Assembly (NCBI RefSeq): GCF_001194135.2 | Contig: NC_068982.1 | Span: forward strand, 162,043,656 to 162,097,529 | Source of the DNA: Octopus bimaculoides | Taxonomy: Eukaryota | Direction of reading: 5' to 3' | DNA: 53,874 bases | In this document: positions 1 to 53,874 of the stretch, one piece after another | Layout of the letters: every line of letters begins with the position of its first letter | Position numbering within the stretch: the stretch's first letter is position 1 | Made by a program: the position numbers and the translations under genes | Notes under the pieces: model-generated | What the model was told of the DNA's origin: nothing | Databases searched by the model: none | Seen by the model: only the letters and a program-made list of their open reading frames with translations

Positions 1-539
1 GGCACTAACATCAGTGAAGATCATCATGTAACTTGCCAATCTAAGAGCCTAAAGTGGCCTCAGAAGTTGAGGGAGAATAGAAGAGAGAGGTGTGATGATT
101 TTAAGCAGAAGTATAAGGTGGGGTAAGATAACAATGTAGAAATTTAAAGATCTGCTGTGAAGCAAAACAAAATGCCTTCAGTAGTTTTGAACCTATTGCT
201 TGTAAGAAGATTGTTCAGTACATTATCTGCTTCATCATTATAACAAAAATATCTACTTATCCCCCATTATTTGTGTTCCCATGTCCTGATACAGTTGTAC
301 AACATCAATCCCAAGTCTGTCTTAAACTTCACTTTAATGGGGTTTTTTTTCACTTTTGTGTGTTGAGCTGTCAAACTCTCATCTTTGATTTCATCCCTGA
401 AGTGAACCCCACACAGTTCTGTTTGTAACAATACTAAAATAACTAGTTGGCCACTAACCCATTCTGATACCATTTTCATAATAGTCATAATCTTAACAAC
501 TACTTTTGACTTAATCATCATCAGTATTAGCTGCATACT

Positions 540-760
540 TATGGTTTCCATGCTGGTATGGGTTGGATGGTTCAACTGGATCTGACAAGTTGGAGGACTG
601 TATCATGCTCCAATGTCTACTTTGGCATGCTTTCTACAGATGGATGCCCTTCTTAACACCAACCACTTTACAGAGTGTACTAGTGTACTGGGTGCTTTTT
701 CATGGCACCAGCATCAGTGAAGATCATCATGTAACTTGCCAACCTAAGAGCCAAAAGTAG
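540..760 (-). mobile_element. RTE-type 3' tail fragment
   Basis: Reverse complement of the conserved tail (...ggaagggcatccag...ccaacccat(a)ccagcatggaa...) seen in + orientation at 8840-8977 and 18174-18310. Confidence 0.7.
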
Positions 761-1314
761 CCCCTATAACTGAGGGAGAATAGAAGAGTGAGGTGTGATG
801 ATTCTAAGCAAGGGTATAAGGTGGGGTAAGATAAGAGGAACAGATTTATAGCTGTAGTAAAGTGGTAGTGGAGTAGGTGCTAATTGGTGGGGAGGGGGCA
901 TAGTAGGAAACAGATAAGGGATTAATGTTGGGGTTATTGAGAAATGGGTGGAGCGACTAGAAAGGTGATAGAGTGAGTGAGTGGTTGCTTGGTTGGTTGG
1001 GCACTTTAGGGCTGCCTTCTATTATTAGGACAAACATGGATGACAAGTTTGAAAGAAAGGGAATAAGAGAGGGAGTAATAGACAGGAATGAAGAGAAATC
1101 CTGTGAGAATCATTGCAGGGAAGCAGTATAGGGGTTGTTGGGTTCAGCTAGAGGTGGGGAGAAAGATGAGAAGGGGTGTTGAGGAGGTAAAGAAGCAGTG
1201 GGGAGAGGGCAATGAAATAAAATGAGATTGAGTGTGTGGGGAGCAGTGAGGGAAGGAGAAGAGCAAAGAGAACCCAGATAGGAAGGAAGTAGAGGAAGAC
1301 ATGGGTGCAATGAG

Positions 1315-2490
1315 CACTCTGAGAGGAAGAAAAACTTTTGTTACCGGCAGTTGTGATAGCTCCTGAGCCTTTTCTGACTTGTTCTTCTCCTGAATGCTAT
1401 AGATTCAATATAACCAATTCTTCTGCTAACAATGTTCCCTAGTTTACAGAAGCTATCAACTACTTTTTGTGAGCTGTCTGGATAATAAGAGAATCTATTT
1501 CTGATGTGCTTATAGTACAGATTACTCCAGCACATTTGTCATACTACAAAGCTTACTTTCATAGTTAGCCTGCCTATAATTCCACTGCACCTCTTATGTG
1601 TCCATATTTATGCTGGGTGCAGCATGCAGAGTTTATATGTACTCTTTTTCTGTGTACTGAGAAAAGTCATTTCCTTGACGATGCTGAGGTCTAGTCTTTT
1701 TGCTGACTTACTAAAACTTTAGTCTTTCCTAAGTTTATCTTGAGGCCTCTTAATTCTAAGTGTAGTTTCTATGCCTGAAATTTCTTCTCTAATGCCACTG
1801 ATTTAGCTCTGAGATCTAAATCATCAACATATAGGAGTGAGTCTTGATGGATCCTTGCTTTCACTTTAAATTTGTCACTGAAATCATTGTTAATTCCCAC
1901 TTACTGCATCTTTGTACACAACTTGTAGAGCCCTCACAAACCATTCATCTAAACCCAGTTTCCTTAGCACCTATTAAATTACTGAACATTGTATCCTGTC
2001 AAAGGTCTTCTCCAAGTCAACAAATTTCAGGAATAATGGTTTAATTTTAGCCAAATATCTCACAGTTGCCTCACTAAGAAGATTGCATCAATGGTACCTC
2101 TGCCAGGCACAATCTCAAACTGCATCTTCCTTAGCTTTATTCTGTTACAGATCAGTTCGGCTATGACTCTATCTATGGTATTCATAACCTGATCCAATAG
2201 CTTGAGTCCTCTTTAATTTCTCTTTCTAAGGCATCTCCTTTGTCCTTGTAGCAGTTTACAGTGGTACAGGTATGCCAGCACTTGATTAATTATCTGGGTG
2301 GTTATCATGTATCCTACCTCACTAGATATTTTGAGCATCTCCTTAACTTTCCCTAATGGCCCAGCAGTGTTTCTTTTCATATCTTTAATTAATTTGTCTA
2401 CCACACCACTGTCAACTTGAATTGCTGGTCCCTTTTGTAGAGTCAGCACGAAGTAGCCTTTCTCTAACCCATACATCCTCAACATTCAAC
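1315..2490 (-). mobile_element. RTE-clade LINE ORF2 fragment (RT region), decayed
   Basis: Minus-strand peptides GPAIQVDSGVVDKLIKDMK...EMLKISSEVGY and KVVDSFCKLGNIVS...IESIAFR resemble RTE ORF2. Multiple stops and frameshifts. Confidence 0.85.
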
Positions 2491-3515
2491 AGTCTCTTAC
2501 AATAGCACTTCTATACCACTTTTTTTGTCTTCAACAGTGATAGCAATAATAAAATGTATCATTGCTTTATATATTACAACAATGATGGTTTTATTTAACC
2601 TTAAAACTGGGTTAAACTCATTAAAAAAATCATATCTATTCTTCCTTACTCAGTGACTCCTCATAGTGATATTTCTTTGAAACTCTCGCCTTCCTCTTTT
2701 TAGTTGTCACCAACTACAAATATATTCATGTCATATAGGGCATTTTCCTACCCAGTCGTATCCTGATTTGTGCTGACACAGTCATGATACTAAACATCTA
2801 TCTTCTACAACAATGGCCAGCCTCTTACCTCCTCCTTCTATTTGGGATTTTTAAAATTATATATAGAGGAGGGTAGCAGGAGAAGCTGTTACATGGAAAC
2901 CTTTCTTAGAAATATTAGTGATAAATATGAAATGGTTCCAAGTGAGAGCAAACTAAATTAATATAGAACTTACTAACTATACTTTCAGTCTTTCTTCGAT
3001 AAAAGTATTTAAAGAACATTTTCTCATTCTTCTTTACTTCTAAAAATCTTTCCTCTCCAAAATGATGCAACATTCCTAAACTTCATCCTCTTATCATGAC
3101 TCAGCATTTATGATATGTAAGGTGTGGCACCACCAATCTAAATTGGTAGCACCACACTTCACTTCTATATCTTAATGAAGGGATACTTGACTAAATATTC
3201 AGATTTGAATAGTTAAATTTGTTTACGCATTAAGTTGTTGATTTATTTTTAACAAACACAGACACACACACACATACAACTGACACACACAGCATATACA
3301 CTCATACAACACAACGCAAACTTGCACACGCTTATACTGTTATACTTTTTTTTATCTCATCTCTTAATGGTATTTAAGCTATGAAGAAGTTATAAGTATT
3401 GAATAAAACTGAATAATAGGCATGTTGTGTTGTTTATGTCAGTATTTACATGTTTTGATTCATGTAAGAATGTGTGTGTGACAATCAAATATATGTTAAA
3501 TTTATTTTATTGCAG

Positions 3516-3593
3516 GACGGGCTCGATGTAATGGTGAATGTGCCAAAGAAAGCTAATGATGCCATGCATTTAAGCATGCTAGAAGGTTTAGAG
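3516..3593 (+). CDS. TRIO: Trio/Kalirin RhoGEF exon: end of DH1 and DH-PH junction (DGLDVMVNVPKKANDAMHLSMLEGLE)
   Basis: Acceptor tttattttattgcag| and donor GAG|gtaagt; 78 nt, phase 0-0. Translation closely matches the remembered human Trio segment DGLEVMLSVPKRANDAMHLSMLEGF. Confidence 0.96.
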
Positions 3594-5112
3594 GTAAGTT
3601 AACCAACAGGTCTTGCATTTTTCCTGCATCTCCTGATGTCTCTGCTTCCAGCAACAATAAAATTCTATATTCACATTGATTTGATGGAAAAATAACATTT
3701 GCAAGCTCTGTCAGAGCTATACAAACAGCAACAACAATGTCACAATTCTGACAGCTGACTGAACAACAACGATAACTTATAGGCTCTAAAGTCATTAACA
3801 ACAACAACAGTGTTAATGCGCTGTTAAGTTGGACTTTTGATATCAAATATAACAGTGGCCATCCACATTCTGAGAGTTTTGCTTGTGGTCATGAATGACC
3901 AAGGGAACAGGGTGCTGAGCTACCAGCCAAGACATCACTGGTTCTTGTCATAGCACCAACACTGTGATTGTATCATGCCTTCATGGCCAAGGGGTAAAGT
4001 ACTCGAACTACTGACTGAAAAATCAGTGGTTCATATCCTCTCAGTGGCACTGGTTGAGTTCCTGGGCAAAAATACTTATCTTAAATGGCTTAGTCAATTT
4101 AGTTGTAAATAGATACCACAGAGTAGGAACAACTATTTGCTGTTAGTTTACAGTGTCATAAAACATGAAATATTGGTACTTTCTGAGTGTTAGTAACTTC
4201 TAATATCCATCAATTTCTGTGGTGAATGATGGTCACTTTCACATTGATATGCCTAAGATACACAACATAAAATTTCAGTCAACAGGGCTATCATGTCGAG
4301 AGACTTATTAGTTTTTCTCTTTATCTATGATTTCTTATTCATACACAAGCTGACATATTTGGTTTAGAGGGATGTGTGATGCTTGTGCCTTTCTCTAAGA
4401 TATTAGTGATGGAATTGATGCAAATTTGCTTTGGTTGAGAATTGAAATCAGTTTCATTGTTCAGCAGAAACTGATTTCTTCTCTGCATCATTTTATTGCT
4501 TTCTGTATTATAACTGATTTTCAAAGAACAAAGAAACACTTTAAATATCTCTGATACCTCATTGTTTGTTACTAGCAAGCAATATTCATTAGAGAGGAGG
4601 AGTGTAACCCTATGTCTTCAGGAAATAAACAAGCAGCTATGAATTTTTTTAATTGTTGTTATCAAGGAAGCTAGTTTACATTCAGGAATCAAAACTGGTC
4701 CATGACATCAGTTTTCCAACCTATCACTGTATTGCTGACAACAGATATCAAATATTCTGGCTAGAAATATTCTTATTACTTTCATTGTGTGTGTGTGTGT
4801 GTGCGTGCGTGTTACAATATCACGGGATTGACCAGACTCTGGGATGTTGTTATACATCCCTGGTCACAATGCACTTTGCATTGTTTTAGCCTTCAAATGA
4901 TGCCACCCCACTGGCTATGTGAGCAATGAAACAGAAGACTCTAATCCAACTAAGTCAGTGCGCAATGACGTTAATTTATCAAAAATGCTTACATATATAT
5001 AACTCAGCCTTGATTTTTGGTTTGTTTGATTTTGTCAAAATGTTATTTTTAGTGTAAAATATTTCATGTGTTAAATTGTGTTCTTTACATTTTTCTTGAT
5101 ATTTCTTTGTAG

Positions 5113-5295
5113 GATAATTTAGAAGCTTTAGGTGAAGTACTTTTACAAGATAACTTTACAGTCTGGGAACCAAAGAACTTGATAAAGAAAGGAAGAGAGA
5201 GACGTATCTTCTTATTTGAGATGTGTCTCGTGTTTGCTAAAGAAATTAAAGACAGTAATGGAAAATCAAAATATATGTATAAAACCAAGTTACTT
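5113..5295 (+). CDS. TRIO: Trio exon: PH1 N-terminal half (DNLEALGEVLLQDNFTVWEPKNLIKKGRERRIFLFEMCLVFAKEIKDSNGKSKYMYKTKLL)
   Basis: Acceptor atttctttgtag| and donor CTT|gtaagt; 183 nt, phase 0-0. Matches Trio PH1 (LQESFQVWDPKTLIRKGRERHLFLFEMSLVFSKEVKDSSGRSKYLYKSKL). Confidence 0.97.
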
Positions 5296-7695
5296 GTAAG
5301 TATATTTCTGTTATTTTGATTTCTAACAATAGAGTTTCAATAAAAAAAAAAGTATTCTTGATAGAAGATTATTTCAATTTATATTTCCTTGTTGACAGAA
5401 ATTATATTTAATTTTCTTTTACCTCATTTAACAATGTTTTCTCATTTAGCTTGCAAGATCACAAACTTTTGGCTGTGATGAAAATGAGAGTGTGTGATAT
5501 TAGTGCATTTCTCAAAAACTTTAAGCGAAGTATTACATTCTTGTATGTGGTTTGCAAGAATCTCGATGTAAACTTGTGTGTTGAAACAGATCTTGTTGTA
5601 TATTGCCAATAATAAACACACACATACTGGTTCTGTCTCATTTCTTTATTATTCATTAATTGGTTAACTATTCAACCAATTAACTAATCAATTGTAGGAT
5701 TAATCATTCAGTTAACCAATCAATCAGTTATTGTTGTAAAGTCATTTTGTTGCCATTAGCGACATTCTTAAGCTGATCTGAAGTAGAGAGAGTATGTTAT
5801 TGAAGAGGTTGTGAATGGAACAAAAGGACTTTCTTCATCATCCTTATCATTTAATGTCCTCATTCCATCATAGATTGAGTGATTAACTGGTTAATTAGTT
5901 GGTTAAGTAGTCAACAATTATTAATCACTGATGGTAGTGAATTTGTAAATAAAGAAGTTTGTGATATTTATTTGGGCTCTTTATGTTCCGGTTTCAAATC
6001 TTGTCATGGTCAACTTCACCTTTTATGCATCTGGAGTTGATAAAGTAAAGTACCAATCAATTTAATCAACTAACCTCTCCTTCAAAATTTTAAGCCTTGT
6101 ACTTATAGGTACAAGAAGTAATTGTTAGTCATTAAAAGATTTTGTTGGAATTTCTCTTTTTCTTCAGCAATAACACAGAAATCAGATGTTTCTTTGCATC
6201 TGGTCATGGACCTGATATTATCAGTAAAGTTATTTATAGTATCATCTTTAAGGAACTTCTACTGATCAAAAATGTGACGCTTATAATTATTATCTCTATA
6301 TATACACACCAACACAGCAGGAAAATCTCAAGCTTCTGTTATTAAAATATATTTCTAGTATTTTCATTATCCCTTTATATGATAATGTATTTTGTGCTAG
6401 GATTTCATAGCAGTGAATACAAGAAACAAAAATGATGTATGAGATAATAGAGAAGAATCTTAAGAGTTACACTGTGAATGTGATGTTTTTTATCAGCCTT
6501 CCCTTCTGAAACCCTACTGAAAAGAATGTATGGAAAGCTTCTTTAGCTTTTATTTCTAGTTGGTTGTCATTTAACTCCAAATCAGTCCTGGTTGAGTAGA
6601 CTTATGGTCGTAAGCATTCCCCCTGTGACCATTTAGGAATATGTAGGACAACTTTATTTAATGTATCTTTTCCTTATTTAAGATGTTGAGTTCTGTAAGG
6701 TGATGGAGATTTGTCTACCATTTCTAGCATATTGAGCAACCGTACATTCTCCCTCCTTAGCTCCAATGTCATTGTTTTTCTTGTAGCAATGAGAAAGGGG
6801 AAAAGATATTTCAAGGAAAAAACTACTTGACCTAGATTAAACTGATTTGATTAAAGAGAGCAACCTGGACATTTGTCAGTTAGCTGGATGAAGAAAGAAG
6901 CAGCTGTAATATATACCTTTATGTAAAACAATGTTACCTCCTACTGATGGCTCTAAGAACCATTTTCTACTTCAGTCTTGTCTGATCTTACAAATAGTTT
7001 TTAAAGCAAGCAATCAACATTCTTGAAAATTGACTCCTTTTCTTCCTCCCATTTAGATACTGAAAGAAAATACATTTACATTTTTGAACATTATTTTCCA
7101 GTTTATGTAAAATATTCAGTATTACACAAGCCAGTTAATGGATAGAGTCATTTAGGCATCAACTAAAATACCTTGAGATATTTGTTCCAGCTTTCTGCAC
7201 TCAAATTACACCATGATCAGTTTTACCTTTCCTCCCTTTAGGGTTAATAAATATCACAGTTTAACTTTCTAGGCACCCCCTAAGACATGTTCTAGTTATA
7301 TACAAATCATAAACCAATCACGCACACTCATGTGTGGACACTCATGTGTGGACACTCATTAAATTGTTTCTACCCATTTTAATTTAGTTTTTGTCACAGA
7401 TTCCAACCTACAGGAGATCACCACTAGTCCTCTAATACCTACCTACTCCAAATTGTCCATTTTTAAAGTGTTTGCATTTAAATTACTATCCATTACCACC
7501 CCTTTATATAAGAGCCCAAAGTTAGTTCTATTCTAAACAATAGACTGATATTATACCAATAAAAGTTACTTTATACAAACCTTCACCAAATTCTTGATTA
7601 TTTCTAATTAATTTAACCATATAGGTTGTGCTGTTTTTGTTGTTAGAAATGTGGTTACTAATGGTTTAAATTCACTTTACTTTGTGTTTTTATAG

Positions 7696-7797
7696 ATTTC
7701 AGAAATCAACATCACTGAACATATAGAAGGTGATGAATGCAAGTTTGCACTTTGGACAGGAAGAGCACCAATTTCTGATTACAGAATAATTTTGAAG
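7696..7797 (+). CDS. TRIO: Trio exon: PH1 middle (ISEINITEHIEGDECKFALWTGRAPISDYRIILK)
   Basis: Acceptor tgtttttatag| and donor AAG|gtatga; 102 nt, phase 0-0. Matches Trio TEHVEGDPCKFALWVGRTPTSDNKIVLK. Confidence 0.97.
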
Positions 7798-8164
7798 GTA
7801 TGAACATTTAGCAGACTAACTCTTAGTATTTAGTAATGTTGCCAATTTTATATTGTCATTTGTAGACATGGTGATAATTGTAAGAAAATAAAAGGTTTAA
7901 CTCCTGTAACTTGTGCAGTCAGTTTTCTTATTTTGTAGACACAACTTCCTTCTAGGAGTCAGATATGTTGAAAAATTAAAATAACCTGATAAGTTGAGAA
8001 AATTGGATGTAATAGCTTATAGACTGGTGTGTTGACAAACTAAGGTATAGTTTGATATGTTGACACAATCAGTTATAATAATTTATATACTGACATGTTG
8101 ACAAAAGAAGATATTTACCTTCAATTGTGAAGTATCTTTAAATAATAAATAAATTGATATTTAA

Positions 8165-8977
8165 GAAATGAAGTTAGTATGATCTGCTGGATGTGTAATG
8201 TCAGTGTGCATACACGACAGTGTGTAAGCGCCCTGAGAGAAAAGTTGGGCATAAGAAGCATCAAATGTGGTGTGCAAGAGAGGCAACTGCACTAATATGG
8301 TCATGGGATGAGGTGATGAAGCATGACCTTCAAACATTGGCCCTCAGAGGCAGTGACAGGAGACCGAAACCTTTGGAGATATGCTGTGATTGAGAAGATC
8401 CAGCAACTAAAGTGAGATCGCAGCCATGCATGTCCAGCCCTGTTAAGAATACCCCTTATGCATCAGGTGATATGATATGCTTGAGAAGACCTGTTGAGTC
8501 AAGTAAAACCAATAGCGTACCTATGGCCAGTACCCCCTGACTGGCTTCTGTGCCAGTGGCACATAAAAAGCACCATCTGAACATGGTCGATGCCAGGCTC
8601 ACCTGACTGGCTCCCGTACCAGTAGTATGTAAAAAGCATCAACCAAATGTGGCTGATGCCAGTACCTCCCGACTGGCTCTTGTGCTGGTGGCATGTAAAA
8701 AGCACCATCTGAACATGGTCGATGCCAGGCTCACCTGACTGGCTCCCGTACCAGTAGTATGTAAAAAGCATCAACCAAACATGGCTGATGCCAGTACCTC
8801 CCGACTGGCTCTTGTGCCGGTGGCACATAAAAATGGTTGGCGTTAGGAAGCATCCAGCTGTAGAAACATTGCCAGATCAGATTGGAGCCTGGTGCAACCG
8901 CTGGCTCTCCGGACCTCAGTCAAACCATTCAGCCTATTCCAGCATGGAAAATGGACATTAAATGAGGATGATGATGA
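8165..8977 (+). mobile_element. RTE LINE 3' end with tandem-repeat 3' UTR and (GAT)n tail
   Basis: Peptide RNEVSMICWMCNVSVHTRQCVSALREKLGIRSIKCGVQERQL...YGH matches the RTE ORF2 C-terminus. It is followed by ~66-bp repeats, the conserved tail and gatgatgat. Confidence 0.88.
8505..8832 (+). repeat. Tandem array of about five ~66-bp monomers with a 132-bp higher-order period
   Basis: agcaccatctgaacatggtcgatgccaggctc starts at both 8569 and 8701. The spurious ORF 8499-8828 shows a 44-aa repeat. Confidence 0.9.
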
Positions 8978-9228
8978 ATTCCCATATAAATGCTTGAAGC
9001 TGGTTACATGTATTTTTATATATGTGTGTCTGTGTGTGCACACACGTGCATTTGTTTATGCTTGTACATGTTTGTGTTTTTATGTGCATGTAACTATGTA
9101 TGTGTGTGTGTCTTTGTGCATATGTACATGTATGTGGGAAAGAATCTGGTGATGTCAAGATTGTGTTACTTATGAAACTGTTAAATGAAAATTCTCTCAA
9201 GCTCTATCTCTGTTCCTTGGTTATATAG

Positions 9229-9374
9229 GCATCATCACTGGATACAAAACAACAGTGGGTGAAAAAGATGAGAGAGTTAATTCAAGAACGTCTTGTCTAT
9301 ATGCACTCTGCCTTGAAAGAACCTCTAACAAAATCTGTCGCAGCACCAAAGATGTTTGTTAACAGAACAAGTCG
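9229..9374 (+). CDS. TRIO: Trio exon: PH1 C-terminal helix (ASSLDTKQQWVKKMRELIQERLVYMHSALKEPLTKSVAAPKMFVNRTSR)
   Basis: Acceptor ttggttatatag| and donor CG|gtaagt; 146 nt, phase 0-2. Matches Trio ASSIENKQDWIKHIREVIQERTIHLKGALKEP. Confidence 0.96.
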
Positions 9375-10770
9375 GTAAGTTCAGGCACATGAAAATGTGG
9401 TTTTATTCTCTTTTTTTTTTTTGTATACTTGTTAGTTGTATTAGAATACTAGAATCACTGCTAACACTAAACAGGGTACATACCTACCATGTCACAGTGA
9501 CCAGAGTACCATCCTACCTACCTACCTATCGTATCATAAACGACACAGTAACCAAAATACCTGCCTACCACATTGGAGCTGACATATTAAACATGGTACA
9601 CACCATATTACAACTGTGCCATAAATATGATACTTAGAATTTTACACTAGTTTGCAATTTCTATTCTGTTATAATCACTACATTCAGTTGTTAGTTAAGT
9701 AAATCAACTCTACCATCTTAATCTTGTCTTGGTTGGAAATTTGGTTCTAACTCACTATAGAGCTGGTTAGGTGCTAACTTCCTCAGCAGTTTACTGTTAT
9801 TTTTTGTGAAGAGTGGAGGCAAAATGTCATCAAATACAATACTACTGTAAGTTGGTTGTGTGTACTATAATGATGAGCTTTTCCACCATCACCCTGCCTG
9901 AAGTATTCATACAGCACTCTGTGGTGGAAGCTTCAAATTGTTAAATATTAAAATTTTTAGTGTTATCTAACCTACATCGGTAGAGAAACCTAGCTGTAAC
10001 AATGTTATCACTGGTACATGTCTTTGCTGGTGAATATGTTGAAGTAATATAGTTAAGCTAAAATCAGAATTATATATATTTTGCCATAAGAATTGAAGTG
10101 TTTATATAATATAAATAATATTGATATCTATGATGGAAAAAATTGGTGGACTAAGTCATCATTTAATGTCTGTTTTCCATGCTGGCATGGGTTAGACAGC
10201 TTGACAACAAATGGCAAGGCCAGGGGCCACACCAGGTTCCATAGTCTGTTTTGGCTTGGTTTCAACAACTAAGTGCCATTCTCTAACATCAGCCATATTA
10301 CAGAGAGTACTGGGTACTTTTTATGTGGCAAACAGTTTTCTGTGAGAAATTTAGTGGTGTTACAAACAAATATATTTCCTTTGTCTGGGATAATAGACAG
10401 TCGCGGATTTCATTGTATGGATGAACATAACTATATTTTTTTAGATACATTTGTTTTTTTGGAAATGGCTGCTTAATTGATTCTGCCGAGTAAAACGCTT
10501 AGTGGTATTTTATCCATCTTTACATTCCACTGAGGTCAGCTTTACCTTTCATACTTTTGAGGTTGATAAAATAAGTACCAGTTGAGCACTGGGATCAATC
10601 TAATTGACTATACCCCACTCCCTAACTTGCTGGCCTTGTGCCAAAATTTGAAGCCAATTTATCTCCTCTACTGTTAATTATCACATTGTTTATTCTTAGG
10701 TTGTAGATATAAAAGTTAAATTTTAAAATTGTTTGATTTTGACAGTGGAAATATTTTTACTATTTGTCAG

Positions 10771-10900
10771 GGATATGGAAAGTGACACAACATCTCTAGA
10801 TGAAGTCCATATTGAACGTCGCGCTAGTCTGGTGTCAGTGAACTCCAACACCACCACTGCCACAACAGACAGTAGCAGTAGCAGTGGCAGCAGCAACAGA
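10771..10900 (+). CDS. TRIO: Trio exon: Ser/Thr-rich PH1-SH3 linker (RDMESDTTSLDEVHIERRASLVSVNSNTTTATTDSSSSSGSSNR)
   Basis: Acceptor tactatttgtcag| and donor AGA|gtaaga; 130 nt. Phase 2-0 bridges the previous exon (CG+G = Arg) and the phase-0 SH3 exon. Position and composition fit the Trio linker, though sequence similarity is weak. Confidence 0.88.
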
Positions 10901-11802
10901 GTAAGATTTTTCACTTTTCATTGATTCATTGATTGAATAATTCATTCATTGCTATAAATAGATTTGTGGAAATTATTCAATAGACTATATCTAAATATAG
11001 ACAATTATATTTTATAATATAATCTGCATAACATTATAATTTAGAATATTGGAGAAACAATTATGTACTTGATATGAAAAAGGAAAAAAAAAAGATATTA
11101 ACCAAAAATTGCTTCTATATTTTTACTCAGTTTTTAATCTTAATTTCATTTTTTGTTGTTTCTTTATTTTATTTCCATTGTTGTGAATGACGAGTTTATA
11201 TTGGATAATAATGGTAAAATATTCTATTAACTCACACAAATTGGATACCCACATACAAATTCTATAAAGTCTATTTTAAAGTGAGCACATACATTACATC
11301 ATTTTAGTATACAGTACATTTTGCACTGGACAGACTTTACTATACTTAATACACAATATTTTTTTTTTTTGTAAACATATATGATACATCACTAGCATCC
11401 AGTATATTTTATAATGAACATACATGCTATATCACTGGCGTATCTTATATATAAATGACAATTTCTGTCTGTCTGTTACCATCTTGCTGCCCAAACTGAG
11501 GGAACCAATCTTCACTGAACTTTGTATACATGTTGAACTAACATCCAGTTCAATTATAGGCTAATTGGATTTCAATAACAAATGGACCGACTATGGGGGT
11601 TGCGCTATTACATGATAAAATGAGAGGGATGCAAACGTGTTAGGTTTGGGGAAATGTGACATAATGAGAGTGGCTGAAACCAGGGAAAGGGAAAAGACAG
11701 GAAGAGATAGACACACAGGGGATATGAGAGACAGACAGAGAATGACAGACAGGTACACTTCCATGTATATAAAAGAGAGTTTGTGTGTGTGTGTATCTTC
11801 CT

Positions 11803-12859
11803 TATGCATTTGAAAACTGGGTTATTGATTTTGAAATATGGGGTATCAAAAGATTCAGTAATCTTACATCTACCAAATAAACTTTTTATTTTCATTTACA
11901 TATTTGCAATACAAGAATTTTACATTATAATCTTTTCTATAAGTCAACTATCGTAAACATTTTATACTGTGATGACAATGTCACATTTTCTATATGAGTG
12001 TGTACCTTAAAAGACATCCATTTCTCTATATGTTATGAGGAAATACAGTCACTCACATGCACAAGCACACATACACAAAAAGATATATGCATATGTATTT
12101 ATTTATGTGTATATGAATGTGTGTGTGTGAGACAGAGTGAGAGACTGAGTGCCACTTACACATACATGACAACACACTCCTTCACTCACCCTTTCTCTCT
12201 CACATGTATACATACACGTACATACATCTTTCACTTTCTCCTCTCTTTCATTTTCTGCTCTCTTCAAAGCCTAAAGAAATAAAAAAAAATTTACAGAAAT
12301 TAACGAATACATTCAGAAACTGAGTTGCCAGTTTTGATGTATGGGCTATCAAAAGATTCAGTAATCTTTAAGCTAACAAATAAATTTTATTTTCATTTAC
12401 ATATTTGCATTACAAAAATTTTACATTATAATCTTTCTATAATTCAACTATCCTAAAAGACATTTTATACAACGCAATGGCATCACATTTTCTATGAGTG
12501 TGTACCTTAAAAGGCATCCATTTCTCTGTATGTTATGAGGAAATACAGTCACTCACTTTCTCTCTCACATGCACACATACATACAAAATAGATGTATGCA
12601 TATGTATTTATGTATGTGTATCTGAAAGATAATGTGTGTGTGTGTGGGAGAGAGATGGAGATTGAGTGAGTACCACTTACACATACATGCAAAAAATGCA
12701 TACATAACAACACACCTTCACTCATTCTCTCTCCCTCTCTGACTGTCTCTCTCTCTCACACACACACACATGTGTAAACACATACACATCCATTTCATAT
12801 ACACATACATACATCTTTCACTTTCTCCTTGCTTTCACTTTCTGCTCTCACTTCAAAGC
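11803..12859. repeat. Diverged tandem duplication of about 470-550 bp
   Basis: 11803-12270 and 12306-12859 share long blocks, e.g. tatcaaaagattcagtaatctt, gagtgtgtaccttaaaag, tatgttatgaggaaatacagtcactcac and catacatctttcactttctcct. Confidence 0.92.
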
Positions 12860-14596
12860 AAATGTTGCCTTTTCACTTTCTCCTCTTCCAGGCTCCAGTC
12901 TGATTTAGCATGATTTTTAGAGCTGGATGCCCTTCCTAACACCTGCTATTTTACAGTGTGTAATGGATACCTTTTCCGGTCACAAAAAGGGAGAAAATGG
13001 TTTCAAGGGTTTGTAGTTATGTAGAAGAAAGATTGAGCAAGGTCTTTTTTTTTTTAATACAAAGTTTGGGATTAAACAAAGTAAGGATGAAACTGGGTGA
13101 GGGTGAAATGGGTGGAATTTAGTGAAAGTAACATAAGGAACAGGAACTAATGCATTAACAGTAGAAGAGACAGAGAGAAGAGTATATAACAGCTGTTGGC
13201 TATGAGTTTTGGTTAAGTTAACTATGGTTAGTTCGTCTGAGGTAGCTAGCTACATGATGGTTATACATTAACTGGTCTAGTCTATGCCTGGAGTGATTGT
13301 AGACAGACTAATGATAAGAAGGACCAGGTAAATTTAATGCAACTGTTATGAAAAATACATGGCAAATGTCTTATATATTGATAAGTAATGGGTTTGGTAA
13401 TTCATGGCATGGTTCTGTGTTCTTGGCAGCATAGTTCATGGGAAGACATCTGTTTGGCTTGTGATCTCATCTCTATCTCTTCTCTGTAGTGTGAGGGAGT
13501 GTTTCTTATATAACGGTTGGTAGGCTGGAAGAGAATTTTTCTGCATTGGGATAAAAAAACTGTTGCTCAAACACCGATTGACTAGTTAAGACCATCCAAT
13601 TTTTGCAACAGATTTAGTCCAACTCTAATCGCCTGATCCAATGCTGACAATGTCAAAATACGCCCATTTGATATAATTTTAAAACTAAATAGCTGATTAG
13701 ACAAAATGCTTGCTACAGGTACATCACATCTTTATGCCAAAGATTGATTCAATTAGTTATACAACAATTTGAGTATGTGGTGATGTAAAATATCTATGTC
13801 ATGTAGCAGCTGTTCCGTTCTAGTTATACGAATAGTTCCCTATTGTAAGTGTAAACATACCATAGGTTCTGTTCTTACAACTCTCACTTGCTTCTGTCCC
13901 TGCACAAGCCATCTAACTCCATTTTCTTTACATTGCCTTATTGAATAATAACAGGCTTTATCTTGACTTCACAGTTAAGTGGTTAGTGTTAGGAGAGCAT
14001 AGTTCAGCTGTAAAAATAATTGCTCCAAACAAATATACCATCACACCTATGTTAGTGTGTTAAATGAATTTTAAAAAGAAATATATGAGCATATTATCGG
14101 TGTCATTAACATATTTAATATCATACACTGATGATCTCACTTCTCTCAATTAAGGTCAGGTATTAATGTTGATCTCATTTTATATGTACCTTCTAATAAC
14201 TGAGCCCATTCTGAAACCAGTATTTGATGATTCAAAACCAGTGTTGATTTAGTGATAGAAAGACTTGAAACCATCATACAACAGCTTAGTTTGCTAAAAA
14301 AAGCAGAAAGAAAAAACTTTGGAACAGACACTACAGTGAAACCCACACATATCCAAGCTGTTATATTGTACTGCAAATTATTGAACATAGTTTCAAGACA
14401 GTATAAGTTGCAGTATATCTGGTGTGTTTAATGTGCAGCTGTTCATTTATCTAATTTTGTGTTGTACACTATTTTTAATAGTCTTTCTTCAGCTTTCCTT
14501 CATTATCATCAACTACATTATTCTATTGCATAAATGTTCTCTGTATCTTTTGACTTTAATTTCTCTTCCAGCAAGCTACTTAGTATTAAGTATGTG

Positions 14597-14915
14597 AAGG
14601 TACATGGCTATGTGGTTAGGGTGTTTGACTCCTGATTGTAAGGTTGTTAGTTTGATACCTAGTGGTGCATTGTGTCCTTGAACAAGACACTTTATTTCAT
14701 GTTGCTCCAGTCCACTCAGCTGACAAAAATTATTAGTTCCTGTGTTTCAAAAAGCCAGCCTTGTCACATTCTGTGTCATGCTGAATCTTCTTGAGAATTA
14801 CTTGAGGAGTATGCATGTCTTTGGAGTGCTCAGTCACTTGCGTGTTAATTTCATAAGCAAGCTGTTCCGTTGATCAGATCAACTGGAACCCTCAATGTCG
14901 TAACCAACAAAATGT
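14597..14915 (+). mobile_element. tRNA-derived SINE, second family
   Basis: Head ggtacatggctatgtggttagggtg...gtttgatacct (A/B boxes) and core gtgtccttgaacaagacactttatttcatgttgctccagtccactcagctg. A more diverged relative lies at about 3985-4140. Confidence 0.7.
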
Positions 14916-15819
14916 CAGTTTTTTTATTAATATTTAGTATGTTATCTGATTATCTGGAGACCTCTGTTATTTGGAGTTATCCGTTTATCTGTGTGTGTGT
15001 GTGCCACCAGCCAGAAAACTTTGTGTAAGACTGCCAGTTACTTATGCGTGCAAGCCTTTCCTCTCCACACTACTGATATTGTCCAAGCATTAGGGTCAAT
15101 ACAATTTGGTTCCTGTGTCATTACTAGGGTTGTTGTCAGGATGTAGACAGCTCAGACATTTACTATACTGCATCACATCTGACACACTAACGTTTTTGCC
15201 AAGCTGCTACCCTGGTTTATTATATAAAAAGCTCTTATGCTGATGCCATGTAAAAAACACCGATGCCAGTGCCAGTGCCACCTAGAAAGTACCCACGCTG
15301 GTGCTGCATATAAAAGACCTATGCTAGTGCCATGGACAAAACATCCAGTACACTCTGTAAAATAGTTGATGTTAGGAAAGTTATTCAGCCATAGAAACCA
15401 AACCAAAACAGATAATTGGAGCCTGGTGCAGCTCTCTGGCTTGCCAGTTCCTAACCAATACCAGCTTGGGAAACGGGCATGAGGAGGAGGAGGGTGGTGG
15501 TAGCGCCGCCACCGAAGAAGAACCCTATAAGAGTAAAAGGTAAACTTAACCTCAGTGGGATTTGAACTTAGAACACAGTTGAAACAGGTGCCAATTCACA
15601 ACTTTATTTATACAGACATTTATTTCTGGTGCTCATCTGTAGTTTCCTTTATTTCCAAACAATATGTTCCCAGCATCATATTACATACAGTGTAATGTTA
15701 CTCTCGTGACCAATGTAGATATCATTGATTTATTGAAATCATGAAATTAGTAATATCACAGTCAGATCATATAGCTTCGCCTTCCCCACTTCATTCTGCT
15801 TTATGTTTCTTTTATATAG

Positions 15820-15900
15820 CTGAGAGATTTTCTTTGTTGGCAACAAAAGGTTTTCCTCGTAGTATGCAAGCTTGACTTAATGGAATGTGTTTGTGTATAA
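15820..15900 (+). CDS. Speculative alternative terminal exon (LRDFLCWQQKVFLVVCKLDLMECVCV*)
   Basis: A pyrimidine-rich stretch of about 40 nt ends ttttatatag|. The frame is open in phase 0 for 26 codons to TAA, compatible with the 10900 donor. No homology support. Confidence 0.22.
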   Translation: MRDFLCWQQKVFLVVCKLDLMECVCV

Positions 15901-16682
15901 TGATATATAAATCATACCATGTGTGACTATCATGATATTACATGGTATGTTTTATAATCAATGGGAATAGTACTACTTATGTCACTTGTCGATTTGAATT
16001 GCACTATATTTGTGACAATGCTTCATATTCTGTTACCAAAATATCTTGTGTAAAACATTCTGCCTAAAACATCTTTAGTAAACCAACATTTAATTTTAGG
16101 GAGCAAGAGAGCCTCTGTGCATTAAAAGTAACAGTCAAATCTTCTCCCAAAATCACCCTCTGAGAAAAGAAAAATTGGGGGCTTAAGACAAATCAGATAG
16201 GTTTGATCCATGAAAATAGATTACAAGTGAACTCATGAGTTCACTTATGCTCTACATGAAAAATAGAGCACAAACAAATCAGTGGATGGCTAGTTTTTTA
16301 AAGACATCAGCTGATATATGTAAAAATAGAAATAACTTAAATATAAGTGGGTGTAGGGAATGTATTGTGAGTTGTCAGTGGAAGATATGTGTGAAAGAGG
16401 ATCGTTAAAGATGCAAAAAGAAAAGGTATGGTTTTGATTTGTGCAAAATTTGGCTGCTATTTCTTGCTATGGAAGCTACCTTTTTGACTCTCAATTGTTG
16501 ATACATTACAGGTAAGGTTAAATGTTAAACTGTTAGGCTTCACAGCTGAGATGATATGACCAACATGATAGGTGACATGTTATATAGTACACCTGTCAAA
16601 ACCATGTCAGAATAGAAAGAAAAAGTGGGCTTTAAAACAGGAATATTTGAAGTGTTAGATATATTGTTGTATATATTCTTTT

Positions 16683-17714
16683 TATGGTGAAAACCCATAT
16701 AATTTGTGCACTTGCGTAATTTATGCAGGTGATTTTCAGGATAAAATTTGTTTTAAAAAAAGCTTCTACTTGTGTAAAATTCACACCTAAAAGTTTCCAG
16801 AATTTCCGATATAGCCAGGGGAAAAAGGTTTTGAATTTAGTTATTTAGCATAATTTCACTTACTTATGATTAGATTTTATTAAATTTTCATTAAATAAAA
16901 TTAATTTCTATTTAACAGGTATCACATTGAAAGCTATTAAATTACAAAGTGTTTGTGTTGTTTGTCATGAACATTATTTTACGTTTCTTGCCCACAAGAG
17001 ATTATGTCTGATCTTTAGCATACTGCTGTATGTCTTCTCAAATTACAATCACAGGAAAAGTTGTTGATAAGAATTACCATCAAAAACAAAGCTGATAAAT
17101 ACACACAGGTATTGCAAATTAAGTTTTATTACCAGTGAACATCAGCTTGGATGACACTTTACTCAACCGACAGAGGAAGGTGGCTGATCAAACTGGTTAT
17201 GATCAAAATTTTAATCCCTTTCACACTTATAAAATGTCAAGCAAACTTAAAAATTTGTCATTAACGTTATTGTCAGTATGAACAGAATTTATGAATTGTT
17301 TACTGCAAAGGAGAAATTAAATATGTGCTCCATTGCAATAGGTAGAAACTCCAAACAATGTAAAATATGGCCCGGACCATGTTTACCAGAAAGACCGTCA
17401 GACTTCAACAACTAGTTCACCATTTAATGGTTTTAGTAAATTGATACAGAAAAAGTAAGCATTATACCACCCAGCATAAATAAAAGTCAACTTCATTATG
17501 CGTATTTAAGCCATTATTTTTTCTGTAAAAACCTGTTCTGACATTAAATGAGTCGACTTCTGGTCTGAATTTTTATGTTTTGTACATCTTTTTTCAACAA
17601 AAAAAATTTCGATAAAAATACCAGAAATGATCTACTCATGTAATTTACACATCTCCTAAAGTTTATTTTTATTTTTGCGGAAAAAGTGCATAAATTAAAT
17701 GCATTTTTACGGTA
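16683..17714. mobile_element. Probable decayed pogo/Tc1-mariner-type non-autonomous element
   Basis: The right end gtgcataaattaaatgcatttttacggta is an imperfect inverted repeat of the left end tatggtgaaaacccatataatttgtgcac. TA at both ends; no ORF. Confidence 0.45.
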
Positions 17715-18173
17715 CTTACTTGGCTCTGTCTTGAGAATGTGGCCACAACATAGTAAAGTTACTAGCATAACTGTGTGGTTTAGCAGTTTGCTTTCAAGTT
17801 CAGTTGGATTCAGTCTCACTGCACAGTAACTTGTGCAGGTGTCTTCTACTGTAACTTCAAGCTAACGAATACCTTGTGAGTGAATTTGGCTGATAGAAGC
17901 TGTGTGGATGCCTGTTGTGTGTGTGTGTGTATGTGTGCATGCATGCATGCACATGTAGATAGGTAGATTGATAGATAGATATGAAAAGTAAACATAAATA
18001 ACATTTAAAATATATGACACCTGTTTTGGTAGAATTATATTTTAATGTAGTCATAACAGATTACACTATAACATACAGTCCAGGTGTTCTACACGTTGAT
18101 GTGCCTTGGTTCTTAAGAATCCTCATAACCAAATCATATACAGATAGATATGTGTGTGTTTGTGTGTATATAT

Positions 18174-18310
18174 AGGAAGAGCATCCAGCTGTAGAAACTC
18201 TGCCAGATCAGATTGGAGCCTGGTGCAGCCATCTGGTTCGCCAGTCCTCAGTCAAATCGTCCAACCCATGCCAGCATGGGAAGCGGACGTTAAACAATGA
18301 TGATGATGAT
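18174..18310 (+). mobile_element. RTE-type 3' tail with (GAT)n end
   Basis: ggaagagcatccagctgtagaaactctgccagatcagattggagcctggtgcagcc...agcatgggaagcggacgttaaacaatgatgatgatgat, nearly identical to 8845-8977. Further copies lie near 10160-10330(-), 12885-12975(-), 15230-15490(+), 22785-23000(-), 26020-26170(+) and 44745-44900(+). Confidence 0.85.
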
Positions 18311-18977
18311 ATATATATATATGTATACACTATGTGTGTATTTGACCCCACTCTTATCTCCACTACTTGACAACTGGTGTTGCTTTGTTTATAGCTTTGC
18401 AAATTGGTGGTTTTGCAAAAGAGACCAATAAAAATGTGTACCAGATTTTTAAAAATTAGTACTGGGATCAATTTGTTTGACTAAGCTCTTTAGGGAGGTA
18501 CCCTAGCATGACTGCTGCCCAATGATTGAAACAAGTAAAATATGAAAGTCTTTTTTTTTTTTGTTTTGTTTTCTATATTTGTTGTTCAACAGTTTAGTTT
18601 TACTGCTTTAACTGTTATTCATACAGACTATCTAAACTTAGCTACCTCCCTCCCTCCTTCTCTAATATAAATATAAGGTGATTCTTCTTGGCAATAGAAT
18701 TTTTTTTTTTTCCTGCTTAACATCAAGCTTGTGGCAGTAGAGTTTTGATATTTGCCTGAAAGTTTGGCTGTTGGAAAACTACTGGTTTGGTTCTTTCATT
18801 CTATATTGAGAAAGTGGGGATTATGGCAAAGTGAAATTGTTTGACAGTGATAAATTAGTTATTGTTATTTGTTTTATTTAAATCATTAGAAATGGAGAGA
18901 TTGTTTCTTGACCTGTTATGTAACTTGTTATTTACCCAGGTCAAACATGATCAAGCAGAGGCTTTCCAGACATGACC

Positions 18978-19056
<79 letters not shown>

Positions 19057-19489
19057 CACATTATTAAATATGTCTTTTTTCCTTGAGTGGAATTGGAGGT
19101 AGATTTAGCTGCTATTTCTACTCGGTCAAATGACCATATAGAGGCTCTTTCATTAGCTTGGTGTAGAATTACTTTATATAGTTAGTAGAATTGTCACTAT
19201 CTTAGTTTATTATTGAGTGAGGAGTTATACAAGATATTGAAAATAAAAATTTCCCTGAAATTGTCTGTTATGGTAAAAAGCAGCATATATGACCCTTTAC
19301 AGGACATCCATGGCTGGTAGCAAGAAGAGAGTCATTTTCAGACCCATTGTTTGCAACAGTGTGGACTGTACTACAGGTACACATGGGTACAGTTGCTAAA
19401 TGTTAGTGGTAAACTCATCCACCAAAGCCCACTGTTGTTTAGCTCAGGATAGACTTGGGAAAAGTATTTAAGATCATACTTCAGGAAAC

Positions 19490-19825
19490 CTGCCAGTCAC
19501 CTAGTCACCTACCGTTCTGGCAGACATATTAGCCAAATTGACTACATCCTTGCCAGAAAAAGGGAAAGACGGCTGCTTANNNNNNNNNNATATTAGCCAA
19601 ATTGACTACATCCTTGCCAGAAAAAGGGAAAGACGGCTGCTTATAAATGCCAAAACCTTCCCAGGTGAAGAATGTACCCTACAACATAGACTGGTAGCTA
19701 GCAACTTCAGGATCAGGGCTAAATGGATGCCCAGAAGACGACCAGCATGGAGGAGAAGGATCTGGAAGCTTAAAGATCCTGCGAATGGACAGAGATTTAG
19801 AGACGTATTACTTGAAGCAATTCGT
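19490..19825 (+). mobile_element. RTE LINE fragment, C-terminal part of the AP endonuclease domain
   Basis: Reads FRKPASHLVTYRSGRHISQIDYILARKRERRLLINAKTFPGEECTLQHRLVASNFRIR. The SQIDYIL and QHRLV motifs are typical of APE domains. Confidence 0.9.
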
Positions 19826-22800
19826 GCAATCTGATCCCAGTCTTTAGACTTAGAGGTCTGACCACAGTGGATCAGCAAACTAAAGATGGCTGCAGTGACC
19901 TGCAAGCTGAAGGTTTTTACATTTAAGCAGCCTTTTTATAGGTGAGTTCCCTTACAGGGCTGGGGAGCTCCACATACCCTGGAGTTGTTGGAAGTGTGTC
20001 AAAGTGGATACTGAACTGCCCAAGGAACTCCATGGTTGACTCCCGCTAGCCTTTTCCTTACACAAGGCAATAAGTAGAGGGATACAGAGGAGGATTAAAG
20101 GTAGGGAGTGAACCTGCAATACAACAGTGAGACAGTGAACAACCACCTTCGTTTGCTTTGCTAGCTCAAAGAAAAATCATTAGGAAACTTAGTTGAAAAT
20201 CAATATTGAGCTAATAAAACATTATTACTGGAAAGTTTTGTTGATGTTTTATTTACTGTAAAATACTTATTTCCAAAATTACTGGTCTGACAAAAAGTCA
20301 ATATTTTATACACGACAGGTTTTGTTATAGGACTGGATTACTCCAGTTGTCATACAGCATAATTGAACATATTTCTTATCTGTTCTTTATTACTTAATCA
20401 TTAGGATGGTAATCCTCCCTTACATCCAACTCAAATAAATTGCCATTTTTGGCAAACTCTATCTTATTTCCAATATTAGACAACAATTATTCTGTCTAAC
20501 ATTAAACATTGCCTTGTTTTTTCCCAATATTCTGTAATGTTATTGTTATATTTTAGATGACATGGCCTATATTTCCTCTTATTTCTGGTCCAGTGATTAC
20601 AGACTAGATTTCTAGAGTTATCTACTTGAGATATATACTGAGTCAATGATAGGTTTCTTATTAAAAGCTTCTATCTGAACAAAACTAGAAAGTGACCAGT
20701 CATTTTTACTGGCCTTTAATCTGCTATCACTGTTAGTTTGATTGCATTTCAAGACAAATTTGTACTTGTGATACCTTCTAACATTTGCTGATTGTCTATA
20801 TTGTTGATTATTGAACATTGTCAGTCATTCTTAAGTTGTGTATCAGTATAGAAGTAGCATCGTTTGTTAGCTGTTTCAGGGTCAACTGTATCCTTGTGAC
20901 ACCTTAGAGTATAATTTCTATTCAGTTTCTAGAAGAGAAATAACTAAAGTTTATACCTATTTCACCTAATCCACCTATATATTATTAACCTCCCCATTTC
21001 TCTTACCTCTAAGTGTGTGTATGCACACACATACACATATATTTTCCTCTACAATAAGAAAATGAGATAGATCTTAAGAACGGATGATCGGAGGAAGTGG
21101 GATTGTGGCTGACAGTATAGAAGGATAATATGTGATGTTAAGAGAGAGCATAGGTGATGAAATAGTTGAGGTAAGAGAGTGATGGTTGTCAATAAAGTAT
21201 TGATCTGAGGGATGGGGAGTAATGGCTAGCAGTACAGGAGGATAAATGGAGGGATGTACACCATATTATAACAAGACTACATTAGAAGATTAATGGTCTC
21301 TAAAAGATCGATATACTTTTTACCAGAGTGGAAGTACTAATTGCAATAGTGGAAGGTGCTGTTGATGGTAATGAATATAGGGGATCAGTTGGTAGAATAA
21401 AGAATATGTGTTGTAATTGGCATGGAAGAATCATCAAGGATTGTTTTTGTTATTTTTTAAGATACTGCACTTCTCTGAACAATAAACATTGAGTGGCTTC
21501 ACTTTTGAATCCCTCGATAAAATGGAGCAAAAGGGTAATTTTAACCTATCCCTCATTAATTTATCATCAGGCAATTTGTTCTCCTCCCATGTGATATGTG
21601 TGTCTCTACCGCCATACCTCCATCAGTCTCATAGCAATTAAAAATTTTACAGAAATGATCTCACTTCACAAAATTTGGTATGATAGTTTTCTGCAATAAC
21701 CTTGTCTGAGTTGGCAGCTTCACTATTGCTCAAAACACTGATTACCCAGAATACCCAACCCCTATTTTTAAAAGGTTTTGACCAAACACTTGCAAGTTTT
21801 AAATTCTACTGGTTTTGTATCACACTCAGCACTGCTACTACAAGCATCTCTCTCAAGTGCTTATGAAGAGATTTAGATTTTTACAAATGCTTCACTCACT
21901 GAATCACCAGCTAATTGTTTCTTTTTGAATAAAAGATTTTTCCTTAGACTGTGAACATGTAGTTTTTATACACACAGACAATATCCAACACCCATAACTC
22001 TGTTATATTAACTTCATTATTTAAAGCACTATTTAATCGATCAATCTTAATACCTTTCATACTTTTACTACAGATTAAAAGAGAGCTAATCTAACCAAGT
22101 GGCTTTCAGAGTTATGACCCCTGGGCTACACCTTTTTCCTTCGTTATCATATACTCAGTGTGATCTCATTTTTTTCACCTTGTTCAGAGTTCATTGAGTA
22201 GCTACTTTTGTTTTCAGTTAGATGTGAAAATATTTGAAGTTAAGTTTCTAGAAGTTCTAGGCCCACAGTTAGAACCTAAATTACATCTACACATTATATG
22301 GCTGTGTTATACTCACTACAAAATAAATATATAATAGTGTTATTATCATATGTCTTGTCTTAATTCTGCCATATAGCTGATAGGCCTTCTATGTTTTGTT
22401 TATTACATGTTTATTTTTCTGTTACTTTTCATTCTTTTTGGTTTTATATATTTTCCCATCTCCTCATAACTCATACTTTTATAGTTTGTCAAGAGAACCC
22501 CATCCTTTTTTTTACATTCCTCACTCTGTCTTTCATGTTCACTCATTTATACCCCAGCAGCTTTTTGCTGTCAACCAAATTTGCTGTCATCAAATTGAAC
22601 AATATTATTAATAAGGTGTCAAATTTGTGATGATTCTTGGTTGATAACTGTTGAAAGATGCATGTCTATGTGTTTTGCTTGCCTTTTTCCTTGTTTTCCA
22701 TACATTCCTTCTTCCTCCTTCTGTGCCAGGCTACATTTACTATCAAATGTACACACACACACACACACACAAATATATGCATACATCATCATCATCATTG

Positions 22801-24680
22801 CATATCCACTTTCCATGCTGGCACGGGTTGGACAAGTCATCAAAATCTGGTTCTTATTCAGAATTACTGCCCTCCCAGATTGATCAGCAGATCACATCTC
22901 ACCCTTAATGTTTCATTTTTAACATGGTTGTTACACCTTCCTAATACCAACTACTTAACAAAGTGTATTGGGTGCATTTTATCATTGCACCAGTACTAGA
23001 GAGGACGGAGGTAATAGAGTGGCAGATAGCAAGAGGCTGATAAATTGTGGGAGAGAATGATTGGTGTTGATAGCAAATTTGCATTGTGGAGTATTGGTAG
23101 ATTGTATGGGATACATACAGATCTACTGAGACCCCTAACCTATATGCCTCGAGATGGGCAAGAGAGCTAGGATGATGTGGATAACAGAGGGATGGGTGGA
23201 GTGTTGACAAGAGCGTCAGACAGACCCCATGGCATGCCTAGTTACACTGGAAATTACATAGTGTAAGCCAAAGAGATCAGTTGCTGTCTTCAGCCACATG
23301 AATAACATAACACAATGAGAATGAGAAGAAGAAAGAATGATTGAGAGAATAGCAATAGGAGCATGAGTTCTTGAATAATAAAGGCAAGGGTGATAGAGAC
23401 AGGAGTCAGAGTGGATAATAAACAGGTGGGCAATAAGTGGGATGTATGATAGTCATGGTTGTGTTAGAGGAGATGCGAGGCTAATCAAGGAGAACAAAGC
23501 TGTAGCCTTGATAACGTGTTTGTGTGTGTGTGTGCATGTGTGTATATATGTATATATATATGTGTGTGTGTGTACGTACATATATATGCACATACATACC
23601 AACACATTTTTACATACACCGACCTGAGGATTGGAAGAAGTCAATTTCACATGTGCTCTTGGTTCACATTGTGTGTGTGTATGTATATATGATGGACTCT
23701 CCCATTATATATTAAACTGAAAAAGGTCTGTTGTATGCACATGCACCTTCCTCTCTTGGCATCATATACTAATTGCAGAGAGACATTACCATGATACAAG
23801 TTTTGTTGTTTGTTTGCAATCTTCTGAGAAAATATGTCTGGCCATTTTACTTTTCATGTTCAAAGGGTTAGGATCAACATAACTGTACTTGAAAATTAGT
23901 GTGAGTTGGAAAAAAGGGAAGGGCAAACAGCCATAGAAAATCTCCCTCAATAAATTTCATCTGATTCATAAAGCATAGAAAAGTAACTGTTAACACAATG
24001 GTAATTTGGTGGCAATGGGGGTAGTGTGTATGTCATTGTGATGATAGCTAAGCTGGCTGAAACTTTGAAGTTATTGTCAGTATGTATCAGAGTAATAAAT
24101 TTGTGCTCTACAAAAAGCATTGAGTAAACCTTTAGTTTTATGTAGAATTGTTTTTGTTATAACTCAACATGAAAACTGTGTGTGTGTGTGCATAACATAC
24201 AGACATATATGCACAGGCATAGCCATGTGGTTAAGAAATTGACTTCCTGCTCACATGGTTTCAGGTTTAGTCCTACTGTGTAGAACCTTGAACAAGTATC
24301 TTCTACAATAGCCCTGGACTAATCAGAGTTTTGTGGATTTGGTAAACAGAAGCTGGAGGAAGCCCTGTGTGTGTGTGTGTGTGTGTGTGTATCTCTGCCT
24401 GTCTGTTTGTTTACATATTTACATGTATCTAGGGTTTTTTTTATCTCTGTCAGTATGTATTCCTCATGTCCTAACATGTACGTATTGATTGTAAATGAGA
24501 AGGCATCATTCGCATAAGCGTTGTCACTTGTATGAATGTGGAAATACATGTTGTGACAGCATTGTAGAAATATTTGCTTCTCCTAAGTTTATTGTCTGAC
24601 CACACACTAACATGGTAAGATGGATGTTAAAATTATATTTATAAATATACGCATTGTGTGTGTTTGTATACATGTGCATA

Positions 24681-24914
24681 TATATATGTGTGTATACATA
24701 CATACACACGCACATACATACATACATACATTGTATGTACTTTTATATATATATATATATATATGATATAAAAAAACTCTATTCAGTTCATATATATGTG
24801 TGTACACATACATACACACACATACACACACACATACATCCATACATACATACATACATTGTATGTACTTTTATATATATATATATATGATAAAAAAAAA
24901 ACTCTATTCAGTTC
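24681..24914. repeat. Tandem duplication of a compound microsatellite unit of about 110-124 bp
   Basis: Two copies of tatatatgtgtgta...catacattgtatgtactttta(ta)n tgata(a)n ctctattcagttca. Confidence 0.85.
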
Positions 24915-26940
24915 ATTGTTTATAAATATGCTATGGTTTGCCATGATGAAAATATACATTTTTTTATTTGTCAAACTTCCTTTGTGTCAATGAATATTGA
25001 AGTTAGAATTTCTTGATAAAATATTACAGTATTGCACATGTCAAGCTGATTTGTTTTGGGTTAAATGGAAAAATTATTGATTTTCTTCCGCTGCTTCTAA
25101 GCTTTGAATGGACACAGTGGGAATTTATCTGTGTATTGTTGTTCATTTGTTGCTACTCTTTCCCCACAACAGTACTCCTTGCACCTGTTATTTATCTCCT
25201 TTCAATGTCTCCCCTACTGTGAGAGACATTTACTCTTATCTGTGATTATCTTCATTCTGTGAATTGATAAGGGTGCCTCCATACAGTCACTTGGTCCACT
25301 AGAAACAGCAGCCATATCTACCTCAAATCATAACCTTCTATCTTTTAAAAGGGACACATTGTATAATGATATTGTCTTAGATATCCTATGTCAGAGAACT
25401 AAAACAGTGTTTTCCTGGTCGGAAAACCTTTGGTCACTGTTTTGCTCACTAAACAGCTACGATAACAGCATTATGCTTCTTCTATGTTCTCCACTGTTAC
25501 CCCCTCTCTCATTCTCTCACTCACTGGTTCTAAGATATTCAGTCTAGCAGTGAAGATTCAGCACCACTGTTGTTCTCAGGTGTCTGTAGGAGTCTTCAGC
25601 CATCAATGTAATCTACTTGGCACCGGTACATGGAAAAGGAAATACACACCTCCTAGGTAGCTGCTTTATTTATTTTTACTTTCCTTACACGTATTGCAAT
25701 GCTTGTGTATGTATGTATGTATATATATNNNNNNNNNNNNNNNNNNNNNNNNNNNNNNNNNNNNNNNNNNNNNNNNNNNNNNNNNNNNNNNNNNNNNNNN
25801 NNNNNNNNNNNNNNNNNNNNNNNNNNNNNNNNNNNNNNNNNNNNNNNNNNNNNNNNNNNNNNNNNNNNNNNNNNNNNNNNNNNNNNNNNNNNNNNNNNNN
25901 NNNNNNNGAGTATGTATGGGATTTTTATTTTTTATAGATTTATTTTAAATTTTTGTGTATGTGTGTAGCATATGAGTATATATTGTGTGTATGTGTCAGT
26001 AAAAATATGTGTGTTTGTACGCGTGATAAGATGCCCCCAGTCTTCACTGTAAGATATATACACAGTGCCAAAGTTTGCCAGTATTATGTTCTGTGTGCAT
26101 GAGGCTGACCTGACAATCCATCAAACTCATGCCAGCATGAAAGAATGGACATAGTATCATGATGATGATGTGTGTGTGTATATCTATGTCAGTCTGTCTT
26201 ATATATATATGATATGATATGTTTAATATAGCCGTATGTATATATTGTATGTTGTGAGTTACATCACCACTCCTCTCAACTTCAATCTGTTTATCAGCAA
26301 CTCAGTGCTGTTGTGATTTTCTGAATCTAAATATTTATGGTGTCTGTTTGCTAAATGTCTGTTCTGGGACATTATTCTGCCTGCTGTAGTTACAAACAAG
26401 GTTTTACTGTACATTTATTTAGATGGCAGCTTGCAGAATATTAACACAAGTTTCAAAAAACAAACTAAAAGTGATTATTTAAACAAATTCATCTGCTTGT
26501 GTGTTATACACATGTACACATGAGTTTATATGTATATGTATATATATAAATATATGTGTGTGTGTGTATACATATAGACACACACACACACACATAAATA
26601 TGTATTTGTTAATTTGTATATTCATACACTTTCAGATACAAGGTGATTATGCTATCAAATATTTTTGTTATGAACATGTGTCTATATTTATTTTGCTTTG
26701 TATCGTTAATAGTTGTAATTACTTATCAATAATTTTTACCATTAAAAAACGCTTTTGTTGTTGCTATATGTTAAATGACATGATGATGATTTACTGTGAG
26801 GTTCAATATTTTGGCATTTCACATATAAACAATAAATGATAATAATCCAACATGGTACACACTCTCAGTAATTCTACTGTAAATCTTACCAGTTCCTTTT
26901 ACTGTGTTGTTATATCTCTCTCTCTCTCTCTCTCTCTGTC

Positions 26941-26982
<42 letters not shown>

Positions 26983-27121
26983 TTCACTATGAAGCAACAA
27001 AGGAACAGTTATGTGGTTTCTTAATACACCAGAAATAATACTTGTATCCAGTTTGAATAACATCCTACCAGTTTAAGAAAAGGTATGATACATTGAACCT
27101 AAATAAACTGATTCTGAAATA

Positions 27122-27540
27122 AAGTGGCTATATAGTAAGAAGCTTGCTTCCCAACCATGTGGCCCAGGGTTCAGTTCTACTGCATGACACCTTGGGCAAG
27201 TGTCTTCGAGCCAACCAAAGCCTTGTGAGTTGNNNNNNNNNNTGGTAGACAGAAACTGAAAGAAGCCCATTATATGTATGTGTGTGTGTGTGTGTGTATA
27301 TATATAGATACACACACGTGTGTGTGTCTTTGTGTCGGTGTTTGTCCCCCTGCTACCAATTGACAATGGTGCTAGTGTGTTTACGTCCCCATAACATAGC
27401 AGTTCAGCGAAAGGGACTGATAGAATAAGTATCAGGCTTTTAAAAAGATAAGTACTGGAGTCAATACATTCAACTAAAAAATTCTTCAAAGTGGTGCCCC
27501 AGCATGGCCACAGTCAAATGGCTGGAACAAGTAAAAAGAT
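27122..27540 (+). mobile_element. tRNA-derived SINE, near full length
   Basis: Degenerate A/B boxes (gtggctatatagtaag; gggttcagttct), core caccttgggcaagtgtcttc...ccaaagccttgtgagt, internal (GT)n, and 3' part ...gccccagcatggccacag...gaacaagtaaaaga. Related copies lie at about 17765-17930, 18310-18545, 24211-24390, 34912-35140, 41480-41680(-) and 44600-44700. Confidence 0.8.
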
Positions 27541-30500
27541 GCTTTATTGCTGGAATATCATTGATCTATGATCAGCACTGAACTGGGGTTAAATTAAACA
27601 AACCTATCAACATGCAGCATACTTAAACTTTTTGATATTTCACTTAGAGTTAAATTTATTTTTAGTTTCTCTATTTCCTTAAATAAATACTATTGTATTT
27701 CATTGAATAATATGATAAAATATTTTTAATAATATCATTTCTTTAGTATTTCCACTACTATTACAATTTAATTCATATTTATTCATCGTTTTAGTTGAAT
27801 ATTTTAAAAATTCCCTCAAATTCTTGTAATCTTTTGATATGCTTTAATTTTCCTAATCTTAGTAATCACATATTATCTCTTCAAATCATGCAATTCATTT
27901 CTATTTATCCATCATAATTATTTATCTCTTTCCAAGATGTAAAATGTATTTTTTTTTTCTCTCTCTAATAATAATTCCAGTGTGTAAAGCTTGTCAGTTA
28001 CTTTATACTGTTTCTCACTATCTCTCTCTCTACATACACACACACATAGCCTTGAGCTATAATTGAACTTAAGAGTGGTCTTTGTTAGTTCTTATGCATT
28101 ATGCATTGTCCTAAGAAACCTTTAAATGTCAAAATATATCTGAAGACAACCAAAGATCATATCAGTGGAACCCTGATGTGGATAAATGAGGAAAAAAGAT
28201 AAAATAGTTGTTCACTGAAACCTGCAAACATTGCAATACATGTAGTGTTCAGGAACATGTGGTGCAAATAACCATCCTCATGTTTGTTGAATCATTTGGA
28301 GGGAGGGAACAGATAGCATGTTGTGGGAGGAGAGAATATTTAAGAAATTTCTCTTTGATGGTACCATTTCTATTGAAAAACTGAAATTCGAAAATTTGTA
28401 ACTGATAATTAGGAAATGAATACTGCTGTTTCCATAGAAAAATTGACTGGCAAATATTTCCAACTGTGAGAAGTAGTTGAGTGATGATTAGCAGAAGGAA
28501 AATGTATTCAGCGATTAAAAAAAAAATGAAAAAGAAATGGCTCTAACAAATAAACAATCACACCCATACTTGCAGGAAGAAAATGGATATAGTACAGGAA
28601 TGAGAGAAAGGCAGGGGATGATTCCATGATTTTTGGTGGTGGTACTTCACACCCCCAGATATTATCAAATTATCAGAAAAGCTTGATGTGTTACTTATAT
28701 AACTTTTGCATTCAGTCAGGTTGCCACAGACACATTCCACATCTTTTCTACAAATATTGCTTAATCCCATTGAAACCAAACCATGTGAGGTTACCTGTAC
28801 TAAAGTGTTATGTTCATATTTAAACCAAAATATCAGACCCCTCTAAAATCTTGATTATATTGAAAATCAATTAAAAGACTTCAGCAATTTACTTATTAGT
28901 CGTATAATCACAAAAGGGTTAAAATGATAATACGTTGATGTTTGATATATAATTTAACTAATAGTTCTTGTGTAAAATTATGGTGTAAGTTTATCCAACA
29001 GAAATCTCATTATCATTGATGTAATTATGAAATTTTGTTTGGGATTTTGATCAAAATATTTTGTATGAAAAGGTAAATGGGACCTTGGATTGGCTGGTAT
29101 TAAAAGGGTTAATGTCTTCAGTAATGTAACCGCATTGAATCTTTTGCAAGTCAGCTTTGTTTTTATTATATAATAGTAATACATTGAATAAAACTAAATT
29201 AACAGTCCTTTGAACCCAAAGCAATTAATCAAATTAGGAATTGTCTGGAACATTAAAATTGATTAAAAACAGTAACAATTCTGAAACTATAGAAACTTTA
29301 ATTGCAAGTTTGTGTAGTTTTAGTTCAACAATTTTAACTGCAACTGTCTTTCTCTCACCTTTATAATAACACTTTGCTACTAACATTAATTTAACTAATC
29401 TGTCATATGTTGGTTAATTAATTAAACTCTCTTATGTCTGCAACTGCAGTTTAGTTTCTCTCCCTATTGCTGTATTGCAAATCAAAGTGTCTAAGAAATC
29501 ATTGACTAAAATTAGCTTCTTAGTTCTTGGAAATTATTTAGTAGAGAAGTATGAGCCTGTTGATGGAGTAGATAATATCAGACTTAGTGTCAAGCAGTAT
29601 TTTGTCATAGCTTTTGTGAAGCTTTAAATTCAATTCCCACCAAAAATTTTTATTTTAATGATCTTCTGAGATCATTAAAATGTTTATTATTATAACCAGT
29701 CTATCAATGAAGTTGATTAAATTGATTGTTCTCCTTACTAAAATATGTGGCCTTCTGTCTATGTTAGATATTCCTATTGTTGTTGTTGTTCAAGGAATTT
29801 CTCTTCAAAGACAGGCCTATAGTCAATACTTACAATCTTCATTTCTGTGAGAAGCTTGCTCTTTCTTGTAATAGCATTGGTAGTGCTGGTCATCTATGAT
29901 CAACAGAACCAAGGTACAGATAATTGGCTGAATAACTACAAGTGGTCCATAAATTTACAGTTCCAGGTATTCCTTGCCAGTACCTAACTACATAGTACAT
30001 GCTGACAAGCTTCAATTGTGTGGTATACAGTATGACACACTGGACATGTACTCTGTCCACTATCCAGTCTATTTCTTGCACCTGTTGGTTGTGGTAGTAG
30101 TGTTTGTTATTTAGCCTCAGGTCAGTTTGACCCTGTCTTTCTGTTTTCCCTCCCAGTAAAAGTGTCCTATTTTTATATCTTAGCTTGAGGAGAAGGCAGT
30201 GTTCATGATCCTTTTAAGAGCATCTGTCATTGGTGAAAGGAAATTACCTCAGGCTAAAGTCCTGGCCTAAATGCTTGCTACAGTATGAACTCCACTAAAG
30301 GTGCTCAAGGGGCATGGTAGTTATGTTAAAGTGTGCAGTAGTTTAAGTCTCATTTCAGAGAGCTTCACACAGTCTCTATCTATGTAAATTACATTCGAAA
30401 GGCTTCATTGATTATGATCAATGACATTTAACCCAGTAGCACTGTAAATTGAACCTGAAACTACCTAGTCTGAACTTCTTAGCCATATGGTTAAGATCAA

Positions 30501-32004
30501 CTGGCACTTAATTCTTTTGACATATGAAAGATAAAGTTGACCCTGGCAAAATTTTAAGTCAGAATATAAACAGTAAGGCAACCACAAATTTTGTTGTCCA
30601 GTCTGTACCTTGTTATTCCTCTCTACAGTTGGTCATTTATGTTCATTCCTGTTCAAGCATACTTTTAATCAAATGCATGCCTTGCATGTCTATGACTGCT
30701 CTTTTCAAGACACTAATGTGCCATTTGATGGAAAATTGGTTGCTATTTCTAACTAGTTAAGAAGTGACCACTTAGTGACTCCCTTATTGTTGTGTTCTCT
30801 TGCCATCATCATAGTGCTTGCTGTTGTGAAGATAATTCCATTTAGTGTATCCTTCCAAACGTTGACCGTTTCTTTTTTTTTTTGCTATATCACATCGTGA
30901 TTTTCATCCCTTCATCCCCAACACCTTTTCTTGAAAGAAGGAAACCCTGACAGTTAAAATTATCTGTTGAATGTTATTCTGTTAGATTTTTTTTACTGAT
31001 GACAAATTGCAAGTGTACTTAGTGATCTGATCTTGGGTTTGTTAAGAATGTCTTGCTGAGTTTTAAGCTAGATAACAACTTCTTGATTGTGTGTTACTGT
31101 TCATATGTCCGTATGCATGTACTTGTATACTGTTCTATATGTATGTTTGTCTGTGTAAACAATTATGTTTCCCAGTCAATTGAGTTGGCGTTGCCTTGGT
31201 TAGTGTCTGATAAGTCATATCAGTTCCAGAAAGGTGTGAATGTTTTCCTATCAGAAAGGCATGAATACCATACAGTTTTAAATGGGCTTCCATATATATA
31301 TGTATGTGAGATTTATTATTGTCTCTTGTTCAGTTCTTCTGATGTATTCAGTGACTCTGCCTGATTATGTTGTACTTATGTGTGTAGACACATGTGGGTA
31401 TGTGCATATATACACACATACATATGCAACTGTGTGTGTGTGTGTGTGCACGCGCGCATGCACGCATGTACAGTGATGGATTTGAGTGTTTCGTTTATTT
31501 ACGACTTGATTTCTTAGAAAAAAATTATTCAATTAAAAAGCATGAATAAGCAACGCATTGTAAACCACACTATAATTTGCAAAAACACTTATCTGCACAC
31601 AGGGTATGCATTGCCCCTCCAATGCGTTTTTTTCATTTCTTCTGTACCTTCTTTTGCAACAAGTTCTCATCTTTTGCTATCACACTATTATCTGAGATAT
31701 TTATTATACATGGTTAGTGTTTCATGAATAGATCCTGTTGTTTTTTTTTTCTACCTCAAATTGGTATTTGTAATGTCTAATAGCATTCATATTAAAAATC
31801 TTTATAGTTCATTTATAATCACCTGAACTTTGTAAATTGCAGTTCATCTAAGTCTTGTAGTCTATACCATACTAGATTACACACATTGGAAATATCAACT
31901 CAGAGACCAATAAAACGTACAAGAAACACATCTCACAGCTGTGATATGGTTTAAATTTCTTGACAGTCACCAAGACACACCATCTTAAAATACTCTCTCC
32001 CTAG

Positions 32005-32220
32005 TTATAATTGATCTCAAATTTCAAATTTTGGCACAAGGCCAGCAAGTTCAGGGCAGTGGGTAAGTCAATTACATCAACTCTAGTGTTCAACTGGTGC
32101 ATCCCTGAAAGAATGAAAGGTAAAGTCAACCTCAACAGAATTTGAACTCAGAACATGGAAACAGATGAAATGCCTATAAGTGTTTTGCCCAGCAAGCTAA
32201 TGATTCTGCCAGTTTGCCAA
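32005..32220 (-). mobile_element. SINE-like dispersed repeat, third family
   Basis: Reverse complement of the 10470-10660 copy (core gaggtcagctttacctttcat...ccagttgagcactggg...gctggccttgtgccaaaatttgaa). Other copies lie near 5940-6120, 36000-36150 and 43200-43370. Confidence 0.7.
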
Positions 32221-33045
32221 ACACCAAAATTGCTGCAATATAATCTCACTATATTCAAAGTATACTGAATTGTTAACTACTATGAACTCCAGTGATATCA
32301 GATTTGTCAATCAGTAAATAACCAAGTCTGCCTCACTTCTACATATCCTCATTGTCACTGCTTGTCTCAGTTCATGACTGTCATCACACTGGCCCATCTT
32401 TTGGTTCTCACTCCACCTCCTGGCTATCACTATGCTTTTATATGTCTTTACTGTTTCTTTGTGCACTGCACTAGGAAGCACTACGAAATGCAAATATGAT
32501 CTCACATGAGACTGAAGCACAACATAGCTGACATAATGGGCATGTTGTTTAACCCTTTTGTTATTATATTTCTGTTGAAATGCACCCTCTTCGAATATTT
32601 AAAAAATTAATGAAGAATAAAGTAATACACACAGAATAGATATATATGCATTTGCTTATGATACTTATGAGAAATAGAGACAGGTGTATAAAAAAAAAAA
32701 AAAAAAAAAAAGTAAATATATAAATAGATAAATATATGAATATATAGATATATCTGCCACATACCTATAATAAATGTAAAACAGATAGATAATATCAATA
32801 AAACTATATAAAGAGCATGCATATATATGAAGCAAACACATACATGAAACTTCATGGATGGCCATATTATGTCAACAACACAACTAATACAATCAGCAGC
32901 AGCAGTGGTGCCGATGATGGCAATAACAACAACAACAACAACCACAACCACCACAATGGCAACACTGTGAACGAACACACATACACAGAGGAATACAGGA
33001 ACTGTGTCTTTTTGTTTTTCTTCTCTGGTCTTGGGACAGCAGCAG

Positions 33046-33664
33046 AAAATTTCATGTTATCAGGTTAATAAAGACAGTTATTTTACTTTATTGTTGTATT
33101 TCAGGGTGGTCATTTTATTTTTTTTTTTTTTCCAAATAAAAACATGCACTATATATATATGTATGTATGTATATACACATATATATATATATATTTTTTT
33201 TTTTCTTCACTCATTTATTACTGTTTAATACCTGTCCATTGTCCAGAAATCTTTCGTCACACATCTGTGATCTCCATTCTGTTCTTCTAAGATGTGTATC
33301 CTTATGTGCGCATGCATTTGTGTCCTTGTTTATGTGTGTGCGTATACTTGTGTGTGTGTTTGGGGCTGAAGGGAACACACACACAAGCATACGCACGCAC
33401 AAACAAGGACACAAACGCATGTGCACATAAGGATACACATCTTAGAAGAACAGAATGGAGGTCACAGATGCGTGACGGAAGATTTCCAGACAATGGGCAG
33501 GCATTAAAATAACAGTAATAAATGAGTGAAGAAAAAAAGACAATATATATATAGTGCATGTGTTTATTTGGAAAAAAAAACAATAATAAATAAAATGACC
33601 ACCCCGAAATACAGCAATAAAGTAAAATAACATTGTTTTTATTAACCTGATAACATGAAATTTT
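33046..33664. repeat. 619-bp imperfect inverted repeat (fold-back) with a 13-nt loop
   Basis: Left arm 33046-33360 (aaaatttcatgttatcagg...cttgtgtgtgtgtt), loop tggggctgaaggg, right arm 33374-33664 (aacacacacacaag...cctgataacatgaaatttt). Confidence 0.97.
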
Positions 33665-36177
33665 AATGGGAAATATGGATTTAGATCACTTTAAAACAGA
33701 AAGTTTGTATGATAGAACTAGGGGTGATGCTCTCAGTTGGGTTGGTATCAAAAGGGTAGTGTTAACTTTGAAGGTTCTATTGAATTATAAGGACATCTAC
33801 CTTTTGTGTATCACATACTACTTAACTCAAGAAAAGTTCATCTTAAAGAGAGGGATTGAATCAGTGGTCCTAAATTAAGTGTTAAGTAGGGAGAATGAAA
33901 AGAGAGAGAGAGAGAGAGAGCTGAGCTGAGCTTTCAACAACCTCAGAAGCTATAATTAGAGTGAGGGAATGTGTTATGTTAGATAATAAGAATACAAGTG
34001 ACTGAACATTGAGTTAATGGAATTAACTGTTTAATGGTAAGAGTGTTGTCAGTGTCAATTCCAGCATGTTTAGAAGTTGTATTATGTTGATATGTTAGTT
34101 ATAATGGAATGAATGAATACTTGGGTGGGGGTAGAATTTTATTTGCTCAAAATAGCTTTGTTGGTTTGTTGAGTGAAATAACAACAGGACAGTGACTTTT
34201 ACACTTAGAAAGGTCTTGTCTTCTTTCACATATGTTTATCATGGTTGATAGTGGTTGACCCTGGTTGTTTAGACCTAAGTTAGCTCTTCAAAACGATCTA
34301 TGATGAAAGGCATTTCAGCCATAACCATCATGCTGGCTTTTCATTTTAATGTCTAGAACTACATTGTACAATGTATCATATCTTTTGTAAGATAGGGTAT
34401 GATTTCAGGGAAATTTTACTTGTGTTTCTAACAGATCAAGGAAATGAGTTGAAGCTCTCTCATTGACTTAGAGTTCCTGATGGTAGGAGTGAGAAGTGAT
34501 CTGATTGGCTGTTTGTGTACCTAACTTCAAGAATGGGTTGTGTGTACTGAATGTCACTGAATGGCATGGATATGGGAGTGGATAGCATCTAGGTGTATTG
34601 CATGTACCTGTTAACATATGTCAACTATATGGAATATAGTTTATATATAATGGGTACCATAGTGTTTGTGGTATGCTGAAAAATACAAGTATCTTAGTGA
34701 AGAATCTATTGAGTTGAAAAATATTTTATCTAATTTTATAAAAATACTTTATCTAATAAAATAAATAAATCAATATATAGGATTGTCATTTAATAGGAAA
34801 ACGTCCTTAGCTTTTATCAAGTTATTTCATGCTGGTTGGTAGGGATAATTAGCTAGCATTAAGATTAAGCAGTTGAAAGTATAAAGGTTGTTGGAGAAAA
34901 TATCAGTATAGGAGCAGACATGGCTGTGTGGTCAAGAAGCTTGCTGAACCTGAAACCCACTGATTTCATGTGGCACCATGGGCAAAGGTCTTTTTATAGT
35001 TCCAGGTCAACCAAAGCCTTGTGAGTGAATATAGTGAACAAAATTGTGTGGAAGCTAACCATGTACATTCGTGTGTTTGCTCCCCACTCTGCTACTTGAC
35101 AACCATTGTTAGTTTGTTTACATCCCCAGACAAACTGAAAGAAGACTATCCTCTCTTTTTCTCATATATACACATATATATATAGGTTTCAAGATTGTAA
35201 AAGATTCAAATTCTGTCTAATAAGAGGAAAAAATTAAGTTTCAATTTTCTATTCAATAATTTAAAATAATGCTTCATGAACTAAGAAATCCTGAAATAGT
35301 TTAGACATTGAGAAATAATTGATTATACAATAAGAACACAAAACTTAACTAGTAATAATTCAATTACATAAAGCATTGCGAATACTTTGAGTGAAAGGTG
35401 ATTTTCTAACCCATCTAGGAAGAGCAGAAATGTACCATCTAATTCATGCAGGTATGGAAAATGGGTGTAGAACATCTATGATGATTTTAATTCATCTGTT
35501 ACTTCTACGGTAGAGATATATCTTATCTGCCTTTGCAGAAGTCACAACACTTTCTTAGTTACTGAATGTTTTAAGATAAGGTGCTGGTCCTGCATGTTTC
35601 CTTCTTGAAAACTTACCTTTGAATAGCAATTCATTTTACCTTTCTCCTGACTCAGAATTATTCTAATGTGAGGATGTTAGAAATAATTCTCTGGAAAGAC
35701 ATATGCACAAAAGTGTAAATTCTTATTCTGTCAATCCTAAGATATATATGCATCCCTGTCATTATAAATGGTGCTACTTGCTTCAAATCTTTTGTGAAAA
35801 TATGTCTGACCATAGGGGATTATTACCTTGCTTGCTTATAGGTGAGAGAGGGCATCCAGCTATGAAAACCAATCTCAGTGTATTCTGTTTAACTCATACA
35901 AACATGGAAAAGGGGACATTAAAATGATGAGGAAAATTATGAAGAGGAAGATGATGACGATGCTGGTTGAATGGTAGACTTGTTACAGCATCAGATAAAA
36001 TACCTTGCAATATTTATTTTAGTTCTTGACAGTTTGAGTTCAAATCTTACTGAGGCTAAGTGTGCTTTTCATTACACGAGAGTCAGTAAAATAGTTAAGT
36101 GCTGGAATCAATGTAAATAATCTAACCCCTCCTCCAAATTGTACTAATATTTGGAACAAATTCCCTTTTTCTTCTAT

Positions 36178-36215
<38 letters not shown>

Positions 36216-36613
36216 GTGGCAGCTATTTACTTAGGTCCATTTATATCTTGATTTAAAATGCTGTCAACATCAAATTGTCCTTTTATCTTTTGAGGGTGAA
36301 TATGATTAATTAGAATTGGTATAGATTAAATGAACCTTTAAAATTTGTATAGTTGCTCTATACAAATTTATGGATTTGTGCTAAAGTAATATTGTAATTA
36401 TTCGAAGGTTATGAGTTGCTAGAAACTATAGACTGAATGAAATAATTTTCTGTTTAGTTTCATCCTGCTGAATTAGAGTCCAGCATTCATTTATAAAAGT
36501 TTGATAATAAGCTATATATTAATGAGTATGAATTCTCTGCACTGCAGTGAAGTGTACTATTTGTGAGCTGGTTGTAGATGTACTTGAAAAGACTTCAGAA
36601 TTTACTAAGTGAA

Positions 36614-36615
<2 letters not shown>

Positions 36616-36656
<41 letters not shown>

Positions 36657-37128
36657 NNNNNNNNNNNNNNNNNNNNNNNNNNNNNNNNNNNNNNNNNNNN
36701 NNNNNNNNNNNNNNNNNNNNNNNNNNNNNNNNNNNNNNNNNNNNNNNNNNNNNNNNNNNNNNNNNNNNNNNNNNNNNNNNNNNNNNNNNNNNNNNNNNNN
36801 NNNNNNNNNNNNNNNNNNNNNNNNNNNNNNNNNNNNNNNNNNNNNNNNNNNNNNNNNNNNNNNNNNNNNNNNNNNNNNNNNNNNNNNNNNNNNNNNNNNN
36901 NNNNNNNNNNNNNNNNNNNNNNNNNNNNNNNNNNNNNNNNNNNNNNNNNNNNNNNNNNNNNNNNNNNNNNNNNNNNNNNNNNNNNNNNNNNNNNNNNNNN
37001 NNNNNNNNNNNNNNNNNNNNNNNNNNNNNNNNNNNNNNNNNNNNNNNNNNNNNNNNNNNNNNNNNNNNNNNNNNNNNNNNNNNNNNNNNNNNNNNNNNNN
37101 NNNNNNNNNNNNNNNNNNNNNNNNNNNN
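36616..37128. other. (TA)n run leading into a 472-N assembly gap (36657-37128)
   Basis: Seen directly. Other gaps: 19580-19589 (10 N), 25729-25907 (179 N) and 27233-27242 (10 N). Confidence 1.
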
Positions 37129-37645
37129 GCCACATTTGTAATATGTCTTTTCTTCTACATTTTTTCGTGCAGCTGAAGATTGCTCTTCATATTGCATTTA
37201 AGGTAATGCTCACATTACTTAAATAAATTGAAGTAGCATGAAATGTGCGTACTGCAATCACTTTTGAAATCCGTGTTGCTTATTATTTGATATATATATA
37301 TATAGATTTAGATATACAACTATAGATGTACACACACACATATGCATACATACACGTGTATATTTGTGTGTATATGTACATATGTGCATGAATGCACACA
37401 CACATGCAAACTCAAAACTCACTCCTATTCTTTTACCAGTTTCAATCATTGATTAGCAACCATACTGACACATTGTCTTCAAGAATTTTGTCAGTCAGAT
37501 CAACCCAGTACTGTTCCTTTTTGACAAGTCACTATGTTATGGGACATAAAATAGCACAATATTGACAACACCAGTTCTAGATTACTTACACACAGACGTG
37601 TGTGCATGTGTGCACACACACATATATTCACATATATAGACCCAC

Positions 37646-37687
<42 letters not shown>

Positions 37688-37803
37688 CAAACGTGTGTGT
37701 GTATGTATATATGTATGTGTGAATACACATTCACACATCATACATATTATCATTGCTTTTACATCTGTTTTTTTGCTTGCTGACATGATGATAGTGTGTG
37801 TGT

Positions 37804-37838
<35 letters not shown>

Positions 37839-38236
37839 TTTGTTATTATTTCATATCTTTTCTTTCTCTTTCTCTTTAATAATTATTGTTATATATTTAT
37901 ATATTGTTACACTCCAAGAATTGAACTCCTTTACTACCTGTTACCATAGTGCTGAAAGACAACTAAAGTTTTTAGAAAGAAATAAATATTCACCCAAATT
38001 CCATTATATCCATTCAACACTAACACTCTCAGCCCATATTTCTTGTTCTTTACACATATCTTCATTCCCTCGTGTTTAAGCTCAAATTGCAAATGGTGAT
38101 GGTGAGCGGGGTGGTTAAGATTATAAAGGGATTCTATGTTGTAGCATTTCTTTCTCATTCACTCATTCTGCTATACTAAAACAGTGGTGGCAGATAAATA
38201 GTAGAACTCCTGTAGCAAACAGCTGCTACATCCAGG

Positions 38237-38271
38237 TATAAATAGACATTATACAACCAGCAGACCATTCT
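38237..38271 (+). promoter_or_regulatory. Putative core promoter: TATA box plus initiator
   Basis: TATAAATA at 38237-38244 and CCATTCT (YYANWYY) with its A at 38267, exactly 30 nt downstream of the first T. A CAGCTG E-box lies just upstream. About 550 nt upstream of the candidate first-exon ATG. Confidence 0.5.
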
Positions 38272-38817
38272 TCACTCAGACATTGAAACTATCAGCTTGC
38301 TTTGCTAATTTCCCTCTTCTCATCATACTAAGAAAATTTTCTAAACACTGCTGCCTTAGTGTCAGGAGTTGTCATCGCTGTTGTAATAGTTCAATTCTAA
38401 TGTATACGTGGTATAAGTTTTTTTATTCAGTCTCTGTCTGACATTTTTACTTCGTCTTACTGTTCACTCCAGTGAATGTGCTTGTCCCATTATAGATCTG
38501 TATTTAACACATTCATATCGATTATATTTTATTGACTTTGTCAAATATTTGCTTCTGCCTGTGTTGATAGTAACAGACTGATTGATTTGTGATGCTCCTT
38601 GTGGTCAGCTGCTAAATTAAAAAGAAAACTTTCTCCAGAAAATGGACTTAAAAAGAAAAGAGAGAGAGATCTCTACAGATGCAGCTATGAGTGGGATGAC
38701 ATTTTTCTCTTCTTGAATTATCACTTGGCAAACAACTTTGTGTTGGACTACACTGGAATCTATTCTCGGATATTTAATTGATTTCACAAAAAGAGGATGA
38801 CTGTCTAATATTTGGGA

Positions 38818-38904
38818 ATGTTGCTTTTTCGATTATTACATTGGAAACAAAAAGTGCGAGACAAAAGAGCTGAGAGCTATGATGGCACCGATAGCAATGT
38901 CTTG
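38818..38904 (+). CDS. TRIO: Putative coding part of an alternative first exon of Trio (MLLFRLLHWKQKVRDKRAESYDGTDSNVL)
   Basis: ATG has a purine at -3 and an in-frame TAA lies at 38806-38808. The 29 codons end at a strong donor TTG|gtatgt in phase 0, the phase of the SH3 exon acceptor. No AG lies between the stop and the ATG, so it cannot be an in-frame cassette exon. Prediction only. Confidence 0.6.
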
Positions 38905-40561
38905 GTATGTTATTTTATGGATTTCATTAATGAAATGTTTGCATTGATACTAAAGGATTTAAATCTAAGGATTTAAATATGAAATTTACTTTAATCTAGG
39001 GAAAACATATTTATAATTTAGGTTTGCATAACTCTTTAAAAACTTTTGAAAGTTTGATATTTTCATTATTGTTCTTGTAGTTACAGAAAACTGTCAAACT
39101 AAATGCTTAGATATTTACCATCATATTCTGATTTCAACAGAGACTTGGGTTTAATTTGCCCAGAGTTAGCTTTACCCACTCCACAAATGTGTGGGGTTTG
39201 ATTCATATTAGAAATTATTATCACCACCACCATCATTATTGTCTGAAATAGGATATAGTTGTATAGTGTTAATTTCTCTGTGTCGAAAGTGGAAGTTTTT
39301 TTTCTGTTCTGTTTTTTCCTAAAACACAGTTCCATATCATTTACAGTCTTACGGTTTCATTGCTTTAAAGAAAGTTATTATTTTAAGCTGTGACAACTTT
39401 ACTTTTATTTCCTCCCAAGTTGTTAATAAAATAAGTAGAAGTGAAGTATTGATATTCATCAAAATCAGTAAAAAATTATTGCTTTCTCCCTACATTGAAA
39501 CAATATTAGCATCTGGCATCTAAAATGTTATCAGGTACTCACACTCCATCACAGTTAGGCAATGCGACCAGTGTAACTTACATGTCAGTTTTCTATAAAG
39601 GTGGGAAAGAGCTATGTTTGTGGGAAAACTCTTAGCATCAACAAGAACCAACTAGCTGGTCTGTTCCAGAGGCTTTTCAATTCCACTGCTGAAAGATCTC
39701 TAGAAGGGCTTTGAACTAGGAACTTTAGATATCTTCCAGAAATCCCTAACCTGAAACTGCAGTAGATGGGCAGCATTGCAAGTTTGAGATAGCTCTATAG
39801 GCACATAAGTGCCACCCGCTGGGACCGTCTCAGATGTGTGCTACATGATGAAACTATTTTGCTTGTGCTCATTCAGTGACATAGCATTGCTAATTTGCAG
39901 TGTTAGGTCACACAGCAGTTGTTTTTAGGACAAACTCTTACTGCTTTCCATTAACCAAGAACAAGCAGTCTACCTTTGTCTGGTGGCTATGGGGAAAACT
40001 TTTATGTCATGGACATTATTGAAAGGACTGAGGATAAACATTTTCCTCATCAGCTAAACTTTTATCAACATTGGCTTCTAATCCTTCTTGAAGAGGCAGG
40101 TACTATTTTCCTTAAATTTGTTGAAAGGTGAGTGAGGGTAGTGAGCATAGCTCTAGTGAATGGGGCTGTTAGATTCAGGAGAACAGCTCGGAGAGGGCAC
40201 ACACTTTGGTAGCCTAGAGAATCCTGAATCAGTGGAGTTCTTTGATCAAGGCCTTTGTGACAGTCGTGCTCATGGGACTGCCTCATGTATGTGTATATTG
40301 TATATACTGTTCATTTGTTTGGAGTTTTGTTCCCCCCTCCTCCATTTCATTCATTTTCTATTTAAACCCTCTTGTGTGTCCCTGTAATGCTTACTGGTCT
40401 GCCATCTTTGTGACAAAAATAAAGAGATTTCTTATCATCATCATTAACGCTAATTCTATTCTACAGAAATATGATAATTATTTCTGCATTACCTTATCTC
40501 TTTTTGAAGAAAATTCAATATAAAAAGAAAACATAGTTTATTTTTCTTTATCATTCTATTG

Positions 40562-40601
<40 letters not shown>

Positions 40602-41049
40602 GTGTAATTTATAGTTATATTAATTATTGATAATGTCTAAAGCCAGATTTTTAAAAAAAGTATTGTGGAGTGGCAAAAGCAGCAACCAAGAATTCACCAT
40701 GTGTGTGTGTGTGTGTGGACTGTTGTAGACACATTTTAATTATCATAACTACTGGAGAATAGGTTTAGAGTTACATATTGGTGTATGCTGTATAGTCAAT
40801 AAGATTTTGATTCAATTACATTTTAATCGTCATTAATTCAATATCATTAATTGATATTTTGAATATATTTTTATTGACAAACAAATTTCCTTTTATATAC
40901 ACACATATTTATATAAAGGGTAGGGTATATATCTTTATATATTAAGAGAGAGACAAATAGAAAGATGTTTATTTCTTTCTATGAAAACACACTAGCCCGA
41001 GCAAGAATGGGTTAGGAAAAGTTTGGACATTATTTATTACTTCTGCTGG

Positions 41050-41400
41050 TTATGAAAGTTTTCTGTTTGAGTGAAGGGTAGATTGCGTGATTCTTGTGTA
41101 ATAAGTGCAAGGTTGCTTGGCAACAAAATATTGGCATTGAATGAAAGGATATTGCAAAAGGTGAAAGAAAATGAGGTGAGCATTCTGTGTTGGATGTGTA
41201 GTGTTACTGTGTCTGAACAACAGAGGGAGGTAAGAGAGAAACTGAGTATAACAGGAATCAGTTTTAATGTATAAGAAAGAAGACTGAGCTGGTATAGTCA
41301 TGTAATACGTATGAAGGATAACAGTTGAGCAAAGACGTACTGAGTGATTAAAGTGGATGGAAGCTGCAGAAGAGGACAACTGTTGGAAAGACCAACTCCT
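41050..41400 (+). mobile_element. RTE LINE ORF2 C-terminal fragment, decayed
   Basis: KGRLRDSCV...NEVSILCWMCSVTVSEQQREVREKLSITGI...RRLSWYSHVIRM is homologous to the 8165 copy. Confidence 0.8.
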
Positions 41401-42479
41401 AGTTAAAAGAATCTTCAAAAACATTTTGTTTTTATGCTTTTGACTGTTGTGAGCCTAAATGAGACCCCTTCTTCTTTTACCTAATTACTAACTGGTTACC
41501 AAAACAAACAGAAAAAAAATAAATGTTCACTTCACGATCATGTAGCTCCAACTTTGATCCTGTTACACAGTTTATTGGACAAGTATCTTCTACCATAGTT
41601 TCCAGTTGACCAATACCATATGAGTGAAATTTAGTAGATGGATAATGTGCTGAAGCCCATTGGTTGTGTGTTTGAATATATGTGTGTATGTGTGTGCATA
41701 CATGCGTACCCACATGCATGCATGCACACATGCGTGCATGTGCACACACACACATGTAAGTATGTATGTATGTCATTATTCAGTTGTTATTTCAAGATTT
41801 CTTGCAAATAGAGAAAGAACTGGTTTCTAACCTAGATCCAAGGTTCCTTCATTGGAATTTATATGTGCAGATTTGTATGTTTTCTTTTATGTATGTCTTC
41901 TCATGCATATACTTGTATTTCTATACATGCTCATATATACTTAAATGATATGTGTGTGTGTGTGTGTGAAAATGAATGAAAACACAAAAGCTGATTCAAT
42001 GGTACAGGGTGGATACAATTTGTTTCACATAATTATGCTATATTGCAGAACCATATTCATCAGACTTTTAGTTTCTTTTAGAGAAGTGGTTATCAATCGG
42101 GCTCCATATAAGATTTTTTTGTTATCAAAATTTAGGTGCAATAAATTGCTTATACTTCTACAATGCACTAAATATTTTAACCTTTTTACTGTACATTTCC
42201 AAATATTATTTAATTGTAAAAATATAATGGGACTTTCTAGACATTGGATGGCTATGAGGGTCCGCCCAAGTGAAATAGGAATAAAAAGAATCCATTGGTA
42301 AAAGATGTGTCTTTAAAATGTCCTTTTTCCACTCCAGTTTACTCCAGAACAGACAAAAGAAGACAGTCTGTTAGAGGCTAAAAGATTGAGGAATGTGATT
42401 ATGCAGTATAACGTAATTGGATGAAACAAATTTTAGCTACCCTAAGGTTTTTGAATCCTAACTTTTGATTCTGTTGAAT

Positions 42480-42836
42480 CATGGGTTCTCAACCTATAGA
42501 CCACTTTGATAACTATTTTATTTTGGTGGAACCCCCCCCCCCCACATAGCCATTCGATGTTTAAAAACTAGCTTTATGGATGCTTCTTCCAAATTCCTAT
42601 TTTGTTTTTCACACATTGACTTCTTGTAGGACGAACTATGTAAAATGTTAGAGAAGGAAGCCTAGCTGTTTCATTTGCAATACAAATCAATACATACAAC
42701 AAAACTTATTCAAGGGCTCTTCAAATACTATTGTGAAACCCCAATTTACTATTTTGTTTTGTGAAACCCCAATTTACTATTTTGTTTTGTGAACCCCTCC
42801 CTCAAATCTTATATGGACCCCAGTTGAGAAACACTG
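42480..42836. mobile_element. hAT-type MITE
   Basis: Termini catgggttctcaac / gttgagaaacactg. The flanking 8-mers tgttgaat and agttaaat match at 6/8 (decayed TSD). Contains an internal 28-bp tandem duplication gtgaaaccccaatttactattttgtttt. Confidence 0.75.
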
Positions 42837-45019
42837 AGTTAAATTAAAACTCTAACAAATTGGTATTCAGTATTATTGTCTCGTATATCAACACATTTCA
42901 GTTATTCACACATACTCTGACATGCTGCTGGTAATTCACTCTGTTGCTATTCAGTTTCTCACTTGATGCAGCCATCCAGACAACAATGGACTTTAAAGCT
43001 TTTCGCCTGAAAGACTACTTCAAGAGGGAAACCTTGACTAGTGACATTAAATCACCAATGTCATTCAAATGAATATATATCATGTATACTCTTTCTGTTG
43101 TTTATGAAACACATGTACACACACATAGATATGTATACATACACTCAACAAGCCTTTAGTTAAAAAAATATCTGTGTTTGGGCAGATGGATGGCAGTCTA
43201 CTTTGTGGAATTTGTTTATGTTTGTTTATGATCCAAGTTCAGATATCACCCAGGCAGACATTGCTTTACCTCCTTCCTAGATCAATTAAATAAGTTTCCA
43301 GACCCCATTACATTTGACATTATTAACTGACTAAAACCTTCAAAGGCAGCACCAAGTGACTGAAAAAATGAACACAATAAAAGAATGATATTTTTGAAAT
43401 TTTATGTAATCAACTCTTTGTAAGAGACTTGTTTCTAATATCCAATAATCTATATCGGTAAGTAATATGGAAGCCATGTCAGCCATTTACCTTCATCCTC
43501 TTCCCACTACCACCCACTGTTGTTCTATAAATATTGTCGCAGAATCAATGGACTCTCTGTTTACAGACTTCAGTTTTTTTATTTATTTATTTATTTATTT
43601 ATTTATATTTACTTTTATTTTTGAGAAATAACAAAAGAAACAGTTGAGCCTAGAAATTCTTTTGAGAAATAAATCTCATAAAGAGAGAGAGTGAGCAAAA
43701 GTGAGATAGATATTGAGTGAGTGAGTGAGTGAGTGAGTGAGTGAGAGCAAGTTAGAATGAATGAGCAAGATGGAGAGATAGAATGGAAGAGACAGCAACA
43801 AATTGAAAGAGAAAAAAAGACGAGGAAAGAGAGAGAGAGAGAGAGAGATACTGAGAAGAATGTGTGTGTGTGTGTGTAGAAAGAGATACAGTAAGAATAT
43901 TCCTGCAATGTTGATATGTTGGTTAACATCACTTGTGTGCTAATAGGTTTCCTACATAAAGTACTTATTATGATTATCTTTCTTGTAATTTCATTAGTAA
44001 GGCTTCAGGCTGGGATTATATCTTTGGCCAATCATTTCCTGACTTCAAGTTAGGACAGAGTTTTTGTTCAACAAAATAGTTTCTGCAACTGCTTGAAACT
44101 GTGGACAACACTGTGTGTGTGTGTGTGTGTGTATGTGTGTGTGCGTGCGTGCATGTGTTTGTGTATGTGTGCACGTGCATGCAAGAAAAAGAGAGAGAGA
44201 GAAGGTGGGGAGTCAGAGAGAAAGAGACTATGTTCTTGTGTGTGAATATTATACTCCCTCACATATCTTTCACAAATGAATTGGCTTCTCTGTTCTGCTT
44301 TGCCAACCAGCTCATTCTGTCAATGATTATGATGATGATGATGATGGAGATCATACTCTCTTCACAACCCTTTCATATATTTTATTCAGTTGAATTTTTT
44401 TTTTTTTCATGTTTTGATACTAAATACTTCTAGATCTTTATAAAGTCAACATTTCTACCACACAAATATCATCATTATTATTAGTAGTAGTAGTATAGGT
44501 GGTGGTGGTGGCAGTGGCAGCAGTAGTAGTAGTAGTAGCAGTAGCAGCAGTAGTAATAGCAGAAGCAACAGCAGCAGTTTTTGGAAAACAAAACCTTGAG
44601 CTCATGCTATTGACTTGGGCCAACCAAAGCCTTGTGAGTGGATTTGGTGGGCAGAAACTGAAAGAAGCCTGTTTGTGTGTGTTTGTTTTATTGTCTCCTG
44701 ATTTTGACATTGTGTGATAGTTGTAATGTTTTTCATGTCTAATCTTCTGCGGAAATATGTCCCGCCATAGAGAAATATTAACTTACTTGGGGACAGGTGA
44801 GGGTTGGTGACAAGATAGGCATCCAACCATAGAAATCCTATCTCAATGAATTCCATCCAGTCCATGTGATCATGGAAAGTGGACATTAAAATGATGATTA
44901 ATATCTGTCTGTCTATAAGTATAGATGTGTGTGTACACATACGTATGCATGAAAAAGTACGATAAGCACAAGCTGCAGTTCCTTACATACGTTTTGTTCC
45001 TTATATATGTTTTGCTATT

Positions 45020-45176
45020 AGTGGACGTTCGTAGTGCAGTTAGATACAGATGCAGATCTCCAACAGTTCATCAAAGGAACACTTTATTAGATTATGTTGA
45101 CACAGGAGATAATGTAATAGGGTGATGAACTATTGGAAATCTACATCTGCATCTTACTGCACTATGAACAGCCACT
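45020..45176. repeat. 157-bp inverted repeat with 54-bp arms
   Basis: 45020-45073 versus the reverse complement of 45123-45176 match at 46/54 with no gaps. An inner stem tattagattat/ataatgtaata lies in the loop. Confidence 0.95.
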
Positions 45177-47100
45177 GCAGAAGATGCAAATAGTTACAAT
45201 GGCAAAACATACATAAGGAACAAATAGTATAGACTGCATCTTGTGTTTATTATAATTTTTCCTATATTTGCTCTGTATATCATAACCAGCAATACCACTA
45301 AGTACAATAATAACCACACCATTTAACTGGAAGTAGACTGGATAATGATACTCTATGTGGATTTCTTTTGTGGACCATTGTTAACCCTTTTTACTAGATA
45401 TAACTGTAACCTGATAATGCCTCTTATGTTATTTTAATAGTGTATTAATCCTTCCTGCTTTCTAAACTCTTTGACAAAACTTTCTTCCTTAGAAATGCAG
45501 TGTCCTTCTCCTGCCCATTTTAACACCTTCCTATTCAGTACTTCTTTTACAGAAATTTCAAGTTAAGCTTCAAGTGAACTGATATTGCCACTATAGAAGA
45601 GTCCTATCGTTACTGTCCAGCATGACCCACACTCTTCCTTTAATCTGAAATTGTTATATAACACATTTAACTAACTGCTACTGAGTAATAAATACTTCGT
45701 TATTTATCCTCAACCTCTTGTTTTTTATCAGTCTTGGCCCAGTTTGGCCTCTATATAGAAACTTCACTCAATTTATATTACTGAAGCATAATTCATATTA
45801 CGCTTCACTCATTTTATATTACTAATGTTTGTAAGATACGTATATCACAGGCCCAAATCTCATGTTAGTGTGGGACACAGCAACCCTACCTTTTTATATT
45901 TGGGATTGACAGACTCAACAGAGCACTGAACAGAATGACTTGCAATATGTTTTTAGATTTCTTTGTATTCTGGATATAAACTGGGGCCATGTTGACCTTA
46001 CATTCTTCAAGAGTCAAGTACCAATACTAGTTAATTGCTGTGGTTGATATAATTACCTATATTCAACCCTGTAACTTATGTTAATGTTAGAATATATTAT
46101 TTTGTTACATTTCATACAATTTGACATAAATCTATTCATATTATTACAGTGGGTAGAATAGAGACATAGAAAGAATTATGTAGTAGATGTTTAAGCCACA
46201 AGTTAACTTCAATTGAAGACCTATTAATCAAAGGCATTCTGGCCATGATTATCCTGTCTTTCTAGACGTATATGTTGGTCTATATTATTCATATGCTGTT
46301 TTCTTTCCCATGATTGTAAGGTATTATTTGTAGATTTGTATTGTGCATAGCATCGCAAGCAGCATAGCAGCTCTCTGATTGGCTTGTACTACAGGATATA
46401 GAAACTACTGGAGTTGTGTCTAGTCAAGAGTTAATATTTTCTCATGACCCACTTACTTGAACCATATATTATTTTCTCAGTCAGTTTGGTTTTCTTTGTT
46501 CTTTCTTTTTGCTGCTTAAACCATGAGTTCTTCTCCCAGCCAATGTGGCTTACTTCTCTTCTTATAACAGGCAGCAATTATTTCAATTAGATTTTCTGTA
46601 AAGACTAAAGCAACAATGAAACAGAACATTTTTCTTCTTTGTAGAAAGATCTCCACACAAATTGGCTCATTTGGGTGTGTGTGGGTTTCTTTTATTGTCA
46701 ATCATTGGATTGTGGCCAAGCTGGAGTGGTGCCATTAGGGAATATTTTGTTGATTATATCACAGCCCAGTACTTTGGTAGTTATTTTATCAATCTTGAAA
46801 AGAAAGAAAAAAGAGGCAACTTGACCTTGGCATAAAGTAACTAGAAAAGAACTAATTTTACTAAGTCATTACAAACAGTTATACTTATGTATATATTATA
46901 CCATAGATATATTAATACTACAAAACACTTGTAACTAATATTTCCTCTAGATTTTTGCTTTAGCTATGTGCAGAAATTTACTTTTTTCCAAATTTCATTT
47001 TCATTTGTAAAATGTGTACATCCATAACATCTCCAAGAAGAATTACTCTCTGACCTTGCTAACTATTGCCCTATTGCACTTATTTCTAATACATCTAAGG

Positions 47101-47622
47101 CAAGGGTCACCAAACTATGGTCCATGAGGTCAGTTCATCCGGCCCGCCACCATACTGTACCTTTTGTGTAAGTACCTGCAATGAGAGTTCATTTGCCTCT
47201 GGTATGGCATCAGTGTTTGGAACAACTTATGTCTGTGAGCAAACATTTTCAAAATTGAAATATGTGAAGTCAGCACATCGAACAAAGTTGACTGATGAAC
47301 ATTTGAAAGCAATTCTCTTGATTGGATGCAGAATTTCTAAAGCAAATATTAATGATATCTTAAGCGCTAAACACCAGTTTCACAAATCTCACTAACTTTT
47401 TTTGCTGCCTAGTTTGTGAGATTCGGATATGTGCACACTGGATGTGATATGACTATCTTATTGCTAACATCGCCTTCTTTGATAACTATTTGGTAAGTAA
47501 ATATGTTGGTTGTCTATATTTGTTGTTTATTGACTGTATTGTACTGAACAAAATGGTTATGCAGCCTGCGTCCGTCATTCTCTCAGTTATCTGGCCCGCT
47601 GTGAAAGTTTGGTGACCCCCTG
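47101..47622 (+). mobile_element. Non-autonomous hAT (Buster/SPIN-like) element retaining the transposase C-terminal dimerization region
   Basis: TIRs caagggtcaccaaact / agtttggtgaccccctg. Perfect 8-bp TSD ATCTAAGG at 47093-47100 and 47623-47630 (nnnTAnnn). The ORF at 47117-47395 contains VFGTTYVCEQTFSKLKYVKSAHRTKLTDEHLKAIL. Confidence 0.92.
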
Positions 47623-47659
47623 ATCTAAGGTAATGGAATCAGCCATTAAAAATGTTTCC

Positions 47660-47698
<39 letters not shown>

Positions 47699-47699
47699 G

Positions 47700-48690
47700 C
47701 CACCAACGTGATTTTCATAAAGCCTGATCCACTGTTGACCTACTCTCATCTGTCACCTATCCAAAGGGCTCTTGTTGGAGGGGGTTAGTGAAAGAAATAT
47801 TGTCATCCCCAGCATCAGTAAAGAGTTTTCATGATGTCTCATGCAAAGCTCCTTTTAAAACTTCCTGCGTTTGGGCTCCATCTGTACCTTATCTCTTGGA
47901 TCAGTAGCTTCCTATTAGATTGCATTGTTGCTGCATATTTCTATCGCTCATTCTATCAATTCTCCTTTACCCCAGAGTTTGCTCTCTTCCTTTTACGTAT
48001 CAGTAACTTACTGCCTCATCAAACAACTTCCATTCTTATGCAGATGATATTACTTTTCATTATCCTCAACATTCTCTAACCATGTATTATCCACTTGCAA
48101 CCTAATCACAACATACCAAACTCATTGGTTCCATAAACAGATTTTGAAAGCATCTTTCACTAGGTATATGCAAGTCTTGTCTCTTTCAATAGTAAGGAAA
48201 AATCTGCTTTTATCAAGGAAACAGCATTGTACCACATTTCCTTGTCATCATAAGTAGCACTCAGTTCAAGTCCTCAGAATCACTCCAGTTGTTAGGTCTC
48301 GCTATCTTGTGATTCCCTCTTGGCAAAAAGCACATCCTTAACATTAGTAAGACTGCATTTCATTAACTGGCTCTTTCTCATAAGGGCTAGAAGATATTTT
48401 AGTCCTTAATGAAGTGGGACAGTGTTGCTGACATATGCACAAACATCTTAGACCGTACCCAGAAAAGAGCCATTTGATTGATTGGCATAAAGTCACTCAA
48501 AAGCATGCTCCAGCCTCAGTTCTTCAGAATTGCTATCTCTGTACACAAAGGACCCAACAAGTTAGGAAAGCATATGGTTTGTTCTCACTACATAGCACTG
48601 TGGGCGGGTGTCTTCAACTATTTCCACAGGCTGACCAATGCTTTATGAGTGGAATTTGTCAATAGAAACTGTACGACATCAACTGATATT
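47700..48690 (+). pseudogene. Decayed non-LTR retrotransposon reverse transcriptase (CR1/L2/Jockey-like)
   Basis: Peptide relics HQRDFHKA.STVDLLSSVT, ISKEF.DVS.KALLLKLPAFGLHLYLISWISSFL, MQMILL (ADD region) and LDRTQKRAI follow RT motif order, with many frameshifts. Clade assignment is uncertain. Confidence 0.75.
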
Positions 48691-49801
48691 GATGGGGGGG
48701 GGGGGAATTGTGTGTGTGTCTTTGTAAGGCTGGTCATGTTAGTTACTCGAGGTTATATGAACGAAAGCAAGCTAATAATAGATCATCACCACCTGAAAGA
48801 GTTACCCACGTTCTAAACATTACTTGTCTGTAGGCAGTCTAGAAATACTTATGTTTGTACACAACACCAATTGTCATCATTCTACGTTGCATTAAACTGA
48901 GAAGAGATATATGTAGCAGTTGTGATTGAAGCTACAAAGCATCAATTAAAACAAAATTATGTTGTAACTCATTGATAAGCAATAGTCATAATCATTATTT
49001 AGTTGACTTCCATCATCATATTTGTGTGTGTGTGTGTGTGTGTGTGTGTCTGTGTGTGTGTGTGTGTGTGTGATTACTGCATATACAAATCCTACCAGAC
49101 CAAAACTTGACATTCAAACTTACTCAGTTGATAAAAAAGTTTAATGAACTACGCCCCACCCTACAAAATTTGCCAAATTACCCCCTCTCTGCACTCATGT
49201 ATTGAAAGTTAGGACTTCTGGTCATTAGGGTGTGTAACTTTGTGTGTTACAAACATTTTGTACATGTGTCTGTCTATACAGATTCATTTACATACTGACA
49301 TATGTGTGCATGTGGGAGTGTTTGCAGTTTTTTGCTTTAATCCCAGAATAAAATGTATTAAATTTTGACATCCAGACCTAAAGTAAGAGTATTAAATGTT
49401 TGAATATCTCTCTCTCTCTCTTCCTCTTTCCCTCTCTTCCTCTCTCTCAGCATTATCCCCCGCCCAGCTGCTGCCCACCCTGCTTATGGCATGTTCCCAA
49501 ACATTAAGTAGAGTTAGTGAAAATACACATCACCATAAATCTCACACTATTGGTTAATTCTGGCTGTCAGCCGAAATATGTAAATATTGGCTTACACGAT
49601 CAATACCATTAAGTCTCTTCATAACATTACACTGACAATACTTAGAGTTGTCACACAGCTATACTACAGTGTGTAGTGAGGTGGGGTGATTTGGCTGGGT
49701 TTCTGTTGTTTAGTCCCTCATCAGACCTGATCCAGCAGCCATTAACAGTGACCTTCATGTCTTTGATTCAGTTGTAGTGTATGTAAGTAGGATAACATCA
49801 T

Positions 49802-50030
49802 TTAACCCTTTTCATAAAGTCGCACCTGAAACTGTACCTAGTTCTTTGATACAAACTTCCTATTTTAAATTGATCTTAATTAAATATTGCCATCAAAATT
49901 TCCTGCTAATTTATGTTCCGAGCACCAGCTTAATAATGTCAAAATTAATGTTGTAAGTTCTTCATAGCTTTCAAACTCATTGAAACAAAGGCAATGTATT
50001 TCAACAGAAATATGGTAACAAAGGGGTTAA
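49802..50030. mobile_element. TTAA-flanked MITE
   Basis: Begins ttaacccttt and ends aaaggggttaa. Related partial copies lie near 28920-29112, 32548 and 45381. Confidence 0.7.
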
Positions 50031-50083
50031 TGTGTCCTTCCTTGTTTTTATTTTCAATAAAGTATCATCTGAAGGAGATTTGG

Positions 50084-50119
<36 letters not shown>

Positions 50120-50815
50120 ATATATATATATCTCTCTCTCTCTCTCACACACACACAAAATAACTGTCATCACATTTGTACATAGTCTTTGTTTCTTCAG
50201 TAAATTGTAACTACAAATAAGAAACACTACTACAATCGAAGAATATATTGAAAATAAAGTTGCAGTTTTAAAAATGTATTTTGCTACAATGGTAAAGGAA
50301 AACTTAGTAGATATCAGTGTGTAAGTGTATGCATGTATGTGTACATTATGTTTATGTAAAATATGTTTGTTTACATATGCCTATGTACACTGCTTTGTAT
50401 ATATGTTTCTATTTATGTGTGTGTGTGTGTGTACATTTATGTCTGTGTGAAATTGTGGGTTTATTTTGTTAATTACTTTATGCTCTCCATTTAAAATTGA
50501 GAAGACTAACTTCATATACGCAAAGAAACCATGTATCGTGCAATTGTTCCTAGAGGAAAATAATCTTTTATTTTTTTTTGTGGTTAATGTTGTGTAACTA
50601 TAACTTAAACAACCGTCAGACATCTGAAGGAATTGTAAATGTACCATTATTGTATCTTATATCATCTATTGTATAAGATTTAGTGCCAGCTGTCAAATGT
50701 TATTGTTTTTTTTTTATAGAGATGTCTCTATTCAAAGATGACATTGTTAAGTGGTTCTTATGTTAATCAAGACATGCAGGTCACTTTGACATGACACAGA
50801 TAATTGGGAGAATTG

Positions 50816-50860
<45 letters not shown>

Positions 50861-50944
50861 TACATACAATATAAAGGTAATACTTTTGATAAGAACATAA
50901 AACCATGCAAGTATTTCAATTGTTATCTGTGAATTTACTTTGTT

Positions 50945-51920
50945 TGAGAGAAAAGTTAGACATAAGAGGAATCAGATGTAGCATGCAGGAGAGAAGAATG
51001 GTTTGGTCATTTAGTGCATATGAATGGGGACAACTGTATAAAAAAGTGCCAATCATTTAAAGTGGGAGGGAGACCCAGACAGACATGGGATGAAATAGTG
51101 AGGGCCAGTTTCAATATGTTAAGCTTCACAGAGATGACAGTGGACTGAGATGTTTTGTAATGTTAGGTTCTTGAAAAGACCTTCCCACCTCAGCAAAACT
51201 GAGTTCAGGCAGTGCTGTGTATTATGTGTTCCCCAGCCAAGCATTACATTAAATCTTTCTACACCAATGAAGCAACTGTTTATTTCTCTACTCCACTTCT
51301 CCTGTAGCCCAGTGACACTTTGTCCCCTCTCTCTCTCCCAACTGTGTCATTGCTATCCTATTATTCCTTTACATACCCATGTTCACCACTCACTCCATTC
51401 CTTTTCTTCTCCCATCTTCTACTCTTGTTTCACACTCTTGTGAATTCCTTGTTCATTTATCCTGTCCAGTACTCCTATTACATTCCACTTGCATTCACCT
51501 CTTTGTACCTTGAAAGTACATCTTGGCACATCTTCACTGCCATCTTTCCACCTCCACTCTCTCTCACCTTCCACCTACTCCGCTGACCGGGTTAGCAATG
51601 TATCTCCTCTAGAGCAAGACACCAGTTTCTGTCTCACTTTCATAGTTTAACCTCTCATTACCCCACCAAAAAACCACTCCCCCTCTCAGTCAAGGGGATC
51701 TTTGTCTTACAATTTACTTGGTGACTTCACCAGTGCTGGCACCATGTAAGAAGCATCCAGTATCAGTATACTTTATAAAGTGGCTGGCATTTGGAAGGAC
51801 ACCCTGTTGTAGAAACCATATGAAAGCAGACAGCAGAGCTTGGCACAATACTCTAGCTCACCAGCTCCTATCAAACTATCCAACTTGTGTGAGCATGAAA
51901 AACAGACATTAAATGATGGC
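50945..51920 (+). mobile_element. RTE LINE 3' end: ORF2 end, pyrimidine-rich spacer and conserved tail
   Basis: REKLDIRGIRCSMQERR..FGH...GRPRQTWDEIV at 50945-51150, then a C/T-rich stretch at about 51180-51700, then the tail at about 51710-51920 ending gacattaaatgatg. Confidence 0.75.
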
Positions 51921-52354
51921 AAGGACATGTGTAATAATGTGAGAGTTGAGTAGATTCAAAGTCCCATACCTATTTTATGTGACAACTTTTTGTTAAATCA
52001 CATTTTAAACACAACCATAGTATATCAATAAACATTATAGTGTTTGACTATATTTTAATATTTAAGACACATTATGGAGTGTTGGTAGTAATGGTTCACT
52101 AAAGGATCACTACAGGTTAAAACACCAAATTTATATATTCAGAACATGACATTTGCCAGTCATTGTTAGTCATTTGACTGACTCGTTGCTTGCTAAAAGT
52201 TTGTATGATCATGACCAACGTGGAACAACACAGCAACAACAAGACCAAATTTAGGAGTTCTTGTGATTCTTAGAAACATGTTAAGGTTTATATATTTTAA
52301 GTATTTATTGAAAGTGATTTTTAAAATTTAATTAATCTTTATTTATTTATTTGT

Positions 52355-52385
<31 letters not shown>

Positions 52386-52391
52386 TTGCAG

Positions 52392-52647
52392 TGTTCTTCA
52401 GATGTTACAGTTGTCATTGTTGACTATTCAGCTACATCTACATGGGACCTGAGTGTTCAGAAGGGTCAACAAGTAGAACTAATAGATGTTTGCCCTCCTG
52501 GACAGCCGGATTGGTGCCTTGTGCGTACATTACCTACTGAGGTGAAAGAGCCTTGTCAAGGTCTTGTTCCAATGTCTGCACTTAAACCGGTTCCAATTTT
52601 GAAAGTATCATCTGCTGCAGGGACGCGCACAAGTGCTGACTTAGATG
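52392..52647 (+). CDS. TRIO: Trio exon: first SH3 domain (CSSDVTVVIVDYSATSTWDLSVQKGQQVELIDVCPPGQPDWCLVRTLPTEVKEPCQGLVPMSALKPVPILKVSSAAGTRTSADLDG)
   Basis: Acceptor (ttta)n-ttgcag| and donor GATG|gtaagt; 256 nt, phase 0-1. SH3 motifs (DY..., PDWCLVR, GLVP) match Trio SH3-1 (TVVIHDF...ELTIRRGQTVEVL...PDWCLVRT...EGLVP). Confidence 0.95.
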
Positions 52648-52710
52648 GTAAGTTACTTTTGCTGGTTTTCTTTCTTTCCAACTAAATGTGTGTGCGTGTG
52701 TGCATGCATA

Positions 52711-52746
<36 letters not shown>

Positions 52747-52873
52747 GTAAAATGTCATTAACAGATACACAAACAATTCTTGTGGCATTAAAATTACAAA
52801 TGAAGATTTCATCCATAATTTGAAACATTTTCTCACCAGAGTTCTATGTTTAAGACATGAGGAATTATGTATA

Positions 52874-53700
52874 TTATTTACATTTGACGGATATTTGTCC
52901 TCGTCTTGTTATGAAGAAAAGAGAGGATGAAACCAATAAACTGTCCACAGTCTGTCTACCCTATGTGAAAGGCCTCTCCAAAAAGATACAAAAGATATGC
53001 GGCCCATATGACATCAGGACAGTATTCAAGAGTAATACAACACTTTGCAGATATCTCCTTCGAGTAAAACCACCAATAGAAGAGAATATGACCAAAGACT
53101 GCATGTACTCCATCTCATGCAGCTGTGGTAGGTTATACAAAGGTGAAACATGTCACCCCCTCAAAATAAGAGTAGACGAACATCGCAAAGCTGTGACATG
53201 AGGAGATATTGATAAATCGGGTATAGCTGATCATGTGTGGAAAAATGGAGACCACCTCCCCCTGTGAGATGAAGTTAAAATAATAGGCAGAGAACACCAC
53301 TGGAAAATATGAAAACTAAAAGAAGCAGCACATATGCTAGGACACAACAACCTCCTAAGCAGCCCAGTGCAGATATGAGTAGCATATGGGAACCGGTATT
53401 AAGGAAGGATAGGAAAATATTCGATTTATAAGCCCTAAAATTCACTCCATAATTGCCTGTGGGCATTTGGCATAGTGGTTAAGAGCGTGGGCTACTAATC
53501 CCAAGATTCCAAGTTTGATTCCAGGCAGTGACCTGAATAATAATAATGAAAACAACAACATCAAAAAATACCTTAGGAATGAGAACCCAGGTTCAAAATT
53601 TCAGCCAAAACATTGTGTTAACAACAAACAAGTTGAGGACAGATATCCGTCAAATGTAAATAATGAATTTTCTCACCATCTACTGATGGGACTTAATCAT
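52874..53700 (+). mobile_element. Penelope-like element 3' fragment: GIY-YIG endonuclease with inverted terminal segments
   Basis: VCLPYVKGLSKKIQKIC...DCMYSISCSCGRLYKGETCHPLKIRVDEHRKAV*GDIDKSGIADHVW shows the PLE GIY-YIG with a CxC...H...H pattern and in-frame stops. 52874-52910 is inverted relative to 53627-53663. Confidence 0.9.
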
Positions 53701-53874
53701 TTATGAATATATACATACATGTGTGTTTTTTCGTGTGTGTGTGTGTGTATGCATCAGCCAAACATGGTCAATGCTCCTGTACCAATGCCCACTGATTGGC
53801 TCCTGTACCAGTGCCATGCAAAAAGCAATTAGTAATAAAATTAATAATTAACAATTTTGCCGGGTAGCTCAGTA

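What the first reader, a model, noticed from the sequence alone, without database searches (positions are those of the whole stretch)
33046..33664. 619-bp fold-back able to form a ~290-bp duplex with a 13-nt loop in the Trio pre-mRNA
Seen in sequence: the arms pair along their whole length, including a perfect block of about 38 bp (ctccattctgttcttctaagatgtgtatccttatgtgc). Nearly all substitutions between arms are transitions, giving A-C mismatches and G-U wobbles on the sense strand. I found no TSD and no transposase. The apex sits at a (GT)n/(AC)n junction, suggesting a local inverted duplication by template switching rather than a classical MITE. Established knowledge: coleoids show very extensive ADAR A-to-I editing, and long hairpins are ADAR and Dicer substrates. 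Inference: this is a hyper-editing sink or a long hairpin RNA producing endo-siRNAs.
Basis: partly seen in the sequence, partly recalled or inferred. Interest (0 to 1): 0.7.

Follow-up and report, generated by a model that had tools for sequence, protein, structure and literature searches.

The report
Hyper-edited intronic hairpin in Trio
A 619-base stretch inside an intron of the Trio gene is a local back-to-front duplication that folds into a long RNA hairpin and carries clustered A-to-G RNA editing; this is a real but ordinary kind of editing target in cephalopods.

Summary
The fold-back is real. The arms are 33046-33360 and 33374-33664, with a 13-nt loop. They align with 265 matches and 15 mismatches, 14 of them transitions. 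The MFE is -410 kcal/mol (z = -56). DNA unitigs from three studies span the apex and the right edge at single-copy depth, so it is not an assembly artefact.

It lies on the sense strand of the roughly 43-kb Trio intron between the last GEF1 PH exon and the SH3 exon.

It is not a MITE or foldback transposon. The loop and the outer 45 nt occur only at this locus, and there is no TSD. The arms are a mosaic of fragments of at least three dispersed repeat families, and both arms share the same private junctions and the same deletion. The outer edge falls inside a copy of one of those repeats. It is therefore a segmental inverted duplication.

Two RNA contigs from one run cover the unique loop and the right junction. 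Their 16 itemised differences are all A>G on the sense strand. Fifteen of the 16 sites are A-U paired and none has a 5' G. DNA shows no G at eight of them. This is ADAR hyper-editing.

Small RNAs, any "sink" function and the template-switch mechanism were not tested. The kind is well known and very common in octopus.

The parts
33046..33360 (+). Left arm of the fold-back, probably the inverted copy. It is T/G-rich on the sense strand.
   Evidence: Arm alignment, fold, and single-copy unitigs 33089-33177, 33180-33260 and 33302-33429.
33361..33373 (+). 13-nt loop/spacer TGGGGCTGAAGGG, flanked by (GT)6TT and AA(CA)5.
   Evidence: It is single-copy in DNA at >=91% identity (depth 35.4 in X1).
33374..33664 (+). 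Right arm, probably the parental copy. It is A/C-rich on the sense strand and carries most of the edited adenosines.
33150..33196 (+). (TA)n/(TATG)n and T-run expansion found only in the left arm. It forms a side hairpin and splits the duplex into an outer helix of about 100 bp and an inner helix of about 165 bp.
   Evidence: Gap columns and the MFE structure.
33272..33309 (+). 38-bp perfect block that pairs with 33423-33460.
33346..33455 (+). Editing cluster 1: A>G at 33346 (the A.C mismatch site), 33401, 33427, 33429, 33430, 33435, 33444, 33450 and 33455.
   Evidence: Run X16, a 199-nt RNA contig over 33291-33487 that includes the unique loop and has 0 gaps. Every itemised difference is A>G.
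33609..33625 (+). Editing cluster 2: A>G at 33609, 33611, 33619, 33620, 33621, 33624 and 33625.
   Evidence: Run X16, a 137-nt RNA contig over 33576-33708 that crosses the single-copy right junction. DNA shows 0 G at 33619-33625 (X1 0/64-108, X18 0/131-171).
33399..33460 (.). Fragment of dispersed repeat family 'F2' (about 400 copy-equivalents), mirrored in the left arm at about 33272-33333. Both arms lack the same 35-45 nt that other copies carry between 33457 and 33458.
   Evidence: Depth, loose ends and inserted letters. The mirrored loose end at 33274 is.
33556..33619 (.). Fragment of dispersed repeat family 'F1' (60-160 copy-equivalents). It ends at 33619/33620, where other copies continue with TATNTTTCAACACAC...
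   Evidence: 18 contigs in X1 and 14 in X18 with loose ends at 33619.
33651..33757 (.). Copy of dispersed repeat family 'R' (300-1600 copy-equivalents). It begins inside the right arm and runs into the right flank, so the fold-back edge at 33664 is internal to it.
   Evidence: Other copies (122 contigs in X1, 127 in X18) continue upstream of 33651 with a conserved CATTATTAAGCTGGTGTTTGGAACATAAAT.
5113..5316 (+). Stop-free stretch holding a Trio GEF1 PH-domain exon.
   Evidence: PDB 7sj4 residues 198-264, E = 1e-34 for the joined query.
9229..9375 (+). Stop-free stretch holding the exon for the end of the Trio GEF1 PH domain. This is the upstream limit of the host intron.
   Evidence: 7sj4 residues 288-332.
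52386..52600 (+). Trio/kalirin SH3 exon (approximate bounds). This is the downstream limit of the host intron.
   Evidence: (Pfam SH3_2). (kalirin 1u3o E = 7.5e-11; TRIO 7sj4 residues 379-436 E = 6.4e-8).

Best explanation
This is a single-locus segmental inverted duplication of about 290 bp. It lies in the long intron of the Trio gene between the last GEF1 PH exon and the SH3 exon. A stretch of intronic sequence that was already a mosaic of decayed transposon fragments was copied in reverse orientation next to itself, leaving a 13-nt spacer at a (GT)n/(AC)n tract. When the intron is transcribed, the two arms pair into a long AU-rich hairpin with helices of about 100 and 165 bp. ADAR enzymes bind this dsRNA and deaminate many paired adenosines on the sense strand (hyper-editing). 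The most likely consequence is only that the duplex is loosened and the RNA is discarded with the intron. It is then a by-product substrate with no specific role for Trio. Shown: the structure, its single-copy status, the mosaic origin of the arms, the intronic sense-strand location, transcription, and the A>G clusters. Inferred: ADAR as the enzyme, the fold-back or template-switch route of origin, and the absence of a dedicated function.
For: Structure. The element is real and single-copy: unitigs across the apex and the right edge sit at flank depth in three DNA studies, the loop has depth 35 at >=91% identity, and the outer 45 nt are covered only by about 3.4x, accounted for by the two arms' own unitigs plus one or two low-depth contigs of uncertain origin. 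The arms copy each other rather than being two separate insertions. They share the F1/unique junction at 33619|33620, share a deletion of 35-45 nt relative to F2 family members, and the edge at 33664 lies inside a copy of repeat R whose other copies continue differently. No TSD is present. Gene and strand. Editing: two RNA contigs of run X16 cover the locus-specific parts, and their 16 itemised differences are all A>G on the + strand. DNA shows zero G at 33401, 33455 and 33619-33625. If these were DNA-type differences, in which A>G makes up about 25%, then 16 of 16 has P of about 2e-10. Fifteen of 16 sites are A-U paired and one is the A.C mismatch. The 5' neighbours are U7, A7, C2 and G0, which fits the known ADAR dislike of a 5' G. 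Left-junction words are also present in a second RNA study (X31). Literature: octopus CNS has more than 1 million hyper-editing sites and an exceptionally high fraction of loci forming long near-perfect dsRNA (PMC5625713).
Against: The editing rests on one RNA run and contigs of depth 2.5-3.7. Seven of the 23 differences in those two contigs were not itemised by the tool, so their type is unknown. No matched DNA from the same animal was available. The sampled raw RNA reads (6% of two runs) gave zero coverage of the unique parts, and four other runs gave only paralogous contigs. A diverged paralogous apex copy exists, as one contig in organism A (depth 23, indels in the loop) and a 385-nt contig in organism B. 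A very small family of fold-backs therefore cannot be excluded. 'No function' is an inference from how common such elements are, not a test.
Confidence: 0.75

Rival explanations
1. It is an ordinary foldback transposon or MITE, mobilised as a unit by a transposase acting on its terminal inverted repeats.
For: Long inverted arms with a short loop. The inner parts of the arms match hundreds of dispersed sequences in two species. The palindromic end AAATTT could hide a palindromic TSD. One or two diverged apex-containing contigs exist elsewhere.
Against: The loop and the outer 45 nt are single-copy. The dispersed matches belong to at least three different families, which end or continue differently at 33274/33457-33460, 33619 and 33651. 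The arm terminus lies inside a copy of repeat R rather than at an insertion site. There is no flanking direct repeat and no other copy in the window.
Confidence: 0.06
2. It is a hairpin-RNA (hpRNA) locus. Dicer cuts the long hairpin into 21-23-nt endo-siRNAs, which act on transcripts carrying the same repeat fragments.
For: The hairpin is long and near-perfect. Its arms are homologous to repeat copies that are expressed elsewhere, for example the abundant RNA paralog over 33272-33340.
Against: There are no small-RNA data at all. Hyper-editing, which is seen here, generally antagonises Dicer processing (established knowledge). The intronic location points to a nuclear, short-lived RNA.
Confidence: 0.08
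3. It is a functional cis-element of Trio. The intronic hairpin would recruit ADAR to raise editing at nearby sites (an editing inducer element) or would modulate splicing of the PH-to-SH3 region.
For: It lies in a neural gene of a heavily editing lineage. The right junction, and probably both arms, are present in a second species at about 95% identity.
Against: The nearest exons are about 24 kb upstream and 19 kb downstream. Arm divergence (K2P 0.056) is about equal to the between-species divergence of the flank (about 5%), as expected for neutral decay. Mismatches split 7 G.U to 7 A.C, so pairing is not preferentially preserved on the sense strand.
Confidence: 0.05
4. It is an assembly or library artefact (a chimeric palindrome), or the A>G differences come from a paralog or allele rather than from editing.
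For: Palindromes are a classic artefact. The window has N gaps elsewhere. The RNA contigs have low depth. The sampled left-junction words are held by only 4 of at least 9 DNA samples.
Against: The apex-spanning unitig is identical in DNA runs of 2015, 2022 and 2025 at single-copy depth, and an RNA contig also spans the apex. All 16 itemised RNA differences are of one type on one strand, and eight of them are absent from DNA.
Confidence: 0.04

Closest known systems
Hyper-edited intramolecular dsRNA formed by neighbouring inverted repeats in introns and UTRs (for example inverted Alu pairs in primates, and the octopus hyper-editing clusters of Porath et al. 2017, PMC5625713).
   Same: A long near-perfect duplex within one pre-mRNA. 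Clustered A>G on the transcribed strand at paired adenosines, with 5' G avoided. Non-coding and made of repeat-derived sequence.
   Different: The two arms are not two independent insertions of one repeat family. They are a segmental inverted duplication of a mosaic of several repeat fragments, with only a 13-nt spacer, so the element is a single tight hairpin.
Approximately palindromic transposons that are edited on their own (for example the Harbinger-derived repeat of Xenopus discussed in PMC5625713), and foldback elements or MITEs.
   Same: A self-complementary unit of a few hundred bp that folds without needing a partner.
   Different: No family of full-length copies, no TSD, and termini that lie inside another repeat. 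The membership features were tested and not met.
Inverted duplications formed by fold-back priming or replication template switching (PMC3907307, PMC11724301, PMC10766183).
   Same: Inverted copy adjacent to its template. A short unique spacer at the apex. A simple-repeat tract at the apex that could supply microhomology. An outer breakpoint at an arbitrary position.
   Different: Those cases are large human CNVs with spacers, or very short (about 5-34 bp) insertions at yeast breaks. Here the tract is about 290 bp, it is old (at least 5% diverged and shared with a sister species), and the mechanism is inferred only from the product.
Drosophila hpRNA loci that yield endo-siRNAs, and GU/AC-rich miRNA hairpin families (Rfam mir-466, mir-297, MIR4239).
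   Same: Long or GU/AC-rich hairpin geometry. There are sub-threshold covariance-model hits at the apex on both strands.
   Different: All Rfam scores are far below the gathering thresholds (65.6 vs 100, 46.7 vs 85, 39.9 vs 90). No small-RNA evidence exists.

Membership tests
ADAR hyper-edited dsRNA substrate | Long, near-perfect intramolecular duplex in a transcribed region | tested here: met
   265 of 280 aligned positions are complementary, MFE -409.7 kcal/mol, z = -56. The element is intronic on the sense strand of Trio. RNA contigs cover it, and words of the left junction are in a second RNA study.
ADAR hyper-edited dsRNA substrate | Clusters of A>G RNA-DNA differences on one strand that are absent from genomic DNA | tested here: met
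   All 16 itemised differences in two locus-specific RNA contigs are A>G on the + strand. DNA shows 0 G at 33401, 33455 and 33619-33625. Limits: one RNA run, depth 2.5-3.7, no matched DNA from the same animal, and 7 further differences not itemised.
ADAR hyper-edited dsRNA substrate | ADAR sequence and structure context (paired A or A.C mismatch; 5' G disfavoured) | tested here: met
   15 of 16 sites are A-U paired and 1 is the A.C mismatch. The 5' neighbour is U7, A7, C2, G0, against a background of 19/38/28/17. The sample is small.
ADAR hyper-edited dsRNA substrate | Editing depends on ADAR | not testable with these tools
   This needs an ADAR knock-down or in-vitro deamination.
MITE / foldback transposon | Many dispersed copies of the whole element sharing both termini | tested here: not met
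   The loop and the outer 45 nt are single-copy. The dispersed matches are fragments of at least three families with different continuations. There is no second copy in the window.
MITE / foldback transposon | Target-site duplication flanking the terminal inverted repeats | tested here: not met
   The flanks are gcagcag| and |aatggga, with no direct repeat. A hidden palindromic TSD (AT, AATT or AAATTT) cannot be formally excluded from the sequence alone.
MITE / foldback transposon | Element ends coincide with an insertion boundary | tested here: not met
   Repeat R runs through the right edge (33651-33757). 122 and 127 paralogous contigs continue upstream of 33651 with a conserved sequence of their own.
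Fold-back / template-switch inverted duplication | Arms are copies of each other, including private junctions and deletions, with a short unique spacer | tested here: met
   Shared F1/unique junction, shared 35-45-nt deletion in F2, 13-nt single-copy loop.
Fold-back / template-switch inverted duplication | Microhomology at the breakpoints, and a pre-duplication state in an outgroup or allele | tested here: inconclusive
   The (GT)6/(CA)5 tracts at the apex could be the cause or just part of the copy. Organism B appears to have the right junction and left-arm-state contigs already. No empty allele was seen.
hpRNA / endo-siRNA locus | 21-23-nt small RNAs from both arms | not testable with these tools
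   No miRNA-seq or small-RNA run could be listed. A k = 31 index cannot hold such reads.
Known miRNA precursor families (Rfam) | Score at or above the family's gathering threshold | tested here: not met
   Best hits: MIR4239 65.6 vs 100, mir-466 46.7 vs 85, mir-297 39.9 vs 90. The hits occur on both strands.

The most novel reading that the evidence does not exclude
The hairpin is not a passive by-product. It could act as an ADAR-recruiting element that tunes editing or splicing of the Trio transcript. Alternatively it could be a cephalopod hpRNA locus whose siRNAs target the expressed paralogous repeat copies. The near-exclusive transition divergence between arms (14:1) might then reflect a process tied to the dsRNA or R-loop state rather than ordinary mutation.
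Probability: 0.06. Interest if true: 0.6.

Novelty: new member of a known kind. Interest (0 to 1): 0.25.

Why it matters
It is a clean, well-bounded example of how an ADAR substrate arises. A local inverted duplication of old transposon debris produced it, not two independent repeat insertions. It sits in a neural signalling gene of a lineage known for extensive editing. As a single-copy locus with a unique loop and unique junctions, it could serve as a convenient reporter for measuring hyper-editing in vivo. Otherwise it adds one more case to a class already counted in the hundreds of thousands in octopus, and it does not change any current view.

Tried and rejected
- The first two read-laying runs failed: one on a filter and one with no answer.
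- Raw RNA reads from two 2026 runs (6% sampled) gave zero depth on the unique parts, so no read-level editing rates could be obtained. 99% of the laid reads ran on into unrelated sequence, meaning they came from paralogs.
- Four further runs (X14, X17, X19, X20) gave only paralogous contigs, so the editing was not replicated.
- A 120-nt RNA contig with G at 33346 looked at first like site-selective editing of the A.C mismatch. It leaves the locus after 33353, so I treated it as a paralog.
- An abundant RNA variant over 33272-33340 includes A>C and G>C changes and is therefore an expressed paralog, not editing.
- The protein search with the SH3 exon returned one unnamed 55-aa hit. The gene was identified through PDB sequences instead.
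- Exact-product look-ups for two ORFs inside the element found nothing.
- No tRNA-like SINE head was found.
- Rfam gave only sub-threshold generic hairpin hits.
- The joints 33003/33005 to 33375 were considered as a possible pre-duplication allele. I rejected them as low-complexity (TG/AC) misalignments of other loci, because X1 carries the apex at full depth.
- Selection on pairing was considered and rejected: the G.U to A.C split is 7:7 and arm divergence roughly equals species divergence.

Full report
**1. The observation**

Window 33046-33664 is a 619-nt fold-back.
- The left arm (33046-33360) aligned against the reverse complement of the right arm (33374-33664) gives 265 matches, 15 mismatches and 46 gap columns. 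Fourteen of the 15 mismatches are transitions.
- The loop is 13 nt, TGGGGCTGAAGGG, and is flanked by (GT)6TT and AA(CA)5.
- The quoted 38-bp perfect block is 33272-33309.
- On the + strand RNA the mismatches are 7 G.U, 7 A.C and 1 A.G.
- RNAfold gives -409.7 kcal/mol for the + strand (z = -56) and -399.8 for the - strand (z = -49). The MFE has 284 pairs, two-thirds of them A-U.
- Most gap columns are a (TA)n/(TATG)n/T-run expansion found only in the left arm (about 33150-33196). That stretch folds on itself, so the duplex is an outer helix of about 100 bp and an inner helix of about 165 bp around a side hairpin.
- It is the only long inverted repeat in the window. No N gap touches it.

**2. 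It is real DNA and single-copy**

Logan unitigs from three DNA runs of the same organism were examined. They come from studies dated 2015, 2022 and 2025.
- They contain 33302-33429 (across the apex; seen in X1 and X2) and 33572-33708 (across the right edge; seen in X1 and X5). They show no differences, at a depth of about 30-35x in X1 and about 60x in X5, matching each run's unique flanks.
- At >=91% identity the loop has single-copy depth, 35.4 in X1.
- An assembly artefact is therefore very unlikely. Long reads were not available.

**3. Gene context**

- On the + strand, stop-free stretches at 5113-5316 and 9229-9375 match the PH domain of human TRIO GEF1 (PDB 7sj4 residues 198-264 and 288-332; E = 1e-34).
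- The stretch at 52386-52600 is an SH3 domain. Its closest matches are kalirin (1u3o, E = 7.5e-11) and TRIO (7sj4 residues 379-436).
- The fold-back therefore lies in the roughly 43-kb intron between these exons, and the + strand is the sense strand.

**4. What the arms are made of**

When reads were laid at 80% identity, the inner parts of both arms were covered by hundreds of copy-equivalents in organism A and in a second organism B. The ends of the arms and the loop were not. Higher-resolution lays show a mosaic.

| Family | Position in right arm | Approx. copy-equivalents | How it ends or differs |
|---|---|---|---|
| F2 | 33399-33460 | about 400 | Its members carry 35-45 nt (TAAGTGGAGCAAGAGCACACACGAAGACGGAAAGTGTCGCTGA) between 33457 and 33458. 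Both arms lack this stretch. The mirror break in the left arm is at 33274. |
| F1 | 33556-33619 | 60-160 | It stops at 33619. There, 18 contigs (X1) and 14 contigs (X18) continue with a conserved sequence that this locus lacks. |
| R | 33651-33757 | 300-1600 | It starts 14 nt inside the right arm and runs into the flank. 122 contigs (X1) and 127 contigs (X18) continue upstream of 33651 with their own conserved sequence. |

- The outer 45 nt (33620-33664) are covered at only about 3.4x. This depth is accounted for by the right arm's own unitig, contigs with the left-arm state, and one or two low-depth contigs of uncertain origin.
- Both arms thus share private junctions and a private deletion, and the edge of the inverted repeat is internal to a repeat copy.
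- This is what a segmental inverted duplication of pre-existing intronic sequence looks like, with the right arm plus flank as the parental arrangement. Neither two independent insertions nor a mobile foldback element would look like this.
- No TSD is present. No tRNA-like head was found.

**5. Age**

- Organism B holds the right junction at about 95% identity: 7 differences in 136 nt, or 5 in 101 nt.
- It also holds contigs with the left-arm state at 33637. The duplication therefore probably predates the split of the two species. One of those contigs may be a paralog, so this point is suggestive rather than proven.
- The K2P distance between arms is 0.056, about the same as the species divergence. 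This fits neutral decay.
- The 14:1 transition bias exceeds a 2:1 expectation (P = 0.02). Five of the 15 differences are at CpG sites. The remainder of the bias is unexplained.

**6. RNA**

RNA run X16 (organism A, contigs) contains two contigs that cover locus-specific sequence.
- A 199-nt contig spans 33291-33487 across the unique loop with no gaps. Its itemised differences are A>G at 33346, 33401, 33427, 33429, 33430, 33435, 33444, 33450 and 33455. The run's summary of changes reads only "A>G:9".
- A 137-nt contig spans 33576-33708 across the single-copy right junction. Its itemised differences are A>G at 33609, 33611, 33619, 33620, 33621, 33624 and 33625. DNA depth for G at 33619-33625 is zero in both species.
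- All 16 itemised differences are therefore A>G on the sense strand. If they were DNA-type differences, in which A>G makes up about 25%, this would have P of about 2e-10.
- Fifteen of the sites are A-U paired in the MFE, and 33346 is an A.C mismatch. None has a 5' G, against 17 of 102 adenosines in the background.
- This is the signature of ADAR hyper-editing.

Caveats:
- The evidence comes from one run at depth 2.5-3.7.
- Seven further differences in these two contigs were not itemised by the tool.
- No matched DNA from the same animal was available.
- Raw RNA samples and four further runs gave no locus-specific coverage.
- A second RNA study does hold 2 of 5 sampled words of the left junction, so the region is transcribed there as well.

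**7. Comparison with what is known**

- Hyper-editing of long dsRNA formed by inverted repeats in non-coding RNA is the main activity of ADARs across Metazoa.
- Octopus CNS alone yielded more than 1 million hyper-editing sites. The fraction of octopus loci able to form long near-perfect dsRNA is exceptionally high, at 4.4e-3 (PMC5625713).
- One 619-nt hairpin in 54 kb is of that order.
- The origin resembles fold-back or template-switch inverted duplications (PMC3907307, PMC11724301, PMC10766183), but only the product is seen here.
- Rfam gives only sub-threshold hits to GU/AC-rich miRNA hairpins, on both strands.
- Small RNAs could not be tested.

**8. Verdict**

- It is incomplete on the repeat-derived make-up of the arms.
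- It is untested on template switching, on a "sink" role and on siRNAs.
- The element is a new member of a well-known and abundant kind. Interest is low to moderate.

Noticed in passing
window 33006-33090: The five sampled 31-mers of the left junction are all held by four DNA samples of organism A (X6, X45, X13, X7). None is held by X8, X5, X2, X3 or X9, even though X2 carries the apex unitig and X5 the right-edge unitig (X8, X3 and X9 were never laid). There may be a haplotype difference (SNPs or an indel) at or near the left breakpoint.
   Followed up: no
window 33272-33340: A paralog of repeat F2 with 33289 A>C, 33292 A>G, 33310 G>A, 33322 G>C and 33332 A>G is abundant in RNA (depth 92-459 in four contig runs, and about 90% of raw RNA reads there). 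It is rare in DNA, so one copy of this repeat sits in a highly expressed transcript elsewhere.
   Followed up: partly
window 33272-33457 (contigs of X18 and X1): A 385-nt contig of organism B (depth 52.6) and one contig of organism A (depth 23) cross an apex like this one at about 80% identity, with a different loop. There may be a second, diverged fold-back copy, or a fast-evolving orthologous apex.
   Followed up: no
window 33651-33757: This is a copy of a dispersed repeat with 300-1600 copy-equivalents in two species, and it is also present in RNA contigs. Its family could not be named because no repeat library was available.
   Followed up: partly
window 33046-33664, arm differences: Fourteen of the 15 arm differences are transitions, and in 11 of them the left arm has A/T where the right arm has G/C. 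Only 5 are at CpG sites. The bias is stronger than a 2:1 expectation (P = 0.02) and is not explained.
   Followed up: partly
window 47117-47395 (+): This ORF has a weak match to the hAT C-terminal dimerisation domain (E = 5.9e-4, below the Pfam cut-off). It is probably a decayed hAT transposase remnant.
   Followed up: no
window 52857-53201 (+): This 114-aa ORF lies just downstream of the SH3 exon. Its motif ...YSISCSCGRLYKGETCHPLKIRVDEHRK... looks, from memory, like a GIY-YIG endonuclease domain of a Penelope-like element. Pfam gave no hit.
   Followed up: no
window 19538-19834 (+), next to the N gap 19580-19589: The ORF fragment (...IDYILARKRERRLLINAKTFPGEECTLQHRLV...) resembles, from memory, the end of a LINE apurinic-type endonuclease domain. 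Pfam gave no hit.
   Followed up: no
window 19580-19589, 25729-25907, 27233-27242, 36657-37128: Four assembly gaps (runs of N) lie in the same intron. The largest is 472 N, next to a (TA)n tract.
   Followed up: no
window 32896-32960: A (CAG)n/(CAA)n/(CCA)n microsatellite lies about 90 bp upstream of the fold-back. It is strongly over-represented in both RNA and DNA reads, and those reads continue as a CAA-type repeat.
   Followed up: no

Follow-up and report, generated by a model that had tools for sequence, protein, structure and literature searches.

A 29-codon open reading frame in a long intron of the Octopus bimaculoides Trio/Kalirin gene (38818–38904, plus strand), taken together with the 21 nt that precede it from ATG 38797, is probably orthologous to an alternative first coding exon which is conserved in other taxa and would give rise to a GEF1-less isoform. 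All positions refer to the window, by which we mean the whole stretch of 53,874 nucleotides that was analysed. Homology, position, strand and frame agree between the window and the five other taxa in which we found the exon, and the splice geometry agrees in four of these five.

Trio/Kalirin genes encode two Rho-family exchange factors, and animals separate the two activities by means of internal promoters. The GEF2-only products of worms and mammals have distinct functions in G-alpha-q signalling, neurotransmitter release and muscle. The isoform predicted for the window would add to this known class of short isoforms (Duet, UNC-73).

The host locus and its splice geometry

The window carries part of a Trio/Kalirin locus, whose exons lie on one strand in the order DH1 end, PH1a–c, linker and SH3. 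The PH1 exon matches the TRIO DH/PH structure 1NTY (E=3.5e-24) and the SOS1_NGEF_PH domain (E=1e-15), and the SH3 exon matches the SH3 domain of Kalirin (1U3O, E=7e-11), TRIO (7SJ4, E=5.8e-8) and Pfam SH3_2. In the exon search, a human TRIO segment served as a lead only. Past the SH3 exon the window extends for 1.2 kb, so that the GEF2 side falls beyond it; in Candidula, the gene model that comes next after SH3 carries PF00621 RhoGEF, as expected for Trio. The features of the gene are the following:

~3510–3593, plus strand: end of DH1 (GEF1), upstream of the candidate exon
~5113–5295, plus strand: PH1a (GEF1), upstream of the candidate exon
~7693–7797, plus strand: PH1b (GEF1), upstream of the candidate exon
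~9226–9374, plus strand: PH1c (GEF1), upstream of the candidate exon; the GEF1 block overall spans 3510–9374
10771–10900, plus strand: constitutive Ser/Thr-rich linker exon with a phase-0 end (AGA/GTAAGA)
10901–52391, plus strand: host intron of 41.5 kb, its 5′ limit set by the linker exon
52392–52647, plus strand: SH3-1 exon with acceptor AG at 52390–52391, phase-0 start and donor GT at 52648
10900 to 52392, plus strand: constitutive junction, GCAGCAACAGA joined to TGTTCTTCAGATG
38904 to 52392, plus strand: candidate junction predicted from sequence, GATAGCAATGTCTTG joined to TGTTCTTCAGATG

Because the linker exon ends in phase 0, a phase-0 donor at 38904 would splice in frame to the SH3 exon, which itself starts in phase 0. 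An earlier note on this DNA had proposed the same intron geometry, and it was right.

The same first exon lies upstream of SH3-1 in five other taxa

On the same strand and 5.6–12 kb upstream of SH3-1, the same short exon is present in five other taxa, namely in two sacoglossan gastropod gene models (L001, Plakobranchus; L002, Elysia) and in three ENA assemblies (L007, L008 and L009). Its distance to the SH3 exon is 12 kb in L001, 5.7 kb in L002, 9.1 kb in L007, 5.6 kb in L008 and 9.8 kb in L009. In the window, 13.5 kb separate the exon from 52392, which is within the range of about 5–14 kb; strand and intron are likewise those of the other taxa. All five exons start with ATG and encode 24–34 residues. 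A phase-0 donor fitting the phase-0 SH3 acceptor is found in Plakobranchus, Elysia, L007 and L009, which also have in-frame stops nearby upstream of the ATG, except that the Elysia frame is open far upstream. The best donor of L008, which encodes the same peptide, is 1 nt out of phase, on a contig of 2.19x coverage and with the junction on an A homopolymer. Of the conservation check that the earlier note had suggested, the intron and peptide hold in five taxa and the donor phase in four of them.

The exon forms an island of about 85% identity, in which changes are mostly synonymous, between flanks at noise level. The conserved peptide has the form …MMMVKLxxWK…KR, with an invariant Trp at codon 16–19 (codon 16 in the window, L008 and L009). 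In the other taxa it is preceded by an N-terminal extension, M-x-x-F-Q/H-x-F/I-G, so that the order is extension, MMMVKLxxW and basic cluster; the extension (AFQ.., FHNF) is conserved at the protein level, its third-position differences being synonymous. The earlier note did not recognise the N-terminus, which turns out to belong to a conserved peptide that is already present in public gastropod models. In these two models, GFO00014.1 (“kalirin-like isoform x8”, Plakobranchus ocellatus) and KAK3803493.1 (Elysia crispata), which are automated and fragmentary annotations, the same ATG exon (…MMVKLVQWK/RSRNKR…) is spliced in phase 0 to SH3-1. The models retain an N-terminal extension of 8–10 residues (MSG..FHNFG), whereas a TAA removes that of the window; they also differ from the window in the tail after KR, and both end in doubtful sequence. 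We found no published description of either model.

Measured against heterobranch gastropods, L008, L009 and the window are equally distant in their SH3 exons, and the first exon has therefore been retained across a comparable divergence. Within 10 kb upstream of SH3, no candidate exon was found in Biomphalaria, Candidula, L006, L010, L011–13 and L014, whose introns may be longer. Separately, contigs of at most 1.2 kb bear a sequence, labelled P0198, that looks like another SH3 exon from a cephalopod (82% identity).

As the exon is conserved, begins with ATG, is splice-compatible and is joined to SH3 in gastropod models, the best and most likely reading is a GEF1-less, SH3-first isoform of Trio, possibly with a shifted start. 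Its product would begin just before SH3-1 and would be without Sec14, spectrin repeats and GEF1. For the window, we infer transcription from an internal promoter of the exon's own, splicing to 52392 and the presence of GEF2 in the product.

A different arrangement would make the sequence a cassette exon of full-length Trio, included between the linker exon and SH3-1 and needing no internal promoter. Both flanking junctions are in phase 0 and the exon length is a multiple of three, so that the frame would be kept; the ATG of Plakobranchus has a CAG 3 nt ahead of it, and the open upstream frame of Elysia is accompanied by a model in which the exon is internal. The upstream “exon” of that model is, however, a tandem repeat and looks spurious, and Plakobranchus has an in-frame TGA five codons upstream. 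Between the stop at 38806–38808 and ATG 38818 the window lacks any AG, which makes the peptide unreachable from an upstream acceptor, and L009 likewise has a TAA two codons before its ATG with no AG between. The initiator Met is kept in all five other taxa but the sequence before it is not. We regard a cassette exon as highly improbable, and return to the first coding exon.

Statistical evaluation of the homology

Single sequence elements carry little information in this AT-rich intron. ATG codons, phase-0 GT sites and TATA-like motifs are each common in the window, as would be expected if the reading frame had arisen by chance and were not a feature of the gene, and the combination of TATA and Inr, ATG-initiated frame and donor is at chance level. 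Comparison between taxa tells otherwise. In a test over 13,687 ATGs, the gapless score anchored at ATG 38797 is 84 against a null maximum of 43, and in anchored similarity to L008 and L009 the best of the 13,684 other ATG-anchored peptides reaches about half as much. The summed pairwise score of 158 lies above all 19,012 null peptides (maximum 146) and also above all 4,491 ATG-initiated null peptides. Pairwise scores against single taxa are reached by 0–2 of 1356 null peptides and by 15–32 of 20,000 shuffles. When scored with a four-taxon profile that left out the window, the candidate ranks first of 2849 six-frame ORFs, and it ranks first of 738 among the eligible peptides in the intron that run from an ATG to a phase-0 GT. 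As strand, intron and distance to SH3 also match the orthologues, an origin by chance is exceedingly improbable and is effectively refuted by the summed pairwise and anchored gapless tests.

The signal became clear only once L008 and L009 had joined the comparison, and it shows best in the pairwise and anchored tests. With a profile HMM from three taxa, the candidate came only 22nd (2.6 bits), and profile-HMM scores are generally small (7–8 bits), similar to those of the best noise matches in other loci.

Searches of sequence collections returned no carrier of the window peptide. No protein with it was found in the large collections searched. When the predicted product of the splice was put to a word-indexed protein search, nothing matched, not even the SH3 exon, and two further protein searches gave SH3-exon fragments only, the two gastropod models likewise not being returned. 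In an exact look-up, no contig was found to encode the read-through ORF. A metagenome scan with a degenerate back-translation of MLLFRLLHWKQK, over collections free of cephalopod DNA, had 0 matches; the SH3 positive control was likewise without a relative.

A stop codon in the ancestral N-terminal extension

In the window, the exon is made up of the following elements:

38797–38808, plus strand: retained ancestral start, consisting of ATG 38797, ACT GTC and TAA 38806–38808 as codon 4
38818–38904, plus strand: candidate alternative first coding exon of 29 codons, MLLFRLLHWKQKVRDKRAESYDGTDSNVL
38905–38910, plus strand: phase-0 donor (TTG/GTATGT, 1.4 bits)

Read from ATG 38797, the peptide frame is MTV, a stop and then YLGMLLFRLLHWK, with the Trp at codon 16. 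In the codon alignment, codon 4 is TAA in the window and CAG (Gln) in L007, L008 and L009. The frame is thus interrupted after the initiator ATG and open only from codon 8 (38818), whose Met is part of the cluster of Met codons conserved in the ancestral exon. From there, the core peptide (MLLFRLLHWKQKVRDKR) shows the full succession of hydrophobic run, K/R, L, x, H/Q/R, W, K/R and basic cluster.

Given the TAA at codon 4, the conserved Met at 38818 would have to serve as the site of initiation. The three-codon upstream reading frame from 38797 stops 9 nt 5′ of this ATG, and its own ATG is in good context (A at −3). So close to ATG 38818, it would hamper initiation there if the upstream ATG 38797 were transcribed. 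Initiation at 38818 might be achieved by leaky scanning or reinitiation, or else transcription might start between 38798 and 38817 and hence past the upstream ATG. The core peptide, frame, donor and splice compatibility of the window are intact. The earlier note had listed the in-frame stop upstream of 38818; it does not simply indicate a start there, but cuts the ancestral N-terminal extension, whose ATG persists.

The same stop codon could mean that the exon is a recently disabled relic, in which nonsense at codon 4 inactivated the orthologous exon and the intact remainder reflects the recency of the loss. Three taxa carry CAG at this codon, the lost extension is protein-conserved in the other taxa, the persistence of the ancestral ATG in good context suggests that the stop is young, and the window peptide is without transcript or protein match in the collections searched. 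Against this, an in-frame Met stands at the conserved Met cluster four codons past the stop, and the 29 codons that follow, the basic cluster and the usable phase-0 donor are all intact; one would not expect beforehand to meet a long-conserved exon so shortly after it had been inactivated. Moreover, the TAA could derive from a single C-to-T change (CAA), from a polymorphism or from a base error, the assembly being a draft with four N gaps. On balance, we consider a disabled relic unlikely, and favour an orthologous first exon whose start may have shifted to codon 8.

Donor and promoter

The donor at 38905 is compatible with the phase-0 SH3 acceptor at 52391/52392. The earlier note had called it strong; at 1.4 bits it is average but adequate, and it lies inside the range of the real donors of this gene (0.3–5.7 bits). 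Under a generic donor matrix, 170 of the 3429 GT sites on the plus strand score at least as high as TTG/GTATGT, and 24 ATG-initiated ORFs of at least 20 codons on the same strand close on an equal or better donor in phase 0. Two motif sets come up in connection with a promoter, of which the first was proposed in the earlier note:

38237–38271, plus strand: elements proposed as core promoter, with TATAAATA at 38237–38244 and an Inr-like CCATTCT at 38265–38271
38771–38777, plus strand: TATA-like TATTTAA, 47 nt 5′ of ATG 38818, a speculative alternative

Every element that the earlier note had listed is there in the sequence (TATA box, Inr, ATG, TAA 12 nt upstream of it, 29 codons, GTATGT and SH3 exon), and the A of CCATTCT (38267) lies 30 nt past the T of the TATA box. 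The interpretation of TATA 38237 and Inr 38267 as the promoter is not supported. On the plus strand of the AT-rich window, the loose TATA+Inr pattern occurs 18 times, and TATAAATA is present nine times on the plus and seven times on the minus strand, so that the pair is at chance level. A start at 38267 implies a leader of 551 nt with eight upstream ATGs. In none of the five orthologous loci do the 150 nt that precede the start codon contain a canonical TATA, and TATA-like variants there are scattered (−65 in L007, −8 in L009). A start about 30 nt past TATTTAA 38771 would, speculatively, come after the upstream ATG 38797.

The description of the region as non-repetitive was borne out. Neither tandem repeats nor a competing long ORF were found in the candidate region, and an Rfam scan returned nothing there. 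Elsewhere, in the microsatellite at 37.3–37.8 kb, Rfam gave only sub-threshold, repeat-derived miRNA matches.

Nature of the peptide

Across six taxa, the maximal helical hydrophobic moment in windows of 11 residues is 0.35–0.56, a value that 30–91% of shuffled peptides reach. The amphipathic membrane anchor suggested by the earlier note is therefore not supported, the moment failing to exceed that of shuffles. AlphaFold places a helix at residues 2–19 (pLDDT ~63, with three of 12 alignment rows spanning the N-terminus), followed by a disordered linker and a confident SH3 fold. With its hydrophobic run followed by basic residues, the peptide would probably serve as a tethered targeting element at the N-terminus, possibly one that binds membranes. 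What stands of the proposal of a GEF1-less internal isoform is a conserved, splice-compatible exon 3′ of the GEF1 exons; the promoter, the strong donor, the anchor and the stop as a sign of the start are not supported.

Comparison with known GEF2 isoforms

Mammalian Duet starts after SH3-1 with a Cys-rich N-terminus and also includes the kinase region. Like the isoform predicted here, Duet of Kalirin and Trio is without Sec14, spectrin repeats and GEF1 and keeps GEF2; its N-terminal sequence is apparently unrelated to that of the window, and Duet has been shown experimentally, whereas the isoform of the window is predicted from sequence. The earlier note had cited isoforms with GEF2 from internal promoters as a precedent, which is indeed documented for Kalrn Duet, for UNC-73 and for fly RefSeq isoforms with SH3 and GEF2. 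The promoter of Kalrn Duet has been described (PMC3541206), as has a Trio Duet isoform in rat brain (PMC5132261). UNC-73 isoforms with RhoGEF2 only are reported to rescue RhoGEF2-specific mutants (PMC3280986, citing Steven et al. 2005) and to act downstream of G-alpha-q; isoforms of this kind are also documented in bioRxiv 10.1101/2021.05.08.443256. The UNC-73 C, D, E and F isoforms of C. elegans are GEF1-less, as is predicted for the isoform of the window.

The architecture predicted here is also that of the Drosophila RefSeq “kalirin isoform X2” (XP_065720468, 799 aa, and relatives), in which an N-terminus of its own precedes SH3 and DH2-PH2 and GEF1 is absent. Its N-terminus of 177 residues has no match to the conserved peptide profile. 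RefSeq labels the shortest isoforms of the fly trio locus “rho guanine nucleotide exchange factor 25”.

p63RhoGEF (ARHGEF25)/GEFT is a functional analogy only; it is a separate vertebrate gene without SH3. It is a stand-alone, G-alpha-q-responsive DH-PH protein resembling the GEF2 of Trio, whose short N-terminus gives membrane association through palmitoylated cysteines. Unlike this anchor, the window peptide is cysteine-free.

Discussion

Promoter and splice motifs were at chance level in this intron, and comparative data alone told the reading frame from about twenty look-alikes. A wider proposal, to which we give an even chance, is that an undescribed and ancient N-terminal targeting peptide defines a dedicated SH3-plus-GEF2 isoform, common to cephalopods, to snails of heterobranch and caenogastropod-like kind and to two or more further invertebrate lineages. 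As an effector from G-alpha-q to Rho, this isoform would play in lophotrochozoans the part of UNC-73E and Duet, its start in the window having moved to an internal Met after nonsense at codon 4.

If the exon is what we take it to be, annotations that fragment Trio or omit the SH3-first isoform would be corrected, and a short peptide with directly testable localisation would be at hand. It would also offer a handle for isoform-specific knock-down and reporters in cephalopod and gastropod neurobiology. For molluscs and related lineages, it would mean that long-term selection on one particular N-terminal peptide keeps the two exchange factors apart.

Position of the candidate exon in the Trio/Kalirin gene

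Domain matches of the exons identify the host of the candidate, a 29-codon ORF, as a Trio/Kalirin gene on the + strand. Of its exons, the one at ~5113-5295 (+) matches the GEF1 PH domain of human TRIO (1NTY, E=3.5e-24; Pfam SOS1_NGEF_PH), and the one at 52392-52647 (+) corresponds to SH3 domain 1 of Kalirin and TRIO (1U3O, 7SJ4). Exon mapping used a human TRIO segment as query, which served as a lead only. Exon/intron borders are marked by a slash.

Exons of the host gene and the candidate
~3510-3593, +, end of DH1
ends at 5295, 7797 and 9374, +, PH1a-c
10771-10900, +, Ser/Thr-rich linker exon, phase-0 end at AGA/GTAAGA
38818-38904, +, candidate exon
52392-52647, +, SH3-1 exon, starting in phase 0

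According to these boundaries, the candidate lies downstream of all GEF1 exons, inside a 41.5-kb phase-0 intron. Its phase-0 donor fits the SH3-1 exon at 52392 in frame, and therefore the geometry proposed in the earlier note, both frame and splice partner, is correct. The GEF2 side falls beyond the window; the gene model that follows SH3 in Candidula has a RhoGEF domain, as expected.

Across the collections searched, the sole close relative of the window's SH3 exon is P0198, a fragment from Logan contigs of at most 1.2 kb, too short for the upstream exon. Its 55-aa ORF (CPAGQPEWCLVRTLPNEVGESSQGLVPMSTLKPVPILKV…) is 82% identical to the window's exon, compared with at most 60% for all others, and its sequence presumably derives from a second cephalopod.

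Several further features were seen in the window. An ORF of 98 aa at 47099-47392 (+) (…FGTTYVCEQTFSKLKYVKSAHRTKLTDEHLKAILL…) resembles the C-terminal dimerisation region of hAT transposases near the Pfam threshold (E=7e-4, 19.8 vs a cut-off of 21.4 bits) and is probably the relic of a hAT transposon within the Trio intron. By unverified impression, the ORFs at 2063-2485 (-) (…FEIVPGRGTIDAIFLVRQL), 19505-19831 (+) and 52854-53198 (+) (…YSISCSCGRLYKGETCHPLKIRVDEHRKAV) are reverse-transcriptase-like, LINE-like and GIY-YIG/Penelope-like, respectively; none of the three has a significant Pfam match. Dense (AC)n, (GT)n and TA-rich microsatellites at 37287-37825 attract many sub-threshold Rfam matches (mir-3149, mir-1277, mir-297, mir-466), which score far under the gathering thresholds and were rejected as miRNA genes, being repeat artefacts.

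Chance level of the promoter and splice motifs

The elements described in the earlier note are all present: the TATA box TATAAATA at 38237, a CCATTCT whose A at 38267 lies 30 nt 3' of it, ATG 38818 preceded at 12 nt by a TAA in frame, and 29 codons (MLLFRLLHWKQKVRDKRAESYDGTDSNVL) ending on the donor TTG/GTATGT at 38904/38905. The region is non-repetitive and has no RNA family match in Rfam. Taken alone, these promoter and splice motifs mean little. The + strand of the window has 18 instances of the loose TATA+Inr pattern, leaving the proposed promoter unsupported, as is the long leader, whose 551 nt hold eight upstream ATGs, one of them in good context. With a generic donor matrix, 170 of 3429 GT sites on the + strand score at least as high as the candidate donor, and 24 + strand ATG-ORFs of at least 20 codons end in phase 0 on such a donor. 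The donor had been called strong; its 1.4 bits are average among the real donors of this gene, which range from 0.3 to 5.7 bits.

The same exon in five other taxa

When the hypothetical spliced product (candidate plus SH3) served as query in an exhaustive HMMER scan, the matches were mainly genomic SH3-exon ORFs. Two spliced gene models align as far as the first residues of this product, GFO00014.1 ("kalirin-like isoform x8", Plakobranchus ocellatus) and KAK3803493.1 (Elysia crispata), whose N-termini (…GMMMVKLVQWKSRNKR…) are similar to the window's MLLFRLLHWKQKVRDKR. Plakobranchus and Elysia both encode the peptide in an exon of its own that begins with ATG and lies 12 kb and 5.7 kb, respectively, 5' of the SH3 exon; its phase-0 donor is TCG/GTGAGT in both. 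Because the two exons share ~85% identity with mostly synonymous changes, between flanks that drop to alignment noise, the comparison points to purifying selection on a coding exon. The first "exon" of KAK3803493.1 (MKQIMLNQKHHVP… repeated) sits in a tandem array of ~100-nt units (9845-10655 of the Elysia locus) and is probably an annotation artefact fused to the real N-terminal exon. Fetching further SH3-exon loci from other assemblies yielded the exon in three more taxa.

The exon in loci from three ENA assemblies
L007: MTVAFQNFGHMVVGVIRWMSMGRKLE, 9.1 kb upstream of SH3, donor GAG/GTACAT in phase 0
L008: MAFQFIGMMMVKLTHWKHSKHKRW, 5.6 kb upstream of SH3
L009: MAFQTLSLMMVRLAHWRHHKSKKK, 9.8 kb upstream of SH3, donor AAG/GTAGAA in phase 0

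An SH3 loop insertion is common to L007 and the caenogastropod Batillaria, and the SH3 identities place L008 and L009 at the same distance from heterobranch snails as the window. The best donor in L008, AAAAG/GTGGGT (2935-2950), is 1 nt off phase relative to the SH3 acceptor, and the single phase-0 GT (TGG/GTTACA) is very weak; an indel error in this contig of 2.19x coverage, with the junction on an A homopolymer, is likely though unproven. A segment of ~55 nt is duplicated in tandem just 5' of the L008 exon (2700-2880; …GATTTAGCG[TC]GAGAAT[T]ATA[CG]AACAT…). A second, weaker exon-like ORF, SKFVLRLVMVKLTFGKLSKHERMG, follows ~350 nt downstream (3295-3366, summed score 129) and may reflect a local exon duplication in that species.

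Local alignment of the candidate with single taxa reached the ~0.1% level. Under a profile from four taxa, built without the window, it ranks first among 2849 six-frame ORFs with only 8 bits, where noise in other loci reaches 8-9 bits; it also ranks first among the 738 eligible peptides of the intron that run from an ATG to a phase-0 GT. Summing its pairwise scores against the five taxa gives 158, above the null maxima of 146 (19,012 peptides) and 144 (4,491 ATG-initiated peptides), both drawn from ~0.33 Mb of six-frame sequence. Upstream of 38818 the frame reads ATG ACT GTC TAA TAT TTG GGA from ATG 38797. Starting at that ATG, the window needs no gap in its alignment to L008 and L009, and codon 16 is the invariant Trp in each of the three.

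Aligned N-termini
Window, from ATG 38797: M T V (stop) Y L G M L L F R L L H W K
L008: M A F Q F I G M M M V K L T H W K
L009: M A F Q T L S L M M V R L A H W R

Every ATG of the window and ten loci (13,687 ATGs) was also scored in an anchored, gapless comparison, which leaves no alignment freedom; here the window's 17-mer reached 84 and the best unrelated one 43. A chance ORF, as the motif counts would lead one to expect, is all but refuted by this score and the summed pairwise score. On these sequence comparisons, the homology of the candidate with the conserved exon can be regarded as settled, and the exon claimed in the earlier note is borne out as a coding feature.

The upstream stop and the start codon

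The TAA 12 nt 5' of 38818 had been taken as marking the start; instead, it interrupts the ancestral frame at codon 4, where L007, L008 and L009 have CAG (Gln). It removes a short N-extension that is conserved at the protein level in the other taxa. ATG 38818 is the conserved Met at codon 8. From this Met the frame stays open for 29 codons, core peptide and basic cluster are intact, and so is a usable phase-0 donor. On the first of three readings, the start would have shifted to Met 8; the upstream ATG at 38797, if transcribed, would open a 3-codon uORF ending 9 nt before the main ATG, or else transcription would begin between the two ATGs. A TATA-like TATTTAA stands at 38771; its role as a promoter is speculation.

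Since all sequence 3' of the stop is intact, and since it would be improbable to meet an exon retained over this divergence so soon after its loss, we consider it probable that the exon is still used, and rather doubtful that it is a recently disabled relic. The remaining reading is that the TAA is a base error or polymorphism of the draft assembly, whose four N runs in the window (19580-19589, 10 bases; 25729-25907, 179; 27233-27242, 10; 36657-37128, 472) bear on how reliable individual bases are, among them the TAA at 38806. The last gap ends 1.1 kb 5' of the proposed TATA box. That the exon is instead an internal cassette is unlikely, as both the window and L009, whose stop lies two codons 5' of the ATG, are devoid of an AG between stop and ATG, and the initiator Met is conserved whereas the preceding sequence is not.

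The predicted isoform and its N-terminal peptide

GEF1-less isoforms are an already known type. The Duet promoter of Kalrn maps to an intron 3' of GEF1 (PMC3541206), rat brain has a Trio Duet isoform (PMC5132261), and for unc-73 at least eight isoforms are reported, some of them RhoGEF2-only and acting in G-alpha-q signalling (bioRxiv 10.1101/2021.05.08.443256; PMC3280986). The Drosophila RefSeq "kalirin isoform X2" has the SH3+GEF2 composition predicted here, but its 177-residue N-terminus is unrelated to the candidate peptide. The specific exon and peptide are found in two automated gastropod models, and no description of them was found in the literature searched.

From the earlier reading, the exon with its frame and splice partner is retained, as is the predicted GEF1-less isoform, whereas the promoter, leader, donor strength, role of the stop and membrane anchor are not. 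The amphipathic anchor is not supported, since in none of the six taxa does the helical hydrophobic moment of the peptide rise above that of shuffled peptides. The conserved layout is a hydrophobic run with the invariant Trp, followed by a basic cluster. In the AlphaFold model, a helix of low confidence (residues 2-19) precedes a disordered linker and a confidently predicted SH3 fold.

In the best-supported picture, the candidate would be an alternative first coding exon that an internal promoter drives and that is joined to SH3-1, and its product would be a Trio protein without Sec14, spectrin repeats or GEF1. It is a reasonable guess, and only a guess, that the peptide may serve this protein as a tethered targeting or membrane-binding element.
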